DNA from: Nitrospirota bacterium | GTDB lineage: Bacteria > Nitrospirota > UBA9217 | Assembly (NCBI GenBank): GCA_963818475.1 | Contig: CAWFSF010000006.1 | Span: 224,001-288,000 of the forward strand | DNA: 64,000 nucleotides | Direction of reading: 5' to 3' | Shown here: piece after piece, positions 1 through 64,000 of the stretch | Layout: each line of letters begins with the position of its first letter | How positions within the stretch are numbered: the stretch's first letter is position 1 | The notes under the pieces: model-generated | What the model was told of the DNA's origin: nothing | The model's database searches: none | Seen by the model: the letters and a program-made list of their open reading frames with translations, nothing else | Position numbers and translations under genes: made by a program

Positions 1-45
1 GGCCGAGGCCATCAGCCGGCGGCCGGCCCGACTCAAGACCCGGTT

Positions 46-408
46 ATGCAAGAAGCAGCGCGCCCGCTCGCGGAGGAAGGGATGATGGCCGCAGCACCCG
101 CCCCTCGAGCTTCAATTCCCGTCCCGGCCGGCCTTACAGCCCGGGAGCACGATCTGCGTCAGACCGCCCGGCAGCAGGAACATATACGCGCAGTGCAGCG
201 CCGAGGACTTCGAGCAGCAGGCCGTCAACGGGAGCACCCGCATGGAAGGCAGGCGCCCGTCCGAGGCCTAACCCCGGTGCATGGCCCAGCAAGGGGGGAG
301 CCGGTGGCAGAGTCTCGGGACCCCGTCCGAACAAAAGTACCCATAAAGGGCCGGCACGCGGGCCCAAGGGCGGCGGTCGCAGCGCAGGGAGAAGATAATA
401 CAGCATAA
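46..408 (+). CDS. Hypothetical protein, probably the C-terminal part of a gene entering from the left edge
   Basis: GC-rich Ala/Pro-rich ORF ending TAA at 408; no recognisable motif. Confidence 0.35.
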   Translation: MQEAARPLAEEGMMAAAPAPRASIPVPAGLTAREHDLRQTARQQEHIRAVQRRGLRAAGRQREHPHGRQAPVRGLTPVHGPARGEPVAESRDPVRTKVPIKGRHAGPRAAVAAQGEDNTA

Positions 409-612
409 GGGTTTGACGTGAGGTCGAGCGATATTTAAGCAGACTGCGAGACTCCTCAAACAGGAAGTAAATAATTTACACAGATCAAGTCGGATAAAAT
501 ATGATGTTCACTGATACTTCAAGGTGTTAGTAAATGGGTTTTAATCATAAAAAATCAGCCCGTATCAGTGTCAAATGCTTTGCTTGTTTTGGCATCAGCC
601 CCTGGTCAGGAT

Positions 613-924
613 ATGCCACCAGCAGCAAAACAAAAGAATAAAGACTTTCTTCGCGCTCATGCGGTCATTCACGGCCGCGTGCAGGGCGTTTTTTTTCGCG
701 CCAGCGCCCGCGACGAGGCGCTGCGCATCGGCGTTGGCGGATGGGTCCGCAACCTTCCTGACGGATCGGTTGAGGCATTGTTCGAAGGAGAGACCCTGAA
801 GGTCGAGGAAATCCTCGGCTGGTGCCACAAAGGCCCGTCAGGCGCGCGGGTGAGCAGCGTGGACATCACGTTCGAACCGTACAAGGGGGAGTTCAGGCAC
901 TTTGAGATCCGGTATGGTTACTAA
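613..924 (+). CDS. acyP: Acylphosphatase
   Basis: Motifs [32 protein letters not shown]. Start uncertain (568-660). Confidence 0.9.
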
Positions 925-1636
925 ACACGGAATTGTTTTTGCGCTGCTGTCCCTGCTCGCTTTCGGCTGCAAGGAAGAGAAGCCGCCGGAGCCGAAAAAG
1001 GTACAGTCTCCTCCCGTGGTGTTCACTCAAAAGCATCCGGTGCTTACGAGCGAACAGCGCGCAGAGCTCAATTTTCCAGCCGATATCCTGTCCCAGGTCG
1101 AGCTTGCGGCAGGGGCCGAGGCGGAGCCGTTCTTCGAGACCGTGATGGTGCCTGCAGAGAACCTGAAAGGCGAAACAAGCCTTGAGCGGGAGCGGCTGGC
1201 GGGATTCAGCGTACGAACGAAAAGTGCTGTCGAGACCGTTGACGCTCTGTCCGGAAAACTCCGCGCCAGGGGCTTTCTTATTTTTCGCAGCCGCAGGAAC
1301 TACGGGAATGTGCCGGACCATGTAACTGTGGTGAAGGGCAACAGCTCCTACGATATTCTGAAATGCCAGAGGACCGAAGGTATAAGCTTCAACCTCGACA
1401 CCAAGGCGATCATCGCCTGGCTCAAGGAGCAGCAGAAGCAGGGCTCCTTTGTGATCGTCGGAGCAGGGCCGGACTGGGTCGAGGCGCGGTTCGTCAAACA
1501 GCCGCAGAACATGCATGCTTTCGCGAAACAGATCTATGCTTTTGCTCCGGACACGGTGTCTGCGGAAGCGGGAACGCTCGAAAAGCTGGCAAAGAAAATG
1601 ACGCGCACGAACCGCTTTTATCTGGTGTGGGACTGA
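914..1636 (+). CDS. Lipoprotein with C-terminal DUF4253-like domain
   Basis: Lipobox LLAFGC; C-terminal [11 protein letters not shown]...IYAFAPDTV...FYLVWD pattern. Confidence 0.7.
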
Positions 1637-1670
1637 GAATTGCGGATTTCGGATTTCGGATTGCGGAATG
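1637..1670. repeat. Heptamer short tandem repeat (GATTTCG/GATTGCG)
   Basis: gaattgcggatttcggatttcggattgcggaatg directly after the stop codon. Confidence 0.7.
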
Positions 1671-1715
1671 AGAAAAGGCTGGGGCTCTCCAGTTTCACAC
1701 CTTTTCGGATAATGC

Positions 1716-1901
1716 ATGAAAACTGCAATGAATATACTGCTTGGGATCGTTCTTCTCATCATTGCCCTTTCGTTTGTTCTTGTCTACGTTAACACCCATC
1801 CGCCAAAGTATCCGCTCCACATTCCGCCTTCGGATTATCATGTGCCCTATGAGACCGTTTCGTTCACAACGCGGGACGGCATCACGCTCTTTTATTTTTG
1901 A
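1716..1901 (+). pseudogene. N-terminal fragment of a membrane-anchored alpha/beta hydrolase
   Basis: TM helix then [21 protein letters not shown], a typical hydrolase N-terminus; stops after 61 aa. Confidence 0.55.
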
Positions 1902-1933
1902 CAGTGCAGGTCTTTTGCGGTAAGGTAGGCACC

Positions 1934-2632
1934 ATGTTCATCCTCGGCATCGAAACATCTACGAAGACAGGCAGTGTCGCGGTGGTCTCCGAGACGGGTG
2001 TCATCGCGCAATACAGCCTGAACATCGAAGTGACGCACTCCGAGCGTCTCATGTCCACGGTGGACCGGGTGTTGAAGGACATCGGTATCGCTATCGCTGA
2101 TATGGACGGCTTTGCCGTTGCCATCGGGCCGGGTTCGTTCACCGGCCTTCGCATCGGGCTTGCGGCGATCAAGGGCCTTGCCTTTGCCACAGGAAAGCCG
2201 GTGGCAGCAGTACCCACGCTCAAAGCGCTCGCCTGGAACCTGCCGCAGGCCTCTCATCCTGTTTGCCCCCTGCTTGATGCGCGCAAGAAAGAGGTGTATG
2301 CGGCACTCTACCGGTACGAAGGGCCTCGGCTCGTGCAGCTCATGCCGGAAGCAACGATAGCGCTTGCCGAGATCGCTGACAGGATCCCGGGGACCGTGCT
2401 GTTCACCGGCGAGGCGTCCCGTCTCTTTCAGCAGGCGCTTGAACAGGCTTTCGGGGACCGGGCGCTCTTTGCGCCGAGAACGGCATGCCTGCCCTCTGCT
2501 GCAGCGGTCGCCGAGATCGGGCTCGGAATGCTGCGGAACGGAGAGCAGACCGATCCGGATAATCTGACCCCCCTGTATATCCGCAGGCCGGAGGCGGAAG
2601 TGGCATGGGAAAAGCGACAGGCATCACTATAG
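1934..2632 (+). CDS. tsaB: tRNA threonylcarbamoyladenosine biosynthesis protein TsaB
   Basis: [37 protein letters not shown] motifs. Confidence 0.95.
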
Positions 2633-3111
2633 ATTTCATGAAGAAAGAGGACCTGGACCAGGTCATGGCCATTGAACAGGCCTCGTTTTCCATGCCTTGG
2701 TCGCGTAACCTCTTTCTTTCCGAGTTCCGCAGCCCTTCGGTCTCGCGGCTCCTGGTCGCCCTGGTTGCGGATGCACCAATGCGCACCATTGCCGGTTATC
2801 TCATATTTTGGCTCGTGGCCGGGGAAATGCACATCCTGAACCTTGCCACGGTTCCCGGGTTGAGACGGCAGGGGATCGCCCGGCGTCTTGTTCTGGCAGG
2901 GCTCAGGTACGGATATTCGAAAGACGCGCGCCGTGCCTTTCTTGAGGTCCGCGTCTCGAACGAATCAGCGCGCAAGCTCTATTCCAGCCTCGGTTTCACC
3001 GGCACCGCTGTCAGGCGTGATTATTATGACGATCCCCTCGAGGACGCCATCGTGATGACACTCGAAGAGGGGGCTTATAAAAGCCTGGTATTCTCCCTTC
3101 AGGAACACTGA
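2605..3111 (+). CDS. rimI: Ribosomal-protein-alanine N-acetyltransferase
   Basis: IEQASFSMPWS, RRQGIAR, FLEVRVSN, RRDYY..EDAIVM; follows tsaB. Confidence 0.92.
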   Translation: MGKATGITIDFMKKEDLDQVMAIEQASFSMPWSRNLFLSEFRSPSVSRLLVALVADAPMRTIAGYLIFWLVAGEMHILNLATVPGLRRQGIARRLVLAGLRYGYSKDARRAFLEVRVSNESARKLYSSLGFTGTAVRRDYYDDPLEDAIVMTLEEGAYKSLVFSLQEH

Positions 3112-3164
3112 AGAAAATCCCGTTCAGTATCTGAAAAATCCCGGGAACCTGTTGGTATAAAAGA

Positions 3165-3194
3165 TTGACATCCCATGCATCCATGGCTTATAAT
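3165..3194 (+). promoter_or_regulatory. Sigma70-type promoter
   Basis: TTGACA-N18-TATAAT upstream of the ORF at 3246. Confidence 0.7.
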
Positions 3195-3245
3195 TGCGCA
3201 ATATATTTTTGTTTGTCACCTGAAATATTGTGAAATGGAGGGCCT

Positions 3246-3929
3246 ATGGCTGAAAAGAAAAAGCTTGGTGACTTTCTGAAGGAAGCCGGCCTGATCGATG
3301 ACTTTCAGCTCCAGACGGCACTTTCGCACCAACGGAACTGGGGCGGCAAGCTGGGATCCATCCTCGTTGAGATGGAGTTCATCCGCGAGGAGGAACTTGC
3401 CAGGGTGATCGCGGAAAAAATGGGCATCCCCTATGTGAACCTGTTCGAACCTGAACTTCCCGCGGCATCGATCATGCTCATCAAGGCCGATGTGGCAAAG
3501 AAATACGGCGTCATGCCGGTCAGAAAAGAAGGGAACTCGATCGTGATCGCCATGTCCGATCCGCTGGATATGGAGGCCATCGACGACCTCAGGTTCAGCA
3601 CCGGTTTAGTGGTCAAGCCTGCGCTGGCGCTGGAATCCGAGATCAAAGACGCCATCAGGAAATATTACGACGGCGAAGAAGTGGTCCGTAAAACGAAAGT
3701 GGTCTCTTTCGGCAAGCCTGGCAAGATGGAGATCATCTTCGGGAGCGATCTGATGTCGAACAGCAGTGAGGCTCAGGTTGCGGTCACCGCCCAGGGAGAG
3801 GCTTCCAGCAAGGGATCGCAGGAGGACCGTCTCCGCCTTGATGCGCTTATCACCCTGTTGATCGAAAAAAACATCATTAACCGCGAGGACCTCGTCAAAA
3901 TGATTTATCAAAAGAAAATCGGGTTGTAG
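3246..3929 (+). CDS. MshEN / GspE N-terminal domain protein (putative c-di-GMP receptor, no ATPase domain)
   Basis: KLGDFLKEAGLI...KLGSILVEM repeats and IAMSDPLD motif. Confidence 0.8.
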   Translation: MAEKKKLGDFLKEAGLIDDFQLQTALSHQRNWGGKLGSILVEMEFIREEELARVIAEKMGIPYVNLFEPELPAASIMLIKADVAKKYGVMPVRKEGNSIVIAMSDPLDMEAIDDLRFSTGLVVKPALALESEIKDAIRKYYDGEEVVRKTKVVSFGKPGKMEIIFGSDLMSNSSEAQVAVTAQGEASSKGSQEDRLRLDALITLLIEKNIINREDLVKMIYQKKIGL

Positions 3930-4109
3930 GTGTTCAGGAAAGGTGTATATGAAAACCTGCCGGGATTTCATCAGGATAACGGTGAAAGGCAAACATATCC
4001 GCAGATTTCGCTGATGACGCATATTTTATAACCACTTGAGTGTTACGATTTTCTCTGTGTTCTCTGTGGTTGCTTTTGACAATACGGTCCAGGGGAAAGG
4101 AGTAGTGCA

Positions 4110-4520
4110 ATGAAACAGAAGGTATTTGCGATCATGCTCGTGGCAGTTGCAGCCGGCTTTTTCTGCCAGCCGCTGCCGGCCCAGGAGTCGAAGGGGCCTC
4201 AGATAGAGATCAAAGAGGCGACCTACGATTTCGGCAAGGTTGTCGAGGGGGCCAGACTGCAGCATGTGTTCGAGGTGGGGAACACCGGAGATGCCGCGCT
4301 CGATATCCAGCGGATCCAGCCTACTTGAGGCTGCACCGCCGCGGTGATTAGTTCTAATCACCTTGAACCGGGAGACATTGGCCGCATCCAGGCATCGGTG
4401 GACACCGCCGGCAGGAGCGGTCTCCTGGTTAAAAAAATATCGATCTACTCGAATGACCAAAGAAATCCGGTACGGACGATCATCATGACCATGGACATCA
4501 TCCAAAAGCCCAAGCCATAA
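4110..4520 (+). CDS. Secreted DUF1573-domain protein, probable selenoprotein (UGA at 4326-4328)
   Basis: Signal peptide and YDFGKV..HVFEVGNTG, then TGA-GGC-TGC-ACC (U-G-C-T where the family has CGCT). Frame stays open to TAA 4520; hairpin at 4343-4362. Confidence 0.75.
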
Positions 4521-4947
4521 GGCGCGTGCGGCAGGGACGGGAGCTCGATTTTTTGCCCTTTCCGCCTGCAGGTGGTCGGAGTTTCCGCTTTTCCGTTGCC
4601 CGAAAAGAGGAACAGGTCGGAAAACCCTGTTTTTATCATGATATTTCCTCACCAGGTTCTCAGGGTGCCGGGTTCTATCCGTATTATTTCCTTGACAATT
4701 TTCAGCCCCCTGTGCTAATTTCATAGGGCTTTTTGACCCAAGTGACCAAAGGAAAGGTAGTTCAACTTGAAACAGCACAGACATCCGCACTATCCCAGCG
4801 ACACGCCAACCCCGGGCATAGGTCCCGTCCCGGCGGGCCTGTGACTTCTTCGTTGTGACGGAAACCTTTTGTGTTTCAGCGCTTGTGTACGATAATACAA
4901 AACTCAACTTATAATTGCCATTTACCGTAAGAATTGGAGGAACTCCC

Positions 4948-6084
4948 ATGCAGAAAAAATATCTCCTTGCCCCTGGACCGACACCGGTGCCGCCTGAGGC
5001 GCTGCTCGCCATGGCCATGCCGATCATCCATCACCGCGCGCCTGACTTCCTGCCCGTGCTCGATTCAGCGAAAAAGGGCCTTCAGTGGCTCTATCAGACC
5101 AAGAACGATGTGCTGATCCTGTGTTCCACCGGCACCGGCGGTATGGACGGCGCAGTGTCAAATTTCCTGAGCCCCGGCGACGACGTGCTGGTCATCAATG
5201 GCGGTAAGTTCGGCGAACGCTGGACCAAGATCTGCCAGGCATACGGCATGAAGGTGGAAGAGATCCTGGTGGAGTGGGGTTATTCCGTGAAGGCCGAGCA
5301 GGTAGAGGCCAGCCTCAAGAAGAACCCCAAGATCAAGGCCGTGTTCGTCCAGGCGAACGAGACCTCCACCGGCGTGTACCACGATATCAAGTCGCTCGCC
5401 GCCGTCGTCAAGAAGACCGACGCGCTCTTTGTGGTTGACGCTATCTCGGCGCTCGTGGCCCATGACATCAGGACGGACGAGTGGGGCATCGACGTGGTGA
5501 TCGGCGGCTCCCAGAAGGGCGTGATGCTGCCTCCGGGGCTTGCCTTCGTGTCCGTCAGCGACAAGGCCTGGAAGATGGCCGATACGGCAAAGACGCCGAA
5601 ATTCTATTTTAATTTCAAAAAAGAGCGCGAGAACCTGTCCAAGAACCAGACGACCTGGACGTCTCCCGTGACGCTCATCATCGGCCTGAACGCCGCCATC
5701 AAGATGCTCCAGGACGAGGGGCTCGAGAACGTGCTCAAGCGCCACGATAAGCTTGCCCGGGCGACCCGCGCGGGAGCTCTGGCGCTCGGCCTCAAGCTCT
5801 TCCCCAAGGAAAGCCCGAGCAATGCGCTCACGGCCATCGAAGCGCCGGCAGGCGTGGACGGCCAGGCGATCTACAAGGACCTGCGCGTGAAGTACGGCAT
5901 CACCGGCGCAGGCGGCCAGGACAAGCTCAAGGGCAAGATCTTCCGCATCGCGCACCTGGGCTATGCCGACACCTTCGATGTGATCACCGCAATCGCCGGC
6001 ATCGAGATGGTGCTGAAGGGCCTGGGCCATCCGGTGAAGCTCGGCACGGGCGTGGGCGCAGCGCAGGAAATATTGATGAAGTAG
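4948..6084 (+). CDS. Class V PLP aminotransferase (alanine-glyoxylate / serine-pyruvate family)
   Basis: LLAPGPTPVP, NETSTGV, VDAIS, GSQKG (PLP lysine), FRIAHLG; GGAGG RBS; upstream of serA. Confidence 0.92.
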   Translation: MQKKYLLAPGPTPVPPEALLAMAMPIIHHRAPDFLPVLDSAKKGLQWLYQTKNDVLILCSTGTGGMDGAVSNFLSPGDDVLVINGGKFGERWTKICQAYGMKVEEILVEWGYSVKAEQVEASLKKNPKIKAVFVQANETSTGVYHDIKSLAAVVKKTDALFVVDAISALVAHDIRTDEWGIDVVIGGSQKGVMLPPGLAFVSVSDKAWKMADTAKTPKFYFNFKKERENLSKNQTTWTSPVTLIIGLNAAIKMLQDEGLENVLKRHDKLARATRAGALALGLKLFPKESPSNALTAIEAPAGVDGQAIYKDLRVKYGITGAGGQDKLKGKIFRIAHLGYADTFDVITAIAGIEMVLKGLGHPVKLGTGVGAAQEILMK

Positions 6085-6098
6085 TAACAAATAATTTC

Positions 6099-6180
6099 GC
6101 CACGAAGGCACGAAGACGCGAAGAACTGCAAGGAGATGCTTTCTGGTCTTCGTGACTTCGAGCCTTAGTGCCTTCGTGGT
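6099..6180. repeat. Intergenic inverted repeat built from octamer units (CACGAAGG / CCTTCGTG)
   Basis: ccacgaaggcacgaagacgcgaag ... cttcgtgacttcgagccttagtgccttcgtgg. Confidence 0.7.
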
Positions 6181-6200
6181 TAAGTATTTCTGGAGGTTCC

Positions 6201-7781
6201 ATGAAGGTTCTGATCAGCGACAACCTCTCGCCCATCGGGGTGGAGATATTAAAGAAGGCCGGGCTCGACGTCGACGCCCGGAGCAAGACCTCGCGTCGAG
6301 GAGATCGAGAAGATCATCGGCGATTACGACGCGCTGGTCATCCGTTCCGCCACCAAGGTGAACGCTGCGCTGCTCGAGAAGGCAGCGAAGCTCAAGGTCG
6401 TGGGCCGCGCAGGAAGCGGCCTCGACAACGTGGACATCCCGGCTGCCACCAAGAAGGGCGTGGTCGTCATGAACACGCCCGGCGGCAACACGGTCACCAC
6501 GGCGGAGCACACCATCGGCATGATCTTCGCCTGCGCCCGCATGATCCCCCAGGCCTACTCTTCGCTCAAGGCAGGCAAGTGGGAGAAGAAGAAGTTCGAG
6601 GGCATCGAGCTCTATGACAAGACCCTGGGCATCATCGGCATGGGCGCCATCGGCGGCGTGGTCGCGAACCGCTGCCATCGGCGCTCGGCATGAAGGTGCT
6701 GGCCTACGACCCGTTCATTTCGACGGAGAAGGCCAAGTCACTGGGCATCGAGCTGGCCGACCTGCCGACGATCTAGAAACGGTCGGATTTCATCACGGTC
6801 CATACGCCCAAGACCAAGGAGACGGCGAACCTGATCAACAAGGACACGATCGCCCAGATGAAGGACGGCGTGCGCATCATCAACTGCGCCCGCGGCGGCA
6901 TCGTGAACGAGCCGGACCTCTATGAGGCGCTGAAGAGCGGCAAGGTCGGCGGAGCCGCCTTTGACGTGTTCGAGAAGGAGCCGCCGGAGAACCATCCGCT
7001 GCTGACCCTCGACAACTTCATCGCCACGCCGCACCTGGGCGCGTCCACCCTGGAGGCGCAGGAGAACGTGGCCGTGGCCGTGGCCGAGCAGATCGTGGAT
7101 TATCTCATCGCCGGGACCGTCCGGAACGCCGTCAACGTGCCGTCCGTGCCGGCGGACCAGCTCCCGACGCTCAGCCCCTACATCAATCTGGCGGAGCGCA
7201 TGGGCCTGTTCCAGGCGCAGCTCTGCGAAGGCGGCCTCACCCAGGTAGTCGTGGAGTACAGCGGCGAGGTGTCGAACCTCAAGCAGGAGCCGATCACGCT
7301 TGCGGCGCTCAAGGGACTGCTGACGCCGATCGTCGAACGAGAACGTGAACTATGTGAACGCGCCGCTCATTGCCAAGGACCGCGGCATCGAGATCAAGGT
7401 TTCCAAATCAGCGGACACCACCGAATACACGAGCCTGATCACGATCAAGGTCAAGGCCGGCGGCAAGGACCTGTCCGTTGCCGGCACGCTGAACAGCAAG
7501 AAAGAGCCGCGCATCATCCAGGTGGACAACTTCCCCATGGAGACCGTGCCCGAGGGCGACATGCTCGTGCTTATGAACAACGACAAGCCCGGCGTCATCG
7601 GCGGCATCGGCACGATCCTGGGGCAGAACGGGATCAACATCGCCCGCATGCAGTTCGGCCGCGAGAAGCAGGGCGGTCTGGCCATGTCGGTCGTGAGCAT
7701 CGACAGCACCGTGTCCGATGATCTTATGGCAAAGATCAGGCAGATGCCGAACGTGCTGTCGGTGAAGCAGGTCAAGATTAG
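6201..7781 (+). CDS. serA: D-3-phosphoglycerate dehydrogenase with ASB/ACT domains; split by about 3 frameshifts and one TAG (probably sequencing errors)
   Basis: MKVLISDNLS, GRAGSGLDNVD, NTPGGNTVTTAEH, INCARGG, TPHLGAST, NDKPGVIG spread over four ORF pieces. Confidence 0.88.
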
Positions 7782-7820
7782 TAATGCGGATGTGATGCGG
7801 AATTTGTTGAAGGAGTTATC

Positions 7821-9125
7821 ATGCCAGTTTTAGTCGTAGTCGGCGCCCAGTGGGGCGATGAAGGCAAAGGGAAGATCATTGACCTGCTCACGGAGCGGGC
7901 GGACGTGGTCGCGCGGTACCAGGGCGGCCACAATGCCGGCCATACCGTGGTGGTGGGTAAGGACGAGTTCATCCTGCATCTGGTCCCCTCCGGTATCCTG
8001 CATAAAGGCAAGAAGTGCATCATCGGGAACGGCGTGGTCGTGGACCCTGCGGCGCTCCTCGAAGAGATGGATGCCATGGCCAAGCGGGGCATCAAGTTCG
8101 ACCAGAGCCTGCTCATCAGCAGGAACGCCCACCTCATCATGCCGTACCACAAGGCCCTCGATGTGGCAAGCGAAGCGCTGAAGGGAAATAAGAAGATCGG
8201 CACGACCGGCCGGGGCATCGGTCCCGCCTATGCGGACAAGATCAACCGCAAGGGCATCCGGATGGCCGATCTCCTCGACGAAAAGACCTTCCGCGAAAAG
8301 CTGACCTCCAATACCGGCGAGGCGAACTTCATGCTCGAGCGTTTCTATAACGCGCCGCTGGTGAATCAGGACCAGGTCTATGACGAGTACCGGGGCTACG
8401 CCAGGAGGCTCAAAAAATACATCGCCGATACCACGCTGTATCTCAGCGAAGCCATCGCCGGAAAGAAGAAGGTGCTGGCCGAAGGCGCTCAGGGAACGCA
8501 TCTTGACGTGGACCACGGGACCTACCCCTTTGTGACCTCGTCGAGCCCCACGGCCGGCGGCGCCTGCACCGGGCTCGGCATCGGGCCGAACACGATCACC
8601 GAGGTCCTGGGCATCGTCAAGGCCTACACCACGCGCGTCGGCAGCGGTCCCTTTCCCACGGAGCTGAATGACAAGACCGGCGAACTGCTGCGGCTGCGCG
8701 GCAAGGAGTACGGGGCGACAACGGGCAGGGCGCGGCGGTGCGGATGGGCCGATACGCTTATTGTCCGGCATGCAGTGCGGGTGAACGGCATGACGAGCGC
8801 AGCCATCACCAAGCTGGACGTGCTCGATACGCTTGATGAACTCAAGATCTGCGTTGGCTATAAACACAAGGGGAAACTGTACGAGGAAATGCCGTCGGAG
8901 CTCGCGGTGCTCGAGCAGGGCGTTCCGCAATACATCACCATGCCCGGCTGGAAGCAGTCGACGATCGGCATCAAAAAATACGAAGACCTGCCGAAAAAGG
9001 CCCGGGCCTACGTGGAAAAGCTCTGCAAACTCTGTGGCGTCAAGCCGTCCATCATATCGACGGGCCCGCGCCGCGACGAGACCATCATTCTCGAGCGGCC
9101 TTTTCAGACGGCAAAAAAGCGGTAA
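7821..9125 (+). CDS. purA: Adenylosuccinate synthetase
   Basis: GAQWGDEGKGK, GGHNAGHT, IGTTGRGIGP, EGAQG, GATTGRARRCGW. Confidence 0.98.
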   Translation: MPVLVVVGAQWGDEGKGKIIDLLTERADVVARYQGGHNAGHTVVVGKDEFILHLVPSGILHKGKKCIIGNGVVVDPAALLEEMDAMAKRGIKFDQSLLISRNAHLIMPYHKALDVASEALKGNKKIGTTGRGIGPAYADKINRKGIRMADLLDEKTFREKLTSNTGEANFMLERFYNAPLVNQDQVYDEYRGYARRLKKYIADTTLYLSEAIAGKKKVLAEGAQGTHLDVDHGTYPFVTSSSPTAGGACTGLGIGPNTITEVLGIVKAYTTRVGSGPFPTELNDKTGELLRLRGKEYGATTGRARRCGWADTLIVRHAVRVNGMTSAAITKLDVLDTLDELKICVGYKHKGKLYEEMPSELAVLEQGVPQYITMPGWKQSTIGIKKYEDLPKKARAYVEKLCKLCGVKPSIISTGPRRDETIILERPFQTAKKR

Positions 9126-9199
9126 CAGGGGCTTTTCGCGCCAAGTGATTCCTTGCTCGGCGTTTCATGCTCTGTCTTTCTGTTGAATCGTGTTTTTTG

Positions 9200-9229
9200 T
9201 TGACAACTACCCGCATTCTTTGCTAATAT
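9200..9229 (+). promoter_or_regulatory. Sigma70-type promoter of the tRNA operon
   Basis: TTGACA-N18-TAATAT with extended TG. Confidence 0.6.
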
Positions 9230-9252
9230 ACGCCTCTTCCATCGAGGTCGAT

Positions 9253-9328
9253 GGGCCGGTAGCTCAGTTGGTAGAGCACCGCCCTTTTAAGGCGGGTGTC
9301 CTGGGTTCGAGTCCCAGCCGGCTCACCA
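9253..9328 (+). tRNA. tRNA-Lys(TTT)
   Basis: Cloverleaf, anticodon arm ccgcc-cTTTTaa-ggcgg, GGTTCGAGTCC, CCA end. Confidence 0.97.
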
Positions 9329-9418
9329 GTTTTAATTGCAGATATAAGTTGTGAGTTTTGAGTTGGGAGCTAAAGGCGTTACACTCCGCAATCCGAAATA
9401 CACAATCCGAAATACAAT

Positions 9419-9496
9419 GTCCCCATCGTCTAGTCCGGCCCAGGACACCGCCCTTTCACGGCGATAACGCGGGTTCGAATCCCGCTGGGGACGCCA
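9419..9496 (+). tRNA. tRNA-Glu(TTC); integration site
   Basis: Cloverleaf, anticodon loop ctTTCac, GGTTCGAATCC, CCA end; 3' half repeated twice downstream. Confidence 0.97.
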
Positions 9497-9519
9497 TTCA
9501 AATTCAAAGAGTTAGCTAA

Positions 9520-9700
9520 TCAGCTAGCTCTTTTTATTTGCCCCAACGTAGCCAAAACGTAGCCACTCTCCTTAGCATCCAAGACCTTCACCGCTTCACT
9601 CAGATTTTCCGGAGTAAGATGGCAGTACCGGACAGTCATTCTCAGATCCTTGTGGCCCAGGAGATCCTTGACTGTGTTGATATCGACGCCCTCCTGGACC
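9520..9700 (-). pseudogene. Tyrosine integrase C-terminal remnant
   Basis: GVDINTVKDLLGHKDLRMTVRY contains the LLGH...Y catalytic motif; the rest of the gene is absent. Confidence 0.85.
9547..9564 (+). repeat. Putative integrase arm-type site, copy 1
   Basis: CGTAGCCAAAACGTAGCC, identical at 13437-13454. Confidence 0.7.
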
Positions 9701-9873
9701 ACCGTCACAACAACGTTTTCGCATTTCCCTTGCCCGTTCCTTAAAAATGCGTTATTCTCGCATTGATTGTTTGAGAAAATAGCTTCTATAATCGAGAAGG
9801 CACTTTTGAAAAGTTCCCTACTCACTAATAAACCTCCCCCTCTTTTTTTCAAGAAATTAGAAAAGGTAGATTT

Positions 9874-11253
9874 ATGAATACTCATATTGAAAAATTAAAA
9901 ATATTTATGGCCTCTCCTGATGATTTGCAGGAAGAGAGAAAAGTCTTTGGTGAGGTTGTTGAGGCAATAAACCGTAGCAGGGGTAGCGCAGAAGGATTTC
10001 ACCTGGATGCAATAATATGGGAGAAATATGCTTATCCCGAAGCAGATACTCCACAAGCTATTGTGAATAGGGTTTTGGAAGATGCATCGTTGGTTATTGT
10101 TGCCTTTTGGAACAAATTTGGAGCACCAACAACCAATTTCCCATCTGGTACGATGGAAGAGTTTTCTTTAGCATACGAGAAACGTAATAAGACAGGAAAG
10201 CCATCAATAAAAATCTATTTTAGATTGCCTGAGTCACCCACGACTTTGGCGCAAAATGAAGAGATTCGAAAAATACTTGAATTTAAAGAGTCAATCAAGG
10301 ACAAAGCTCTTTATAAAGAATACACTTCAGCTCAAGCATTCAAAGACTTATTGCATGAGCACATAAATGCATGGCTTTCAAATGAAAAGCAAATAACAGG
10401 AGCTGTAACGGATCCAACCGCAGTAGGCGTTGCAGATCCGGATCCTGTCTGCGTCAGTAAATTAATTGGAGACTATGTAAGGGATCTAGAAAAAAAATAT
10501 GACAGGGAGAAAACCGAAAGAAGATTTTTTGGCCTAAAAAAGCTCGATTATGTGCTTGGAGAATTTAACGAGCAAAATTTAACAGTAGTAGCGGGCGAAG
10601 CTTCCAGCGGGAAAACGACATTACTTGTAACTGCTGCAAACATAGTTGCTACAGACAAAACGGTTTTATTTATATCACCGAGGTTAAATAAAAAAGAGAT
10701 TGTAGGACGACTTATCTCAAATTCATCAGTGGTGGCGTTAAATCGATTAAAAAGTGGAAATTTACAAGATCAAGATTGGACTTCATTCTCGAATGCAGCC
10801 GGAAGATTACACGAAAAGGAGATTTACATTGATGATCATTATGAACTGTCAATTCCTTATATACGCAAACTTATTTCAAAAATAATGGCAGCTCATGGTG
10901 TGCAGTTGGTAATTATTGATGGTCTTAACTACATTCTAAATGAAGATGGCAGGGTAGGCCAATCATTGAGAGTCCTGTCGCGTGAATTTAATCTTCCGAT
11001 AATCGGTGCACTTGATATTGACCTTATCTCATTGCGTGCTAAAGCGATGTCTCGCGATAAACGGCCTTGCTTACGAGATTTAGATACATTCGGTGATCTA
11101 AGATCCGAATCGGACGTGGTGATTTTTTCATTCAGGGATGTAGACGTTATTGATAATGACGAATTAATTGTGGCTAAGAACAACAATGGACCTATTGGAG
11201 CTATAAAAGTTAAGTTTTTGTCAGAATGCAATAAATTTGAAGAATTAAACTAG
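9874..11253 (+). CDS. DUF4062-like domain fused to a degenerate DnaB-like helicase C-terminal domain
   Basis: N-term KIFMASPDDLQEER...FWNKFGAPT..SGTMEEF; C-term AGEASSGKTT, IYIDD, LSREFNLPII, DKRPCLRDL, IVAKNNNGPIG. Confidence 0.8.
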   Translation: MNTHIEKLKIFMASPDDLQEERKVFGEVVEAINRSRGSAEGFHLDAIIWEKYAYPEADTPQAIVNRVLEDASLVIVAFWNKFGAPTTNFPSGTMEEFSLAYEKRNKTGKPSIKIYFRLPESPTTLAQNEEIRKILEFKESIKDKALYKEYTSAQAFKDLLHEHINAWLSNEKQITGAVTDPTAVGVADPDPVCVSKLIGDYVRDLEKKYDREKTERRFFGLKKLDYVLGEFNEQNLTVVAGEASSGKTTLLVTAANIVATDKTVLFISPRLNKKEIVGRLISNSSVVALNRLKSGNLQDQDWTSFSNAAGRLHEKEIYIDDHYELSIPYIRKLISKIMAAHGVQLVIIDGLNYILNEDGRVGQSLRVLSREFNLPIIGALDIDLISLRAKAMSRDKRPCLRDLDTFGDLRSESDVVIFSFRDVDVIDNDELIVAKNNNGPIGAIKVKFLSECNKFEELN

Positions 11254-11551
11254 ACCTGGAGTTTCTATTACACAATCAGCCTTTGAATGTAATGCGATAC
11301 CATGCTGTGGTGAGAATTAGCGATGCCTACGTAAACTATTTTAGAACTTTCTGGAAAGAAATTTCATCTACGAAATTGCCGGTCCCAGACAAAGCGTAGT
11401 GTATCCTAATGATAATATGGGGAAAAGTGGCTTTAATGCTAGGCTGAAAGGTTCCACTTGACACAATCTTGACGATGGTGTATTAATTAAGTAGAAAACA
11501 CATGGGGAAGCCTGATAAATTCCTGAGTAAATTTAAAGTTTATAAAGGAAT

Positions 11552-13372
11552 TTGGATCGCTTCCCCTTTTTTTCGTCTATGTATCTTATACCTGATAAAA
11601 AATGGAATCTAACCGGTAATGAACCAGAACAATCTAAGCTATTCTTCGAATTGTGGCTGGAAAAAGTTGGTTTTGATTCTCATTTTACCTACGAGTTACC
11701 TCTTCATTCCTGCTATCAGCTGTTGAGAAATTTACAAAATATAATTCCGCTTGTAAAACAAAAGACAATTTCGCCTGAAAACATTACAGACATTATCGAA
11801 GAGATTCTCAATAGACTAGAGGGAAATATATGGCTCAATAAGTTTTACCCTAATGAAATTCAACATATCAAGACGGTACTTACTGAGGCAAAGACATCAT
11901 CCTTATATAAGGATATAACAATACAAAATAAACTTGAATTAATTCTCGAAGCCTTCCTCAATACCCTCCAAAAAGACAACATCCAGCTAAAGCAGTTGAG
12001 AGCAGTTTGTGATTTGGCTCAATCGAAACAAACTTATACAACGATTGAAAAAAATATCGATGAATTTCTGACCGACTTAATCCACGCTGGTCATTCGAAA
12101 TTATATTTGCATAAATGGGTAGTACGTGAAATTATCGAGCATCAAAAAGACCTTCTTGGTCAAAATTCTGTTGAAAAGCTCGCCGGCGCTCGTTTTTTGG
12201 GATCAATATCTACAAAATCATATAGCGTTTTGCTCAAGACCTCTGCAAATGCCAGAATTCAATCTACAGGTAATATTAAATTTGTTGAAAATAAAGAAGA
12301 CATCCCAGAAAAATTCCTTACTTTAAATTTGCCAAGTGTTAATAGTTCAACATCTAGATATGTTATTGTTGAGGTGGGAAACTCTTTAGATGTTTATGCG
12401 GCTTTTGAAGAGGCTGTAAATATTCTTACTCGGTATCTTTCTTCTGTCAGATTTCAGAAATTATCTTTTACTTCACCGGAGATATCCAGTAGCGGGATTG
12501 TGTTAGATTTATCTTCAGATACGGCGATTCAAATCGAGAATGTACCAAAATTAATTTCCCGATCAATTTTTAGCGCAGATAAATTTTACTCTATTGAAGC
12601 TAAGTCTGGGAAAAATCAAAAAACTTTTGACGCAATAGACAAGGTGCTTTACTGGTTTGAAATAGCACAAAAATCACCGGCGGAGTTAAAATTTATTAGT
12701 TTATGGACAGCACTAGAGTTTTTGTTTTCGGTCCCAGGATATAAAACTATTGACGGAATAGTTTCTTATTTACCCCCTTATTTTGGACTTGCCTATGCAA
12801 GGTCAGTTTTGAAAGATTTTGATAGGCATGTAGAGTTTGCTAATATTATATCGCCAGGAAAAATCTCAAGTGACTTAATGAAATATTGCAGCAATAAAGA
12901 CAAGAGAATGCATCCGGACTACACTAAAATGCTGTCTACATGTTGTGACGATGAAACGATAGCAGATTCTTTAAGTATACATCCAATTTTAAAAAGAAAA
13001 TTTTATAAGGTAAGGCGCCTCAATCCATCTTTCAAAACGGGCAACAGATTTACTTTGCTGAGCGATCTTGATTCTATTGAGTGCGACCTGATATTAGATG
13101 TTAAGAGATTCTATAGAACCAGAAATATGCTCGTTCATGGAGCCGAAATACAGGATCGTAATTTAGACAGAATTCTTAAAAGGATGGAGTATATGATGTC
13201 ATTTATCATAGATAAGCTTGCTGATGCTTATTATTACAACCCTAACCATTCACTTACGGCCCTACATGAAGTGTTTTATTCTAGCTATCAGTTCTATAAG
13301 AAGCGAATTGATGAAGGTAAGACTGATTTTGGAGGTACCGTTTTTCCGCGCTTATTATATAGTAAACACTAG
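11552..13372 (+). CDS. Large protein with C-terminal HEPN (ApeA-like) RNase domain
   Basis: FISLWTALEFL helix and RNMLVH (Rx4H) motif at 13121-13138; alternative ATG start at 11579. Confidence 0.7.
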   Translation: MDRFPFFSSMYLIPDKKWNLTGNEPEQSKLFFELWLEKVGFDSHFTYELPLHSCYQLLRNLQNIIPLVKQKTISPENITDIIEEILNRLEGNIWLNKFYPNEIQHIKTVLTEAKTSSLYKDITIQNKLELILEAFLNTLQKDNIQLKQLRAVCDLAQSKQTYTTIEKNIDEFLTDLIHAGHSKLYLHKWVVREIIEHQKDLLGQNSVEKLAGARFLGSISTKSYSVLLKTSANARIQSTGNIKFVENKEDIPEKFLTLNLPSVNSSTSRYVIVEVGNSLDVYAAFEEAVNILTRYLSSVRFQKLSFTSPEISSSGIVLDLSSDTAIQIENVPKLISRSIFSADKFYSIEAKSGKNQKTFDAIDKVLYWFEIAQKSPAELKFISLWTALEFLFSVPGYKTIDGIVSYLPPYFGLAYARSVLKDFDRHVEFANIISPGKISSDLMKYCSNKDKRMHPDYTKMLSTCCDDETIADSLSIHPILKRKFYKVRRLNPSFKTGNRFTLLSDLDSIECDLILDVKRFYRTRNMLVHGAEIQDRNLDRILKRMEYMMSFIIDKLADAYYYNPNHSLTALHEVFYSSYQFYKKRIDEGKTDFGGTVFPRLLYSKH

Positions 13373-13436
13373 AATTGTAGCCACAACCTCTGATAATGAA
13401 TAGGCATAAGTCACACGCTTCAGCTTTAGCTGAGAG

Positions 13437-13454
13437 CGTAGCCAAAACGTAGCC
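13437..13454 (+). repeat. Putative integrase arm-type site, copy 2
   Basis: Same 18-mer as 9547-9564. Confidence 0.7.
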
Positions 13455-13582
13455 GAAATTGACTTATAGGGCATAAGAGGGTAGAAAATAATGAAAGACC
13501 TGAAGGGGATATCCGTTTGAAAGTAGATAAATTCGATAAAACACAGGTAAGAGGCCCACTTACGAAAATTGATCGTTTGTGA

Positions 13583-13625
13583 CTTTCACGCGATAACGCG
13601 GGTTCGAATCCCGCTGGGGACGCCA
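13583..13625 (+). repeat. attR1: duplicated 3' half of tRNA-Glu (1-nt deletion)
   Basis: ctttcacgcgataacgcgggttcgaatcccgctggggacgcca. Confidence 0.95.
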
Positions 13626-13761
13626 TTAAAAAGTAAAAGAATCAGAACCTTTACGGGCCTGGTTCTTTTTATTTTTGGTACACAAGGTGGGCTCCGGGTG
13701 AAACCTGGGGCTTTTTCTTTTGGCTTGCAATATATCGGTATATGATATATATTGATATCCG

Positions 13762-14052
13762 ATGATACGGAACATAACGAGCAAGACGGCGCAGGATATC
13801 TATGACGGGGTAAACAGTCGTCATGCACGGAAGATCCCCACGGAGTTACACCGGAAAGCGCAGCGGCTCTTTGATCAGATCAACGCTGCCGTGGTGGTGG
13901 AAACCTTGAAAGCACCGCCCGGAAACAGGCTGGAGAGGTTGAAAGGCAATTGGGAAGGGTTCTGGAGTGTTCGGATAAATGACCAGTGGCGGATCATTTT
14001 CCGATGGGAAGATGCCGACGCCCTGGACGTGGATATTGTGGATTACCATTAA
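13762..14052 (+). CDS. higB: HigB/RelE-family toxin (plasmid maintenance killer type)
   Basis: PPGNRLERLKG..GFWSVRINDQWRIIFRW..VDIVDYH. Confidence 0.92.
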   Translation: MIRNITSKTAQDIYDGVNSRHARKIPTELHRKAQRLFDQINAAVVVETLKAPPGNRLERLKGNWEGFWSVRINDQWRIIFRWEDADALDVDIVDYH

Positions 14053-14065
14053 GGAGGTAGAGTAT

Positions 14066-14356
14066 ATGTTACCGAAAAAGAGACCGCCGACGCATCCGGG
14101 CGAGATGCTGCTGAAAGAGTTTCTGGAGCCGATGGGCATGACTCAGGTTGAGCTTGCAAAGCATATAGGCTGGACGTGGGCCAGGCTGAACGAGATCGTC
14201 AACGGCAGGCGCGGAGTAAGTGCGTCGTCAGCCCTTGCGCTCGGTGAGGCGTTTGGGACCGGGCCGGAATTCTGGCTGAACCTGCAGAGGGATTGGGACC
14301 TGTGGCACGCCTTGCGCAAGCATGAGCCTGTGCGGGCGCTCAAGAAGGCGAGTTGA
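14066..14356 (+). CDS. higA: HigA-family antitoxin
   Basis: PTHPGEMLLKEFLEP, NEIVNGRRGVS, PEFWLNLQ; RBS AAGGAGG. Confidence 0.92.
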   Translation: MLPKKRPPTHPGEMLLKEFLEPMGMTQVELAKHIGWTWARLNEIVNGRRGVSASSALALGEAFGTGPEFWLNLQRDWDLWHALRKHEPVRALKKAS

Positions 14357-14373
14357 GTCAAAGGAAAGTTTCG

Positions 14374-14532
14374 ATGAAAAAAGAACTTTTTGATGAACTT
14401 TTAAAAAGCGTGAAGCAGGGCGGGGCGATAATGAAGCGCACCATGAAACCGGCGCGCGTATTGCTTCAAGTTGCGGCAAAACATCCGGATGCACTGCTTG
14501 ATCTTGCCGGTAACAGGAAAAAAAGGAAATAA
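14374..14532 (+). pseudogene. NadS/HigA2-like antitoxin with the HTH deleted in frame (52 aa)
   Basis: Manual translation MKKELFDELLKSVKQGGAIMKRTMKPARVLLQVAAKHPDALL: family-like N- and C-termini joined directly. Confidence 0.6.
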
Positions 14533-14641
14533 ATATAAACGGCAAGTTGAAAAAAGCTCGTGTGTAGATCTGAGTATCATGCATTACAAGGGAAGCAGAA
14601 TCAAGCTCTACTCGTAGTATTCACGCTGAGTCGGAGAGTTT

Positions 14642-17042
14642 ATGTCCGATAAGAAATCACTTCAGCAAGCTATTGCAAAAGAAGAAGAGCGTCTTTCCAA
14701 ATTGGACAGAGAAAGGGAGCAGACGCTATTAAGAATCACTGATTTCAGACAAAAGCTTGCGTCGCTGGAAGCAGTATGCGCCGGGTCGAAAAAATTTTCC
14801 TCTACGAGAACACCTCTTGAAAAAGTGACGCTGTTTCGCTCGCTGTTTCGCGGTAGGGAGGATGTTTTTCCGAAGCTCTGGGCAAGCCGTGCCGGCAAAA
14901 AAGGCTACTCTCCTGCCTGCACGAACGACTGGATGACCGGAATCTGCGGAAAGACGCGCAAACCGCCGCTCAAATGTAGTGATTGCTCCAATCGCAAGTT
15001 CCTTCCGGTGACTGATCAGGTCATCACTGACCATCTTCAAGGGCGTCATGTCATCGGCGTCTACCCCATGCTCCCGGACGACACCTGCTGGTTTCTCGCC
15101 GCCGACTTCGATAAGGAATCATGGATTGACGATATCAGCGCATTACGTGAAACCTGTTCTAATTTAAAAATACCCGTGGCTGTCGAACGATCGCGGTCAG
15201 GAAATGGAGCTCATGCCTGGCTCTTCTTTACCGAACCTGTTCCGGCCACGACTGCACGGACTTTGGGATGTTTTTTGATCACGGAAACGATGAGCCGGAG
15301 ACATCAACTCAGCATGGAGTCCTATGACCGTTTGTTCCCCAGTCAGGATACTCTGGTCCAAGGCCGGTTTCGGGAATCTGATCGCTGCCGCTTCAGCAGG
15401 AGCCACGTCAAAAAGGCAATTCGGTTTTTCTCGATGAACACTTGACTCCTTACGAAGATCAATGGACATATCTTGCAGCGATCGGGCGGATGATCGCCGG
15501 AGGTGGTTCAACGTATTGCATCTGAGGCTATACGTCTTGATACCGTGATAGGGGTGCAACGAGATATCAGCCAGGATGGAGACGACCTTACTCCCTGGAG
15601 CCGGTTGCCGTCGCGAAAAACACCGAAAGGGAAGATCACCGGAAAGTTTCCTTCAGAAACATATTGTGTCTTCGCACAACGTCTTTTCATCGAAAAAAAG
15701 GATTTACCTTCGCCTTTTCTGACGCGCATCAAACAATTGGCTGCATTTCAGAATCCAATGTTCTACGAAAAGCAGAACTTGCGCCTTTCAACTGCCCGAA
15801 TCCCGCGAGTGATCTCCTGCTATGAAGAACATCCTGAGCATATCGCCGTCCCGAGAGGCTGTCTTGAAGGTCTTCGGCAACTCTTTGCAGAACATGACGT
15901 CAAGCTTCTGCTCGATGACAAGCGCATTTCCCCCGCTGGACCATCGTATACGTTCCATGGAACATTGAGAGAAAAGCAGCATGAGGCCATCGACCGGATT
16001 CTCGAACACGACCTCGGGGTCCTCTCGGCGCCGCCGGGATTTGGCAAGACCGTTATCGGCGCGTATCTTATTGCAAAACGAGGCACCAGCACGCTTGTGC
16101 TCGTTCATCGGAAGGAGCTTCTGGATCAATGGGTCGCGCGACTTTCCTTGTTTCTTGGGATTGATCCGAAAGAAATCGGCAGGATCGGGGCAGGCAAAGA
16201 ACAAACCGAACGGGATATTGGATGTCGCCATGATCCAGAGTCTGGTCCGGAAGGATGAAGTCAACGATATCGTTGACGGCTATGGTCAGGTTATTGTTGA
16301 TGAGTGCCATCATCTGCCGGCTGTTTCTTTTGAGCGAGTTCTGAACGAGATCAAAGCACGATATGTTGTCGGCTTGACCGCAACACCCTATCGGCGAGAC
16401 GGGCACCAGCCGATCATTCACATGCAGTGCGGACCTGTCCGTTTTTCCGTGCATCCGAGAAGCCAGGAGGCAAGAACTCAGTTCAAACACAAATTAATCT
16501 GTAAAACTACGAATTTCAGTGTGCACGATCCCGATGCATCGATTCAGGAAATATTTGCCGCCCTTGTTGCAAATAAGAAGCGGAATGCTCTTATTCTTGC
16601 TGATGTCCGGCAGGCCATCCAGGAGGGACGGTCGCCGGTGCTTCTGACCGATCGGAAAGAACATCTGGATATACTTGCGGATGAGTTGCGAAGCGATGTA
16701 CAGCATCTCATCGTACTCAGCGGCAGGCTGTCTGCCAAAGAACGGCGTGAAACAATGAAGAGGCTTGCAGCAATACCCGATAATGAAGTACGCCTTATCG
16801 CGGCAACGGGCCGTTACCTTGGTGAAGGTTTCGACGATCCGCGACTCGATACGCTCTTCCTTGCCATGCCTTTTTCCTGGAAGGGAACGATTGTACAGTA
16901 TGCGGGACGGATTCACCGGGAACATCCGGGAAAGCTGGAAGTCCGGGTGCACGACTATGTCGACGCCAATGTACCCAAGCTTCTGCGAATGCAAAAAAAA
17001 AGATTGCGAGGTTTTCGGGATATCGGATATATGGCAGATTGA
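14642..17042 (+). CDS. Archaeo-eukaryotic primase-like (TOTE-type) domain fused to a DEAD/DEAH SF2 helicase; frameshifted
   Basis: CWFLAADFD, ERSRSGNGAHAW, SYDRLFP; APPGFGKT, DECHH, GLTATP, GEGFDDPRLD, QYAGRIHR across three ORFs. Confidence 0.8.
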
Positions 17043-17235
17043 ACAATCAAGGTCAACTGCGCGAATTGGACGAAATATAACAGCGGATCACTGTAGTAGA
17101 ACTGTAGTAGAATTTTGCACAATGACCGGAAACCGCAGAATCTACGGAATGTACAGAATCAGTATTTCCTATGTTTTTAAAAACTTAGCTCAAAACCGTT
17201 GTTTGTCGCCCACTTACAAAATGTGTTCCAATAGT

Positions 17236-17279
17236 CTTTCACGGCGATAACGCGGGTTCGAATCCCGCTGGGGACGCCA
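17236..17279 (+). repeat. attR2: duplicated 3' half of tRNA-Glu
   Basis: ctttcacggcgataacgcgggttcgaatcccgctggggacgcca, identical to 9453-9496. Confidence 0.95.
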
Positions 17280-17300
17280 TTAAAAAAAAAGAATCAGACC

Positions 17301-19213
17301 GTTCGCAGTAACAACTGATTATCTCGCGGGTTCAAGTCCCGCCCAAGGAGTTGTCCGTACACCTTGGTAGCACGAGGGAGCGGCGTCTGAGCAATCAGAG
17401 GTCGTGAGTTCCCAAACGGCAAAGCTACAGGCCGCAGCGAAAGCGAACCTACACGTAGCCTCGTAACTTATTCGGAGATGCCGACCTTGTGGTCAAATGG
17501 GGAAGGCCGATGCGCGCTGATTCAGACAACGGAATCGATCTGTGCGATCTCCCGGGGTAGCAGGGGCGGCATGCAGCGGAAGATAAGCAGTCCAGTGCTG
17601 GAGACCCCATACAGTGATGTTAGAGGAACATCAACCGGTGCGTATAAGGAAACGAAAACGCACTGGGCTGTATCGGGAGTCGGAGGGGTCCATAGTATCG
17701 TTTGAAGGTATGGGACAACATAACCCTGCCCAAGAAAAGGGACCCTGCTTTGTTCACGCAACCGAAGGAGAGAGGATGAGGGGATTGCAGAGATGCTAAC
17801 AACCCCAGATACAATCAGGACACTCCAGAGGAAGCTCTACCGTAAGGCCAAGCAAGAACCGGCCTACCGCTTTTACGCGCTCTACGACAAGATACACCGG
17901 GCCGACATCCTCAGTCACGCCTACCATCTTGTCAGGGCCAACAAAGGAAGCGCCGGCATCGACGGCGTCACCTTCGAGGCCATAGAGACCGGAGAAGGGG
18001 TAATCGCCTTTTTGGCGGAGCTGCAAGAAGCACTGAAGAGCAAGACCTATGCACCAAACCCTGTAAAGCGCGTCATGATCCCCAAAGGAGACGGCACAGA
18101 GCGTCCCTTGGGAATCCCGACCATTAGGGACAGGGTGGCCCAGATGGCCGTAAAACTGGTCATCGAACCGATATTTGAAGCGGATTTTATAGACACCTCA
18201 TACGGATTCAGACCCAAGAAGTCGGCCCATGATGCAATCGAAGACATATCGTATGCCCTTAACTGCGGTTATACGGAAGTCATCGACGCCGATGTGTCCA
18301 GGTACTTCGACACCATTCCCCATGCCAAACTCATGGCCGTGGTCGCCGAGCGCATCGTTGACAGTGCGATTCTGCACATTATCCAGATGTGGCTCAAGGC
18401 CCCGGTTATGGAAGTGGACAAGGACGGAACGAAGCGCAACATCGGCGGCGGCAAGGCAAACACCAAAGGAACACCGCAGGGCGGTGTCATCTCGCCGCTC
18501 CTGGCCAATCTCTATCTGCACCTGTTAGATAGGATATGGCATAAGAAGAAGCTTCAGTATAGGCTCGAAGCGCGTCTTGTCCGGTATGCCGACGATTTTG
18601 TCGTGCTGTGCAGAAAGGGAACTGAGCAGCCGATGGCGGTTGTGCGCCGGGTGCTCGAACGACTGGGACTTGTACTCAATGAGAACAAGACCCGCATGGT
18701 GAACGCCAAGCAAGAAGGCTTCAACTTCCTTGGATTTGAACTTCGTATGGGGAAAAGTCGGAGAACGGGCAACCTTTACCCCCTTATACAACCGTCACGA
18801 AAAGCCCTGAAGAAGATCAAAGACAGCGTTACCGCTCTTACACACAGGCGGATGACGCCGAAGCCGCTTACTATGATAATCGAAGATATCAATACCGCCC
18901 TCCGGGGCTGGGTCGGGTACTTTCATTACCGCAATAGCAGCAAGGCGTTCAATCGTCTCAAGTTTCATGTGGAAGCGCGAGTGCGCACGCATCTGCGAAA
19001 GCGGCATAAGATCAAAAGCAGGGCAGCGGGGTTTACCAGGTTCACCAACAGGTCTTTGTACGAGAAGTATGGGCTCTATAAAGTGCCGACGACAGCGGGC
19101 TGGCTGAAGGCGCATGCCTTGCGGTGAAGAACATCGGAAAGCCGTGTGCGGGAAAACTGCATGCACGGTTTGATGAGGGAGGGCTGGTCAATACGACCAG
19201 CTCTCTACTCTAC
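17301..19213 (+). mobile_element. Group II intron, copy 1 (1913 nt)
   Basis: 5' GTTCG, EBS1 loop GGTCAA (17491-17496), RT ORF, D5 AAGCCGTGTGCGGGAAAACTGCATGCACGGTTTG, D6 ending CTACTCTAC. Boundaries fixed by four copies and an empty allele near 13640. Confidence 0.95.
17793..19127 (+). CDS. ltrA: Group II intron reverse transcriptase/maturase (no endonuclease domain)
   Basis: RPLGIPTIRDR, SYGFRP, GTPQGGVISPLLAN, RYADD, FLGF, X domain RGWVGYF. Confidence 0.97.
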   Translation: MLTTPDTIRTLQRKLYRKAKQEPAYRFYALYDKIHRADILSHAYHLVRANKGSAGIDGVTFEAIETGEGVIAFLAELQEALKSKTYAPNPVKRVMIPKGDGTERPLGIPTIRDRVAQMAVKLVIEPIFEADFIDTSYGFRPKKSAHDAIEDISYALNCGYTEVIDADVSRYFDTIPHAKLMAVVAERIVDSAILHIIQMWLKAPVMEVDKDGTKRNIGGGKANTKGTPQGGVISPLLANLYLHLLDRIWHKKKLQYRLEARLVRYADDFVVLCRKGTEQPMAVVRRVLERLGLVLNENKTRMVNAKQEGFNFLGFELRMGKSRRTGNLYPLIQPSRKALKKIKDSVTALTHRRMTPKPLTMIIEDINTALRGWVGYFHYRNSSKAFNRLKFHVEARVRTHLRKRHKIKSRAAGFTRFTNRSLYEKYGLYKVPTTAGWLKAHALR

Positions 19214-19334
19214 CTTTACGGGACTGGTTCTTTTTATTTTTGGTACACAAATGGTACACAGAATCAGGATGCAACGCATGTTCGATTTTAATCGTCACTC
19301 CGGGTCAAATTCCCCGCCGCTTGCGGTAGAGTTA

Positions 19335-19784
19335 TCAGGGACTCTCCGACTGTGGCTTGCTGCGGTGCGACATGAACATAAAATCGACATAGCCTTTTAT
19401 TTGAACCTGGCCTTCCGTTGAGACCTGACGGTATTTTCTGATCAACTGAATTTCTGGCTGGTGCAGGATTTTTTCGAGATACTGGCACTGTTCCTGGGAA
19501 AGCGGCCACTTCCGCTTTTTTTCGTAGCCGTTGACCATGGGAATAAGAAAATTATCACTACTGACCCCCGAGAGTTTTTCTCTGTGGGCAGCGAGTATGA
19601 CTAAATTCTGGTCCAGCCCCAGACCCTTCGCAATTTTGATGAGCGTGTTATCCTTCGGCATTCGACCGGCGTTTAAAAAAGTCCTCAGGCTTTCTGTTGA
19701 CACTCCTGCCTTTTTTGCCGCCGCCTTAAACGTTGTAATCCCCTGCGCTTCGATCGTTTGCTGAACCAGCTCTCTTAACTTCAT
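19335..19784 (-). CDS. XRE-family HTH transcriptional regulator
   Basis: N-terminal TFKAAAKKAGVSTESL..GRMPKDNTLIKIAKGL. Confidence 0.7.
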   Translation of the reverse strand: MKLRELVQQTIEAQGITTFKAAAKKAGVSTESLRTFLNAGRMPKDNTLIKIAKGLGLDQNLVILAAHREKLSGVSSDNFLIPMVNGYEKKRKWPLSQEQCQYLEKILHQPEIQLIRKYRQVSTEGQVQIKGYVDFMFMSHRSKPQSESP

Positions 19785-20053
19785 GGTTCCCTCTCGCCGA
19801 TAGTTTTTTTTTGCATGCCGATAGGACCGAACTCGATCGCGGTGACATCTCCGTCGAGTGCCTTGATAATCTGGTAGCTTTTAAATCGTTCGCGGAAGGC
19901 AACTTGCTGGCGCTCATTCATCAGAGAAATCCCAAGTCTGATATGATCAATTTCCCGTTGACGCCACTTGTACTGGCGGTTACGGCTTTCCTTGTCATTG
20001 ACGAGCCATGTCACCGTTGAATAAATGCAGCTCGCTTCTTCCTTTTTATTCAT
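19781..20053 (-). CDS. Hypothetical protein
   Basis: GAGG RBS; stop overlaps the start of the XRE gene. Confidence 0.5.
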   Translation of the reverse strand: MNKKEEASCIYSTVTWLVNDKESRNRQYKWRQREIDHIRLGISLMNERQQVAFRERFKSYQIIKALDGDVTAIEFGPIGMQKKTIGEREP

Positions 20054-20209
20054 GAATACCTCATAATTTGTCCCGCCTATACGCCTGATCTGAGAATATG
20101 TCAACGATAGCGATGGGGTTTCCCGTAGAAACAGTTAAGTGCAATAAGCTCGTGATCGTAACAATGAAGTATAAAACTTACGATACCATTCGCGAAATGA
20201 CCCCACAAC

Positions 20210-20225
20210 CTACCCGAACGGGTAG
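20210..20225. promoter_or_regulatory. Palindromic operator CTACCCG-AA-CGGGTAG (NarL/LuxR-like)
   Basis: Perfect 7-2-7 palindrome in a divergent intergenic region; similar units at 32378-32425. Confidence 0.65.
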
Positions 20226-20441
20226 TATCCATTTATGCCTTTATTCCGTATAATCACTGTGAACGTGATCCTATAAATACAGGTACGTCATGGTCGTTAG
20301 CATAATTTCTGCGGAATGGCCTTCACATCACTACCTTCCTTGTTCTTTGACATAGCTGTCTGGTCGGCGTGCAACCAGCTTGGGGCCTGTACGTCGAAGC
20401 CGGTCACAACATACGTAGTCAATCAATAGAAAATAAATTTC

Positions 20442-20469
20442 TTGACAATAAAATATACACTCGTATACT
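20442..20469 (+). promoter_or_regulatory. Sigma70-type promoter upstream of the TonB receptor
   Basis: TTGACA-N16-TATACT. Confidence 0.55.
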
Positions 20470-20601
20470 TTTGCCACTTTAAACCGTCGCTTGTGGTCGT
20501 TTAACAAAATTGCAAATAAAGCAGGTGATCATGATGACTTCACGTTTTTCACATCGTCGCCATATCGCTACGACAGACGCATCGACCCTGAGGGCAAAGA
20601 A

Positions 20602-22477
20602 ATGATGCTACTTATCCGCCTGTCCTACATCTTCTTTATCTTTGTCAACTTGATGGTCCTGTTCCGATCCTCCGCCTCCGCCCAGTCGACCGAAGAGAAA
20701 GACTTTCTCCTGATGTACTTCAAGGAAGAGGAACTGGTCGTGGAAGCGCCGACGCGGGCAAGAAAATCCCTGGCCCAGACCGCGGAGAACGTGTCCGTGG
20801 TCACGGCCGACGAGATCAGGTTCATGAACGCCCATACAGCAGCCGAGGTGCTGAACACGGTGACGGGCGTGCAGGTCTTCCTGACGGGAGGTCCCGGCAG
20901 CAGCGCGACGGCGTTCATCCAGGGCTCGGGGAGCCGGCATGTGGCAGTCTTCATCGACGGCGTCCCGCTGAACAACCTTTCCGATAACGCGGCCGAGCTC
21001 GGGTCGCTCCCGGTCCAGAATATCGAGAAGATCGAGATCATCAAGGGACCGGCGTCGTCCGCCTGGGGATCAGCTCTCGGCGGTGTGATCAACATCATTA
21101 CCAAGGCGGGGCAGGACGAGGGGTTCGGCGGCGTGCTGTCGGCTTCATCAGGAAAGCATGATACGGGTGACTTCCGGGCCGAGGCATCGGGTAAAAAGGT
21201 GGGCGTGGGCTATTACCTTACTGCCGGCCGACTGCAAACCGACGGCTTTCGGCCACACAACGACTTCTCGGGGAACAATGCCTACGCGAAGCTGAGCTAT
21301 GATATCACGGGCGCTACGTCAGTAATTGCCACGGTGAGCTATGACAAGGTCGCGCGAGGGACTTGCTGAACTGCCCGATTTCGGCATCTTCGTGAACGAC
21401 GACATCAAGGCCGTGCGGTCCACCGTAACGTTTCGATCGTCCCTCTCCGAGAACACTGACCTGCATTTTACTGCCTGGCACCTGCGCCAGCACAGCGACT
21501 TCAGCAACATGCTCATCTCTTCGGGAGCGGAACTTTCAAAGGACCGTTATCTCGATGATGGATACGGCGGGAGCCTCAAGCTGACATGGAAAAGGCAGCA
21601 TCACAACATCGTTCTCGGCGGCGACTATGACTCCAGGATGTTGGACTCGAACGCCATCGCCGATAACAGGCAGGGGATCGATAAACAGGCTGCTTTTGTA
21701 AATGATACGATGTCTTTCGGCAGCCTGACTATCACCCCGGGCCTGCGGTATGATAAAACAGACACGAACGGTGATTTCACGAGCCCGAGCCTCGGAATGA
21801 TCTACCGGATCACGGAGACCACCTTACTGCGTGCGTATGCTGCCCGGGGATTCAGTGTGCCGGCGCTTGCGGGCACCTATGGAGATAATCTCTTTCATGT
21901 TTCCAATCCCGATCTGAAGATGGAAAATGTCAAGTCCTACCAGATAGGCGCGGAAACCACTGTTGAGAAGTATCTCTGGGTCAAAGTGTCGGGATTCAGG
22001 CACGATCTTGACGATGTTCTCGAGAACGTGGCGCTTTCCCCTATATCGTTCATTACGTTGAACACCGGCAGGGAAAGACGGGAAGGGTTGGAGGTCGAGC
22101 TCCGAACAGCTCCTGTCTACCATACAACGCTTAATGCCGGCGCGTCGTTCATCAGCGCGACGGACAGGGACACGGGCCAGACGATCAAGAGCGTGGCACA
22201 AAGGACCTATGACATAGGCTTGCAGTACGATGGAGACTCGTTCAAGGCGCTGGTGAAGGGGCATTATATCTACTGGAACACGGACAAGTTCTTTGAAGGG
22301 AAGTACGACGATTTTATCGTGGATGCCCATATTATGAAGACCCTGTATACGCGGAATGAGCACTCGCTTGAAGCCTTTGCCGATGTTCACAATCTCTTCG
22401 ATGACGAGCAATATCCAGCGGGTATATATAAGAACCCCGGGAGATGGTTCGAGGCAGGGGTTAGATATGTTTTTTGA
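20602..22477 (+). CDS. TonB-dependent receptor (frameshift near 21355)
   Basis: Plug motifs VFIDGVPLN and IEKIEIIKGPASSAWGSALGGVINIITK; barrel ends NPGRWFEAGVRYVF. Confidence 0.9.
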
Positions 22478-22522
22478 TCCATAACACAAAGAAGTCAACT
22501 ACTCTAGGGGGGAGGAAAGAGC

Positions 22523-22624
22523 ATGAAAAACCGGATTGTTGTGCTGAATAAGGGTGTTGAGAAAAAGCAGGTGGTAGAAGGACTCTGCTGTATGGGAGCA
22601 TACATCCCTTATCTGTGGATGTAG
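22523..22624 (+). CDS. 33-aa RiPP precursor, geopeptide-like: MKNRIVVLNKGVEKKQVVEGLCCMGAYIPYLWM
   Basis: Manual translation; RBS GGAGG; VLxxGV leader and CC motif; directly upstream of an rSAM/SPASM gene. Confidence 0.85.
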   Translation: MKNRIVVLNKGVEKKQVVEGLCCMGAYIPYLWM

Positions 22625-22635
22625 GCTGAGCTTTC

Positions 22636-22666
22636 GAGGGAGAGCGCTCCGCTCTCCCTCTTTTTT
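22636..22666 (+). terminator. Intrinsic terminator between precursor and maturase
   Basis: GAGGGAGAGCG-CTC-CGCTCTCCCTC followed by T6. Confidence 0.85.
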
Positions 22667-22702
22667 ATTTCTCATGAAGAAAGGCATCATTCACGGCTGC
22701 TG

Positions 22703-23992
22703 ATGAAATTATCTCGTTATTCCAAGACCTATCCTTCCCCGGAAGACCCTGATTCGGTCATTCTGTTCTCCACCAAGCGCGCCTCGACGGTTCTCGTCCC
22801 GAAGGGCCTCCTTGCGGACATCGAGGCGGGCAGGCTTTCCGGGGAGGAGCAGGCAGATCTTGCGGAGCTGGGCCTCGTGGCGCGCAGCGACGAGGAGGAA
22901 CGGCAGGAGCTGCTTTCCTATATCCAGGACATGAACGCCCTGGACCGGTCCATGAAGTTCATCGTCGTCCTGAACCTGGACTGCAACCTCGCCTGCCGCT
23001 ACTGCTTCGAAGGCGTCCGGAAAGGAAAACACTATCTTTCCGACGAGGCGGCGGCACGGTTCGTCGATTTCGTCATGACCCGCGACTACACGAACAAGGA
23101 TGATATCAAGATCGTCTTCTATGGCGGCGAGCCGCTCCTGTCCGTGGACCGGATCGCCGGCATCTCGGAACAGATCAAGACCTTTGCCGAAGGCAGGGGG
23201 ATGCGGTATGTCTTTTCCCTCGTGACCAACGGCGTGTTGTTGACCCCACAGGTAGTGAAGCGTCTCCAGCCCCTTGGCTTGAGAAGCGCCAAAGTGACGC
23301 TGGATGGACCGAAAGAGGTCCACGATGCGTTCCGGCCCTTCAGGAACGGCGCGGGGTCTTTCGACACGATCATGCGGAACGTGGGCGACGTGTCCAGTCT
23401 GATCCGTGTCCAGATCGGCGGCAACTTCACTCAGGATAACTATCGCCAATTCCCCCGCCTTCTGGACCTCCTGATGGAGAGGGGACTCGGCCCGGCCCGG
23501 ATCGCGGCGGTCAAGTTCGATCCCGTGGTCAACGAAAGCAGCGAGTTTGCCCTCCCGGACTTCCACGACGGGTGTGCTTCCATGGATGAGCCTTGGGTCG
23601 CCATGGCCTCGTTGCAGCTGCGCGAGGAAGTGCTGAAACGCGGGTACCAGACACCGAAGATCATGCCCTCGCCCTGCCTGATGGAACATGACGACAGCTT
23701 TGTCGTGAACTATGACGGCATCCTGTACAAGTGCCCCGGCCTGATCGGCAGGCAAGGCTGCCGCGCCGGCGATCTGGCGAGCGGACCGGGGGAATGCCGC
23801 GCGTCCCACGGGCTCGACGACTGGAAGAACGACGACTGCCTGGCTTGTGCCTATCTGCCGCTCTGCTTCGGGGGCTGCAAATACCTCAAGCTCGCCAGAG
23901 AGAACAGCATGAGGGGCGTTAATTGCCAAAAAAAGTATTTCGACCGGATCCTCGCGGCACTGGTGGCCCAGGACATCCGGTACGGGCTGTAG
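22703..23992 (+). CDS. Radical SAM/SPASM peptide maturase (geopeptide maturase-like)
   Basis: CNLACRYC, YGGEPLL, SPASM cysteines (PCLM..YKCPG..CLACAYLPLCFGGC..C), N-terminal LSRY extension. Confidence 0.9.
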   Translation: MKLSRYSKTYPSPEDPDSVILFSTKRASTVLVPKGLLADIEAGRLSGEEQADLAELGLVARSDEEERQELLSYIQDMNALDRSMKFIVVLNLDCNLACRYCFEGVRKGKHYLSDEAAARFVDFVMTRDYTNKDDIKIVFYGGEPLLSVDRIAGISEQIKTFAEGRGMRYVFSLVTNGVLLTPQVVKRLQPLGLRSAKVTLDGPKEVHDAFRPFRNGAGSFDTIMRNVGDVSSLIRVQIGGNFTQDNYRQFPRLLDLLMERGLGPARIAAVKFDPVVNESSEFALPDFHDGCASMDEPWVAMASLQLREEVLKRGYQTPKIMPSPCLMEHDDSFVVNYDGILYKCPGLIGRQGCRAGDLASGPGECRASHGLDDWKNDDCLACAYLPLCFGGCKYLKLARENSMRGVNCQKKYFDRILAALVAQDIRYGL

Positions 23993-24005
23993 TCCCGGTC
24001 ACTCC

Positions 24006-24938
24006 ATGATTACGCGCTTCTCTTTCATAGTAAAACCCGACAAGGCCTTCCTGGTCTTCCTCGTCCTGCTGGCCGCGCTTGCGGTCTTTGTCCTTGCGTG
24101 CCCTCTTCCTGCATCGTCCGCATGCGAGACAACTGTCGTCGTGAGCGCTGACCTAAAGCCCTATCGGGAGGTCCTCCAGGGTATCCGCGATGCTTCCGTC
24201 TGCACCGTGCGGGAGGTGACGTTGCGCGACGGCGACGCCCTGGAACGGGTGCGGCGGACATCGCCCAATGCCGTGGTCGCCATCGGGACCGACGCTTTCC
24301 GGACGGTCCGGCCGTTCCGGGACGCGCCGGTCGTCCATGTCATGGTGATCCCCTCCGTGGTCGAGCGCTCCCCGTCGGCAAACCTGTCGGGAGTGAGCAT
24401 GAGCATCGCTCCCGAGGCATGGCTGTCGGCGATCAAGCGCATGTTCCCCGGCGCGAAGCGGATCGGGCTGCTCTTCGATCCCCGGAATACGGGCCCCTTC
24501 GTCTCCGAGGCGGTGCTAGCCGCTCAGGCTGCCGGGCTGACGCTGAAAACGGCGGAGGTCAGTGGGGCAGATGAGGTTCCGAAGGCGCTGAACTCTCTCC
24601 GCGACTCGGTTGACGTGCTCTGGATGCTGCCGGATCCCGCAGTGACGTCGGCGCCGGTATTCGAGTATCTTGTCCGCTTCTCCATCCAGCATCGCATTCC
24701 CATCATGACCTTTTCAGAAAAATACCTGGAACTGGGCGCCGTGGCGTCGCTGGACGTGGACCCCTATGACATGGGCGTCCAGGCCGCGGAAATGGCGGCC
24801 CGGCTCGCGAGGGGCGGGGACGGGCCCGTGCGCGTCTTCGCGCGGAAAACGAAGCTCTCGTTCAACCGGAGCGCGGCGGGGAAGATGGGGGTCGTGATCG
24901 GCGCGGCGGTTTCTGAGAGGGGCCTTGCCGATGAATAG
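24006..24938 (+). CDS. ABC-type substrate-binding protein
   Basis: Signal/TM segment; KRIGLLFDP, VDVLWMLPD, DPYDMGVQAAEMA. Confidence 0.8.
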   Translation: MITRFSFIVKPDKAFLVFLVLLAALAVFVLACPLPASSACETTVVVSADLKPYREVLQGIRDASVCTVREVTLRDGDALERVRRTSPNAVVAIGTDAFRTVRPFRDAPVVHVMVIPSVVERSPSANLSGVSMSIAPEAWLSAIKRMFPGAKRIGLLFDPRNTGPFVSEAVLAAQAAGLTLKTAEVSGADEVPKALNSLRDSVDVLWMLPDPAVTSAPVFEYLVRFSIQHRIPIMTFSEKYLELGAVASLDVDPYDMGVQAAEMAARLARGGDGPVRVFARKTKLSFNRSAAGKMGVVIGAAVSERGLADE

Positions 24939-26856
24939 CTTCAGAATGGTCCTCAAGGAGCGATTCGGACTCAAGGTCATTACGGCATTCATTATCGTCA
25001 TCGCTGCGTCCTTCACCCTCTATACGGTCGTCTGGGCGGTCTATGAGATCGGCAGGCTCAGGCACAAGCTCGAGGACCAGGGTATCATGCTGACATCGCT
25101 CCTCGCGCGGGGGGCCGTGGTGGGCATCTTCACGGAGAACGAGGCGGAGCTCAAGCGGTCGGCGGCGGATGTCCTGAAGCTGCCCGACGTGGTGTCCGTG
25201 TCGCTGTTCAATGCAGAAGGACGGATGCTCTACCGGGGCAGCAGAATGGTCGGACGGCCCGGTCCCGGGACGTTGCCGGAGCGAAATGCACCGGGTCCGC
25301 CGGCTGGCACGGAGTTGGAGATCGCGGACCAGGCGGACGCGGTCAGTATCTCCCGGCCAGTCTTCAGCGCGTCTCTAGCCGATACGGATGAAACGCTGTA
25401 TTTCGGCTCGTCGACCGGTCTCGCGCGGGAGCGGATGATCGGTCATGTCCTGATCGTGATGAGCAAGGACAGCTACCGCAGCGAGATCGTCGCGCTCGTG
25501 GGAAGGAATTTGGGATTGATGGCGCTGTTCATCGCGGTAAGCGGCATTGTCGTGTGGGGCGCGGTCCGCAAGGTCACGCGTCCGCTCGAGCGGCTGACCG
25601 AGAGCGTAAGGGACTTCGAACGGGGGGTGCCGGTGGAGCCGGCGCCAGTCGAGACCGGAGACGAAATCGGAAGGCTGGCATCGGCATTCAACGACATGGT
25701 CGCGGCACGGCGGAAAACGGAGCTGTCCCTGCGCGAGAGCGAGGAGCGCTACCGGCGGCTTGTCGAACTCTCCCCGGACGCGATCTACGTGCAGCTTGAG
25801 GGAAGGATCGTCTTCATCAATAATGCGGGCGCGAGACTGCTGGGGGTGTCCGCTCCCGCGGACATCCTGGACCGGAAGGTCCTGGACCGCATTCATGAGG
25901 AAGACCACGAGACCGTCGTGAAACGGGCACTACAGGTCGAGGAAGAGGGGCGCGTCGTCACCTTCCTCCCGGTCAGGTATCTCCAGCCCGGCGGGACGGT
26001 CGTGGATGCCGAAGTGGCCGCCGCGCCCTTCCCGTTCCAGGGCAAGAGCGCCGTGCTGGTCATGGCCCGCGATATCACGGAGCGCAAGAGCCTGGAGGAG
26101 CTGGTCAGAGCATACCAGCGGGAACTGCATTCCGTGGAAAACGCAATGTCCTCGCTGGAATCGCAGATCGAGGAACGGGAGCGGCATCTTATTGCAGCGG
26201 ACCTGCATGATCATGTCGGCCAGAACCTGGTGGCGTCGCTGTTCAAATTGGGGCTCATGCAAAAGGGGATTTCTGCGCCCGGCGCGCTCAGGCACCTGGA
26301 GGAGATCCGCGATCTTCTCGGCCAGACCATCCAGTATACGAGGTCGTTGACTGTCGAACTCAGCCCGCCGGTCCTGTCGGAGATCGGTTTCAAGGCCGCG
26401 GTGGAGTCCCTGGCGGAGGGAATCGAAGCGGCTTACGGAATAACGGTCGCCGTCGAGGATGACGGCAGGTCCGATCTGATCGGCGAAAACGTCCGGAACC
26501 CGCTCTTCCGGTGCGTGCGCGAGCTGCTCATGAACGCCGTCAAACATTCCCGGGCGAGCGGCGTCGTGGTCTCCCTGGGAAGGGACAACGACCGGATAAG
26601 AATTACCGTTGTTGATAACGGGACGGGGTTCGATGCATCGGCGGTAACCGGGAAAAAGTCGGGGTTCGGGCTGTTCTCTGTCAGGGAGCGGATAAAGAGG
26701 CTGGGCGGCTCGTGCAGGATCGAAAGCCGGCCGGGGTCCGGAACAAAGGTTGTCCTGGAGGCGCCCTTGAAAGAGGACGTACAAGATAAAAATCTCGGGA
26801 GGGGCGCACCGGAAACAGGACAGGTCTTCGACAGGATAACAGGATCGACAGGATAA
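24931..26856 (+). CDS. Sensor histidine kinase (HAMP-PAS-HisKA_3-HATPase)
   Basis: Two TMs, DEIGRLASAFN, PAS, ERHLIAADLHDHVGQ, DNGTGF, GFGLFSVRER. Confidence 0.92.
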   Translation: MNSFRMVLKERFGLKVITAFIIVIAASFTLYTVVWAVYEIGRLRHKLEDQGIMLTSLLARGAVVGIFTENEAELKRSAADVLKLPDVVSVSLFNAEGRMLYRGSRMVGRPGPGTLPERNAPGPPAGTELEIADQADAVSISRPVFSASLADTDETLYFGSSTGLARERMIGHVLIVMSKDSYRSEIVALVGRNLGLMALFIAVSGIVVWGAVRKVTRPLERLTESVRDFERGVPVEPAPVETGDEIGRLASAFNDMVAARRKTELSLRESEERYRRLVELSPDAIYVQLEGRIVFINNAGARLLGVSAPADILDRKVLDRIHEEDHETVVKRALQVEEEGRVVTFLPVRYLQPGGTVVDAEVAAAPFPFQGKSAVLVMARDITERKSLEELVRAYQRELHSVENAMSSLESQIEERERHLIAADLHDHVGQNLVASLFKLGLMQKGISAPGALRHLEEIRDLLGQTIQYTRSLTVELSPPVLSEIGFKAAVESLAEGIEAAYGITVAVEDDGRSDLIGENVRNPLFRCVRELLMNAVKHSRASGVVVSLGRDNDRIRITVVDNGTGFDASAVTGKKSGFGLFSVRERIKRLGGSCRIESRPGSGTKVVLEAPLKEDVQDKNLGRGAPETGQVFDRITGSTG

Positions 26857-26931
26857 ATCCGTATCCGCTTTTTTTCCGGTAGCCCTGTCAAAAAACTCGT
26901 TGGTTCCGATTTGTAACCGAAAAGGGGTGGC

Positions 26932-27765
26932 ATGAGCATCCGGATACTTCTTGCTGACGATCATAAACTGCTGCGCGAGGGGCTGCGCTCGTTGATATCC
27001 GAACAGTCGGACATGTCGGTGGTAGCGGAGGCCGAGGACGGCAGGTCCGCTGTTCAACTGGCAGCCAGACTATCGCCGGATATTGTGATCATGGACATTT
27101 CGATGCCGGGAATGAACGGTATCGAAGCTACACGACTGATCGTGGCGGAAAATCCCGCCGTGAAGATCATGGCCCTATCAATGCATCTGGACCGGCGCAT
27201 GGTGCTGGAAATGTTCAAAGCCGGCGCATCCGGCTATCTCCTGAAGGAATGCGCTTTTGATGAGGTGGTCCATGCCGTGCAGCTCGTTGCGTCGAAAGGC
27301 ATCTATCTCAGTCCGAGGGTCGCAGACGTTCTTCTCAAGGACTATATTCACGGCGTCCAGAAGGGAGAACTGGCACCGTTATCCGAAGTGCCGAAGCAGG
27401 AGCGGGCAGTTCTTCACCTGCTGGAGGATGGCAAAGATATGAAAGATATCGTTTCCGCTCTTCATATAAGCATCAAGAATGCCGAGTCCTGCCGCAGGCA
27501 GATGATCCTTGATCGCATCCTGCCGTATCTTCTCCGCGCACAGAGTGAAACTGCGGCTGGATTTGCCGTCTCACTGACGCCGCGGGAACGGGAAATCCTA
27601 ATCTGGGTCAAGGACGGCAAGAGCACCGGTGAGATCGCATCCATTCTCACAATAAGCCAGGACACTGTGAAATTTCATATGAAAAACGTATTCCAGAAAC
27701 TCAATGCCATCAGCAGGTCGCAGGCCATCGCCATCGCGATCGAGAACAAGCTCATAGAGTCTTGA
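26932..27765 (+). CDS. NarL/LuxR-family response regulator with two HTH-like regions
   Basis: LADDH, MDISMPGMNG, GYLLK; degenerate HTH, then LTPREREIL..TVKFHMKNVFQKL. Confidence 0.9.
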   Translation: MSIRILLADDHKLLREGLRSLISEQSDMSVVAEAEDGRSAVQLAARLSPDIVIMDISMPGMNGIEATRLIVAENPAVKIMALSMHLDRRMVLEMFKAGASGYLLKECAFDEVVHAVQLVASKGIYLSPRVADVLLKDYIHGVQKGELAPLSEVPKQERAVLHLLEDGKDMKDIVSALHISIKNAESCRRQMILDRILPYLLRAQSETAAGFAVSLTPREREILIWVKDGKSTGEIASILTISQDTVKFHMKNVFQKLNAISRSQAIAIAIENKLIES

Positions 27766-27937
27766 TCGCGATGGATCCGTATCCGCCGAACAGATCAAGG
27801 CCCTGCCAGTAAGTGAAAAAGGGGATCTGCCTGTCCGCGAGAGGAGAGCATGTCCGGCATTAACACCTTGTTGAATAAGTCTTTACGAAATAGGCTGATT
27901 CGTCAACAGCTTGTTCATGCTCTCCGGGCCCCAAACA

Positions 27938-28435
27938 TCATTGAGCCTGTTCCGCCTGGACCGTTTGCGCCAGCGATATCTCTTCGGTGGAAAATACCTT
28001 GTCGATCTCAAGGACGATGATGAACCGGTCGTTCTGTTTTCCCATTCCCTGGATGAATTCCGTGTTCAGGCGCGCCCCGATCCGCGGCACCGGCTGGAGC
28101 GTGTCCGCATCCAGCTCGATCACTTCCTGCACGGAGTCTGCGAGGGCCCCGAGGATCGTGGTCTTCCCGTCCACCTCGATTTCCGCGATGATTACGCAGG
28201 TGTTCACCGATCTCTTCGTCACGGCCATGCCGAGCTTGAGCCCGAGGTCTACCACGGCTACCACACTTCCCCGCAGGTTGATCACTCCCCGCAGGAAGTC
28301 CGGCATCCGGGGCACCTTCGTCACGGTCGTGAAATCCAGCACTTCGCGGACCCTGGCGATGTCAAGGGCGAAAACCCCGTCGCCGAGCCCGAAGGTCAGA
28401 TACTGTTTCGTTGCTGTTATATCCGTTGTTGTCAT
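27938..28435 (-). CDS. cheW: Chemotaxis coupling protein CheW
   Basis: QYLTFGL, VREVL, PDFLRGVINLRG, GALADSVQEV. Confidence 0.93.
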   Translation of the reverse strand: MTTTDITATKQYLTFGLGDGVFALDIARVREVLDFTTVTKVPRMPDFLRGVINLRGSVVAVVDLGLKLGMAVTKRSVNTCVIIAEIEVDGKTTILGALADSVQEVIELDADTLQPVPRIGARLNTEFIQGMGKQNDRFIIVLEIDKVFSTEEISLAQTVQAEQAQ

Positions 28436-28487
28436 CGGTTCCTTTCTGCGGGTCAGAGCCGCCCCCAGGCTCCCGGTCCGTCCACTC

Positions 28488-30059
28488 CTAGAATTTCTCG
28501 AACTCCCTGTCCCGGGGGTCGCCGTTCCCGCCCGACCCATGCCGACCCATGTCGAGCGCCGCGCCGGAAGGCCGGGTCGCGCGATGCGCCGCCCCGGAAG
28601 CGGCGAGGCGCGCGATGGGGGTCAGGACGGCGGGAGCGGCCAGTGTTCGGGGTGCCGCGCTTTTCATCGCTGCGCGTGTGCTGTCGATCGTGAAGAATCC
28701 CACTGTTTCCAGGAGCTGATCCGACTGGGATGAAAGTTCCTGTGCCGTCGAGGCCATCTCCTCGGCCGATCCCGCATTCTGTTGGATCACCTTGTTCAAC
28801 TGCTGGATCGAACTGTTGATCTGGTCCGCTCCCGAGGCCTGCTCCTTGCTGGACGCGCTGATTTCCTGCACGAGTTCGGATGTTTTTTGGATATCTGGGA
28901 CGAGCCTGTTCAGCATTGCCCCGGCGTTCTCTGCCACATCGACGCTCGAGCTGGACAATTTGCCGATCTCTCCGGCAGCCACCTGGCTCCGTTCCGCGAG
29001 CTTCCGCACCTCGGCAGCCACCACGGCGAACCCCTTGCCGTGCTCGCCGGCGCGCGCTGCCTCGATCGCGGCATTCAATGCCAGCAGGTTGGTCTGCCGT
29101 GCGATCTCCTCGATTACGGAGATCTTCCCGGCAATGTCCTTCATGGCCTTAACCGCCTCGGACACGGCCTTGCCGCTCTCCAGTGCGTCGTTAGCGCTTT
29201 TTCGTGCGATCGTTTCAGTCGCTACGGCGTTGTCGGCATTCTGCCTGATCGTTGCATGCATCTCCTCGATCGATGCGGAAGCTTCTTCAGCCGAGGCCGC
29301 TTGTTCAGTCGTGCCCTGTGACATCTGCTCGGACCCGGACGATAGTTGTCTGCTGCCGAAGGCAACATTATCGGCCGCGTTCTTCACATCCGACACGACG
29401 CCTTGCAGTTTCTGCACCATGGTTCCGATGGAAATGAAGAGCTTCCCTATCTCGTCACCTGACTCGGCCGTGATGGAACGGGTCAGGTCGCCGTTGGCCA
29501 CCTGCGCGACCGCTGCGTTCAGGCGGTCGATGGGCTTCAGCGCAAGGTATCGGAAGAGCTGGTAAACGATGAGCGATACCAGGAGCATGGTCCCGATGGA
29601 CAGACCGGCGAGGATTGCCTGCGACTGCCGCAATGCGTTCCCGATGCTGGCCGTGGAATAGCCGATCCTGACCATACCGATCTTCTCGCTCTCTTGCTGG
29701 ATCGGACTGGAGAACTCTATGACGTTCGCCGTTGTCGACTCGGTCTGCCGATACTCCGTCAGCACCTTGTCTTCACGGTCCGTAACGGCAGCGAAGACGA
29801 TGTTTTTATCCCCGGCGCCGACGTACCGCACCTGGTTCTCCAGTGCGGCGAAGTTGAAGCTCAGAATCGGCTCAGCGGAAATCGCCGCCAGGATCCTCGC
29901 CACGTTCTCGCCCTTCCCGCTGAGCTCGTTCACGAGCACCCTCTTTTCATGGGCGTTGATGACGAGGCCCATGGCGGTGAAGATCAGCAGAAGGCCTAGC
30001 AGGATGCTCACCAGGAATTTTCTGGTGAGCGTCCAGTGGAACAGAAAACTGTTTGTCAT
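28488..30059 (-). CDS. Methyl-accepting chemotaxis protein
   Basis: Two TMs, [34 protein letters not shown]. Confidence 0.95.
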
Positions 30060-30130
30060 GGTTTCATCTCCTTGTTCGCGCCGCCACCGTCCGCCGAAAC
30101 GGGGACCCGGGCCGCGACGCGGTTCGCGTC

Positions 30131-30994
30131 CTAGAGCGCCCCGGCTACCTTCGCGGCCTTCCGGAGCTCGTCGTACTCCTTGTCGATGATCGGGATAAAG
30201 CCGGTAAGCCGTGCCGGACCGAGGATATTCTCGTTCTGCGGGTCGTTCGGCTTCAGCTTGAGCAGGGCGGTCCGTATCTTTGCCGCCATCTCCGGCTTCA
30301 GCTTCGGCGTGGCGAAGAATGGCCAGTTGGGGAAATAGTCGGTATAGCCCACGATCCTGATCTGGGAAATATCCAGCTTGCCCTTCATCTTTTCCAGCTC
30401 GTCTTCCCGGATGCCGCCTGCATCGGCAGTCTTGTTGAATACGGCCGTGGTGATGTTCTCATGCTTCTTCGCAAAGGGAAGGAGAGAAATGTCCTTGTTG
30501 ACGTCGAACCCCGCCTTGCTCAAAAGCAGCATCTGAAAGATGTACCCCGCGGCGGAATCCTTGTCCATGAAGACGAACTTCTTTCCTTTCAGGTCCTGGA
30601 TCTTGTTGAAGCCGCTGTCCTTTCTCACGATAATGATCCCGCGGAACCGGGTGCCGCTCTTCACCTCCGATGACAGGGCGAGGGGTTCAATGTTGCTCAT
30701 CTCCTTCGCCTGGACATAGATGAGCGGATTTGCGAACCCCACATCCATCTGTCCCGTTTTTACGGCGTCCTTGAAAGCATTGAAGTCCTTGGGGATCACG
30801 ATGGTAACCTTTTCCCCGGTTTCCCTGCTCAAGTACTCGGCAAGGGGACTATACATGGCCTGCAGCTCAGGCGCGCTGAGGCGGGGCAGCGTCCCGAACT
30901 TGATCTCCGCCGAAGCAACGCCTGCCCCGAACGCGATGAACGCCGCGACAACAAGCACAACCGTCATTACCGTCTTCATGAAACTCCTCTTCAT
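30131..30994 (-). CDS. PhnD/SsuA-type periplasmic substrate-binding protein
   Basis: Signal peptide; [25 protein letters not shown]. Confidence 0.85.
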
Positions 30995-31177
30995 ACAACC
31001 TCCTTTTGTTATGGTTATTTATTTTGCTGCTCAAGTATCAAATTATGCTCAGCAAGAGAATGAACGATCAAGCCCTTCATTCAGGATCACCAGGAAACGC
31101 AAAGTCTTGACATCCGATGCCCGCTCTGTTCGTCCCCCCCGGTTTCCTGTTCTGAGCCTGTCCTGCTGCGGACTGGA

Positions 31178-32266
31178 TCATGCAACCCGGCCGCCCACCC
31201 TGCTCCAACTGGCCTCCAGAAGGCGCTCCCGCACCATGCGCAGGTAGTCCGCCCGGAATTTCCGCAGCTGATAATCGCGGTAATTGCTCTCCCTGAGATC
31301 GGCCCATGCCTGCAGCTTGTTCGCTTCGTTCCGTTTTCTGGCAGCGGCGATCATCTCGTGCGTTATGACCGCCGGGCGCGTAGTGAGCTTTTCGTATCCG
31401 TAGTAGTCCATAAATTCGCCTGTCAGGGTCTCGATGACGGCGATCTCATCGAGGGACAGTGTCTTCTTGAACTTGTCGATGTTTGCCGGAATGGGAGCTT
31501 TGGCATTGGATTCCCACAGGGAGGACATGACTGAGATCTTCCGGGCCTCTTGAGAGCGGGAGACGTCGAGCATGGCGGGAAAATATTCGATGCCGAAGAA
31601 CGAACAGATCTTCCTGAGCACGGCCTCCTGGCTGGACACGAAGTCCTCGTAGCGGATGGTCAGGACCCTTTTTGGGTACCTGTCCGCAAGCTTTTTGCCC
31701 GCTTCATAGGCATTCACCCAGATCATGGTGTTCAGGAGCGTGTCGAAATCGTGAATGATGGCCTTGTTCATACTGCTGACCTGGGCGCGCGGATCGCGCA
31801 CCACGTTCAGGAACAGGAGGTCGTCGAAAAGCGACATCAGCTCGTCCGCGTTCTGCACGCTGTCCAGCGATTTATCCATGACGACGCGGGCCCCCCGTTT
31901 CGCGCCTGCCTGGAACAGCAGCTCTGCGACCACCCGGTGCACGCTCCGCGGTTCGTCCTTGACGGCGTTTAATATTTCTTCCGGATCGAAGACCACGTCG
32001 GGCCATTTCACCATGCTCACGGTCTGCAGGCCGATGACGTCGACGATCATCTGAAAATATGCCCGGTCGTCGCGCAGATCGCCGTAGAGCTCCATGAGGG
32101 GCATGAAGTCGACGATATGCAGGGGGTAGGGCGCATAGAACTCGGGATTGAAGTTCAGCCTGAGCCGAAGCGCGTGGCTGCCGCATCGCCGGAGCGGGAT
32201 CATCAGCACCGGTCTCGGTCTGTTGCGTGATACGACTTCGCTCTGTTGCACGGTATGGTTCTCCAT
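31178..32266 (-). CDS. PAPS-dependent sulfotransferase (Sulfotransfer_3-like)
   Basis: PLRRCGSHALR (5'-PSB-like), DKS, VVRDPRAQVSS (3'-PB), IRYEDFV. Confidence 0.85.
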   Translation of the reverse strand: MENHTVQQSEVVSRNRPRPVLMIPLRRCGSHALRLRLNFNPEFYAPYPLHIVDFMPLMELYGDLRDDRAYFQMIVDVIGLQTVSMVKWPDVVFDPEEILNAVKDEPRSVHRVVAELLFQAGAKRGARVVMDKSLDSVQNADELMSLFDDLLFLNVVRDPRAQVSSMNKAIIHDFDTLLNTMIWVNAYEAGKKLADRYPKRVLTIRYEDFVSSQEAVLRKICSFFGIEYFPAMLDVSRSQEARKISVMSSLWESNAKAPIPANIDKFKKTLSLDEIAVIETLTGEFMDYYGYEKLTTRPAVITHEMIAAARKRNEANKLQAWADLRESNYRDYQLRKFRADYLRMVRERLLEASWSRVGGRVA

Positions 32267-32377
32267 GATGAACAGTCTCCTTTCACGTTTTCCCAGCAGT
32301 CCTATGCACGAAAACGATCGGTACGTTTCGGCATCAAGTGCGACAAAATATATCACCCTCCCGCTGACAATACTACC

Positions 32378-32425
32378 TGCCTAGATGGGTAGGTACCCGT
32401 ATGGGTAGGTACCCGTATGGGTAGT
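32378..32425. promoter_or_regulatory. Three tandem 16-bp palindromic operators (TACCCGTATGGGTAG)
   Basis: tgcctagatgggtagg-tacccgtatgggtagg-tacccgtatgggtagt in the divergent sulfotransferase/cysQ region. Confidence 0.7.
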
Positions 32426-32490
32426 TACGCACGGTGCAGGAATTGTGTACATTAATGCTAATCATGAACATGATCATGCAGGATCCAGAC

Positions 32491-33255
32491 ATGCTTAAGT
32501 ATCTCGCGGACGCGGAACGCAAGGCTGGGGAGGCGATCCTGGGCGTCTACGGCAGTGCCGTGCAAGCGGAGCTCAAGGCCGACTCAAGCCCGGTGACCGC
32601 GGCGGACCGGCTCTCTCACAAGGTCCTGGTGGATTATCTTGCCCTGACATCCTCCTTTCCGGTCCTGAGCGAAGAGGGGAAGGATGTCCCCTATGAGGTA
32701 CGCAGACACTGGGAAACCTTCTGGCTCCTGGACCCGCTGGACGGGACCAAGGAGTTCATCAGCCGGAACGGAGAGTTCACGGTGAACGCGGCGCTCATCC
32801 GCCGGGGACTGCCGGTCATGGGCGCCATCTACGCACCGGTGAAGGACCTGCTCTATACCGCGATCAAAGGCGGGGGCGCATACCGGACAGCGCATGGCGA
32901 GACCGTCCGGCTCCCCGTCGATCACCGGCGAAAGGGCTGTGTCGTTGCAGGAAGCCGTTCCCACGCGTCCCGGGAGTTCGACGAGTACGTGCAGGCGCTC
33001 CGGGCCAGGCACGACGATCTTGTATTCCTGTCGGCCGGCAGCTCGCTGAAATTCTGTCTCGTGGCCGAAGGGGCCGCCGACCTGTATCCGCGCCTCGGGA
33101 CCACCATGGAATGGGACACCGCCGCGGGCCAGCTGATCGTGGAGGAGGCCGGGGGCCGGGTGGTGGAAGCGGCAAGCGGCAGGCCGCTTCGGTACAACAA
33201 AGCTGATCTGCGGAATCCTCATTTTATCGTCACCGGGAGGGAATGGCATGAATGA
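32491..33255 (+). CDS. cysQ: 3'(2'),5'-bisphosphate nucleotidase CysQ
   Basis: KADSSPVTAAD, LSEE, DPLDGTKEF, SRSH, GSSLKFC, EWDTAAGQ. Start uncertain. Confidence 0.93.
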   Translation: MLKYLADAERKAGEAILGVYGSAVQAELKADSSPVTAADRLSHKVLVDYLALTSSFPVLSEEGKDVPYEVRRHWETFWLLDPLDGTKEFISRNGEFTVNAALIRRGLPVMGAIYAPVKDLLYTAIKGGGAYRTAHGETVRLPVDHRRKGCVVAGSRSHASREFDEYVQALRARHDDLVFLSAGSSLKFCLVAEGAADLYPRLGTTMEWDTAAGQLIVEEAGGRVVEAASGRPLRYNKADLRNPHFIVTGREWHE

Positions 33256-35068
33256 GAAATCACTTATTGCGAAACTCGTGGCGCCTTACGGCGGGAAGCT
33301 GGTGGACCTCTTCGTTCCCGAAGGGGAGCGCGACATCTTCGTGCAGAGGGCGAAACACCTACCCTCCATCCAGATATCCTTTCGGTCGGTTTGCGACCTG
33401 GAACTGATGGCGGTCGGCGCCTTCTCACCCTTGGAGCGGTTCATGGGTGAGAAGGACTATCGTTCCGTGCTTCAGCACATGCGGATGGCCGACGGAACGC
33501 TCATGCCGATTCCCATTACCCTGCCTGCCGACAGTGTTGACGGTCTGACGATCGGCAAGGAGCTGGTGCTGCGAAGCCCGACGAACGAGATGTTGGCCAT
33601 CATGCTTCTGGAGGAGGTGTTTCCCTGGGACCTCGAACAGGAGTGCACCGCAGTGCTCAACACAACCGATTCGAGACACCCGCTGGTATCGGAGATGCAT
33701 ACCTGGGGCAGGCATTACCTGTCCGGGCCGCTGAGGGTACTGAACCTGCCTCGTTACAACGACTTTCCGGACCTGAGAAAGACGCCGGCCGAGGTCCGCA
33801 TGATGCTGGAGGCAATGGGGCGGGACCATGTGGTCGCCTACCAGCCGCGGCATCCCATGCACCGTGCCTACGAGGTCCTTACGAAAGCGGCCGCCGAGGA
33901 GACGGACGGATCGCTACTCATCCACCCCTTCGCCAGCATCACCGGGTACGGCGACCGGGAGCACTTCACGCGGGTGCGGTGCTACAGGACGCTCATCGAA
34001 AACCACTACGATCGCGGCCGGACGCTGATGAACCTCATCCCTCTCGCGGTGCGCATGGCGGGGCTCCGGGCCGGGCTGTGGCACGGCATCATCAACCGGA
34101 ATTACGGCGCCGACCACTTGCTCATCGGCGGCGATTCCCAAGGCCCCGGCAAGGATTCCCGCGGCAGGGCCTTGTACGCCTCCCGCGACGTCCAGGAGTT
34201 CTTTCGGGCACTTGAGAACGAGATCGGCGTACGCATAACCCCCCTTAAAGAAATGGTCTACCTGCCCCGAAAAGACCGGTTCGAAGCTGCCGATACGGTC
34301 GTGCACGGATCGGAAGAATACATCCGCGTATCGGCTGTGAAGGAGATCGAGGAATCCCTGTTCCGGGGTACGCTGCTTCCTGAATGGTTCACTCATCCGG
34401 AGGTGGCGCAGATCCTGTACGAGGCGAACCCGCCGAAGACGCGTCAGGGCTTTTGCGTCTGGCTCACCGGACTGCCGAGTTCGGGGAAGTCGACCATTGC
34501 CGATATCCTCGTGCCCCTGCTCATGGCCGCGGGCAAGAAGGTGACGCTTTTGGACGGAGACGTGGTGAGGACGCACCTGACCAAAGGCCTCGGTTTCAGC
34601 AAAGAGGACCGGATCACGAACATCCTGCGCGTCGGATTTGTTGCGTCCGAAGTGGTGCGGCACGAGGGTGTGGCGGTCTGCGCGCTGATCAGCCCCTTCG
34701 AGGTGGCCCGGGACCAGGTGCGAGCCCTCGTTGATGGGGAGCGGTTCATCGAGGTATTCGTGGACACGCCCGTTGCTGTCTGCGAAGTGCGGGATGTGAA
34801 GGGCATGTACACCATGGCGAAGAACGGCAAGATCAAGGGCTTCACCGGCGTCGACGATGCCTATGAGCCGCCCCGGTCGCCGGAACTCTGCATCGATACC
34901 ATCTCGATCTCGCCGGACCAGTGCGCCCGGATGATCATGACGCACCTGATGGAAAAAGGGTTCCTGCCGACGAACGGCAGGGAGGCGGCGCGGCAGGTCG
35001 TTCGACAGGACCTCGCGCGGACGATGAGCAACCGCCCGGAGAACGTGCAATGGCTGAAGCAGCCATGA
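33248..35068 (+). CDS. Bifunctional sulfate adenylyltransferase / adenylylsulfate kinase (Sat-CysC); Sat motifs degenerate
   Basis: GAFSPLERFM, RNYGADH; kinase WLTGLPSSGKST, LLDGDVVR, RDVKGMY, FTGVDDAYEPP. Confidence 0.88.
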   Translation: MNEKSLIAKLVAPYGGKLVDLFVPEGERDIFVQRAKHLPSIQISFRSVCDLELMAVGAFSPLERFMGEKDYRSVLQHMRMADGTLMPIPITLPADSVDGLTIGKELVLRSPTNEMLAIMLLEEVFPWDLEQECTAVLNTTDSRHPLVSEMHTWGRHYLSGPLRVLNLPRYNDFPDLRKTPAEVRMMLEAMGRDHVVAYQPRHPMHRAYEVLTKAAAEETDGSLLIHPFASITGYGDREHFTRVRCYRTLIENHYDRGRTLMNLIPLAVRMAGLRAGLWHGIINRNYGADHLLIGGDSQGPGKDSRGRALYASRDVQEFFRALENEIGVRITPLKEMVYLPRKDRFEAADTVVHGSEEYIRVSAVKEIEESLFRGTLLPEWFTHPEVAQILYEANPPKTRQGFCVWLTGLPSSGKSTIADILVPLLMAAGKKVTLLDGDVVRTHLTKGLGFSKEDRITNILRVGFVASEVVRHEGVAVCALISPFEVARDQVRALVDGERFIEVFVDTPVAVCEVRDVKGMYTMAKNGKIKGFTGVDDAYEPPRSPELCIDTISISPDQCARMIMTHLMEKGFLPTNGREAARQVVRQDLARTMSNRPENVQWLKQP

Positions 35069-36297
35069 ACGAACAGGACATGACCGCGGCGGAACAGCGG
35101 CCCGCCGGTCCGGTATCGCTGGGATCGCTGTTCCTCACGTTCCTCAAGATCGGGAGCACCGCTTTCGGCGGCTTCATGGCGCTCATATCGGTCGTGCAGA
35201 ACTACGCCGTGGAGCGGAACAAACTGCTCAAACACGAGGACATGCTCGACGGCGTCTCGCTGGCCACGATCCTTCCCGGCCCGATCGCGGTGAACGTGGT
35301 AGCCTACGTGGGATACCGGGTGCGCGGCGCAATGGGCGCCCTGGTGAGCGTGGCGGGGGTGATCCTTCCGTCTTTCCTGCTCCTCGTGGGACTGAGCTAC
35401 GCCTACTTTCAGTTCGGCCAGTTGCCCGCAGTGGGGATGCTCTTCCTGGGGTTCATTCCCGCAGTAGCCGCCATCATTCTGGTGGCGGCATGGAACATGG
35501 GAAAGAAGGCGGTCCAGGGCATCCCTGAGTCGCTCATCGCCCTCACTGCCGCCGGCCTCCTCCTCGGCATCGGCGGTTTTCTGGTTATCCTCGGCATTAT
35601 CGCAGCGAGTGCGCTGGCGGGGTGGATGCTGTTCCGTAAAAGACCGTCCGGGACTGCGGGGAACGAGGCGCAGGCCGCTCGCCGCTCGCCCGAGAAGACG
35701 ACCGGTATCGGCGACCGTTCCCGGCTGCACAGCGCTGCCGCAGTCACCCTGCCGGGCGCTCCGTTCTTGAGCCTCAACGCGGCCGTGCTGGGCCAGCTCC
35801 TCATGACCTTCGGCGGCATGAGCGTACTGCTCTTCGGAGGCGGCTATGTGTTCATCCCGATGATCCAGCATGTCGTCGTGGACGGTTACGGGTGGGTCAC
35901 GCAGCAGGAGTTCATCGACGCCATCGCCCTGGGCCAGGTGACGCCGGGGCCCATCCTCATCAGCGCAGCCTTTATCGGCTACAAAGTGGCAGGCCTGGCC
36001 GGCGCTGTGGCGGCCACCGTCGGCATTTTCACACCGCCCGCGCTGGTTATGATCCTCTGCACAAGGTTCCTGGACCGCATTAACCGTTCGGTGGGCATAA
36101 GGGCGGGTTTGCGCGGCATCCGCCCGGCGGTGATCGGCATGATCGCCGCTGCCGGACTGACGGTGGCGCGAACGGCGCAGGTCAGTGGGGTATCCTTCCT
36201 GATCTTCGGCGCTGCCCTCCTCGCGCTGCTCCGGTTCAAGGTGGAGACCGCATGGATCATTCCCGCGGCAGGGATCGCAGGGTTGCTGCTGTACTGA
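35065..36297 (+). CDS. chrA: Chromate/oxyanion transporter (long-chain CHR family)
   Basis: FLKIGSTAFGG, LPGP, LFGGGY, GQVTPGP. Confidence 0.9.
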   Translation: MNEQDMTAAEQRPAGPVSLGSLFLTFLKIGSTAFGGFMALISVVQNYAVERNKLLKHEDMLDGVSLATILPGPIAVNVVAYVGYRVRGAMGALVSVAGVILPSFLLLVGLSYAYFQFGQLPAVGMLFLGFIPAVAAIILVAAWNMGKKAVQGIPESLIALTAAGLLLGIGGFLVILGIIAASALAGWMLFRKRPSGTAGNEAQAARRSPEKTTGIGDRSRLHSAAAVTLPGAPFLSLNAAVLGQLLMTFGGMSVLLFGGGYVFIPMIQHVVVDGYGWVTQQEFIDAIALGQVTPGPILISAAFIGYKVAGLAGAVAATVGIFTPPALVMILCTRFLDRINRSVGIRAGLRGIRPAVIGMIAAAGLTVARTAQVSGVSFLIFGAALLALLRFKVETAWIIPAAGIAGLLLY

Positions 36298-36634
36298 GCC
36301 GTCCGCTCCGGCGGGAGCGAGCAAATCTCCTTATGCCAATGGCAATAAAAAGGCATGAGGTGTAAGCCGCAATGTACGAACAGGGCTTCCCCGGCCCTCG
36401 CTACAACCACAACTTACTTCTTCGACGGGTCCTCGACAGGCGAAACCGAGAAGAAAAAACCTATCAAACATTTGAATATGTACGATTACGGCATGTCAAA
36501 ACGTTCAAGGCTTTGGAGAATTACTGAACGGCGATTTGGTGACCTTGATGAACCAATAAATCGATCTAGGTAAAAATCGTTAGCTGATGCAGCGCAGGAC
36601 GCAGCGTTCCTGAAGCGGGCAAGAGGAGGTTTCT

Positions 36635-38001
36635 ATGGGCGTCATCATGCAGGCATTCTACTGGGATTGCCCCAGGATCGAGGGGAAAGAATTCGAGTGG
36701 TGGAACCATGTAAAGGGTGAAATTCCCGCATTGCAGTCCGCGGGTTTCACCGCGCTCTGGCTGCCTCCCGCTTCCAAGGCGGCGAACGTCGGCGGCATGT
36801 CGATGGGGTACGACGTCTACGACTACTACGACCTGGGGAAATACCCGCAGAAGGCGGTCAGAAAAATAAACGACAAGGACGAGGTCAGGACCTGGTTCGG
36901 CTCGGAAGAGGACCTGCGGTCCCTGATCAAGACCGCGCACGCAAAGGAGCTGAAGGTCTACGCGGACCTGGTCCTGAACCATAACAACGGCGCGGACGCC
37001 GAAGAGCTCAACCCGATCACGAACAAGACGCGGTGGACGCGCTTCACGCCCCAGAGCAAACTCTTCACCCGCGACTGGACCTGCTTCAACCCCTCGCCGT
37101 ACCGCGAATGCGGACAACGCCGCCTTCGGCGACATGCCCGACCTCTGCCACATCAACCCGCGCGTTTCGACCGGCATCCTCGAACCACGCCAAGTGGATG
37201 ATCGAGGAGATCGGTTTCGACGGCTTCCGCTACGACTTCGTCAAGGGCTTCGGCGCCTGGATCGTCCGGGCGATCCACGACCGGAGCTACACGCGCGGCA
37301 ACAGACCGGTGGAGCTCTTCGGCGTGGGCGAATGCTGGGCCGGCGACGATTACATCGACGGCTGGCTCGATGAGGTCAACAGCTGGGCCGCGCAGCGGGT
37401 CGGCGCGTTCGATTTCCCGCTCCGCTACCGGCTGAAGGAGCTCTGCGATTCCTACGGCTTCAGCCTGCGGCGGCTCGTCGAGGGCGGCGTGCTCATGAAG
37501 GACCGTCCCTTCGAGGCCGTGACCTTCGTGGACAACCACGACTTTCGCGGCGACGACAACCCGGGGATCGTGAACGACAAGATGCTTGCCTACGCCTTCA
37601 TCCTGACCCACGAGGGCTATCCCTGCGTGTTCTGGCAGGACTATTACGCATGGGGCCTTGGTAAGGCAGGAGAGCAGAACGGCATAGCGGCCCTCGTAAG
37701 GGTGCATGAAGACCACGCAGGCGGCGAAACGTCCGTCCTCTACGTCGACGACAACCTCTACGTCATGCAGAGGAACGGCTTCGGAGCGCAGAAGGGATTG
37801 ATCTTTGTCCTGAACAACCGGGGGGATGCATGGAACGGGGCATGGGTCGGGACGCAATGGAAAAACACCCAATTCGTTCCCGTTGCATGGTGCGGACGCG
37901 ATGATGCCCGCATTCCGCAGGTGCAGCAGACCCAGGAGGACGGATCGGGAGAGTTTTCCGCGCCGCCGAGGGGATATGCGGTGTATGTGCCGCGGGAATA
38001 A
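36635..38001 (+). CDS. GH13 alpha-amylase (frameshifted near 37110-37185)
   Basis: MQAFYW, GYDVYDYYDLG, DLVLNH, DGFRYDFVKG, VGECW, FVDNHD. Confidence 0.88.
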
Positions 38002-38142
38002 GAGCAGATCGTTTTTCGATGATTATTGAACGATACGGTCCTAAATCGGCATCCTTTCGGAGCCGTGCGGTTGCTCGTAAGAATTTGGCAGAGGCATTCC
38101 GGCAGGTCCAGGGAAGCCAAGGTGGCCCCAGTACAGTCAACT

Positions 38143-38167
38143 GGTCGACAAGTGACCCTAAATTACC
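38143..38167 (+). repeat. 25-bp direct repeat, left of the S8 gene
   Basis: GGTCGACAAGTGACCCTAAATTACC; 23/25 identical to 40577-40601. Confidence 0.75.
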
Positions 38168-38209
38168 CGAGAGGGAATGACCGTCGGCTTTTCAAAGGAG
38201 GGAAACAAC

Positions 38210-40489
38210 GTGATAAAAAGAAAAACGCGTACGAAAAAAACTGAAGAGTCCTTGCCCGAAATTATCGTCAAGTTTAAAGAGGGAGGAGCGCTGGAGGAAC
38301 AAAGAGGAATGCTCAGGGCCGAGCACCTCTCTCTCGATAGGTTTCATAAGACTATAAAAACGGCAAAAGGTGCCCGGGTTCGGCGGAGTTTTCCGGGAGA
38401 GATCAAATTGCTGCATGAGATGCATGATAAGGCAAGCAGGAATCTCGGCCGCCCCATCCTACATTTGGACCTGTTTGTGCGAGTTCGACTTAGGCAAACC
38501 GTCGATGTTGAGGCGTTCATAAAAGCACTATCGGACGATCCCGAGGCGGAATATGCCTGTTTGGCGGGGGTGCCAGGACCTCCCCCTCAAACGCCGGATT
38601 ACAGCGGTCAACAGGATTATCAGGATCCGGCGCCTGATGGCATTGATGCGTCGTATGCCTGGTTTTTCCCCGGAGGGAACGGCGCCGGCATCCAGGTCTG
38701 CGATTGTGAGTACGGCTTCAATCAAAGTCACGAAGATTTGCCGGCCGTCGTTGTAGTGTCCAACCGGGCCAATGACCTGACGTCGTATGCCGATCACGGC
38801 ACGGCGGTGCTGGGGGAACTGGCCGCGCGATCCGACGGCAAAGGTGTGACCGGCATCGGTCATGGAGCATCATACCTGTTTGCATCCGAGACTGGAGGCC
38901 ACAGAACAGACTGTATAACCGATGCCGTAGCCGCGCTCCTCCCCGGAGACGTCTTGATTTTGGAAATGCAAACAGGGTTGCCCTATAAACCTGCAGAATA
39001 TGACCCCGATGTTCATGCGGCGGTCACTACGGCGGTCGGGTTGGGTATAGTCGTCGTTGCGGCGGCCGGCAACGGTTCCGTTGATCTCACGACAGCGGCA
39101 AATGCAAATGGAAAATATATTTGGGACCCGTCTAGCGCCGATTTCGATGATTCAGGCGCGGTAATCGTCGGAGCTGGCGGTTCGATTACTAATGCCGATC
39201 CCCACTCGAAGCTGTGGTTCTCCAACTACGGGGTCCGCGTAAACTGCCAAGGATGGGGACAAAATGTCGTCACCGCCGGTTACGGCGCCCTATACAATGG
39301 CGGCGCGAACGCAATGTATACGGACTCGTTTAACGGCACGTCGAGCGCTACCCCTATCGTGGCCGGCGCGGTGGCCTGCCTTCAAGGGGCCGCCAGGCAG
39401 GCTTTGGGCATTCCGCTGTCCTCAAGCACTGTTCGCAGCGTAATTTCAGATCCGGCGAACGGCACGCCGCAGGCGAGTTCGACCGCATACCCCGCCACCA
39501 CCTATCCGATCGGACCGTTGCCGGACCTTAGGCGAGCGCTGCGCGCGGCCGGTATTTATCCCGATATTTACTTGCGTGATAACGTCGCCGACACGGGATC
39601 CGAGCCGTATATGGGAGGCGTTCTTTGCTGCAGCCCTGACATTATTTCCCGAAAGGGTCCCGTTGCCGATCCGTCGGCCGATTTCGGTCCGGCTGCATGG
39701 GGAGACGCAAATCTCGGAGAAAACATTGAATTCGGCCAGGACAATTATGTGTATGTCAGAATGCATAACCGGGGCAATGCTCCTGACGACGTAACAATCG
39801 TTGTTTACTGGACGAACGCCAGCGGGTTCATATATCCTGCTACCTGGAACATACTCGGTACGTTAAATGTCAACAACGTGCTGCCGGGAGAACACAGGGT
39901 GGCCGGCCCGATCATTTGGCCGGCCGCGCAAGTCCCGCCGGTAGGGCATTATTGTATGATCGGCGTGGTAAACTCCGTGCGCGACCCGGTCGCTGTCCCC
40001 GGCACATTTGCATCGGTGTCCGAATACCTCGATTTCGTACGAAATCACAACAATATATGCTATCGCAACGCAGACGTCGTGGATGCAGTTCCAGGTGCTC
40101 CAGCGCCGCCCTATACGTTTTTTCTGCGGGGGCTGCCCGACCAAGCCGCGCATTTTCGTCTGGAAATTCGGCACCGGCTTCCCAAAGATGCGCAGGCCGC
40201 GGTAGAAGTCGGAAAGAGTTTGAGGGGATTCGAGCGAATGGAAGAAGTAAGGAAGAAAAATGCGTTGATCCGCTATTTGGCGCCGAAGACGCTCCTGCCG
40301 ATCAAGGAAGGCGTGCCGTTAATCATAGATGAAATACCGCTGAAGATGAAAGAGGAAGTCCCCGTAAAAATATATGTTGAAATGCCGAAGAACGCTCCGC
40401 GTGGAGATTATATGATCTATGCCGACCAGTATCTCCGGGAAAAGCATCTGGGCCGCGTGAATTATATACTTCGGGTAAGAAAAAACTAA
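38210..40489 (+). CDS. S8 subtilisin-like serine peptidase with C-terminal beta-rich domains
   Basis: CDCEYG (Asp), DHGTAV (His), AAAGNG, FNGTSSATP (Ser); GTG start after GGAGGG. Confidence 0.9.
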   Translation: MIKRKTRTKKTEESLPEIIVKFKEGGALEEQRGMLRAEHLSLDRFHKTIKTAKGARVRRSFPGEIKLLHEMHDKASRNLGRPILHLDLFVRVRLRQTVDVEAFIKALSDDPEAEYACLAGVPGPPPQTPDYSGQQDYQDPAPDGIDASYAWFFPGGNGAGIQVCDCEYGFNQSHEDLPAVVVVSNRANDLTSYADHGTAVLGELAARSDGKGVTGIGHGASYLFASETGGHRTDCITDAVAALLPGDVLILEMQTGLPYKPAEYDPDVHAAVTTAVGLGIVVVAAAGNGSVDLTTAANANGKYIWDPSSADFDDSGAVIVGAGGSITNADPHSKLWFSNYGVRVNCQGWGQNVVTAGYGALYNGGANAMYTDSFNGTSSATPIVAGAVACLQGAARQALGIPLSSSTVRSVISDPANGTPQASSTAYPATTYPIGPLPDLRRALRAAGIYPDIYLRDNVADTGSEPYMGGVLCCSPDIISRKGPVADPSADFGPAAWGDANLGENIEFGQDNYVYVRMHNRGNAPDDVTIVVYWTNASGFIYPATWNILGTLNVNNVLPGEHRVAGPIIWPAAQVPPVGHYCMIGVVNSVRDPVAVPGTFASVSEYLDFVRNHNNICYRNADVVDAVPGAPAPPYTFFLRGLPDQAAHFRLEIRHRLPKDAQAAVEVGKSLRGFERMEEVRKKNALIRYLAPKTLLPIKEGVPLIIDEIPLKMKEEVPVKIYVEMPKNAPRGDYMIYADQYLREKHLGRVNYILRVRKN

Positions 40490-40576
40490 ACAGTTATGCG
40501 CCTTCTGGAGGAACCTATAGGTGTCACCTTCCGATACTTGACAAGCATGAGTACGTTTGAGGCAAAAAACATCAAA

Positions 40577-40601
40577 GGTCGAGAAGTGACCCTAAATGAC
40601 C
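40577..40601 (+). repeat. 25-bp direct repeat, right of the S8 gene
   Basis: GGTCGAGAAGTGACCCTAAATGACC. Confidence 0.75.
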
Positions 40602-40616
40602 TCACGATGATTTCTG

Positions 40617-40770
40617 GACGATCATCTCTATATCATGCAGAGGAGAGGCCTCGGCGCACAGAAGGGATTTTGTCATGAACAACCGGGGGGACGCGTGGAA
40701 CGGGACATGGGTAGAGACGCAATGGAAAAACACGAAATTCGTTCCTGCTGCATGGGGTGGCCGCGATGCG
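40617..40770 (+). pseudogene. Degenerate duplicate of the alpha-amylase 3' region
   Basis: Aligns by eye with 37747-37903 (tcatgcagagg, cagaagggatt, aacaaccggggg, gacgcaatggaaaaacac). Confidence 0.8.
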
Positions 40771-40995
40771 GAAACCGCTGCTACGTAATTAGCGCACCGC
40801 CTGGCTGGATCAGTACTTCGATGCGAGCGGAGAAAATAAAACCGCTCAGTTGAAATTCTGGATGCAAGCAGCCGGATGAGGAAGCATAGGGTCAAGATGC
40901 ATATATAAGCTGACATTCAGCATTTAAGAGTTTCAGAATTAAATTCTCCATCGTGAGGGAGTGGCTGAATAAAAGCAAGCGAGAGGTCTAAACTA

Positions 40996-42117
40996 ATGAA
41001 ATACACCCTCTGCATTACTCAACAATGTAATCTCCGGTGCACATATTGCTACATCGGCAAGAAGAACGCCCGGATGTCGCTTGCTCTCGCGAAGGATGTC
41101 ATCGACTTTATATTCAACAAAACCGCAGCGGGAGAAAAGATCCATTTTGGCTTCTTCGGCGGAGAGCCGCTCCTTGAATTTGAACTTCTTCGGACCATTA
41201 CGGAGATGGCAGAAGATCACCCGGCTTATCATAAGGAACTGTTTGAAATGACGGTTGTGTCAAACGGAACGATTTTTTCAAAAGAGATAGCCGACTTCCT
41301 GAAGGCCCACGACATCAGTTTGTGCATAAGTTGTGACGGACCGCCCTTTGTCCAGGACACGTTCAGACGCTTTGCGAGCGGGGAGGGAAGTTCGGCGGTT
41401 GTTGAAAGGAACTTGAAAACAGCTATCGAAATGCTGCCCTCTGTCATTGTGAATGCAGTCTACCACCCAAAGACACTTCTATTTCTTCCTCAAGTCGTTG
41501 AATATTTTTCCGACCTTGGGCTCCGGCAGATATACCTGAGTCCCGATTTTTCAGCGTTGTGGTCCAAGAGCGACGCTGATCGACTTCCCGAAATTTACAG
41601 TTCAGTCGCTGAGCAGTACATGAAACACTATCTTGCCGGAAGGCCTCGCTTCATCAGCTTGATTGACAGCAAAATTATCGTTCTCATGCGTGGCGGATAC
41701 GATCCTCGCGAGCGGTGCAGAATGGGAAAAGGGGAGTTTGCCTTTACGCCCTCGGGCAACATCTATCCTTGCGAGCGTCTCATCGAGAATGATTCGGGGG
41801 AGCACTGCATAGGCAACATTCGCACGAAAGTGCATGGAGAGAGGATGTCCTGCAAGGTCGCGCCTGCGCAGGAAGGGAACCGTGAATGCCTCTCCTGCGG
41901 GGTCCGGGATTATTGCATGAACTGGTGCGGCTGCTCTAATTATTTCTCGACTGGTTATTACAACCGGGTGGGGCCATTCCTGTGCGCTTCAGAAAGAGCG
42001 GCCATACAAACTGCGTTCTCGGTCTTCCGGACCCTTGAGAGAGAACTCGGTCCGACCTTTATTGATCACTTGACCGGTACGCCGATACTCGAAGGGAAGG
42101 AGGTGGAGCGAAGATAA
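40996..42117 (+). CDS. Radical SAM/SPASM protein
   Basis: CNLRCTYC, FFGGEPLL, CRMG..YPCERL..CLSC...YCMNWCGC..C. Confidence 0.9.
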   Translation: MKYTLCITQQCNLRCTYCYIGKKNARMSLALAKDVIDFIFNKTAAGEKIHFGFFGGEPLLEFELLRTITEMAEDHPAYHKELFEMTVVSNGTIFSKEIADFLKAHDISLCISCDGPPFVQDTFRRFASGEGSSAVVERNLKTAIEMLPSVIVNAVYHPKTLLFLPQVVEYFSDLGLRQIYLSPDFSALWSKSDADRLPEIYSSVAEQYMKHYLAGRPRFISLIDSKIIVLMRGGYDPRERCRMGKGEFAFTPSGNIYPCERLIENDSGEHCIGNIRTKVHGERMSCKVAPAQEGNRECLSCGVRDYCMNWCGCSNYFSTGYYNRVGPFLCASERAAIQTAFSVFRTLERELGPTFIDHLTGTPILEGKEVERR

Positions 42118-42191
42118 ATTAAATTGCCCTAGGGTTTTTCGGGAGGAGAAGCAATAGCGTGTCGTGAATGTACAAAAGAAGGAGGTGTAAC

Positions 42192-42620
42192 ATGGGAGTA
42201 ATAAATGTGGAGGGGCTTTTATTAAGACGATTTATCGAGATAAATTTCGCAGTACCATGGGGCGGCGCAGGCCCCTATAATCCTTTTTGGATGGCGAACC
42301 ATTCTTTGGTCAGACAAATGATCAAGGAAAAAGGTTACAAGCCAGCCGCCGAGGGAATGCTTGCGGCACACATGGCCGCGCTGTCGATGGAAACAGGAGA
42401 ACGTTCAGAAGCGGTCTCCAAGATGAAACGGCCCATTCCGGGTGGAATAAGGGTTCCTCACCTGCACTTCGACACGGACATTTTCCTGCTCGATGAAAGC
42501 CAATGGAAAGATTTTTCTGCCAAGATGATGAAGGAATTCCAAGCTAAGCTGTCACGGGTGAACGCCGTGAGCTTTGAACAAGCCATGGCGATATCGGAAG
42601 CCGTGGACACCCTGGCATAA
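42192..42620 (+). CDS. Hypothetical protein, possible partner or substrate of the rSAM enzyme
   Basis: RBS GGAGGT; directly downstream of the rSAM gene. Confidence 0.65.
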   Translation: MGVINVEGLLLRRFIEINFAVPWGGAGPYNPFWMANHSLVRQMIKEKGYKPAAEGMLAAHMAALSMETGERSEAVSKMKRPIPGGIRVPHLHFDTDIFLLDESQWKDFSAKMMKEFQAKLSRVNAVSFEQAMAISEAVDTLA

Positions 42621-42662
42621 GAGTGGGGCATTTACGCAAATGCAAGTCTAAGGTAAATTCGT

Positions 42663-42713
42663 GGGGTCGCATCTATGATGGAGTAAACGCTTCAATTGCA
42701 AAGATGCGGCCCC
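42663..42713. repeat. REP-like inverted repeat
   Basis: GGGGTCGCATCT ... AGATGCGGCCCC (11/12 complementary). Confidence 0.7.
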
Positions 42714-42832
42714 TTGTATTCCTTCTCAATTTCCTAATGGCAGACAATGGTTTCTGAATGCCAAAAGTAAAGACCTGAGAGCTTGGGCTGGTTGGGCTCT
42801 CCTGTAGCTATATAAACATTAAGGACCTGACC

Positions 42833-44745
42833 GTTCGCAGTAACAACTGATTATCTCGCGGGTTCAAGTCCCGCCCAAGGAGTTGTCCGTACACCTTGGT
42901 AGCACGAGGGAGCGGCGTCTGAGCAATCAGAGGTCGTGAGTTCCCAAACGGCAAAGCTACAGGCCGCAGCGAAAGCGAACCTACACGTAGCCTCGTAACT
43001 TATTCGGAGATGCCGACCTTGTGGTCAAATGGGGAAGGCCGATGCGCGCTGATTCAGACAACGGAATCGATCTGTGCGATCTCCCGGGGTAGCAGGGGCG
43101 GCATGTAGCGGAAGATAAGCAGTCCAGTGCTGGAGACCCCATACAGTGATGTTAGAGGAACATCAACCGGTGCGTATAAGGAAACGAAAACGCACTGGGC
43201 TGTATCGGGAGTCGGAGGGGTCCATAGTATCGTTTGAAGGTATGGGACAACATAACCCTGCCCGAGAAAAGGGACCCTGCTTTGTTCACGCAACCGAAGG
43301 AGAGAGGATGAGGGGATTGCAGAGATGCTAACAACCCCAGATACAATCAGGACACTCCAGAGGAAGCTCTACCGTAAGGCCAAGCAAGAACCGGCCTACC
43401 GCTTTTACGCGCTCTACGACAAGATACACCGGGCCGACATCCTCAGTCACGCCTACCATCTTGTCAGGGCCAACAAAGGAAGCGCCGGCATCGACGGCGT
43501 CACCTTCGAGGCCATAGAGACCGGAGAAGGGGTAATCGCCTTTTTGGCGGAGCTGCAAGAAGCACTGAAGAGCAAGACCTATGCACCAAACCCTGTAAAG
43601 CGCGTCATGATCCCCAAAGGAGACGGCACAGAGCGTCCCTTGGGAATCCCGACCATTAGGGACAGGGTGGCCCAGATGGCCGTAAAACTGGTCATCGAAC
43701 CGATATTTGAAGCGGATTTTATAGACACCTCATACGGATTCAGACCCAAGAAGTCGGCCCATGATGCAATCGAAGACATATCGTATGCCCTTAACTGCGG
43801 TTATACGGAAGTCATCGACGCCGATGTGTCCAGGTACTTCGACACCATTCCCCATGCCAAACTCATGGCCGTGGTCGCCGAGCGCATCGTTGACAGTGCG
43901 ATTCTGCACATTATCCAGATGTGGCTCAAGGCCCCGGTTATGGAAGTGGACAAGGACGGAACGAAGCGCAACATCGGCGGCGGCAAGGCAAACACCAAAG
44001 GAACACCGCAGGGCGGTGTCATCTCGCCGCTCCTGGCCAATCTCTATCTGCACCTGTTAGATAGGATATGGCATAAGAAGAAGCTTCAGTATAGGCTCGA
44101 AGCGCGTCTTGTCCGGTATGCCGACGATTTTGTCGTGCTGTGCAGAAAGGGAACTGAGCAGCCGATGGCGGTTGTGCGCCGGGTGCTCGAACGACTGGGA
44201 CTTGTACTCAATGAGAACAAGACCCGCATGGTGAACGCCAAGCAAGAAGGCTTCAACTTCCTTGGATTTGAACTTCGTATGGGGAAAAGTCGGAGAACGG
44301 GCAACCTTTACCCCCTTATACAACCGTCACGAAAAGCCCTGAAGAAGATCAAAGACAGCGTTACCGCTCTTACACACAGGCGGATGACGCCGAAGCCGCT
44401 TACTATGATAATCGAAGATATCAATACCGCCCTCCGGGGCTGGGTCGGGTACTTTCATTACCGCAATAGCAGCAAGGCGTTCAATCGTCTCAAGTTTCAT
44501 GTGGAAGCGCGAGTGCGCACGCATCTGCGAAAGCGGCATAAGATCAAAAGCAGGGCAGCGGGGTTTACCAGGTTCACCAACAGGTCTTTGTACGAGAAGT
44601 ATGGGCTCTATAAAGTGCCGACGACAGCGGGCTGGCTGAAGGCGCATGCCTTGCGGTGAAGAACATCGGAAAGCCGTGTGCGGGAAAACTGCATGCACGG
44701 TTTGATGAGGGAGGGCTGGTCAATACGACCAGCTCTCTACTCTAC
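42833..44745 (+). mobile_element. Group II intron, copy 2
   Basis: Same as copy 1 apart from two SNPs seen; junction AAGGACCTGACC|CTAAC. Confidence 0.95.
43325..44659 (+). CDS. ltrA: Group II intron RT/maturase
   Basis: Protein identical to 17793-19127. Confidence 0.97.
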   Translation: MLTTPDTIRTLQRKLYRKAKQEPAYRFYALYDKIHRADILSHAYHLVRANKGSAGIDGVTFEAIETGEGVIAFLAELQEALKSKTYAPNPVKRVMIPKGDGTERPLGIPTIRDRVAQMAVKLVIEPIFEADFIDTSYGFRPKKSAHDAIEDISYALNCGYTEVIDADVSRYFDTIPHAKLMAVVAERIVDSAILHIIQMWLKAPVMEVDKDGTKRNIGGGKANTKGTPQGGVISPLLANLYLHLLDRIWHKKKLQYRLEARLVRYADDFVVLCRKGTEQPMAVVRRVLERLGLVLNENKTRMVNAKQEGFNFLGFELRMGKSRRTGNLYPLIQPSRKALKKIKDSVTALTHRRMTPKPLTMIIEDINTALRGWVGYFHYRNSSKAFNRLKFHVEARVRTHLRKRHKIKSRAAGFTRFTNRSLYEKYGLYKVPTTAGWLKAHALR

Positions 44746-44959
44746 CTAACAAGTCTTAAAAGCTTGTATCGAAGATGGACGTTCTTGCAAAATTGGAGGA
44801 GATTAAGCTGGAAGTCGCGGCAAAAGCCAGCACTCAACGCCTTGCGAATGGAATTCAAAAATATGTAATTGACGGGCTTTGTAAGTTGCTGTAAGACGGC
44901 TACTAAGCTTCGAAACTTGACTTGATTTGGATCACAAATGGCAATATTCAAGTCTGACC

Positions 44960-46872
44960 GTTCGCAGTAACAACTGATTATCTCGCGGGTTCAAGTCCCG
45001 CCCAAGGAGTTGTCCGTACACCTTGGTAGCACGAGGGAGCGGCGTCTGAGCAATCAGAGGTCGTGAGTTCCCAAACGGCAAAGCTACAGGCCGCAGCGAA
45101 AGCGAACCTACACGTAGCCTCGTAACTTATTCGGAGATGCCGACCTTGTGGTCAAATGGGGAAGGCCGATGCGCGCTGATTCAGACAACGGAATCGATCT
45201 GTGCGATCTCCCGGGGTAGCAGGGGCGGCATGTAGCGGAAGATAAGCAGTCCAGTGCTGGAGACCCCATACAGTGATGTTAGAGGAACATCAACCGGTGC
45301 GTATAAGGAAACGAAAACGCACTGGGCTGTATCGGGAGTCGGAGGGGTCCATAGTATCGTTTGAAGGTATGGGACAACATAACCCTGCCCGAGAAAAGGG
45401 ACCCTGCTTTGTTCACGCAACCGAAGGAGAGAGGATGAGGGGATTGCAGAGATGCTAACAACCCCAGATACAATCAGGACACTCCAGAGGAAGCTCTACC
45501 GTAAGGCCAAGCAAGAACCGGCCTACCGCTTTTACGCGCTCTACGACAAGATACACCGGGCCGACATCCTCAGTCACGCCTACCATCTTGTCAGGGCCAA
45601 CAAAGGAAGCGCCGGCATCGACGGCGTCACCTTCGAGGCCATAGAGACCGGAGAAGGGGTAATCGCCTTTTTGGCGGAGCTGCAAGAAGCACTGAAGAGC
45701 AAGACCTATGCACCAAACCCTGTAAAGCGCGTCATGATCCCCAAAGGAGACGGCACAGAGCGTCCCTTGGGAATCCCGACCATTAGGGACAGGGTGGCCC
45801 AGATGGCCGTAAAACTGGTCATCGAACCGATATTTGAAGCGGATTTTATAGACACCTCATACGGATTCAGACCCAAGAAGTCGGCCCATGATGCAATCGA
45901 AGACATATCGTATGCCCTTAACTGCGGTTATACGGAAGTCATCGACGCCGATGTGTCCAGGTACTTCGACACCATTCCCCATGCCAAACTCATGGCCGTG
46001 GTCGCCGAGCGCATCGTTGACAGTGCGATTCTGCACATTATCCAGATGTGGCTCAAGGCCCCGGTTATGGAAGTGGACAAGGACGGAACGAAGCGCAACA
46101 TCGGCGGCGGCAAGGCAAACACCAAAGGAACACCGCAGGGCGGTGTCATCTCGCCGCTCCTGGCCAATCTCTATCTGCACCTGTTAGATAGGATATGGCA
46201 TAAGAAGAAGCTTCAGTATAGGCTCGAAGCGCGTCTTGTCCGGTATGCCGACGATTTTGTCGTGCTGTGCAGAAAGGGAACTGAGCAGCCGATGGCGGTT
46301 GTGCGCCGGGTGCTCGAACGACTGGGACTTGTACTCAATGAGAACAAGACCCGCATGGTGAACGCCAAGCAAGAAGGCTTCAACTTCCTTGGATTTGAAC
46401 TTCGTATGGGGAAAAGTCGGAGAACGGGCAACCTTTACCCCCTTATACAACCGTCACGAAAAGCCCTGAAGAAGATCAAAGACAGCGTTACCGCTCTTAC
46501 ACACAGGCGGATGACGCCGAAGCCGCTTACTATGATAATCGAAGATATCAATACCGCCCTCCGGGGCTGGGTCGGGTACTTTCATTACCGCAATAGCAGC
46601 AAGGCGTTCAATCGTCTCAAGTTTCATGTGGAAGCGCGAGTGCGCACGCATCTGCGAAAGCGGCATAAGATCAAAAGCAGGGCAGCGGGGTTTACCAGGT
46701 TCACCAACAGGTCTTTGTACGAGAAGTATGGGCTCTATAAAGTGCCGACGACAGCGGGCTGGCTGAAGGCGCATGCCTTGCGGTGAAGAACATCGGAAAG
46801 CCGTGTGCGGGAAAACTGCATGCACGGTTTGATGAGGGAGGGCTGGTCAATACGACCAGCTCTCTACTCTAC
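44960..46872 (+). mobile_element. Group II intron, copy 3
   Basis: Junction TTCAAGTCTGACC|CCAAAG. Confidence 0.95.
45452..46786 (+). CDS. ltrA: Group II intron RT/maturase
   Basis: Identical protein. Confidence 0.97.
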   Translation: MLTTPDTIRTLQRKLYRKAKQEPAYRFYALYDKIHRADILSHAYHLVRANKGSAGIDGVTFEAIETGEGVIAFLAELQEALKSKTYAPNPVKRVMIPKGDGTERPLGIPTIRDRVAQMAVKLVIEPIFEADFIDTSYGFRPKKSAHDAIEDISYALNCGYTEVIDADVSRYFDTIPHAKLMAVVAERIVDSAILHIIQMWLKAPVMEVDKDGTKRNIGGGKANTKGTPQGGVISPLLANLYLHLLDRIWHKKKLQYRLEARLVRYADDFVVLCRKGTEQPMAVVRRVLERLGLVLNENKTRMVNAKQEGFNFLGFELRMGKSRRTGNLYPLIQPSRKALKKIKDSVTALTHRRMTPKPLTMIIEDINTALRGWVGYFHYRNSSKAFNRLKFHVEARVRTHLRKRHKIKSRAAGFTRFTNRSLYEKYGLYKVPTTAGWLKAHALR

Positions 46873-47026
46873 CCAAAGGCACTCGCTGTAATGGCACGAA
46901 TTATCTTCCGTAACTGCGGCGTAAGGATAGAGGCGTTGGCTGGCTCTCAGAGTGGACATAACTTATATTTAGCAAGTGAGGGTGGGAGGGGGCGGGACGC
47001 CCCTGAAGAAAAACTAAGGAGGCTTT

Positions 47027-47725
47027 ATGGATACCCTGATCAACATATTGCTTCTGCTGGTGAGTTTTGCCGGTGCATTGACAGCCTTTACCGGCGATAC
47101 CTTAAACAAAAACGCGGCAACGGTGTATGGACGCATTACGCGGGTAGGGTGGTTTTCCATTTTACTGTTGCTCATTGCTTTCAACATAGGCATATGGAAA
47201 GAACTTCGTGAACAGGACAAAGGCAAGGTGCAGGAAGCCAAAGCAAAAGAGCAATATGAGCGGGCGATGCGTGCGGAACAACAGCTTGCGATTGCACAAG
47301 CGAAAATCGATGCATTAAAACCAGCCGTGGTAAAAGCCGTTTCAACCATGACCCAGGATATCCCGAAAGAATATGATGACGGCTTTATGAATTTGAATAG
47401 CCAGCCTGAAGCAGCGCTCATGTCGAATCGAAGCAAAGATACCCTGAAACTGTACGGAGGGGATGATTTCGAATATCACTGTTATTGCGGCAATGGATCT
47501 CTTGCAACGCCCGCATCCGTCAGCGGACTATATTTAAAGGTCGGTACGCGGGGCTATCCCCTGGAGTCCAATGGAGGGACATGGCGCATAGCCGGGCCCG
47601 CAGGTCAGGCACTGGAGGGCAGAATTATCAACCCTGGACGCGCTAAATGCGATATCAAGTATATCGTAAGGTCGACAGTTCGTACCCGGTCGAAGCAACA
47701 ATTGACTGACGCGCTGCAGGAATGA
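47027..47725 (+). CDS. Hypothetical membrane protein (2 TM, coiled coil, beta domain)
   Basis: RBS AAGGAGG; hydrophobic N-terminus. Confidence 0.7.
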   Translation: MDTLINILLLLVSFAGALTAFTGDTLNKNAATVYGRITRVGWFSILLLLIAFNIGIWKELREQDKGKVQEAKAKEQYERAMRAEQQLAIAQAKIDALKPAVVKAVSTMTQDIPKEYDDGFMNLNSQPEAALMSNRSKDTLKLYGGDDFEYHCYCGNGSLATPASVSGLYLKVGTRGYPLESNGGTWRIAGPAGQALEGRIINPGRAKCDIKYIVRSTVRTRSKQQLTDALQE

Positions 47726-47746
47726 TTTTCGGGCCATGCCTGGAAA

Positions 47747-47792
47747 GTCAAATCTTCGATGTTGACAAGTATGTAACGAATGAAGATTTGAC
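47747..47792. repeat. REP-like hairpin ending at the intron copy 4 insertion site
   Basis: GTCAAATCTTC-N24-GAAGATTTGAC, perfect 11-bp arms. Confidence 0.8.
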
Positions 47793-47793
47793 C

Positions 47794-49706
47794 GTTCGCA
47801 GTAACAACTGATTATCTCGCGGGTTCAAGTCCCGCCCAAGGAGTTGTCCGTACACCTTGGTAGCACGAGGGAGCGGCGTCTGAGCAATCAGAGGTCGTGA
47901 GTTCCCAAACGGCAAAGCTACAGGCCGCAGCGAAAGCGAACCTACACGTAGCCTCGTAACTTATTCGGAGATGCCGACCTTGTGGTCAAATGGGGAAGGC
48001 CGATGCGCGCTGATTCAGACAACGGAATCGATCTGTGCGATCTCCCGGGGTAGCAGGGGCGGCATGTAGCGGAAGATAAGCAGTCCAGTGCTGGAGACCC
48101 CATACAGTGATGTTAGAGGAACATCAACCGGTGCGTATAAGGAAACGAAAACGCACTGGGCTGTATCGGGAGTCGGAGGGGTCCATAGTATCGTTTGAAG
48201 GTATGGGACAACATAACCCTGCCCGAGAAAAGGGACCCTGCTTTGTTCACGCAACCGAAGGAGAGAGGATGAGGGGATTGCAGAGATGCTAACAACCCCA
48301 GATACAATCAGGACACTCCAGAGGAAGCTCTACCGTAAGGCCAAGCAAGAACCGGCCTACCGCTTTTACGCGCTCTACGACAAGATACACCGGGCCGACA
48401 TCCTCAGTCACGCCTACCATCTTGTCAGGGCCAACAAAGGAAGCGCCGGCATCGACGGCGTCACCTTCGAGGCCATAGAGACCGGAGAAGGGGTAATCGC
48501 CTTTTTGGCGGAGCTGCAAGAAGCACTGAAGAGCAAGACCTATGCACCAAACCCTGTAAAGCGCGTCATGATCCCCAAAGGAGACGGCACAGAGCGTCCC
48601 TTGGGAATCCCGACCATTAGGGACAGGGTGGCCCAGATGGCCGTAAAACTGGTCATCGAACCGATATTTGAAGCGGATTTTATAGACACCTCATACGGAT
48701 TCAGACCCAAGAAGTCGGCCCATGATGCAATCGAAGACATATCGTATGCCCTTAACTGCGGTTATACGGAAGTCATCGACGCCGATGTGTCCAGGTACTT
48801 CGACACCATTCCCCATGCCAAACTCATGGCCGTGGTCGCCGAGCGCATCGTTGACAGTGCGATTCTGCACATTATCCAGATGTGGCTCAAGGCCCCGGTT
48901 ATGGAAGTGGACAAGGACGGAACGAAGCGCAACATCGGCGGCGGCAAGGCAAACACCAAAGGAACACCGCAGGGCGGTGTCATCTCGCCGCTCCTGGCCA
49001 ATCTCTATCTGCACCTGTTAGATAGGATATGGCATAAGAAGAAGCTTCAGTATAGGCTCGAAGCGCGTCTTGTCCGGTATGCCGACGATTTTGTCGTGCT
49101 GTGCAGAAAGGGAACTGAGCAGCCGATGGCGGTTGTGCGCCGGGTGCTCGAACGACTGGGACTTGTACTCAATGAGAACAAGACCCGCATGGTGAACGCC
49201 AAGCAAGAAGGCTTCAACTTCCTTGGATTTGAACTTCGTATGGGGAAAAGTCGGAGAACGGGCAACCTTTACCCCCTTATACAACCGTCACGAAAAGCCC
49301 TGAAGAAGATCAAAGACAGCGTTACCGCTCTTACACACAGGCGGATGACGCCGAAGCCGCTTACTATGATAATCGAAGATATCAATACCGCCCTCCGGGG
49401 CTGGGTCGGGTACTTTCATTACCGCAATAGCAGCAAGGCGTTCAATCGTCTCAAGTTTCATGTGGAAGCGCGAGTGCGCACGCATCTGCGAAAGCGGCAT
49501 AAGATCAAAAGCAGGGCAGCGGGGTTTACCAGGTTCACCAACAGGTCTTTGTACGAGAAGTATGGGCTCTATAAAGTGCCGACGACAGCGGGCTGGCTGA
49601 AGGCGCATGCCTTGCGGTGAAGAACATCGGAAAGCCGTGTGCGGGAAAACTGCATGCACGGTTTGATGAGGGAGGGCTGGTCAATACGACCAGCTCTCTA
49701 CTCTAC
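47794..49706 (+). mobile_element. Group II intron, copy 4
   Basis: Junction GAAGATTTGACC|CCCG. Confidence 0.95.
48286..49620 (+). CDS. ltrA: Group II intron RT/maturase
   Basis: Identical protein. Confidence 0.97.
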   Translation: MLTTPDTIRTLQRKLYRKAKQEPAYRFYALYDKIHRADILSHAYHLVRANKGSAGIDGVTFEAIETGEGVIAFLAELQEALKSKTYAPNPVKRVMIPKGDGTERPLGIPTIRDRVAQMAVKLVIEPIFEADFIDTSYGFRPKKSAHDAIEDISYALNCGYTEVIDADVSRYFDTIPHAKLMAVVAERIVDSAILHIIQMWLKAPVMEVDKDGTKRNIGGGKANTKGTPQGGVISPLLANLYLHLLDRIWHKKKLQYRLEARLVRYADDFVVLCRKGTEQPMAVVRRVLERLGLVLNENKTRMVNAKQEGFNFLGFELRMGKSRRTGNLYPLIQPSRKALKKIKDSVTALTHRRMTPKPLTMIIEDINTALRGWVGYFHYRNSSKAFNRLKFHVEARVRTHLRKRHKIKSRAAGFTRFTNRSLYEKYGLYKVPTTAGWLKAHALR

Positions 49707-49711
49707 CCCGT

Positions 49712-50023
49712 ATGTTTCACCCGTCTTCCTGGAAAGGTATACCATTGTCCCTTACTTTTAGCGGTACGTTGAACCTAAGTGTCGATGTTGTTCGTGGCAA
49801 TCCAGTGGATATTTTTTTAATAGATCAATCAGAGTTAGAAAATTATCAGAATCATAAACAGTTTAATCATTATACTAATTTCACGGCAGACAAAACAAAG
49901 GTTTACAAACGTTCAGCTCGTTTAGCAGAAGGTATTTATTATCTTGTCCTCCGTGATAATACTCTCGGCATTCTGTCTGCCTCAAGTAGCGATGTAAAAA
50001 TAATGGCACGATTAGAACCCTGA
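49712..50023 (+). CDS. Hypothetical beta-sandwich protein, probably 5'-truncated
   Basis: AT-rich ORF with no RBS directly after the intron. Confidence 0.5.
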   Translation: MFHPSSWKGIPLSLTFSGTLNLSVDVVRGNPVDIFLIDQSELENYQNHKQFNHYTNFTADKTKVYKRSARLAEGIYYLVLRDNTLGILSASSSDVKIMARLEP

Positions 50024-50428
50024 GGTCGTGAATAAAAATAAACGCCAAAATAAAAGACCTGACACTGAAAGGGTCGATTTCGGCAACTGGGTGAGAATTC
50101 CGCAATAAGCGTGATGTGCTTAGGTGGATGAAGAAATAAGGGGACAAACTGACTTTATGCTTTTTCGATAAAGCCAGCTTGCCCCTCGTTATTCAGGGCG
50201 AACAGGAGAAGCTTAGGAAAGCATAGATAGAAACAATGTCCCGCAAGTGGTCCCAGTCAGATTCAAAAAAAACACTTGGAGTCATTCAACAACAAGTGCC
50301 AGGAGTCTCTGAATAGTCCCCGGTTATGATGCAATAGGGATCGTCGGCATGCGGCCGGTGCCATTTTATGGTACAAGTATTGCGAAATCTCTTTCATAAA
50401 CACTGAATTTCATACGAGGGGGTAGGTA

Positions 50429-52150
50429 ATGATAAATAGAACAATTGGAGGAGTGATCCTGGTTTTATTGTTAATCTTGACGATCTCTGAAAGGGCATAT
50501 GCCGTGGGCACTACGAAGCCGGAGGACATCTGCAAGCTAAAGAAACTAAAAGTCGGAGTTGCTATTGACGATCCGGATCTCGTCCCGAAAAAAGGAGAGC
50601 CTAAACCTGTCGCGCCCGAAGCAGGGTATCCTCCTTATTTGATCCCTCTCTATAGCGAGCAACTACCCGAGGACAATAAAGTTTATGTTTATGCTGTCGG
50701 ATTCGACCTCGATATTATAAATATAATCCGGAAAGAGTTTTGCGAAGGTACTTTGCCGGAGCTTGCCATATACTATGCCCCCTATGATGAACTTTTTGAC
50801 AGGTTGCGTGTCAAACAAATTGATTTTTTAATTGCCGCCATCGCGGCGAGCACTCCTTCTGCAAAGCGACGTGGAATAGCATACTCCTTGCCTTATAACG
50901 AAAGAGGCGGGGATGCAATAGCCATCCCTCAAGAGGCGCTCAATACAGATCAATCAGCAGCTATACCCAAATTTAAACCTGATGTATCTTCTGTGTTAAG
51001 AACAAGTATCGTGGGAACGAGTGGAACTACGTGCAGTACGCAAATCGAATGTGCTCTTTATAACAGGGTGGTTTATTTTGAAGGCGACACGCTCGGAAAA
51101 GACAAGTTGTCGTACGTAACAGGGTTTGACGGCAAAAGACTGAAACAGCTTTCCGTTACCTCGATACCTCAGCCGTCATTAGATGACGTTCTCCTGGGGG
51201 GCATAAAGAGTAATGGCGCTATTTTGCTCGATCTGCCGACCCTTAGATTTTTTATGACGTATCAGCCGAACGATGGGGGGAAAGATGCCTATAAAGCATT
51301 GCGGGATAAGTGGAAACTGTTAGTCGTAAAGCCTGACGCGCAGGGTGATGACAGATATTTGGTCATGAAATCCGGCGATGTTATAGCAACCCGGCTTGAA
51401 GATGAAGAGCTTTTGGCCAGGATCAATTCAATCATCAACCATGCACGGATAACCCCTGATTTGGCTGCCGCACAGGAGAAATGGTTTGGGAAAGGCGAGA
51501 GCATGAAGAGTGTGGACTATAGTAAAAACTTGGATAAAGATAAGGCCCTTCCGCTGCTTGACAGCGGCAAAACGTTGCCCGAGCCGTATAAAAAGAACAT
51601 CGGCTTTAGCTTTAGCATAGGCACTCCTGTGCTCGGAAGCGAGGGCGGTCAAAAGCTCGGAGGTTCTTTGGAGCTGAGCGATCAGTGGCCCGCTGCTCAT
51701 GAATTTTCCGGCTGGTGGCAGAAATTCTATCACTCGCCGATTTGCCTTGGGCTCGCTCAGTGCGCGAATGAAATGGGGATCGGCCTGGATTTTTCGGAAG
51801 AGCCCCTGGTCAAGAACGACGTCAGCATTACGCTCAAACGCACGGTCCAGATCGGACCCTTTTGGCGGTATCATTTCGATAAAAAAAATGACTTCTTTGA
51901 AAAACCTTGGCTGGGGTTCAAAATCGATGCGGTATATGCGAAGACGGTGGACGCAGAGAAGTCAGACAACACGTTCACGACGGATAGCAGCTGGAAAGGG
52001 TCGTTCATCCCCACCGCAGGCGTGAATATCCCTTTTTCCGAAAAAGTTAAATTAGAACTGTCCGTAGAATTGGATGATATCTTGATTACTCGGGGTAAAC
52101 CGGAACCCAACTTGCAGGCAAAAATGGGGATCAAGGTGGAAATTAACTGA
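50429..52150 (+). CDS. Secreted protein: family-3 solute-binding-like domain plus beta-rich C-terminal domain
   Basis: Signal peptide; LKVGV, VGFDLDII, IDFLIAAI, AYSLPY, LLARINSII. Confidence 0.65.
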   Translation: MINRTIGGVILVLLLILTISERAYAVGTTKPEDICKLKKLKVGVAIDDPDLVPKKGEPKPVAPEAGYPPYLIPLYSEQLPEDNKVYVYAVGFDLDIINIIRKEFCEGTLPELAIYYAPYDELFDRLRVKQIDFLIAAIAASTPSAKRRGIAYSLPYNERGGDAIAIPQEALNTDQSAAIPKFKPDVSSVLRTSIVGTSGTTCSTQIECALYNRVVYFEGDTLGKDKLSYVTGFDGKRLKQLSVTSIPQPSLDDVLLGGIKSNGAILLDLPTLRFFMTYQPNDGGKDAYKALRDKWKLLVVKPDAQGDDRYLVMKSGDVIATRLEDEELLARINSIINHARITPDLAAAQEKWFGKGESMKSVDYSKNLDKDKALPLLDSGKTLPEPYKKNIGFSFSIGTPVLGSEGGQKLGGSLELSDQWPAAHEFSGWWQKFYHSPICLGLAQCANEMGIGLDFSEEPLVKNDVSITLKRTVQIGPFWRYHFDKKNDFFEKPWLGFKIDAVYAKTVDAEKSDNTFTTDSSWKGSFIPTAGVNIPFSEKVKLELSVELDDILITRGKPEPNLQAKMGIKVEIN

Positions 52151-52418
52151 TGAAGAAAACCAGAAAAGCAGTTACTTATTAGAATAATGTTAAATAGTAA
52201 AGAATGTTTGCAGCAGCTGGTGTTAGCAAAGCCGCCGCGGCAGACTCAGGATAAACCGTGGTGGGGCGAGTACTATGTAGACGTTCGAAAAATACGAGAC
52301 CGTGAGCTCTTTGCTTAGAAGGGAACGTAATAATTAACTAATGCGGCGTTCCGTAGCCTGCAGAAGCCGCACGAAATCGCAAGTAGCGTGCGACTGTGAC
52401 CGCAAGGGAGGATTCAAA

Positions 52419-52823
52419 ATGGCGACGACACCTAAGGAAGAATATTTCGACGCTTATACGGAGCATACGAAAACGTTGAGGACCTGGCTTGTCGCGTACG
52501 GGATCGGTGCGCCGGTTCTTTTCATGACGAACGCAAAACTTGTTGATAAGTTTTCGGGTTCGCTCGATGCAAAGCTTATTACCGGATTATTTTTAGCCGG
52601 CGTTGTCCTGCAGGTGTTTCTGGCAGTCATGAACAAAGCAGTGAACTGGGCTTCCTATTTCGCAGTAGGCCATCCAAAGAGAAAAGACGAAAGGTTATTT
52701 GCATTTGCCTGTTGGTTCTGCGACCAATTCTGGGTAGATATGTTAATTGACATCGGCAGCCTCATTTGTTTTGCCATTGCAACATGGAAATCGTTTGCGC
52801 TCTTTGTTGGACAGACTTCATAG
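52419..52823 (+). CDS. Hypothetical membrane protein (3 TM)
   Basis: RBS GGAGG; hydrophobic segments. Confidence 0.7.
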   Translation: MATTPKEEYFDAYTEHTKTLRTWLVAYGIGAPVLFMTNAKLVDKFSGSLDAKLITGLFLAGVVLQVFLAVMNKAVNWASYFAVGHPKRKDERLFAFACWFCDQFWVDMLIDIGSLICFAIATWKSFALFVGQTS

Positions 52824-53264
52824 TTGTCTGAGTAGCTTCGGTTTGGGGTGAAATAAACGCGATGATGTCAAACTTCACCCTTCAACCTTCAAACTTCTTA
52901 GGCTGACGCCTGATGAGCATAATGAATTGATCGATTCTTTAAAAAAGAATTTCAAATTATAACCTGCGATATGTGTCTCGTTGAAGGGAAAGCATAGAAA
53001 AAAAAGCGTCCCCAAAAATTGCAGAAGCTTAAGTAAGGTCCACTTAAGGGGTAGTGGACGCGCGGGAAGACGACGGAGATGGAGAATTTTACGCACTGCC
53101 GTGATAGTATACGGTTTACATACAATGCAATTAAGAACGTAACGAACGCTCGGCAAGGAAAAAGCAAACGCTTGCTTGACACGTATCATCGGTAAGCTCA
53201 TACTGCCTCAACTGAATTTCCCGAAAAGGTATGGAGTGTTCAAGCTTCACTCTTCAAACTTCTT

Positions 53265-53783
53265 ATGGTGATCATCCGGCAGTGCAGGCAGAGCGATTTC
53301 GATGCAATGTATGTCATCATCAACGATGCCGCGCAGGCATACCGGGACGTCATTCCTGCTGATCGCTGGAACGAGCCCTATATGTCCCGCGAATACCTTC
53401 AGCATGAGATCGATGATGGCGTCGCATTCTGGGGATACGAGGAGAACGGCGAACTGATCGGCGTGATGGGCATCCAGGCTGTTCAGAACGTCACGCTCAT
53501 CCGTCATGCCTACGTGCGGACAGCAGATCGCGGCAAAGGCATCGGCGGCAAGCTGCTGTCGGCACTGAAACGGAAGACCAGCGGACCTACGCTGGTGGGC
53601 ACCTGGAAGGCCGCTGTCTGGGCAATCCGGTTCTACGAAAAGTACGGGTATCGGCTCGTGACCGAGCAACAGAAGGAACAGCTGCTCCGGAAGTACTGGA
53701 AGATCCCCGAACGGCAGGTGGAAACGTCGGTTGTTCTGGCGGACCGGACATGGTTCGAGATGGGTAGTGAGCGCCGGGAGTAA
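53265..53783 (+). CDS. GNAT-family N-acetyltransferase
   Basis: IRHAYV..RGKGIGGKLL, WAIRFYEKYGY. Confidence 0.9.
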   Translation: MVIIRQCRQSDFDAMYVIINDAAQAYRDVIPADRWNEPYMSREYLQHEIDDGVAFWGYEENGELIGVMGIQAVQNVTLIRHAYVRTADRGKGIGGKLLSALKRKTSGPTLVGTWKAAVWAIRFYEKYGYRLVTEQQKEQLLRKYWKIPERQVETSVVLADRTWFEMGSERRE

Positions 53784-53810
53784 CGCAACATAAGTAACAA
53801 CGAGTCGGTC

Positions 53811-53945
53811 TAAAGTCCCGACGACAGCGGGCTGGACGAAGGCGCATGCCTTGCGGCTGAAGAACATCGAAAGCTGTGTGCGGGAAAACCGCATGCACGG
53901 TTTGATGAGGGAGAGCTGGTCATTACGACCAGCTCTCTACTCTAC
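53811..53945 (+). mobile_element. 5'-truncated group II intron remnant (ORF end, D5, D6)
   Basis: Diverged match to the last ~135 nt of the intron; exact CTACTCTAC end followed by CC. Confidence 0.9.
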
Positions 53946-54010
53946 CCAAACGGTCCCGGGCAAGATTCTCAGAAAGCTAACAAAGCGCTTCAACGAGGGG
54001 AGAATAAGCT

Positions 54011-55150
54011 ATGCAATTACAGAGAGGTGACCAGCTGTCTGATAGTTCCGAGGCACTCAAGGTCCTTACCTTGATTATCCCTTTAGGCCTGGCCGGCATC
54101 CTTGTTTATTCGCTACAATTTTGCGATCTAAAGATAATAACTTCGGTGCTGGGGGTGGCGGCAATGCTCGCAGGGGCGTCGCTGCTTCTCGGTGGCTTGG
54201 TCGGTTTTCTGTTTGGCATTCCGCGCACGCTCCAGAAGGCCATGCAGCCAAATGGAGAAGAGAAAGATGCCCGTGAGACAGGACCCGAAAGAGTATCATA
54301 TCAGGCCAATACCAATCTTGAACAAATATCCGATTGGCTTACAAAAATAATAATCGGCGTCGGCCTTACACAGCTCACAAATATTCCGGGCAAACTGCTG
54401 CAGCTTGCCGATTATGTATCGGCCGGACTGGGCAGCAGCACTAGCGGGAGACCGTTTGCACTCGTTGTCATCCTTTATTTTACTGTAAGCGGCTTCTTAT
54501 TTGGCTACCTGTGGACCCGGCTTTTTCTCGCGGGTGAACTTAAGAAAGCTGAGATGAATGTTTCAAAACTGCTTGCACAGTCGATCGCGACTCTTGATGC
54601 AGTCGAACCACGCCTCAATGAAAATGACAAAAAAACGTTTCAAGAATTCAGGCAGGAGGCCGAAAAACAATTGGCCTTTATGCTGCCTGATGCAAAATTG
54701 ATGCAACAGCTTGAGAAATTCGCACAGGAGTATGAACTGGTTCGTAAAATAATGAAACCGGGCCGAGAGCTAACGGTTCAAATGGGGACCATCCTGGCCC
54801 AGGTCAGGGCATTGGCGCAAAAGGTTAACTACAAGCCGGACATTATTAATAAGTTATTCGCTACGGGAACAGACGGCAATCGAATCGTGTCTCTCGGACT
54901 CCTGCAGATTTTGCTTTACCCGCAGTGCGGCGATATCGTTTTGGACTCGATTGCACATTCTAAATCTGCGTTTGAGCAATATCAGGCTCTCCGGGCCGCT
55001 GAAGATATGCTGCCGTTCTTGGATGAAGGGAGCAAGAAAAAGCTGTCGGATATTTTAAAAGACCAGCGAAGCGGCGTGGAAGGGAAATTCATCACCAGGG
55101 ATTCCGATCGATGGGGCTTGAGCGAAAGAATACTGGCTCAATTAAAATAG
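54011..55150 (+). CDS. Hypothetical membrane protein (4 TM plus helical C-terminus)
   Basis: GFLFGIPR and NTNLEQISDWLTKII motifs; long ORF with RBS. Confidence 0.75.
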   Translation: MQLQRGDQLSDSSEALKVLTLIIPLGLAGILVYSLQFCDLKIITSVLGVAAMLAGASLLLGGLVGFLFGIPRTLQKAMQPNGEEKDARETGPERVSYQANTNLEQISDWLTKIIIGVGLTQLTNIPGKLLQLADYVSAGLGSSTSGRPFALVVILYFTVSGFLFGYLWTRLFLAGELKKAEMNVSKLLAQSIATLDAVEPRLNENDKKTFQEFRQEAEKQLAFMLPDAKLMQQLEKFAQEYELVRKIMKPGRELTVQMGTILAQVRALAQKVNYKPDIINKLFATGTDGNRIVSLGLLQILLYPQCGDIVLDSIAHSKSAFEQYQALRAAEDMLPFLDEGSKKKLSDILKDQRSGVEGKFITRDSDRWGLSERILAQLK

Positions 55151-55163
55151 ACAATAATTTATA

Positions 55164-56057
55164 TTGGTCAAAGAGCGGACGGTAAGGAGCTCGCAAGGGA
55201 AAGCATGCATAGAAACAACGTCCCGAAAGTTTCCCCGGATAAACAAATTCTTTGAGGATGTATTGGGTTACGATGTGTTTACTGAAATATCGCGAGAACA
55301 CGTCGTTAAGGAACGAAATGTCGATTATGCGATTAAACTCAACGGCAAAGTAAAATTCTTTATTGAAGTAAAGCAAGCTGGAATAAATCTGAAGGAAAAG
55401 CATATAGAACAAGCGGAAAACTACGCTGCAAACTCCGGGGTTCCCTGGGTTCTTTTGACCAACGGTGTCTATTGGCAGCTCTATCACCTAAGTTTCGAAG
55501 ATGGGATCCAGAGCGATTTGGTTCTCTCTGTAGATCTCAAAGAAGGTGACATTAAAGAGGCTGCACAGGCATTGGGAATACTTCATAGGAAAAGTGTTCT
55601 GAAAGGCGAGATAGAGGAGTTTTACGAGAAGGTAAAAACACTCTCGCCTAAGAGCATAGTTCAGGCACTATTTCACGAAAGTACCTTAAAAGTCATTCGC
55701 GCTTGTCTAAAGAGCAGTCATGGAATCAGAGTTGACGAGCAAGAGTTGGTGGATAATATCAGAAAAATGATTTCCAAGGAAACCTGGGAGTCTATCGGGG
55801 ATGTTAAGATTACAAGAAAAAGAAAAACAAAGCCAAAGGCGAAGGAAGAAGTTCAGGGTTCAGGGTTCAGGGTTCAGGGTTCAGGGTTCAGGGTTCAGAT
55901 CTCTCATCAAGACCGCCCCTCGCCCTCGCCCTCTAACTCGAGGGGGAGGGAAAAGGGGAGAGGGTGCTTGGTTATTGAGAATCTTCAGGGTCGGGTCTAC
56001 TTTCTTTTTCTCATTCCTTCCGCATATCGACATCACAGCCTTCCCTCGGAGACCTAG
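55164..56057 (+). CDS. Type I restriction enzyme HsdR N-terminal-like nuclease domain protein, possibly degenerate at both ends
   Basis: VDYAI..FIEVK..QAENYA..WVLLTNG; the C-terminus reads through a heptamer repeat. Confidence 0.7.
   Translation: MVKERTVRSSQGKACIETTSRKFPRINKFFEDVLGYDVFTEISREHVVKERNVDYAIKLNGKVKFFIEVKQAGINLKEKHIEQAENYAANSGVPWVLLTNGVYWQLYHLSFEDGIQSDLVLSVDLKEGDIKEAAQALGILHRKSVLKGEIEEFYEKVKTLSPKSIVQALFHESTLKVIRACLKSSHGIRVDEQELVDNIRKMISKETWESIGDVKITRKRKTKPKAKEEVQGSGFRVQGSGFRVQISHQDRPSPSPSNSRGREKGRGCLVIENLQGRVYFLFLIPSAYRHHSLPSET
55851..55898 (+). repeat. Heptamer tandem repeat (GTTCAGG), about 7 copies
   Basis: gttcagggttcagggttcagggttcagggttcagggttcagggttcag. Confidence 0.95.
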
Positions 56058-56059
56058 AA

Positions 56060-56533
56060 CTACTTGGCGGACAGAACAATGTCCCCCTTGGTGCCTTCCA
56101 CAATGGCAATGAGCTCACTCTGCTCCTTTGGAGGGACCTTGAACTTATTCAGGCTCTTCTTGAAGTCAACCACCATTGCCTGCCACTCTGTCTCGGTGAT
56201 GGCAAGATGACGGTGAGCATCCTTCATGGAGCGCCCCGTGTACTGGCAGGGGCCGCCGGTCACCTGGCAGACCAGGGCGGTCACCTGAAATTTCAGTCCG
56301 GCTTTGGGTACCCGCTGTCTTGCTTCGTTGATTTTCGGATTTGCGTTCAGCGTCTTGTTGATCAACAGCCGTTCAATAAAGTCGTCCACGAGGGTCGCGA
56401 TGCTGTAAACGCCCCCAAGCCGATCATGCAGCGACGGCTCCTGCTTCTCCTGAGCGCCGGCGGGGACAGCATTCCCCAGGACGGTCAGGACGACCAGGAA
56501 TGAAAAAGCCATTACCATACTGAGTTTCTTCAT
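56060..56533 (-). CDS. Group 1 truncated haemoglobin with signal peptide
   Basis: SLHDRLGG, TGGPCQYTGRSMKDAHRHLAIT; N-terminal MKKL..AGAQ signal. Confidence 0.9.
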   Translation of the reverse strand: MKKLSMVMAFSFLVVLTVLGNAVPAGAQEKQEPSLHDRLGGVYSIATLVDDFIERLLINKTLNANPKINEARQRVPKAGLKFQVTALVCQVTGGPCQYTGRSMKDAHRHLAITETEWQAMVVDFKKSLNKFKVPPKEQSELIAIVEGTKGDIVLSAK

Positions 56534-57261
56534 AGGTTCCACAACTCCTTTCTTGGTGCAAAAAAACTTTTCTTTCTCCCCCTCGCTTTCCATCCGGAAA
56601 GGACGAGCCATCGGAGAATTTTTCTAAAGTATATCCCTGCCCTCCGAATTGTCAAGCCGGCATACTGCACCTTAAATTCCCCTCATACGCCACCTGTCGG
56701 TTTTGACAGGTGACACACGTTGAAAATATTCATATAATAAACCATTACCTCGCTCTTCCCCCAGATCGTCGGCGGCGCCTTTATCGGGACCGGTATCGGG
56801 CTCGCCGTAGGCAGGCGCTGAGACATAAATATCTTCCGGATTGCCCTTCTTATTTCAGTTCACTGAAAAACCCCCTCTTGTCTCAGTAGAAAGCAATTCT
56901 TGCACCCTCCCCCTAGTTCCCTCCCATCGAAGGGAGAGGAGCGTTAATCTTGCTGCGGGGTAGCTCATCATGAGCCTGTTCCGTTGCGATCCTTGTTCTG
57001 GGTCCCGGCCGCGTTGCAGGTAATGGCCTTGTTGCGTGCGATCGCTACCAGGGAAAAATTCCGGAAAGTTAGGGATTCCCCGGGTTGTCATCCGGTCGGA
57101 AAGCTGTTACAGATATGCTTAGAAGGGTGAATATAACACAATGTCCCGCCAGATGCCCACGACGCTAATCACAATGGATTCCCTGACAGCCATTCTGTTA
57201 ATTATCTGCTATCTTTCATATATACGAGCATAGGTATAATTATAGCGGTCAGAAGGTATGT

Positions 57262-57509
57262 CGCTATCCGGGTGGGCTCAAAGGAGAAGAAGCGCCGGTG
57301 AGGGCAGGATCGTCATGCTCGTCGATCAATATGACGCGGCTGCGGAGTCAAAGGCGCTACGAACAGGCTTTTGACCATCAAAAGACGTTCAAGATCATAG
57401 CCGAGGGTGACGGAAAGGACCATGCCGGAGCATTTTGATCCGACGGTCCTCAAGGCCTTCAAGGAAGTCGCACCCGTATTTGAAGAGATATTCGATCAGC
57501 ATCAATAAT
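57262..57509 (+). pseudogene. HD-GYP phosphodiesterase C-terminal remnant
   Basis: Frameshifted YPGGLKGEE, GRIVMLVDQYDA, MPEHFDPTVLKAF. Confidence 0.7.
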
Positions 57510-57637
57510 AAAAATGAGGCGGTCCCTGAAACGCGGAAGATATAAAAAACGCAGTCTGATACGGAGCTTCCCGCAAGAGGCACAGGGACGATACAGCCTG
57601 CAGAAGATGAAACGTATTTGAAAAATGGAGCTTAATC

Positions 57638-59281
57638 GTGACGGTAAGAGCAAAGTGGATGAATAAACAAAAAGTCGCATGGATATACCGGCTGAAGAAC
57701 AGGATCCTTTTCGGAATATTAGGTCTGCTGGCGGTCTTCCTTTCCGCGGCATTGATATTTGTCGTCATGACGCTCCGGAGCAGCCTGCACCATGACAGCC
57801 GGATCAAGACGCAGGAGCTGGGCGATGCAATAACGTCCGGTTTGACGACCATGATGCTAAAGAGAGACCCCGCGGTGATCCAGGAAACCTTCGACAATAT
57901 GAAGAAAACCGCTCATTCGGTAGCGAAGGCCTTTATCGTCGATAAAAACGGCAGAATAGCTTTTTCAACCGAAAGAAATGAGATAGGAAAGATCCTGGAC
58001 AGATTTAAGGAACCCTCCTGTATGGGTTGCCATCAACCGACAGGCACTGTGCGTAATGAAATGACGATACTGACAAGATCGGCGAGTGGTGAGCGAATCC
58101 AGAGGAATGCATGGGTGATTTACAACGAAAAAGCCTGTCATGGCTGCCATTCAAAAGCCGACCGCATCAACGGGAAACTCATTATCGACCGCTCGGTGGA
58201 AGATACGCATTCGCTGATCGTTAAGACGGAGTTGCTGATTTTCGCTTCAGGTCTCGGCTGTTTTATTCTTATAATCCCGTTTTTATCGAGGAAGCTCAAC
58301 AAATACATCCTGGAAATAGTGAGTATGAACAGTCAGCTTACCTTGCTGCTCAGCGTGGCGGAACGTCTCAGCAGGTCCATCGAGATCAGGGAACTGAGCG
58401 TATTAGTCGCCGATATTGTCCGGGACTGGTTTGAAGCGGATATCGTTGATATCGTATTCCCGAGGGGAGTTGATGATTACCGGGCCTACCGGTGGTCCGG
58501 CGGCGAAGAAAGAATTGAGCGGAAAAATGTCGAAATAGACGAACCGCTGCATTTGATGATACACGAATGGCTCGGCGGGAAACTCGATAAAGAAAAGATA
58601 TCCGATGACGGAAAGCAGGTGTATCTGCCCGTTAAAAAGGGCGATACCCGTCTCGCGCTCATTGCGTTCGTCAGGCATGACAAACCGATCGATCCCCGGC
58701 GGCTTGAACTCCTCAATGTCGTATCTGATTTTATGTCGATGGCCTTTGAGAACGCGCGCCTCTATTCCGTTGCAATAACGGATGAACTGACCCTTCTCTT
58801 CACGACAAGACATTTCAGGCACTGCATTGACCGGGAAGTGTCGGAGTTTGAAAAGCACGGCCGGAAGTTTGTGCTGCTCATGCAGGATATCGATAATTTT
58901 AAGCGGGTAAACGACACCTACGGACATTTAACCGGCGATGCCGTGCTTAAGGAGGTCGCGCAATGCATGCTGCATTCCATAAGAGACAACGATCTCGTCT
59001 TTCGCTATGGCGGCGAGGAATTTGTCGTGCTTCTCCCTGATACCGATGCCAAAGGGGGGGCGTTGGTTGCGGAGAGGATAAGAAAAACCGTAGAAGACTT
59101 TATTTTTGATAAGGGAACGAATAACCTGAAGATCACGGTGAGCATCGGTGTTTCGGCCTGTCCGGCGAATGCAAATGAGGTTAGAGCACTCATTGCTTCT
59201 GCAGACGTCGCTCTCTATAAGGCCAAAGAAACGGGAAAAAACAGGGTTGTTGCAAGTCAGGACCGTTCTCCGTCTCTCTGA
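57638..59281 (+). CDS. Diguanylate cyclase with periplasmic di-haem c sensor and GAF domain
   Basis: CMGCH and CHGCH between two TMs; DIDNFKRVND, RDND I-site, GGEEF. Confidence 0.92.
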   Translation: MTVRAKWMNKQKVAWIYRLKNRILFGILGLLAVFLSAALIFVVMTLRSSLHHDSRIKTQELGDAITSGLTTMMLKRDPAVIQETFDNMKKTAHSVAKAFIVDKNGRIAFSTERNEIGKILDRFKEPSCMGCHQPTGTVRNEMTILTRSASGERIQRNAWVIYNEKACHGCHSKADRINGKLIIDRSVEDTHSLIVKTELLIFASGLGCFILIIPFLSRKLNKYILEIVSMNSQLTLLLSVAERLSRSIEIRELSVLVADIVRDWFEADIVDIVFPRGVDDYRAYRWSGGEERIERKNVEIDEPLHLMIHEWLGGKLDKEKISDDGKQVYLPVKKGDTRLALIAFVRHDKPIDPRRLELLNVVSDFMSMAFENARLYSVAITDELTLLFTTRHFRHCIDREVSEFEKHGRKFVLLMQDIDNFKRVNDTYGHLTGDAVLKEVAQCMLHSIRDNDLVFRYGGEEFVVLLPDTDAKGGALVAERIRKTVEDFIFDKGTNNLKITVSIGVSACPANANEVRALIASADVALYKAKETGKNRVVASQDRSPSL

Positions 59282-59293
59282 TGCGAGTTCAAA

Positions 59294-59366
59294 TAACCGA
59301 GGATGACGGAAGGAGCCTGCCGAAACATTTTGATCCGGCGGTCTTCAGCGCCTTCAAGGAAATCGC
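59294..59366 (+). pseudogene. Second HD-GYP C-terminal remnant
   Basis: Similar to 57398-57472; ITEDDGRSLPKHFDPAVFSAFKEIA. Confidence 0.65.
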
Positions 59367-59513
59367 AGTGATATAACGTATATACCGTGGACAGTTCACA
59401 AGGGCAGTTCACGGTAAAAAATAAAAAAAAGTTGAACCGCAGATGCAGAGGAAAAACCAAATGACAGAATAAATTACAGGCTGTGCAATGGTGTTTCATG
59501 AAGGAGAGTTCGT

Positions 59514-61734
59514 ATGTTGATACAAGAAGACTATTTCAAAAACATTTTTAACACAGTTCGCGAAGCTATTCTCATACTCGATGAAAACATGCGGGTTCTG
59601 TCGGCCAATCGCAGTTTCTTCATTACTTTCAAAGTTGATGCCGCAAATACCATCGGCTCTCTTTTATACGATCTGGGAAACGGACAATGGAACATCCCGC
59701 ACCTTCGCGTGCTGCTCGAGGATATTCTTCCGAAGAACGACACCGTCGATGACTACGAAATTGAACATGATTTTGAGAGCATCGGACGGAAAACCATGCT
59801 CCTGAACGCCTGCAAGATCAGGGAAAAGAAAAACGACCGGCCGATCATCCTTCTCGCCATCGAGGACATTACCGAGCGCAAGCGACTGGAGGACCTGTTG
59901 ACAGAGTCTGAAGAGCGCTACCGGCGTATTTTTGAGACCGCAAGCGACGGGATCGTGCTTCTCGAAAAACGCGAAGGACATATCGTCCACGCCAATCCGG
60001 CCGCCGAGAAAATGCTGGGTTATTCCGAAGAGGAGTACATCGGGAAAAACCTTCAGGATATCGGGGTGTCGATCGATACGAGCGATTTCCCGGCGATCAT
60101 GCAGGTATTGAACAAGAGCGGCATTATTAATTACGATGATGTGCCGGTAAAAACCAGGTCCGGGCAGAATATCTACACGGACATATATATGGTCGACAGG
60201 GCAAGGCTGGCACAATGCAATATTCGCGATGTCACTGAACGGAAGCTGGCCGAGGAGAACCATCGGGAAGACGAAAAGAAATACAAAGAGCTCTTTGACT
60301 CCACTCTCGACGGGATCTACCAGGTGGATGCCGACGGTGTTTTTCGTTATGATGAACCCCGCCGGGGCAAGGATCTTCGGCTATGAAAGCCCTGAGGAGA
60401 TAATCGGCAGGAATGCCCTGGAATACTGGAGAGACCCCAGGGACAGGGACGCCTTCCGGGCGGAACTGAAGATCAGGAAATCCGTGAGCGGATACCACAT
60501 GAGGGCCAGGAACAAGAACGGCAAGTCCATCGAACTTGAATCGACAAGCATGATCAGAGAGGATGAAAACGGCAATTTCCTCGGCATTGACGGTATCTTG
60601 AGGGACGTGACCGAGCGGGTCCGGGCGGACGAACGGATAGATCGCCATATCCAGAAACTTTCCGCCCTCCGCTCCATAGACCTGGCAATAAGCTCAAGCC
60701 TCGACATTCGCGTGACCCTCAAAGTGTTCCTGGAGCAGGTGGTGAGCCAGTTGAACGTGGACGCCTGCGATGTCCTCCTGTTCAATCCGCACGCCAAAAC
60801 ACTGGACTATGCGGCCAGCCAGGGCTTTCGAACGAACGCCCTGAGGCACACGCATCTGCGCCTTGGCAAGGGATATGCCGGCGTTGCCGCCCTTGAGAAC
60901 CGCATCGTGAGCATACCCGACGTCACGAAGGACAACAGTGAGTTCAGGCGGCTGGGGGTCCTGGTAGACGAGGACATCGTGGCATATTACGGAGTGCCGC
61001 TCGTGGCGAAAGGACAGGTAAAAGGCGTTCTGGAGATCTTTCACAGAAGCCCGCTCGAGCCTGACGAGGATTGGCTCGAGTTTCTCGAGGCACTTGCCCT
61101 TCAGGCGGCCATTGCGATAGACAGCAACTCGCTGTTCCAGGAACTCGAACGCTCCAATATGAAGCTTGCCCTGGCCTATGACAGCACGATCGAAGGCTGG
61201 TCCCGCGCCCTGGATTACCGGGACAAGGAGACGGAAGGACACTCCCAGCGTGTTACGGAAATCACCATAAAGATCGCCCACGAGATGGGGATGAGCGAAG
61301 AGGACCTGGTGCATGTCCGATGGGGCGCTCTTCTTCATGACATAGGAAAAATGGGGATCCCGGACAGCATCCTTTTAAAACCCGGGCCGCTTACGGAAGA
61401 GGAGTGGAGGATCATGCGTCTTCACCCGGTGTATGCGCACGAGCTTCTCCACCCGATAGATTATTTGAGGTCCGCTATCGATGTTCCCTATTGTCATCAC
61501 GAAAAATGGGATGGAACGGGCTATCCCCGGGGACTCAAGGGAGAGCAGATACCCCTCGCCGGGAGGATCTTCGCCGTGGTGGACGTATGGGACGCCTTGC
61601 GCTCCGACCGCCCGTACCGCCCTGCCTGGCCCAAGGAGAAAACAACGGAACATATCCATCAGCTGGCCGGAACTCATTTCGATCCAAAAGTGATCGATGT
61701 GTTTTTTAGTCTTATGGCATCGGGAGTTCTGTGA
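59514..61734 (+). CDS. PAS-PAS-PAS-GAF-HD-GYP c-di-GMP phosphodiesterase (frameshift near 60340)
   Basis: PAS repeats; LLHDIGK, HHEKWDGTGYPRGL, RPYR, HFDP. Confidence 0.9.
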
Positions 61735-62123
61735 CCGGGGGCCTTGCAGAACGTCGTACCGGGATGGGGCAGGAGTGTGAAGTTTGAAATGTGAAGTGTG
61801 AAATATCAGAATCGGCAAGGAAGGTTGAAGTGTGAAATTGTTAGATAAAGCCACTTGATTTCAAACTCCACCTTTGTAAGTTCTGGCAGCAGAGAGGAAT
61901 ATGAGCGCTGACATGATCCAAATTGATATGCTCGAGGTACAGCAGTAGACCCTTGCTCGTACGGCTGTCTCGCCGACAATTCTATTGAACAAGGTGCACA
62001 GCGTGCCGGATGGAGAGCTAATAACAAAACACAGGAGATATGTTCATTGTCGTAGCCGTCAGAGCGGCGCTTTGTTTGAAGAGCTCCGGGAGGGATAGGC
62101 GGATTAAGTCACGGGAGGTCATT

Positions 62124-63128
62124 ATGAAGGTGATGGTGAAGTGCACGTCCGGTGAAACGAGGCATGGCCAACTGCTGGCTTTCAATATCAATAATCCGGT
62201 TTTGTACCTGCAGATTCCGAATGCGGAGGGGAAGATTGTTTCTACATCAGTGTCCATGAGCCAGGTGCAGCAGATTATCTATCTCAAAAAGTTGACTGAG
62301 AACGATTCGCCTGTTCGCCAGGAAAAAATTGACAATACGATACTGGCAAGCGCAACTTCCTTCCGGCTGAATGTTGAGTTCAAGGACGGCTCTCTGCTTA
62401 CAGGCACCACCCATAGGTACAATCCAGATGACAAGGGTTTCTACCTCATTCCCCTCAATCCGGCTGATAAAAGCGATCGGATTTTCGTCCCTGCTCATGC
62501 TGTCAAGCGCATCGAAGTTGTAAAGCTTTTCGGGAAATTACTCGTGGATCTCGGTAAAATCAGTCAAAAGCAGCTCGAAATCGGCGTGCTGCGGCAGTGG
62601 GACTCCAAGGAAAAAAAACTCGGCGCCATATTGCGTGATGAAAATATGATCAGCGAGGAACAACTGATGGCGTCGCTGAAGAAACAGGAAAAGAGCCATG
62701 CATTTATCGGCGAAATTCTTCTGAATGCCAATTACATTACCAAGGAGCAGCTGGACTACGCCCTTCGCTTACAGCGCGAATACCGGAAAAAAAGACTGGG
62801 ACAGATCCTCGTTGAACTCAAATTTCTTGCTCCGAACGATATTTGCATTGCCTTGGCCACGCAGTTTAATTGCGCGTGGATTGATTTGGCCGATGAGGTA
62901 ATCCCGCAAGAAGTAGCCCAAAGCCTTCCAGAAGAGGTCGTGAAGCGTTTTGAAGTAATACCCGTAGAGAAACGAGAGGATTCCGTGCTTATCGTAGCGA
63001 CGTCAGAGCCCAACAATCCCGAGATTATCAGAGAAATAACAGGAGCAGCGTCCTGCAAGGTGGAGTTTGCCGTGGCCTACGAAGTCTACATCCTCAGGAA
63101 TATAGCCCGGTACTTCCCTGATCGATAA
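62124..63128 (+). CDS. Protein with an N-terminal beta domain and four MshEN-like repeats plus GspE-N domain
   Basis: LFGKLL, KLGAIL, FIGEIL, RLGQIL repeats; RBS GGAGG. Confidence 0.75.
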   Translation: MKVMVKCTSGETRHGQLLAFNINNPVLYLQIPNAEGKIVSTSVSMSQVQQIIYLKKLTENDSPVRQEKIDNTILASATSFRLNVEFKDGSLLTGTTHRYNPDDKGFYLIPLNPADKSDRIFVPAHAVKRIEVVKLFGKLLVDLGKISQKQLEIGVLRQWDSKEKKLGAILRDENMISEEQLMASLKKQEKSHAFIGEILLNANYITKEQLDYALRLQREYRKKRLGQILVELKFLAPNDICIALATQFNCAWIDLADEVIPQEVAQSLPEEVVKRFEVIPVEKREDSVLIVATSEPNNPEIIREITGAASCKVEFAVAYEVYILRNIARYFPDR

Positions 63129-63280
63129 GGAATCTTCAGCGGGCAAATCACGAAAAGACCCGGCGCGGTCGTGAAGAAGCCGAATAGGGAAACAGGGTAT
63201 GCGGGGCTCAGACAGGATTAAAAAACCTGTGCTGGAGGATGGTCGGTTCATGTAAACGATTGACGTGGAGGTAACCTGTC

Positions 63281-63995
63281 ATGCGGAACAAAAGGGAGCA
63301 CACGAGATTAGATTTAGCAGAGATGCAGGGCAAGATGACCCTGGCCAGCAAAGTAGAAATAGTTGACATTAGTCTTGGCGGAGTTGCCGTGAAAGCAGAC
63401 AAAATTGGATGTCGGCAGAAACTATACGATCCAACTCGGAGACAAGGGGCGGAGTTTTGATGTGAGGTGCCAGGTCGTTCGTTCCACATTAGTCGGAATG
63501 GAAACCGGAACTGATGGAGAAAGTGTTTTAATATACGCGGCAGGGATGAAATTTAAAGAGGGGTCGGAAGATAAAATTACCGCTTTTCTTAATACCGTTG
63601 AGCTTCGTACAAAAACGGTAGCGGCGCCGATAACCGAGCGGAGGAGTGCGGTCAGGTTTCAGATAACCGCGCCCGAGGGAAAAGTTCTATTCTATCCCGC
63701 TAATTTTAATGTAAAAGACATCACCTTGAGCAGCATGCTTATCTATTCTGAGCAGTCCCTGCAAATAGAAAGCATGATCCCCATGGAGTTGTATCTGGAC
63801 GACAGTAGCCAGCTCAATTTCATTGGAAAGGTTTTTTCAAGCCGAAAAATGGAGGATGCGGAGCCCGTTCGCTATGAGATTGCGGTGACGTACTCTGATC
63901 TGCCGGAGAAGGATCGAGCATTGCTTAAGAAGTTCATAGACTATCTGGTAAGCGATTCTGATACCGATAAGCCGGAAGGGCAATGTGCACAGTGA
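63281..63995 (+). CDS. Tandem PilZ-domain protein (frameshift near 63405)
   Basis: KREHTR..DISLGG and ERRSAVRF..DITLSSM; RBS GGAGG. Confidence 0.8.
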
Positions 63996-64000
63996 AAATC

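Follow-up and report, generated by a model that had tools for sequence, protein, structure and literature searches.

The gene examined here raises the question of why a DnaB helicase domain that appears to have lost its catalytic residues should stand behind a DUF4062-like domain in a single protein. The gene lies in a 64,000-nucleotide stretch of a Nitrospirota genome, referred to below as the window, and a preliminary description of it proposed that an N-terminal effector is joined to a dead helicase serving as bait for phage replication proteins or ssDNA, with oligomerisation activating the effector. The gene, its motifs and its surroundings are listed in Table 1.

Table 1. Features of the fusion gene and the adjoining part of the window
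Feature	Coordinates	Strand	Evidence
tRNA-Lys(UUU), just upstream of tRNA-Glu	9253-9328		ARAGORN
tRNA-Glu(UUC), integration target	9419..9496	+	ARAGORN
50-nt direct repeat, left copy (tRNA-Glu 3' half), attL-like end of islet 1	9453..9502	+	reference copy, repeat search
Tyrosine integrase remnant	9520..9885	-	Pfam PF00589, E 5.6e-6
Sigma-70-like promoter match TTGATT-18-TATAAT, 10/12, ~80 nt 5' of ATG	9763..9792	+	consensus match alone
NIR/DUF4062 - pseudo-DnaB_C fusion gene, 459 aa	9874..11253	+	
TIR-like NIR/DUF4062 domain, residues 1-176	9874..10401	+	AF2 N-domain model, fold searches, PDC-S60 match
Glu96 codon, in PSGTMEEF, predicted catalytic Glu	10159..10161	+	
DnaB-linker-type helix, residues 191-209	10444..10500	+	BLASTP and model
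DnaB C-terminal RecA-type domain, predicted catalytically degenerate, residues 210-459	10501..11250	+	PF03796, Foldseek
Walker A GEASSGKTT, residues 241-249, retained	10594..10620	+	
Arg270 codon, at the catalytic Glu site of SLEM	10681..10683	+	
Asp349 codon, Walker B Asp in IIDGLNY (347-353), retained	10918..10920	+	
LDTFGDLRSESD, residues 403-414, altered version of the LRESGxIEQDAD DNA-binding loop	11080..11115	+	
Asn437 codon, at the Arg-finger site of KQRNG, within AKNNNG (434-439)	11182..11184	+	
606-aa orphan ORF, RNMLVH at residues 524-529, shares islet 1	11552..13372	+	
tRNA-Glu 3' half, second copy, 86% identity; right end of islet 1, left end of islet 2	13582..13631	+	
tRNA-Glu 3' half, third copy, 98% identity; right end of islet 2 (HigBA and TOTE genes)	17236..17285	+	

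Domain architecture of the fusion protein

The N-terminal region was assigned from profile matches, a structural model and an invariant residue. The Pfam DUF4062 profile (PF13271) matched residues 9-100 with an E-value of 4e-4 and 21.0 bits, just below the cut-off of 24.7, and in the whole-genome search it scored 24.5 bits, or 24.8 with in-frame neighbours; close N-domain relatives at three other loci scored above the cut-off (L005, 25.9 bits; L021, 32.4 bits; L023, 32.6 bits). The PADLOC model PDC-S60 matched residues 8-209 with an E-value of 4.5e-33, covering positions 5-207 of its 906. The N-domain was poor in the AF2 model of the whole protein (pLDDT about 50-60) and was modelled alone with a broader alignment, which gave a mean pLDDT of 84.8 and the five beta-alpha units of a TIR-like, flavodoxin-type fold followed by a long 'stalk' helix (153-176). 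TIR and nucleoside deoxyribosyltransferase (NDT) structures topped both fold searches. The best TIR in one of them was the L6 TIR (E 3e-4); TIRAP aligned with a Z-score of 12.8 (rmsd 3.4, 140 aligned), and MAL (12.5), RPS4 (11.7), SARM1 (10.6) and ThsB (9.7) came below it, while non-TIR flavodoxin-like folds such as Rab GTPases, receiver domains and flavodoxins reached Z-scores of 9-10 or E-values of about 1e-3.

The fusion carries the SGTxEE-type motif with the conserved Glu that is expected of a DUF4062/NIR domain. Glu96 was invariant in 21/21 aligned NIR domains, one of them from a canonical DUF4062-NACHT protein, and the model places it at the beginning of helix 92-107, which follows strand 73-78. 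Catalytic Glu residues are given as E97 in KpSwz, E98 in Vulcan and E103 in VstA in the available text of three preprints (10.64898/2026.05.01.722283, 10.64898/2026.09.04.749371, 10.64898/2026.06.25.731849), and Glu96 lies at a similar distance from the N terminus, as compared by position and not by alignment. By homology to these preprint-tested proteins, the N-domain is predicted to be a TIR-like NAD+ hydrolase with Glu96 as its catalytic residue. The DUF4062-like effector of the preliminary description is upheld by the profile matches, the TIR-like model and the invariant Glu96.

The C-terminal region belongs to the DnaB_C superfamily by profile, RecA fold and Walker motifs. Pfam DnaB_C (PF03796) matched residues 220-457 (E 1.1e-43, 149.9 bits, cut-off 27), Foldseek placed the domain on 6kza_B (E 7.1e-20, TM 0.71, rmsd 2.1 over 243 columns), and K247 and D349 are invariant. 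Pfam found no match to the DnaB N-terminal domain (PF00772) in the fusion protein, and the TIR-like domain stands in its stead, as had been described. In a BLASTP alignment, residues 194-442 pair with the host DnaB from its residue 168 onwards, at 29% identity; the host genome carries this separate, intact DnaB elsewhere. All 15 of the matching NCBIfam DnaB models stayed below their cut-offs (for example TIGR00665, 144.6 vs 385.25 bits). A separate sensor domain was not found within the 459 residues. Upstream of the gene, the promoter match taken by itself is non-significant, the promoter scan of the region having returned 14 sites against a shuffled mean of 13. A look for sequencing runs covering 9500-13700 listed no RNA run, and the two DNA runs listed contained 0.05 of the words of that stretch.

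The motifs were positioned by residue-by-residue alignment to Geobacillus DnaB; those called catalytic Glu, Arg finger and DNA-binding loop here take their names and roles from DnaB. All of the motif changes quoted earlier are present: Arg270, in FISPRL (266-271), sits at the Glu of SLEM, and Asp404 takes the position of the DNA-loop Arg. The same sites were then read across the fusion family. At the catalytic-Glu site, the 26 fusion sequences carry R (19), K (3), D (2), H (1) and G (1), so that a basic residue (R, K or H) is found in 23 and Glu in none, compared with Glu in 109/114 of the comparison DnaBs. The Arg-finger site, covered by 24 fusion sequences, is occupied by K (11), N (3), P (3), R (2), Y (2), T (2) and S (1), and by Arg in 109/114 comparison DnaBs. 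The DNA-loop Arg is replaced by Asp in 18 of 24 family members, and the altered loop bears a conserved acidic DLDxxGD pattern in which Asp408 is invariant within alignment A2. The Walker A Lys is kept in 25/25 fusion sequences covering the site, with G246, K247 and T248 invariant in alignment A2, and the Walker B Asp in 25/25. The predicted catalytic degeneracy of the DnaB C-terminal domain is a family-wide property and not a one-off, in line with the 'apparently dead' helicase first described. Note that one of three distant fusions (P0038, P0040, P0043) combines a retained Arg finger with Asp at the catalytic-Glu site, so that a slow ATPase is possible in that protein. Across the family the effector is conserved and the putative sensor half is diverging, with a mean pairwise identity of 0.67 for the NIR core vs 0.42 for the C-terminal domain, and 48/145 vs 21/250 invariant columns.

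A FastTree tree of the C-terminal domain was built from 135 sequences after five fragmentary fusions had been dropped (P0005, P0006, P0017, P0039, P0042). The core fusion family was monophyletic in it (18 tips, support 1.0), in a tree whose midpoint root fell on the long branch of that family and whose comparison DnaBs bear no taxonomy labels; the three distant fusions fell outside the core family both here and in the N-domain FastTree tree. Three TIR_2-DnaB_C proteins (P0072, P0085 and P0128, from loci L038 and L039) shared a side with 20/21 fusion tips at a split support of 0.936 and have Lys or Arg at the catalytic-Glu site. Their N-domains matched a PADLOC ThsB model with E-values of 1e-53 to 1e-60, half of the model being covered. 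These proteins resemble the fusion in placing a degenerate DnaB_C domain behind an NAD-processing TIR-fold domain, and differ from it in that their N-domain is a canonical TIR_2. Within the phylum, the same NIR subfamily is also fused to NACHT or to uncharacterised regions of 280-430 residues.

Genomic setting and distribution

The AT-rich, tRNA-integrated island of the preliminary description was confirmed by the low GC content (0.35-0.38 at 10-13 kb vs about 0.6 in the flanks) and by the repeated tRNA-Glu 3' half. The repeats bound a 4.1-kb islet (islet 1) that contains the fusion gene and adjoins a HigBA and TOTE conflict module, a setting that agrees with a horizontally acquired islet among conflict genes. 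The integrase remnant is short, just 30 residues (63-92) matching Phage_integrase positions 141-170 of 172, and neither an initiator nor a primase was found in the islet by ORF list and Pfam.

The other intact gene of the islet, the 606-aa ORF, had been described as a HEPN neighbour. Its RNMLVH sequence does conform to the Rx4H motif, but the HEPN label is weakly backed: Pfam HEPN_Swt1 matched residues 519-552 below threshold (E 0.028, 15.1 bits, cut-off 27.5), and the Atlas look-alikes that carry HEPN_Apea score 0.84-0.87, at the level of a lead. The ORF had no match in PADLOC, NCBIfam or PHROGs, no relative besides itself among 5.8 billion proteins and no tblastn match at E <1 in five homologous loci. 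From its sequence it may be an Apea/Swt1-like HEPN protein, and it is probably an independent cargo gene; the lack of relatives and its absence from the five homologous loci speak against a conserved partner of the fusion.

The fusion family is rare and comes mostly from Nitrospirota MAGs and metagenomes. Among 401 genomes of the phylum, at least 4 carry the fusion, and the PDC-S60 model had no match in 5/5 same-genus genomes. A pattern search of IMG/VR viral contigs gave 19 matches, none of them a relative. By tblastn, 676 phage records matched, all at <60% identity, with 23-26% among the 12 matches listed, of which the annotated ones are replicative helicases; 1,406 plasmid records matched, again all at <60% identity, with 24-27% among the 12 matches listed, these being annotated as dnaB or replicative helicase apart from one unannotated record. 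The phage, plasmid and viral-contig collections thus yielded no fusion member at this sensitivity. A search with residues 1-215 against proteins of 805-2295 aa returned no longer fused form at E <=0.001, which is weak evidence of absence because the search was word-based.

At least one defence-associated Pfam or PADLOC match was present in the flanks at 7/9 distinct loci (the window, L001, L002, L003, L005, L011 and L015), several of the matches being to PADLOC 'candidate' (PDC) models alone and the count being made without a background control. The defence association of the homologues is thus unquantified. The flanks of L003 otherwise hold housekeeping genes, and L004 and L012 have little beyond transposases or a weak fragment. 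Replication-module families, which the preliminary description had named as an argument against itself should they accompany homologues, had no match among the fusion neighbours scanned. The flanking genes of the fusion differ in every locus examined. The fusion stands by itself in spots that vary and are often rich in defence genes, and it is accessory and horizontally acquired.

Self-association model and candidate mechanisms

Self-association of the DnaB-derived part was modelled by complex prediction. Three copies of residues 185-459 gave a score of 0.54 compared with 0.00 for the best of three controls, in a three-copy run that differs from the calibration cases of the tool; among those cases the self-association mark was reached by 20/30 proteins solved as same-chain pairs and by 1/23 solved as single chains. 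The runs agreed in at least 84% of contacts, with a partner pLDDT of at least 79. In the modelled interface, linker helix 186-209 (placed at 194-208 by AF2) lies against residues 265-337 of the adjacent copy. Note, however, that this pass may reflect likeness to solved DnaB rings, as DnaB rings are among the solved structures. The model and its controls support a fusion that self-associates through the DnaB linker helix. The earlier idea that oligomerisation activates the effector gains from the three-copy model as regards self-association, while the activation geometry is speculative.

The reading favoured here, to which a probability of roughly 0.6 is given, is that the fusion is a single-gene abortive-infection NADase governed by an ATP-binding, non-hydrolysing DnaB-like ring and cued by phage. 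In this proposal the DnaB module, consisting of the linker helix and the RecA domain, would still bind nucleotide through Lys247 and Asp349; with other residues in place of the catalytic Glu, the Arg finger and the DNA-loop Arg, it would be unable to hydrolyse ATP or to move along DNA. Through its linker helix it would build a head-to-tail ring of the DnaB type, and the NIR domains would occupy the usual site of the N-terminal collar of the helicase, where they would be kept inactive. A phage cue on the ring, most plausibly a phage protein that grips the C-terminal tier of the host DnaB, such as a helicase loader or inhibitor, would alter the geometry of the ring or collar. The NIR domains would then reach an active arrangement, NAD+ would be depleted and the infected cell would cease to support the phage. 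The stoichiometry of the ring, the nature of the trigger and the geometry of activation are speculative.

A narrower form of this mechanism, in which the dead DnaB tier imitates the host helicase as an integrated decoy and phage loaders or inhibitors, which have to grip the surface of DnaB formed by linker helix and C-terminal domain, bind the ring instead, distort it and switch on the NIR NADase (TIR in the sister proteins), is put forward only tentatively. If so, the acidic loop and the basic residue at the Glu site would be adaptations that lock ATP in place and exclude DNA, leaving protein ligands alone as triggers. Close mimicry of the host helicase surface is disfavoured by the identity of just 29% to the host DnaB, and ssDNA, the other bait proposed at the outset, is disfavoured by inference from the Asp that replaces the DNA-loop Arg in most of the family. 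It could also be, although this is rather unlikely, that the DnaB-like domain is an ATP-dependent oligomerisation switch, like the NTPase of STAND/NLR proteins, or a reporter of ATP/dNTP, with the signal coming from a change in the nucleotide pool or from sensing by the stalk or linker. The invariant Walker A and B residues combined with the loss of hydrolysis residues suit a binder or switch, the basic residue that so often takes the place of the catalytic Glu looks like the product of selection and not of decay, NACHT fusions of the same NIR subfamily are found elsewhere, and self-association is modelled. However, divergence is quicker in the C-terminal domain than in the effector, which is more typical of an arms-race surface, and a switch of this kind would have no separate sensor domain within the protein. 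A ring that binds phage ssDNA or replication and recombination intermediates and so turns on the NADase, as proposed for Eva01, is improbable: the domain descends from an ssDNA translocase, and the available part of the Evangelion preprint reports escapers that map to recombination genes and a preference of Eva01 for recombination-like DNA, but the DNA-contacting loop has been rewritten into an acidic one and the N-terminal collar and primase-binding domain are absent.

Joint action of the fusion with the adjacent HEPN-like protein is very unlikely. The islet carries no intact cargo besides these two genes, which have low GC in common, and the neighbour has its Rx4H motif and weak HEPN leads; against this stand the orphan status of the neighbour, flanking genes that change from locus to locus and a gap of 298 nt between the fusion gene and the 606-aa ORF. 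That the protein is a working replication helicase of an integrated element is scarcely credible. DnaB-family helicases are known on islands, plasmids and phages, the NCBIfam model for a SPI-7-type island helicase matched with an E-value of 2.2e-28, and tblastn does retrieve phage and plasmid DnaBs. Yet every NCBIfam DnaB model is far under its cut-off, the DnaB N-domain, catalytic Glu and Arg finger are lost, the islet has neither initiator nor primase, and the mobile-element and viral collections yielded no member.

Relation to known systems

It was not until 2026 that DUF4062/NIR NADases came to be recognised as a widespread immune effector. The available text of three preprints describes DUF4062 as an antiphage NADase whose catalytic Glu is residue 97, 98 or 103 and whose sensor regions can be swapped (10.64898/2026.05.01.722283, 10.64898/2026.09.04.749371, 10.64898/2026.06.25.731849). 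For Swarozyc (KpSwz), Evangelion (Eva01-04) and Vulcan, loss of NAD+ and abortive infection are the reported output, and NIR has also been reported to act as an effector of Avs2. As far as they are described, these systems are like the fusion in having an N-terminal DUF4062/NIR domain with a Glu near 97, a helical stalk and a C-terminal region that senses or regulates, and in being single genes in defence-rich or mobile contexts. Their descriptions set them apart in the C-terminal region, which is an AUX region without recognisable domains in Swarozyc and Evangelion and HEAT repeats in Vulcan, whereas the fusion has a DnaB linker helix and a predicted nucleotide-binding RecA domain. The words 'DnaB' and 'helicase' have 0 mentions in the main texts of the three preprints, the figures and supplements of which may list the architecture.

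PDC-S60 has its NIR and stalk part (~200 positions) in common with the fusion lineages P0011, P0038, P0040 and P0043, while positions 208-906 of the profile are unmatched by the fusion; this C-terminal part was found in other Nitrospirota ORFs that lack a NIR domain. A literature search for PDC-S60 by name found no paper. The replicative helicase DnaB (TIGR00665, or PF00772 with PF03796) shares with the fusion the linker helix, the C-terminal RecA fold (TM 0.71, E. coli DnaB), the Walker motifs and, in the model, a subunit contact of the DnaB type, and is distinguished by its primase-binding N-domain and by the three functional residues that the fusion has replaced. Avs and NLR-like STAND proteins with NIR or TIR effectors are comparable, on the portions of the literature available, in combining an effector with an NTP-binding oligomerisation module and activation by assembly; the fusion departs from these in having an NTPase of the RecA/DnaB class and in lacking a separate repeat or sensor domain. 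DnaB_C proteins have also been placed beside type XI-like retron reverse transcriptases (mSystems 2026, PMC13712802). This is a computational link of a DnaB_C-only protein to a defence-type module, and the accessible part of the article concerns separate ORFs beside the reverse transcriptase, in Bacteroidota, with no NADase fusion. It was the sole related item in a literature search that found no description of a NADase/TIR - DnaB architecture.

The putative sensor of the fusion is a domain with well-known partners, namely ATP, ssDNA, helicase loaders and primase, and the residues that it has retained or lost reduce the range of candidate triggers, which makes the question of the trigger directly testable. 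Should the DnaB tier be a decoy, it would be a bacterial analogue of the integrated decoys found in plant NLRs, possibly the first integrated decoy of replication machinery, and would guard against hijacking of the helicase, a step that many phages cannot avoid. Should it be a scaffold alone, it would still offer a way of assembling TIR-type effectors with a RecA-class NTPase in place of a STAND one. The presence of a degenerate DnaB module behind a canonical TIR as well suggests a reusable 'pseudo-helicase' module for sensing or assembly in prokaryotic immunity.

Domain architecture of the fusion protein

The 459-residue fusion protein was matched by the Pfam DnaB_C model across residues 220–457 (E 1.1e-43) and by the Pfam DUF4062 model across residues 9–100 with 21.0 bits, under the cut-off of 24.7. 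Residues 8–209 matched the PADLOC candidate-system model PDC-S60 (E 4.5e-33), over profile positions 5–207 of 906 only, and the 15 NCBIfam DnaB models that matched were all far under their cut-offs (144.6 against 385.25 bits for the top one). Motif changes were read from an alignment to Geobacillus DnaB (2r6a, 2vye; E ~1e-27), and every substitution quoted in the preliminary description, which had taken this part for an apparently dead helicase, was present. Walker A is retained as GEASSGKTT, while SLEM has become SPRL, placing Arg270 at the catalytic-Glu position, DYLQ has become DGLN, LRESGSIEQDAD has become LDTFGDLRSESD, and KQRNG has become KNNNG, where Asn437 occupies the Arg-finger position. 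The roles given to these motifs are those we take them to have from the DnaB literature.

The N-terminal domain is assigned to the NIR (DUF4062, TIR-like) domains. In a 21-sequence alignment of the subfamily, S14, D17, E21, R22, L44, G83, S91, T93 and E96 were invariant and W49 and E50 nearly so. The domain model (mean pLDDT 84.8, pTM 0.79) shows five beta-alpha units, with a long 'stalk' helix (153–176) at the end. Foldseek placed the TIR domain of flax L6 first among solved structures (E 3e-4); after it came further TIR domains from plants and bacteria, flavodoxin-like proteins and a nucleoside deoxyribosyltransferase. TIRAP ranked top in VIA-align (Z 12.8, rmsd 3.4, 140 aligned), with the MAL TIR (Z 12.5), RPS4/RRS1 TIR (11.7), TIR-STING (11.6), MilB (11.6), deoxyribosyltransferases (~11), the SARM1 TIR (10.6) and ThsB (9.7) below it; unrelated flavodoxin-like folds score Z 9–10, and the fold evidence is therefore consistent with the sequence evidence, not exclusive.

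Three 2026 preprints have already described this effector family and the modular logic behind it, their main texts presenting DUF4062 as a TIR-like antiphage NADase with a catalytic Glu and variable sensor regions (10.64898/2026.05.01.722283, 10.64898/2026.09.04.749371, 10.64898/2026.06.25.731849). Glu96, within a conserved SGTxEE motif, lies about as far from the N terminus as the catalytic residues reported there (KpSwz E97, Vulcan E98, VstA E103), a likeness by position and not by alignment. The words 'DnaB' and 'helicase' are absent from those main texts; the figures or supplements may list the architecture. No description of an NIR- or TIR-DnaB_C protein was found in the literature searched, the nearest published item being, in a 2026 mSystems article (PMC13712802), a computational link of DnaB_C-only proteins with type XI-like retrons.

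The stalk helix is followed by a variable linker (177–190; mean pairwise identity 0.16), a match to the DnaB linker helix and a RecA-type domain. The model of the C-terminal domain matched that of E. coli DnaB (6kza_B; E 7.1e-20, TM 0.71, rmsd 2.1, 243 columns). Three copies of residues 185–459 were modelled with a score of 0.54 (best of three controls 0.00), which, because DnaB rings are among the solved structures, is to be read as likeness to those rings and is no proof of binding by the fusion protein. Of 30 proteins solved as same-chain pairs, 20 scored this high, against one of 23 single-chain structures. Contacts agreed between runs to at least 84%, partner pLDDT was at least 79, and linker helix 186–209 lay against residues 265–337 of the adjacent copy. 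The modelling supports self-association of this segment.

Residues retained and lost across the family

In a word-based search, 5.8 billion proteins yielded 17 relatives with the fusion architecture or pieces of it (P0002–P0018; 39–62% identity), the next-ranking matches being ordinary DnaBs with a PF00772 N-domain. A HMMER scan of the family profile against 1.84 billion cluster representatives gave 85,056 matches at E ≤0.001, the best 150 of which were nearly all DnaBs; among the matches listed, both domains were matched in only six representatives (P0008, P0001, P0037 and the distant P0038, P0040 and P0043), and a few others were fragments of the fusion. Key residues were tallied in 26 non-identical fusion sequences, fragments included, and in 114 comparison DnaB_C proteins of 400–500 aa.

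Residues at key DnaB_C positions in fusion and comparison proteins
Position	Fusions	Comparison
Catalytic Glu	R 19, K 3, D 2, H 1, G 1, E 0 (n=26)	E 109/114
Walker A Lys	K 25/25	K 112/114
Walker B Asp	D 25/25	D 114/114
Arg finger	R 2, K 11, others 11 (n=24)	R 109/114
DNA-loop Arg	D 18/24	R 105/114

With both Walker residues retained and the catalytic Glu, Arg finger and loop Arg lost, nucleotide binding looks to be under selection, and hydrolysis and DNA contact are predicted to have been given up. Five comparison sequences lack the catalytic Glu, four having Arg or Lys there and the fifth a gap; three of these four are TIR fusions, and P0071 retains the DnaB N-terminal domain. The distant fusions are degenerate in differing ways: P0038 reads SLDM and retains AKHRYG, P0040 reads SLGM and has a Walker A without its Gly, and P0043 reads SFDG. 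Mean identity is 0.67 in the effector against 0.42 in the C-terminal domain, with 48 of 145 columns invariant in the former and 21 of 250 in the latter; this is the pattern expected for a conserved effector and a putative diversifying sensor.

A separate DnaB with all motifs intact is encoded in the same genome. Its frame (L006:931-3009, on G000:C6) runs to 692 aa, and the unrelated, Arg/Ala-rich tail past about residue 470 suggests a lost stop, frameshift or assembly error at the 3' end. Elsewhere, the 573-aa P0041 carries a tandem pair of DnaB_C domains (PF03796, two stretches, E 9.5e-150) without an N-domain, the first copy having SMAQ in place of SLEM and an Arg finger reading AKNKNG.

Genomic setting and distribution

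Features of the window around and beyond the fusion gene
Feature	Position	Strand	Basis
NIR/DUF4062-DnaB_C fusion ORF, 459 aa	9874-11253	+	ORF call
tRNA-Glu 3'-half copies	9453-9502; 13582-13631; 17236-17285		repeat search
Exact 18-nt direct repeat CGTAGCCAAAACGTAGCC	9547-9564; 13437-13454		
39-nt repeat (97% identity)	13647-13685; 19212-19250		
HigB-like toxin (E 2.5e-20) and HTH antitoxin	13762-14356	+	
TOTE primase ORF (AEP-TOTE, E 9.7e-76), then ResIII/Helicase_C helicase	14642-17042	+	
TOTE helicase ORFs	15503-16258; 15981-17042		
Group II intron reverse transcriptase/maturase ORF, 444 aa, four copies	17793-19124; 43325-44656; 45452-46783; 48286-49617	+	
TonB-dependent receptor, split into two ORFs	20491-22474	+	
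Its Plug ORF	20491-21366	+	
Its beta-barrel ORF	21341-22474	+	

The three tRNA-Glu copies define two small tandem islets. Besides the fusion gene, islet 1 (GC 0.35–0.38) contains only the remnant of an integrase and a HEPN-like orphan of 606 aa, and the 18-nt repeat lies just within both islet ends. Islet 2 contains HigB/HigA at its left end and the primase and helicase of a TOTE conflict system, the helicase being spread over two ORFs: one (15503-16258) lies in the same frame beyond a stop, and the other (15981-17042) overlaps it in a different frame. The helicase looks broken via stop and frameshift, or through assembly errors. The 39-nt repeat is found after the second tRNA-Glu copy and again after the first of the group II intron ORFs, all four of which score identically in Pfam (RVT_1 133 bits, GIIM 59.3 bits).

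The genes flanking the fusion differ at each of nine distinct loci (the window, L001, L002 (= L013, L014, L029), L003 (= L016, L027), L004, L005, L011, L012 and L015). PDC-S01 was found at L001; a TIR protein, Mrr nuclease and DUF4062-NACHT protein at L002; PDC-S05/ORF6N among housekeeping genes at L003; Schlafen-like and AbiE genes adjoining a truncated fusion copy at L005; a type IIG restriction-enzyme fragment and NUDIX gene at L011; a methyltransferase and radical-SAM gene at L015; and transposases, weak fragments and little else at L004 and L012. The flanks of seven of the nine held at least one defence-associated match, a raw count to be taken as an indication, short of an enrichment test. 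L004 and L005 share their neighbours, an HlyD-family gene on one side and an MFS transporter on the other. One of them holds the full fusion gene with an IS element; in the other, Schlafen-like and AbiEi/AbiEii genes accompany an N-domain remnant truncated to 168 aa. This interval looks like a variable hotspot.

Some part of PDC-S60 was matched in 30 of a sample of 401 phylum genomes (32 places, 20 of them examined), and the NIR-DnaB_C fusion was present in at least four (G000, the host genome, G181, G329 and G397). None of five same-genus genomes, 65–92% complete, matched PDC-S60, and collections of phages, plasmids and viral contigs yielded no fusion member. In the phylum, this NIR subfamily also occurs fused to NACHT or to unknown regions of 280–430 aa. 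At L018, L019, L032 and L035 (G399, G260, G338, G237), the C-terminal ~700 PDC-S60 positions occur in ORFs of ~600–890 aa without a NIR match; from these matches, that sensor region appears modular too.

Proposed activity and a sister architecture

The best-supported reading, given a probability of about 0.6, is a predicted single-gene abortive-infection NADase, the activity of which would be governed by an ATP-binding, non-hydrolysing DnaB-like ring. It could be that the ring is a decoy, as the preliminary description had it, to which phage helicase loaders or inhibitors would bind. This putative role, held tentatively, fits because the linker helix and C-terminal-domain surface are retained, because catalysis is lost and because the C-terminal domain diverges faster; counting against it is the identity of only 29% between fusion and host DnaB (residues 194–442, the linker helix included). 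The ring could, slightly less probably, be purely a nucleotide-dependent scaffold; a DNA sensor, disfavoured by the acidified loop, is improbable.

The HEPN-like neighbour, earlier implied as a partner, is very unlikely to form a two-gene system with the fusion: the orphan found no relative but itself among 5.8 billion proteins and no match in five homologous loci, and its HEPN signals are weak, so it is no conserved partner. A working island helicase is scarcely credible. No replication family was matched among the neighbours scanned, placing the fusion homologues outside replication modules.

Three 'DnaB' matches of the HMMER scan (P0072, P0085 and P0128; 448–456 aa) proved to be TIR_2-DnaB_C proteins. 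Their TIR domains matched a PADLOC ThsB model with E 1e-53 to 1e-60, half of the model being covered. Where the catalytic Glu would stand, their DnaB_C domains carry Lys or Arg; two have lost the Arg finger and two have a degenerate Walker A. The tree of the C-terminal domain has a split (support 0.936) that groups them with 20 of 21 fusion tips. Such a gene was present in two of the 401 phylum genomes (L038, G143:C29:62116-63438; L039, G200:C12:76912-78231), both of the window genome's family, each time in a low-GC, mobile-looking setting, and the proteins of this architecture together span 448–467 aa. The degenerate DnaB module is thus joined to two NAD-processing domains of TIR fold that differ from each other, which speaks for a reusable control module.

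Follow-up and report, generated by a model that had tools for sequence, protein, structure and literature searches.

The locus described here raises the question of why one palindromic sequence stands both before an operon for a radical SAM (rSAM)-modified peptide and between the divergent sulfotransferase and cysQ-sat-chrA genes. The window, a stretch of 64,000 nucleotides from a Nitrospirota bacterium, had been read in the initial annotation as containing one regulon for a thioether-cross-linked, possibly sulfated peptide, which is sensed by the products of the same locus. The gene order, the precursor, the sulfotransferase, cysQ, sat/cysC and chrA were all as described there (Table 1). The locus was compared with 80 related loci, labelled L001 and so on.

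Table 1. Genes and sequence elements between positions 20208 and 36297 of the window.
Feature	Position	Strand	Remarks
20-bp operator ACCTACCC-N4-GGGTAGTA, 5' of the peptide operon	20208..20227	.	putative lux-box-type activator site near -43
-10 hexamer TATAAT, 21 nt past the peptide-operon operator	20249..20254	+	
Second, near-consensus sigma70-like promoter	20442..20469	+	11/12 matches; possible basal expression, putative function
TonB-dependent receptor	20602..22477	+	Pfam Plug and barrel; split by a frameshift near 21350
Geopeptide-like precursor, 33 aa, leader and CC core CCMGAYIPYLWM	22523..22624	+	
Terminator-like hairpin with T-run, between precursor and maturase	22636..22660	+	11-bp stem; putative function
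Geopeptide radical SAM/SPASM maturase	22703..23992	+	TIGR04280
Periplasmic binding protein, putative sensor partner of the kinase	24006..24938	+	PF04392
Membrane histidine kinase	24925..26856	+	sCache-HAMP-PAS-HisKA_3-HATPase
Response regulator: REC, decaying NarL HTH and added quorum-sensing-LuxR-type HTH	26932..27765	+	
CheW	27938..28435	-	predicted start codon
Methyl-accepting chemotaxis protein (MCP)	28488..30059	-	
PhnD-like oxyanion-binding protein	30131..30994	-	likely MCP partner
PAPS-dependent sulfotransferase, TPST/olefin-synthase-type fold	31178..32266	-	PF13469
Leftward -10 hexamer TATATT, 22 nt from operator unit 1	32347..32352	-	serves sulfotransferase-phnD-mcp-cheW
Three overlapping 20-bp operators, 16-nt period, two divergent promoters	32375..32426	.	
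Rightward -10 hexamer TACATT, 21 nt from operator unit 3	32448..32453	+	serves cysQ-sat-chrA
CysQ PAP phosphatase	32491..33255	+	TIGR01331 above cut-off; predicted start codon
Bifunctional sulfate adenylyltransferase/APS kinase (makes PAPS)	33248..35068	+	NF004040, 719.6 bits, cut-off 669
ChrA-family oxyanion transporter	35050..36297	+	TIGR00937 above cut-off; predicted start codon

The maturase matched the geopeptide model TIGR04280 over residues 1-427 with 562.9 bits (cut-off 400), and the next-best models, CefB, TIGR04463, CtpM and PapB, were all below their cut-offs. The protein has a CX3CX2C motif plus eight invariant C-terminal cysteines, and its nearest solved relative was 5WGG, which we take to be CteB. 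Its membership of a named family was not recognised in the initial annotation. Relatives are found in Nitrospirota, Geobacteraceae and Desulfobacterales. As in other geopeptide systems, a short CC precursor is encoded directly upstream. However, the sole NCBIfam match of this precursor was TIGR04229 at 13.8 bits against a cut-off of 30, a threshold that none of the 28 precursors scanned reached (best, 23.3), and it is therefore called geopeptide-like only. A literature search found no paper that used the names TIGR04229/TIGR04280, and none that connected this family with TonB receptor, binding protein and kinase genes or with an operator. Precursors were found in 77 of the 80 loci, in each case between the TonB receptor and rSAM genes, even when the binding protein and kinase genes flip orientation. 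CC was present in 76 of the 77 (76 of the 80 loci), followed by a variable tail, and one genome bin contained four loci with differing cores (L031, L032, L034 and L038). The locus shows both traits of thioether RiPPs, namely a maturase with a SPASM domain and a core with conserved Cys donors, and acidic acceptors occur in just 2 of the 77 cores; the Cys-Cys core is probably modified as thioether cross-links.

The sequence TACCC-N4-GGGTA occurs exactly at 20211, 32394 and 32410, i.e., three matches against 0.01 expected, and none of 100 shuffles reached this number. The exact copies noted initially were thus retained, but not the count of three tandem units: the unit at 32378 carries two mismatches (TGCCT..GGGTA), so that the array consists of two exact units and one degenerate unit with a 16-nt period. 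The palindrome extends to 20 bp and a -10 hexamer lies 21-22 nt beyond, both of which had been overlooked. The 20-bp site is also located 5' of the TonB gene in L001-L004, with a -10-like hexamer at an equal offset in L001, L002 and L004. The leftward -10 hexamer on the sulfotransferase side is present in L001 and L002, where the triple operator has kept its arms and changed its 4-nt spacers, and an element similar to the second sigma70-like promoter was found in L001. A -10 hexamer at an offset of 20-22 nt accompanied 16 of 22 boxes, as compared with a background of 6.6%; three of the six boxes lacking it were middle units of the triple. Boxes outside the two-HTH clade described below had this spacing in only 4 of 11 cases. 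The lux box is described in the available portions of PMC4471428 and PMC7585371 as a 20-bp palindrome centred at -42.5, and the -10 spacing places our site near this position relative to a predicted start site. The site looks, from its sequence, like a lux-box-type activator site centred near -43 and not like a NarL heptamer pair. A perfect ACCTG-N10-CAGGT lux-like box with the same kind of -10 spacing was noted at 56692, suggesting that the genome may encode a further LuxR-type regulator. No riboswitch was detected in the window or in seven related loci. Terminator-like sites in the scan were at chance level overall, so the function of the hairpin between precursor and maturase is putative.

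NarL-family regulators use TACYY-type inverted heptamer sites, and the palindrome had been explained initially on this basis. The regulator of the locus has two HTH-like parts, which had been overlooked. HTH1, of the NarL type, is truncated and drifting (conservation 0.67), whereas HTH2 is conserved (0.90) and EpsA/SdiA-like; the heptamer reading is therefore unsupported. Furthermore, sister loci with an intact NarL regulator lack the palindrome and have another motif instead. The N-terminus is a REC domain and not an AHL-binding domain, and the protein is predicted to work like LuxR at the promoter without being a LuxR/AHL receptor.

The exact palindrome was found in 4 of the 80 related loci, exactly those with a two-HTH regulator. 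A matrix scan gave 18 sites in 74 kb of two-HTH loci and none in 85 kb of canonical-NarL sister loci, although these counts are not independent because the two-HTH clade represents a single evolutionary event, with orthology among many of the sites. Of the six loci whose regulator is of the REC-LuxR-HTH type, four had a box of the ACCTG-N10-CAGGT type at -70/-71 relative to the start of the TonB gene; of the 42 loci that fall outside the regulator groups, none had one. Canonical-NarL loci had a third motif (five matches in four of five loci, none elsewhere), and in L012 it immediately precedes sat. In the sigma54-type and mini-HTH loci, no upstream box was detected. Each of the three operator types tracks the regulator type of its own locus, and changes in the recognition helix parallel those in the arms, QDTVKFH occurring with ACCTACCC and ERTVNFH-like helices with ACCTGT. 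Since two other regulator types bring their own operators, one of them before sat, the proposal of one regulon including sat gained support. Site, geometry and co-distribution likewise support the idea that the palindrome behaves as a real operator joining the promoters of the peptide operon, the sulfotransferase/chemotaxis genes and cysQ-sat-chrA. A locus encoding precursor, maturase, kinase and regulator together, with a putative site for the regulator 5' of the operon, as expected for autoinduction, was found in the window, in L001-L004 and in four of the six REC-LuxR-HTH loci. Box-linked genes in the related loci include those for REC, MshEN-like and PilZ-like proteins (domain labels partly by eye).

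The TonB receptor gene lies directly 5' of the rSAM gene in 78 of the 80 loci. The binding protein is encoded in 66, downstream in 38 and divergently in 28, and the kinase gene adjoins it in 57. Receptor, binding protein and kinase accompany the peptide in most of these loci, in support of this part of the initial reading. In the window the receptor gene is frameshifted into ORFs 20602-21369 and 21341-22477, which had been overlooked, and it is a single ORF in L001 (624 aa), L002, L003, L007, L009, L011 and L020; the frameshift is an assembly error or a recent lesion. No ABC permease lies alongside the PF04392 binding protein, the nearest structures of which were 3LKV, 3LFT (Trp-bound) and 6HNI. 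The 80 loci share no recurrent exporter or peptidase family, and a RaxABC-type (Type I) exporter was not found between 20602 and 36297. A half-size MFS protein follows the rSAM enzyme in 12 of the 80 loci and is absent from the clade of the window. The PhnD-like protein is likely a partner of the MCP, judging from gene adjacency in the window, L001, L002 and L009.

The initial proposal that the peptide is sulfated would have the sulfotransferase modify a core Tyr with PAPS from sat/cysC to give a cross-linked sulfopeptide signal. It is favoured by the shared operator, by the Tyr of the core's PYLW, which is kept in the window and L001-L003, and by the fold, although TPSTs (Z 18.3-18.6, rmsd 4.0-5.5, 240-263 aligned) and the olefin-synthase sulfotransferase of polyketide synthesis (Z 18.7, rmsd 4.2, 246 aligned) tie within 1 Z unit and the sequence profile prefers OLS/CurM. 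On the other hand, Tyr occurs in 26 of the 77 cores, and Asp or Glu precedes it in none, including that of the window. In L001 the sulfotransferase is retained and one Tyr is gone, in L002 two Tyr are present and the sulfotransferase is missing from that position, and the cores of L009 (paralogous sulfotransferase, 29%) and L012 (sat) are Tyr-free. The anticipated co-occurrence with the precursor did not emerge, as sulfotransferase-family genes were found in 2 of the 80 loci, one being the 29% paralogue; this count covers flanks of up to 10 kb, with 9 kb on both sides in 29 of the 80 loci, and a sulfotransferase may lie past chrA in L002 or downstream of sat in L012. The family is wide, with members in Curvibacter, Symploca and Acidiferrobacterales at 64-67% and an Atlas cluster of 487 members, commonest in Pseudomonadota. 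A sat-sulfotransferase-cysQ-chrA cassette is also present on Serratia plasmid(s) without peptide genes. Because Tyr is not conserved, lacks a preceding acidic residue and is missing from L009 and L012, and because the cassette exists without a RiPP, sulfation is the least supported part of the original idea. The peptide itself is probably not sulfated; a sulfopeptide signal is highly unlikely, and we give equally little credence to an additional Tyr sulfation in the clade of the window.

It is also conceivable, though somewhat unlikely, that the receptor, binding protein and kinase sense an outside small molecule (an aromatic amino-acid derivative, a metal complex or a cofactor), and that the modified peptide is made under the same control without being the signal, serving for example as a Cys-based chelator, a cofactor or an intracellular modulator. 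The nearest solved relatives of the binding protein include the L-Trp-bound structure and sugar binders, not peptide binders, and no exporter recurs. No co-evolution was detected between core and binding protein, and core versus TonB receptor given the rSAM enzyme gave r=0.12 (p=0.08). TonB-YfiR-like-kinase modules have their own NCBIfam models, and related single-domain binding proteins near chemoreceptor genes are described in the accessible part of PMC10805632. However, the invariable position of the precursor despite the flips of its neighbours argues against a bystander product, hypervariable tails and differing cores in one genome fit a specificity code better than a cofactor, and neither an oxidoreductase family nor an ABC permease family is found repeatedly in the loci. 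As for the operators, they could be bound by a global quorum-sensing LuxR encoded elsewhere, making the locus a downstream target and not a feedback loop. The box at 56692 and a full-length LuxR with an EpsA/SdiA-like N-terminal region in L021 are consistent with this, and our view of this genome is 64 kb. Nevertheless, the matching of operator type and recognition helix to the regulator of the same locus makes such an arrangement improbable.

We consider the chances about even that this is a self-activating geopeptide signalling locus of Nitrospirota with an accessory output regulon for sulfation and chemotaxis, in which the modified peptide may be a cell-to-cell signal. The rSAM/SPASM enzyme would modify the Cys-Cys core of the precursor, and the product would exit the cell by a putative route, the weakest step. 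The constant co-location suggests that the peptide would re-enter via the TonB receptor and be read by the binding protein and kinase. The phosphorylated regulator would then bind the 20-bp box through its added LuxR-type HTH, activating its own operon from about -43 as positive feedback, and also the divergent sulfotransferase-phnD-mcp-cheW and cysQ-sat-chrA operons. The sulfation cassette would be a free-standing, mobile output that sulfates another acceptor or tunes PAPS/PAP levels, and not a tailoring step for the peptide.

Several known systems resemble parts of this circuit. SCIFF ranthipeptides are likewise rSAM/SPASM-modified Cys peptides and proposed signals, with 5WGG as the nearest solved maturase, and were connected to clostridial quorum sensing by Chen et al. 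2020, as cited in the portions available of PMC8326336 and PMC9389541. Their hosts are Gram-positive, whereas in our locus the receptor belongs to the outer membrane, the binding protein is periplasmic, the HTH is of the LuxR type and the core has two adjacent Cys. In the streptococcal shp/rgg RaS-RiPPs, an rSAM RiPP cluster also lies beside a peptide-sensing regulator, but a separate short peptide serves as the autoinducer and the cluster includes a peptidase/transporter of its own, according to the same portion of PMC9389541; neither was seen in our locus. LuxR systems share the 20-bp imperfect palindrome near -42.5, positive feedback and the EpsA/SdiA-type HTH (PMC4471428 and PMC7585371, in part), while the input here is a phospho-receiver, and no LuxI was found among the window ORFs scanned. 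In Xanthomonas RaxX/RaxST, a short peptide gene is likewise accompanied by a TPST-like sulfotransferase and a supply of PAPS, and Asp precedes the sulfated Tyr in RaxX and most TPST substrates (available text of PMC9372746 and bioRxiv 10.1101/116897); our locus lacks an Asp-Tyr site, the exporter and the co-occurrence. Finally, PAPS acts as a biofilm signal in Vibrio vulnificus, where the genes that make it are part of a regulatory loop connected with c-di-GMP and surface behaviour (PMC6113621, in part). This is an analogy only, and our cassette adds a sulfotransferase and ChrA.

More broadly, we tentatively propose, with less than even confidence, that geopeptides are rSAM-cross-linked autoinducers of double-membrane bacteria (Nitrospirota, Geobacteraceae and Desulfobacterales), each variable core being a private signal that enters via its own TonB receptor and is read by a periplasmic binding protein and kinase, and that the regulator has exchanged its DNA-binding domain and operator on two or more occasions, with sulfation, chemotaxis and c-di-GMP outputs rewired as a result. 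The locus offers a clear natural example of a regulator acquiring a new HTH and a new operator together. Direct tests of the circuit in E. coli are feasible, given the operators, the start-site geometry, the cognate HTH and the dozens of peptide/receptor sets found in nature. Quorum sensing by peptides is known mostly from Gram-positive bacteria. If the proposal is true, a RiPP would be read across two membranes by a TonB receptor, a binding protein and a kinase with feedback via lux-box-like sites, a function would be assigned to a named RiPP family for which our literature search found no paper, and uncultured Nitrospirota and Geobacter relatives would have an added signalling route.

The inverted repeat TACCC-N4-GGGTA was found in three exact copies in the window against 0.01 expected, and at least three copies were obtained in 0 of 100 shuffles. 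These copies agree with the palindromes initially annotated, but the third unit of the tandem array departs from the repeat. Among the 80 related loci with a geopeptide radical SAM maturase, the exact palindrome is present in four (L001-L004), each time with a site upstream of the TonB receptor gene. When a matrix of the 20-bp box, built from these palindrome loci themselves, was used for scanning, the L001-L004 loci gave 18 sites in 74 kb, five canonical-NarL loci none in 85 kb, and the remaining loci 3 in about 1 Mb; because many of the sites are orthologous, the box counts overstate their independence. ACCTACCC boxes and ACCTGTCA boxes are distinguished. The arms of the three tandem units are conserved, and the 4-nt spacers differ in L001 and L002. 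A -10 hexamer follows 20-22 nt past the box in 16 of 22 boxes, compared with 6.6% in AT-rich background, and this offset places the 20-mer near -43. Three of the boxes without the spacing are middle units of the triple. Unit 1 of the array is oriented to the left, toward sulfotransferase-phnD-mcp-cheW, and unit 3 to the right, toward cysQ-sat-chrA. These results indicate that the palindrome is a real operator. A TACYY scan gave 307 matches and had no discriminating power, and an alignment of the DNA of nine upstream regions, taken as a whole, was not informative. Two dyads that came up in the dyad screen, ATAAT-N7-ATTAT and GGAAC-N7-GTTCC, were set aside, as those checked lay at scattered or shared neighbouring-gene positions.

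The operator had been interpreted as a pair of NarL-type heptamers, and this assignment was not supported by the regulator. In 34 homologues, the NarL-derived first HTH is drifting (0.67), while the added LuxR-type HTH, with EpsA, CsgD and SdiA as best matches, is conserved (0.90). The two-HTH regulator is restricted among the loci to the window and L001-L004, and has a single origin on a quick tree. According to PMC4471428 and PMC7585371, the lux box is a palindrome of 20 bp with its centre at -42.5. The operator is lux-box-like, not NarL-like. The promoter logic is alike, but the locus is not a LuxR/AHL system. The added-HTH type also occurs in 14 other loci, from which an unbiased dyad screen recovered ACCTG-N10-CAGGT, in agreement with the ends of the lux box. 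Relative to the projected start of TonB, this motif is located at -70/-71 in four of six REC-LuxR-HTH loci with upstream sequence, versus 0/42 unassigned, 0/6 mini-HTH and 0/4 NarL loci; only the shared position counts, because matches at any position occur in 17% of shuffles. The -10 spacing was seen in just 4 of 11 boxes of this type. A third motif, whose pattern was derived from the canonical-NarL loci themselves, has five matches in four of these five loci and 0 in the other 76 sequences; it precedes sat in L012, and in L009 it faces cheW-sat-chrA-sulfotransferase-phnD-mcp. The tracking of three regulator types by three operator types provides good, though indirect, support for binding of these operators by the locus regulator, and the operator probably works through this regulator. 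Elsewhere in the window, a perfect ACCTG-N10-CAGGT box has TATAAT at the same +21 offset, is divergent from a globin gene and is followed by 450 nt free of ORFs, which points to a further LuxR-type regulator or a small RNA.

The maturase scored 562.9 bits against TIGR04280 (geopeptide radical SAM maturase; curated cut-off 400), and the named homologues are from Nitrospirota, which makes a Nitrospirota host probable. The sole NCBIfam match of the precursor, the geopeptide model TIGR04229, gave 13.8 bits, under its cut-off of 30. A profile-library search with the peptide returned six real homologues and two spurious long repeat proteins. From a scan of species-representative genomes, 339 radical SAM loci were confirmed, and locus counts refer to the best 80 of them. 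The TonB receptor is directly upstream in 78 of the 80, the exceptions being L021 (contig end) and L030 (none). The PF04392 binding protein (SBP) is encoded in 66 loci, downstream in 38 and divergently in 28, and adjoins the kinase in 57. A script found precursors in 77 loci, with CC in 76, and inspection by eye added two that have a single Cys. The tail past CC is highly variable, and four loci with differing cores exist inside one genome bin. Some leaders (L015, L017, L018, L020, L024, L037, L053) are expanded by Lys/Ala-rich histone-like repeats with the CC core kept, and two precursor genes in tandem were seen in each of two loci. L004 (CAVOUC010000029.1) is titled Alphaproteobacteria, yet its maturase is sister to that of Nitrospirota L005, pointing to mis-binning or transfer. 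Across the 80 loci, no family of exporters, peptidases, oxidoreductases or ABC permeases is widely recurrent. A half-size MFS protein (~190 aa), a candidate peptide exporter for its clade, is encoded just past the maturase in 12 loci, none in the clade of the window, and elsewhere in the locus in L072.

The gene inventory stood as initially listed except for the TonB receptor, which is split by a frameshift in the window. Since it is a single ORF in the seven related loci inspected, the split stems from either misassembly or a lesion of recent date; other genes in overlapping frames fit indel errors, which bears on this frameshift. A B12-uptake reading was rejected, as BtuB models were far under cut-off and no riboswitch was found in the window or seven of the loci. 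Group II introns of 1.92 kb are present in four near-identical copies, which share identical RT genes and of which two lie about 210 nt from each other; they represent a recent burst of spread.

Coordinates of features in the window, in related loci and on a Serratia plasmid
Sequence	Position	Feature	Remark
Window	~9500-20200	Inserted element relative to L001	After two tRNAs, ending just before the operator; integrase fragment, DnaB-like protein, TOTE primase, split helicase, HTH genes, intron
Window	15503-17042	Helicase	Overlapping frames
Window	17297-19215	Group II intron	
Window	20211	TACCC-N4-GGGTA	Exact
Window	near 21350	TonB receptor frameshift	
Window	32378	Tandem unit	Two mismatches
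Window	32394	TACCC-N4-GGGTA	Exact
Window	32410	TACCC-N4-GGGTA	Exact
Window	36635-38001	Alpha-amylase	Overlapping frames
Window	near 40617-40768	Duplicated part of amylase 3' end	
Window	40996-42620	Second radical SAM/SPASM gene	PapB-like, below cut-off; no precursor identified; followed by 150-aa ORF without family match
Window	42829-44747	Group II intron	
Window	44956-46874	Group II intron	
Window	47791-49708	Group II intron	
Window	53811-53947	Group II intron 3' remnant	
Window	56692-56718	ACCTG-N10-CAGGT box	Perfect
Window	59514-61734	PAS/HD protein	Overlapping frames
L065	11305-11871	Half-size MFS	Just past maturase
L068	9642-9933	Tandem precursor genes	
L079	9663-9924	Tandem precursor genes	
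L081 (NZ_CP074141.1)	2988-9029	Free-standing sulfation cassette	Conjugative Serratia plasmid; flanked by transposase-like genes

Gene content, maturase family, CC conservation, operator, promoter geometry and the co-distribution of operator and regulator are observed features, around which a circuit can be proposed. Judging from the SPASM cysteines and neighbouring models, the maturase would form thioether links in the peptide, which may be exported, taken up by the TonB receptor and sensed by the SBP and kinase, and the regulator would then bind the boxes. Export, uptake and sensing are the weak links, because no exporter was found, the nearest structures of the SBP are small-ligand binders, and the cores and receptors of 52 of the 80 loci gave no sign of co-evolution; partial Mantel correlations of peptide with TonB, SBP and radical SAM distances on the same loci were weak and confounded by shared descent. 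The predicted complex of the L001 TonB receptor and precursor (score 0.02, mark 0.32) was counted for neither side. That the peptide is the sensed ligand is a tentative proposal, slightly more doubtful than not.

In peptide autoinduction, the locus resembles SCIFF-type quorum sensing, as cited in PMC8326336 and PMC9389541. The literature search, with most subscription journals outside it, found no paper using geopeptide, TIGR04280 or TIGR04229, and none on the sat/cysC-tauE-sulfotransferase-cysQ-chrA cassette; for RiPP/TonB/kinase in Nitrospirota, YfiR/TonB and radical SAM quorum sensing in Geobacter it brought up nothing on the system. The parts are of known kinds, and this search gave no precedent for their proposed trans-envelope self-activating wiring, in which operators have been swapped.

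The initial annotation had proposed that the PAPS-dependent sulfotransferase may sulfate the peptide. Its predicted fold is a tie between TPSTs and the olefin-synthase sulfotransferase, the Tyr of the PYLW piece of the window core is retained in L001-L003, and two radical SAM-sulfotransferase pairs among the homologues come from contigs of matching length. Against this, a sulfotransferase was found in only 2 of 80 loci, a count limited in that just 29 loci extend 9 kb to both sides, and the L009 copy is a 29% paralogue. Of 77 cores, 26 contain Tyr, and in none does it follow Asp or Glu; Asp precedes Tyr in RaxX and most TPST substrates, according to bioRxiv 10.1101/116897 and PMC9372746, and the locus is not a RaxX-type RiPP. 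In L001 the enzyme is retained and one Tyr has been lost, in L002 two Tyr are present and the sulfotransferase is missing at that position, and the cores of L009 and L012 are Tyr-free. These four loci have sulfur genes and fall with the window within one 14-row subclade. The Serratia plasmid carries sat/cysC-tauE-sulfotransferase-cysQ-chrA with no radical SAM match on the plasmid, and its sulfotransferase shows 54.5% identity to that of L009 and 31% to that of the window. The family of the window enzyme extends to Curvibacter, Symploca and Acidiferrobacterales, as seen in part from an Atlas search with a homologue as query. Sulfation of the peptide is thus highly improbable. For PAPS in the role of a regulatory output, Vibrio offers a precedent (PMC6113621), and the sulfation cassette is probably a co-regulated output of the locus rather than a tailoring step.

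Follow-up and report, generated by a model that had tools for sequence, protein, structure and literature searches.

A group II intron that lacks an endonuclease domain and is present in several copies in a Nitrospirota genome probably retrohomes, by base pairing, into the feet of REP-like repeats that are intergenic and, in several genomes, linked to RAYT-like Y1 transposase genes. The stretch of DNA analysed, referred to here as the window, is 64,000 nucleotides long. The original prediction that the intron homes into such repeats, including the RAYT link, is largely supported for this intron.

Intron copies and classification

The source genome (G000) has six copies of the intron, of which four are in the window, all on the + strand, at 17301..19213 (copy 1), 42833..44745 (copy 2), 44960..46872 (copy 3) and 47794..49706 (copy 4); the other two are at C2:835848 and C6:880830. 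Each is 1913 nt long and extends from GTTCGC at the 5' end to CTCTAC at the 3' end, and the boundaries and flanks first assigned to them are correct. Copies 3 and 4 are duplicates of copy 2 with no differences, copy 1 differs from copies 2–4 by two substitutions, and identity among all six is 99.9-100%. An intact 444-aa reverse transcriptase (RT)/maturase with a YADD motif is encoded by 5/6 copies (43325-44659 in copy 2, 45452-46786 in copy 3, 48286-49620 in copy 4). Because the copies are so nearly identical and five of the six RTs are intact, the intron has probably been active recently. A 3' fragment (D5-D6) of a related intron, 93% identical, lies at 53811..53945 (+).

All four window copies match RF00029 (54.2 bits; GA 40) and RF02005 (66.1 bits; GA 49), giving D5-D6 and D1 structure. 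The RT scores 396.8 bits against TIGR04416 (cut-off 300), and a domain search of the ORF found RVT_1 (1.5e-38) and GIIM (3.8e-16) only, with no HNH/En endonuclease domain, in agreement with the predicted lack of an endonuclease. Without the ORF the ribozyme is about 578 nt (1913 - 1335), and the D5 loop, read off the Rfam alignment, has 5 nt (GAAAA) closed by the upper helix. A 5-nt D5 loop, 450-700 nt without the ORF and no En domain are the traits of classes E and F as given in section 4 of PMC3753933, and all three are present here. The best PDB matches of the RT are to IIC RTs (179 and 171 bits), with a IIB RT close behind (155 bits). Judged by EBS1 length, D5 loop, ribozyme size and domains, the intron looks to be of IIB type, IIE/IIF-like and not IIC; the earlier impression of a non-IIC intron is borne out by the 6-bp EBS1 and the 5-nt D5 loop.

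The sequence read by EBS1

In all six copies the intron lies between GACC and C (GACC|C, the line marking the insertion point). The 5' exons of copies 2, 3 and 4 end in ..AAGGACCTGACC, ..TCAAGTCTGACC and ..GAAGATTTGACC, and their 3' exons start with CT, CC and CC respectively. The predicted pairing of EBS1 GGTCAA with TTGACC holds: the GGTCAA of copies 1–4 (17491-17496, 43023..43028, 45150-45155 and 47984-47989, all +) falls in the loop assigned to EBS1 by the Rfam D1 alignment, and the pairing covaries across 59 family members. Exon positions -1 to -6 are paired in 43-59 of the 59 sequences, depending on position, and covariation at positions 3, 5 and 6 is above that in all 500 shuffles, with EBS1:IBS1 pairs such as GGACGU:ACGUCC, GGAUGA:UCGUCC and GUAGCG:CGCUAC. 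Class C introns are described as having an IBS1-EBS1 pairing of just 3-4 bp (PMC7923331, PMC3753933), whereas here there are six pairs, covarying at -3, -5 and -6. For EBS2-IBS2 no conserved complementary column was found (best 15/58, vs 52/58 for EBS1), and loop-exon complementarity is barely higher than in shuffled sequences (4.17 vs 3.98 +/- 0.08).

The proposed motif alone does not make up a dispersed repeat in this genome. AAGA-N3-GACC|C occurs at 46 sites, within the 32-66 seen for permuted control patterns, and neither GTGACCCC nor CTGACCCC is enriched. This lack of enrichment would suit ordinary site-specific homing, in which some 12-14 nt are read, insertions last where they fall in harmless intergenic DNA and any likeness to repeats is incidental. 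Group II introns are indeed described as 'hiding' in mobile elements and intergenic DNA (PMC7306698), and most sites of relatives (below) have no hairpin. We nevertheless consider this explanation decidedly unlikely, given the hairpin census of the source genome and the copy number and gene neighbours of the target arms in other genomes, described below. Attractive targets do stand empty, for example C6:1163074 and three copies of ..AAAAGACGTGACC|C, and occupancy is therefore far below saturation.

Occupied and empty sites

Three of the six copies (47794, C2:835848 and C6:880830) lie at the 3' foot of palindromes (11-12 bp, 24-nt loops) that form one small family; the family also has an empty member at C6:878157-878203 and further members detected by nhmmer. 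The palindrome at copy 4 (47747..47792) has 11-bp arms and TTGACA in its loop, and the intron is inserted 1 nt beyond the 3' foot. This inverted repeat, with its 24-nt spacer, is real as predicted: folded as DNA it has -12 kcal/mol and a z of -5.9, equalled by 0/200 shuffles. The original prediction would have been refuted by other copies sharing just IBS1, with neither AAGA nor a hairpin; the copies at C2:835848 and C6:880830 have both AAGA and a 12-bp palindrome.

At the other sites the structures are weaker or of a different kind. The GACTTGA..TCAAGTC reported ahead of copy 3 is present as a 7-bp inverted repeat (44919..44954, with the intron beginning 5 nt downstream), but it is weak (z -2.2, equalled by 7/200 shuffles). 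It is possibly a decayed member of the palindrome family, and it is doubtful that site 44960 belongs to a repeat family. The 5' exon of copy 2 is a solo REP-like unit (..AAACATTAAGGACCTGACC; 42814..42832, +), which matches the inverted repeats that enclose the Y1 gene at C3:146191. Copy 1 is in the loop of a terminator-like hairpin with an A-tract and a T-tract, after a tmRNA/tRNA-like 3' fragment, and site 17301 was found to belong to no repeat family. Neither 17301 nor 42833 has an upstream hairpin. A paralogous site without an intron, about 92% identical to that of copy 1, is at 13617..13680 (+) and has GAAC in place of the occupied GACC; as this is a difference at -2, EBS1 pairing would be broken.

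Three unoccupied sites had been listed as relatives of the target. One of these, 42701-42713, belongs to a genuine 12-bp palindrome (42663..42713; z -3.8) as its 3' arm; the + strand foot of this palindrome is GGCC and not GACC. The other two, 50041-50065 and 42757-42780, are not hairpins but resemble a dispersed 5-copy solo repeat, the first being a member (..AAAATAAAAGACCTGACACTG; 50043..50067, +) in which -1 differs from the target, and the second a more decayed look-alike. The idea of a multicopy repeat as landing pad is thus upheld in that sites fall within repeat families, but in the source genome these are small (about 10 palindromes and about 13 solo units), the motif is unenriched and 17301 is in a terminator loop.

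The association of intron and hairpin in the source genome is more than chance. A hairpin score of at least 9 is reached by 37 of the 8212 GACC|C sites, and three of the 37 are occupied; the remaining 8175 hold the other three occupied sites. Incidental likeness to repeats would not yield three of six from 37 hairpin sites in 8212, even with only one tenth of GACC|C intergenic. One interpretation is that the intron RNP needs the DNA hairpin that the palindrome would form on the single-stranded lagging-strand template, either through direct recognition or through synthesis stalled at the 3' foot, which would leave a primer end beside the inserted intron. Sites with a good IBS1 and no hairpin are empty, with no robust EBS2-IBS2 pairing found a further determinant is conceivable, as in IIC introns, and a single-stranded DNA target would fit the strand bias, the G-rich strand carrying 6/6 copies in the source genome and 3/4 in G001. 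However, an IBS1 within the stem would be hidden from EBS1, whereas IIC introns have IBS1 outside the stem, and two occupied sites, 17301 and 42833, lack one upstream. The predicted hairpin element is real as 11-12-bp palindromes at three sites, though the sequence rather than the hairpin itself may be what the intron requires.

The sequences outside the palindromes are not the same from one occupied site to the next, and the intron is off-centre, in one arm, from which we conclude that the copies are separate insertions. This is contrary to the intron being a passive passenger of a mobile palindrome (a MITE or REPIN). That possibility, and the related one that the palindromes are integron attC sites, has in its favour the cassette-like character of the window at 40-50 kb (small ORFs with imperfect palindromes between them), the known IIC-attC introns and the few IIB introns seen next to attC (PMC7923331), and the MITE and insertion sequence (IS) described below. 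For attC, though, the feet read directly are GGGTCA..TGACCC and not RYYYAAC..GTTRRRY, and the best match to an integron integrase (TIGR02249) reaches 105 bits where the cut-off is 265, with similar sub-threshold matches in 14/14 control genomes. We regard both forms as highly improbable.

Target repeats and Y1 genes in several genomes

In two other genomes with relatives of the intron the target arm is itself multicopy. In G001 there are 33 copies of the arm AATCGAGTCTGACC (0 of its reversed control), with at least five inverted doublets; two of 32 arms read are occupied. In G006 the arm ATGGAGAGTTGACC occurs 22 times exactly (about 28 copies in all), mostly in doublets, of which there are at least eight, and the reversed control is far lower. 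The target arm is low-copy in G002, G003 and G004. Multi-copy target arms in three independent genomes, with reversed patterns at 0-1 (G001) or far fewer (G006), and RAYT-like genes flanked by the same families, count against a merely incidental likeness to repeats.

The predicted RAYT link was recovered in G000, G001 and G006, in each of which a Y1 (TnpA-REP) gene lies between inverted units of the same family as the target. In the source genome such genes are at C5:403573 and C3:146191, in G001 one is between inverted AATCGAGTCTGACC arms (locus L147), and in G006 an ORF at 543-1496 of locus L158 is between inverted ATGGAGAGTTGACC arms at 540-566 and 1548-1573. The G006 protein (317 aa) scores 84.7 bits against NF047646, above the cut-off of 80, and those of G000 (68.2) and G001 (72.2) are both under it; pairwise identity among the three is 34-43%. 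Across 11 Y1 loci of the source genome, a palindrome-family arm within 1.8 kb is present in the expected form at only one, and eight have no palindromes of the target family. In the source genome the same arms are also adjoined by a MITE and by an ISL3-like IS.

The description of the repeats as REP-like holds for their organisation, in that they are families with Y1 genes, but not for the GT[AG]G tag of canonical REPs, which the target repeats lack; their feet are GGGTCA/TGACCC. In all three genomes they are dispersed extragenic palindromic units, often inverted doublets, although with tens of copies at most rather than the more than 100 per genome expected of REPs. Doublets with a spacer, solo units, clusters and the REPtron arrangement of a Y1 gene between inverted units are shared with REP/REPIN-RAYT systems, the REPtron arrangement and the GT[AG]G foot being treated in section 12 of PMC6006769. 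The differences are the missing tag, tens of copies vs hundreds, and the Y1 proteins, which are 230-330 aa long and in some cases carry a DnaA_C-like HTH tail. The repeats and Y1 genes may match subclasses 2.6/3, called 'atypical' in that paper.

Among 57 non-redundant sites of relatives, 12 have a hairpin score of at least 10 at the insertion point, vs 3/2040 control positions, and 44 (about three quarters) have no long hairpin. The hairpins end 0-2 nt from the insertion point and have stems of varied sequence, up to 22 bp. Together with the three of six sites in the source genome, these hairpins, with stems that differ in sequence, speak for targeting that depends on structure. On the other hand, one of the two occupied arms in G001 is solo, and the hairpin share in relatives (about 21-23%) is not above the doublet share of arms in the repeat families, so that homing to arms can give rise to the hairpins as a side effect. 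We think structure-dependent targeting unlikely, and favour base pairing to the repeat foot.

Discussion

In the favoured reading, the 6-nt EBS1 would pair with (T)TGACC and a G with the +1 C, so that the sequence read is the conserved foot of the REP-like repeats, GGGTCA....TGACC|C(C); these repeats appear to be intergenic, solo or in inverted doublets that form hairpins, and placed around RAYT-like Y1 genes in several genomes. As the foot is repeated and intergenic, it would offer the intron many harmless landing sites, and a local cluster of such repeats would account for three copies within 7 kb. Upstream AAG(R) may also be recognised. Insertion is presumably into the single-stranded lagging-strand template with nascent DNA as primer. 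Lagging-strand insertion with nascent-DNA priming is known for other introns that lack an endonuclease domain.

The closest parallels share parts of this behaviour. IIC introns treat their targets as 'safe landing pads', a relaxed strategy (PMC4424553, PMC7306698, PMC1702495), and one review has homing sites used by every lineage but class C. Like IIC introns, the present intron has no endonuclease domain, is multi-copy and intergenic, has insertions tied to a DNA inverted repeat and may likewise have no clear EBS2. It differs in its EBS1-IBS1 of 6 covarying bp, in its ribozyme of about 578 nt with a 5-nt D5 loop as in IIE/IIF, and in its hairpins, which are repeat-family doublets and not terminators, mostly with no T run after them. 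Whereas IIC introns insert just past a terminator or attC stem-loop, with IBS1 after the stem, here IBS1 is inside the 3' foot and insertion is within or 1 nt past it. RmInt1 (class D) also lacks an endonuclease domain and increases in number by homing into a repeated mobile element of another kind, ISRm2011-2, inserting into the lagging-strand template (PMC8914252, PMC5894124); its target, however, lies in a transposase gene, not at the foot of a non-coding palindromic repeat, and is read by EBS1/EBS2/EBS3. Several IS elements target REPs (IS1397, ISPpu9/10, ISPa11 and ISPsy8, and IS481 in SBW25; PMC1525189, PMC11708052), and like the intron they insert specifically, and harmlessly, into extragenic palindromes present in many copies, but these are DNA transposons with protein recognition, whereas here a retroelement would use RNA base pairing on the repeat foot. 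The only intron-REP association that we found in print is a table row in PMC1525189, in which 2/9 copies of a Pseudomonas putida KT2440 group II intron are REP-associated; the table gives no class, mechanism or RAYT link.

What is new is that the habit of landing on repeat palindromes, described until now only for a different intron class, is found in this intron and its relatives in other bacteria. We take the REP-associated KT2440 intron to be of class C. It is possible, and we suggest it tentatively, that a non-IIC lineage spanning at least Nitrospirota, Desulfobacterota and Proteobacteria has become a hyper-parasite specialised on a single class of RAYT-type repeats, reading the foot GGGTCA..TGACC|C, which the Y1 transposase presumably also needs, and exploiting the same single-stranded lagging-strand hairpins, with replication stalled at the hairpin foot perhaps as the source of primer. 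If so, hairpin-linked targeting would have arisen a second time, independently, among group II introns, and a retroelement would depend on the repeat of a DNA transposon.

Intron copies and their coding content

In the window, which spans C6:224001–288000 of the source genome (G000; C numbers denote its contigs), Rfam recognizes four full group II introns in + orientation together with the D5-D6 remnant of a fifth. Exact comparison places the full copies at 17301–19213, 42833–44745, 44960–46872 and 47794–49706, each 1913 nt long. Sequence comparison located two further copies elsewhere in this genome, at C2:835848–837761 and C6:880830–882742. The six are 99.9–100% identical, and every copy begins with GTTCGC and ends with CTCTAC. 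Their 444-aa ORF contains RVT_1 and GIIM domains, lacks an endonuclease domain and scores 397 bits against TIGR04416; it is intact, with YADD, in five of the six copies, and that of the C2 copy has a 1-nt insertion. The nearest reverse transcriptases (RTs) are 95–97% identical and come from Nitrospirota MAGs. Remnants of a second, related intron species (90–93% identical) lie at window 53811–53945, C6:908952–909048 and C6:904268–904321, and its 5′ exon ends in ..AACAACGTCC, which fits the EBS1 variant GGACGU known among relatives. The motif GCAAC[A/G]TAAGTAACAACG is present at three places in the genome, one of them within a 13-bp palindrome next to a Y1 gene.

Insertion sites in the source genome

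All six genomic insertion sites read GACC↓C (arrow, insertion point). Two nearly identical 12-bp palindromes, with unrelated outer flanks, carry the intron at their 3′ foot (C2:835848 and C6:880830) and read ..ATAGGGTCACTTCTTT-24 nt-AAAGAAG[C/T]GACC↓CCAA; a third copy of this palindrome, at C6:878157–878203, is empty. The site at 47794 is built in the same way, with 11-bp arms and a 24-nt loop containing TTGACA. Further members, identified by nhmmer and inverted-repeat scans, include those at window 42663–42713, C5:160455, C3:266437, C6:744627 and C1:341997, a list that is not exhaustive. Between two family palindromes, the upstream one empty and the downstream one intron-occupied, lies a 783-aa ORF (C6:878308–880659; L002:4308–6659) that matches no Pfam family and CFI-box-CTERM only below threshold.

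The original prediction had described three intron junctions, an 11-bp inverted repeat at 47747–47792, a 7-bp repeat at 44919–44954 and a GGTCAA loop at 17491–17496, and all are present as claimed. The hairpin at 47747 is far stronger than expected by chance (DNA fold z −5.9; none of 200 shuffles folds as well); the one at 44919 exists but is weak (z −2.2, matched by 7 of 200 shuffles).

The site at 42833 is without a hairpin, and its 5′ exon, ..AAACATTAAGGACCTGACC↓CTA, matches the inverted repeats around the gene for a Y1 (RAYT-like tyrosine) transposase at C3:146191. A second Y1 gene, at C5:403573, lies between its own inverted ..GACYTGACCCTAAA units. About 13 solo units of this kind are scattered over the genome, and the one at window 50043–50067 is the site at 50041–50065 that had been picked out as related and unoccupied. 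The site at 17301 is within the loop of a terminator-like hairpin. Its empty paralog, 3.6 kb upstream, has GAAC where the occupied site has GACC, and is a natural mismatch control for IBS1, the 5′-exon partner of EBS1. Window 13590–13680 and 17240–17300 plus 19214–19245 hold a direct repeat whose two copies lie 3.6 kb from each other and share about 92% identity; each is a tmRNA/tRNA-like 3′ fragment with a terminator after it, and the pair looks like the att-type ends of a small integrated island. ARAGORN found no tRNA or tmRNA gene before 17301; the only Rfam match there is an 18-nt stretch resembling a T arm. We rejected the reading that three introns split one gene, as no frame crosses the junctions of the rebuilt region and none of the neighbouring ORFs hits any family; an attC/integron reading was also rejected.

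The hairpin score is at least 9 at 37 of the 8212 GACC↓C sites; three of these 37 are occupied, and the other three occupied sites are among the remaining 8175. One good-looking target is a hairpin of 13 perfectly paired bp and a 6-nt loop, with ..AAGAAAGGTGACC↓CAAAGAAG at its end, but none of the seven copies of this hairpin is occupied (C2:811266, C5:383330, C6:749223, C6:1929261, C3:274238, C5:366409 and C6:732479); it probably belongs to some other repeated element.

The AAGA-N3-GACCC consensus is not over-represented in this genome (46 sites against 32–66 for permuted patterns), there is no genome-wide enrichment of GTGACCCC or CTGACCCC, and the full set of 10-bp inverted repeats shows no preference for a 24-nt spacer. 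An inverted-repeat scan around eight Y1 loci returned no palindromes; direct reading of the ends revealed inverted repeats, missed by the scan, around two of them. The repeat families here are small. The proposal that a non-IIC intron uses RAYT-linked palindromic repeats as landing pads is largely right in kind. For this genome it went too far, given the small families, the lack of motif enrichment and the status of the hairpin as no more than a candidate requirement.

Base pairing and intron class

The EBS1 loop pairs with positions −1 to −6 of the 5′ exon, and among 59 family members, drawn from 80 loci of many phyla, each position is paired in 43–59 of the 59. True compensatory changes occur, and positions 3, 5 and 6 lie above all 500 shuffles. 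We found no convincing EBS2–IBS2 pairing: the conserved AAG(R) has no conserved complementary column as an EBS2 partner, and the expected internal loop is only marginally complementary. The D5 loop is GAAAA (5 nt, read from the alignment by eye) and the ribozyme is 578 nt; together with the 6-bp EBS1 these match the IIE/IIF description in section 4 of PMC3753933. IIC introns, in contrast, have an IBS1 pairing of 3–4 bp and a length of about 400 nt, and the intron does not fit them, a class assignment made from structural hallmarks given in the literature. The best PDB matches of the RT are IIC RTs, by a small margin only. Many related introns (L009–L011, L015, L017, L018, L021–L029 and others) have a post-D5 sequence without the usual ..CTCTACTCTAC end and continue after D5 into conserved blocks, ..GGCTAT↓TTAGGCACCG.. 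and ..GACAC↓GTAGTAGCCGCG... among them. These blocks may represent an alternative D6 or 3′ extension or else a nested element, so the 3′ boundaries of these introns were left out of the analysis.

Related introns and RAYT-like genes

Hairpin scores of at least 10 are found in 12 of 57 non-redundant 5′ flanks of related introns, whereas within these loci only 3 of 2040 control positions score as high. The stems reach 22 bp and differ in sequence; among the hairpins listed with their flanks, most start with GGG(G), next to which stands the complement of IBS1. At one related locus, L005, the palindrome is filled and orthologue-like.

The complete Nitrospirales chromosome G001, which carries L070, L078, L080 and L081, contains 33 copies of the arm AATCGAGTCTGACC (0 for the reversed control), with at least five inverted doublets having spacers of about 30 nt. 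Of 32 arms that were read, two carry an intron insertion, one in a doublet and one solo, and a 231-aa Y1_Tnp protein is encoded between two inverted arms. The repeat ..GCAAGACCTGACC↓C forms a second family, with 19 copies against 0–1 for the control, and its motif is common to two intron-occupied sites. Geobacter argillaceus (G006), which carries L019, has 22 exact copies of ATGGAGAGTTGACC, mostly in doublets about 50 nt apart, and between inverted arms it encodes a 317-aa Y1_Tnp protein (L158:543–1496) with a DnaA_C-like tail that passes NCBIfam REP_Tyr_transpos (84.7 bits, cut-off 80). The Y1 proteins of these two genomes and the source genome are 34–43% identical over 200–240 residues. Multi-copy arms were not found in three other relatives (G002, G003 and G004), where arms have 1–4 copies, and the generality is limited accordingly.

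Other elements at the same repeats

An IS of the ISL3 family, whose transposase (DDE_Tnp_ISL3, Zn_ribbon_ISL3) is frameshifted, lies at C6:904594–906345 (L001:4594–6345), with others at C1:342042 and the start of C2; its end, ACGGGTTGTTGCTCAAATGAC.., directly adjoins a palindrome arm (GGGGTCACTTCTTT↓). Contig ends carry copies of this IS, so the assembly was probably interrupted by it. A MITE about 135 bp long, whose termini (ACGGGCTGTTGCCCAAA...TTTGAGCAACARCCCGT) match those of the IS, sits at arm/loop junctions of palindromes at C3:266315–266620, C3:19917–20050, C6:744491–744630 and C5:763140–763290, the first being a single palindrome with two MITE copies, one per junction. The palindromes are thus hot spots for two kinds of element, a DNA transposon and the intron. 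In G001 (L123–L141) the repeat ..ATGTGGCAYTGCAAGACCTGACC is very often followed by an element that starts exactly at the intron insertion point and has the terminal inverted repeats CAATACTGTTCACTTAGAT...; its other end again precedes AGACCTGACCCC, so that a DNA element shares target and phosphodiester position with the intron.

Discussion

Insertion follows base-pairing specificity, and the sites belong to repeat families. By reading the conserved foot of the repeats the intron would gain many harmless targets, and landing on RAYT-associated palindromic repeats would explain local intron clusters in such genomes. The G-rich strand carries all six copies in the source genome and three of four in G001, a bias that fits lagging-strand template insertion, as reported for RmInt1 (PMC8914252). 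Since IBS1 lies inside the stem, two of the intron's own sites lack an upstream hairpin and one solo arm in G001 carries an intron, the hairpins may simply reflect that arms are often in doublets; a fork-stalling or priming role for the hairpin foot is speculation.

In the account of PMC4424553, homing sites serve all intron lineages except class C and inverted-repeat-linked targeting is confined to class C, and according to PMC7923331 upstream structures have no reported role for IIB introns. IS elements that target REPs are well known, and a table row in PMC1525189 gives a Pseudomonas putida group II intron as REP-associated in two of nine copies. Canonical REPs have GT[AG]G and hundreds of copies, and section 12 of PMC6006769 mentions atypical Y1 subclasses with weaker untagged motifs; the repeats here differ from canonical REPs in copy number and in GTAG, but have the REPtron arrangement. 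Our literature search, largely of papers outside subscription journals, found no description of a non-IIC intron lineage targeting REP/REPIN repeats.

If true, an intron lineage with a 6-bp EBS1 on RAYT-associated palindromes would show how endonuclease-less introns multiply without harming the host. It would join two separate fields, group II introns and REPIN/RAYT, both acting on lagging-strand single-stranded DNA, and would offer a natural, testable system for whether DNA hairpins aid retrohoming outside class C.
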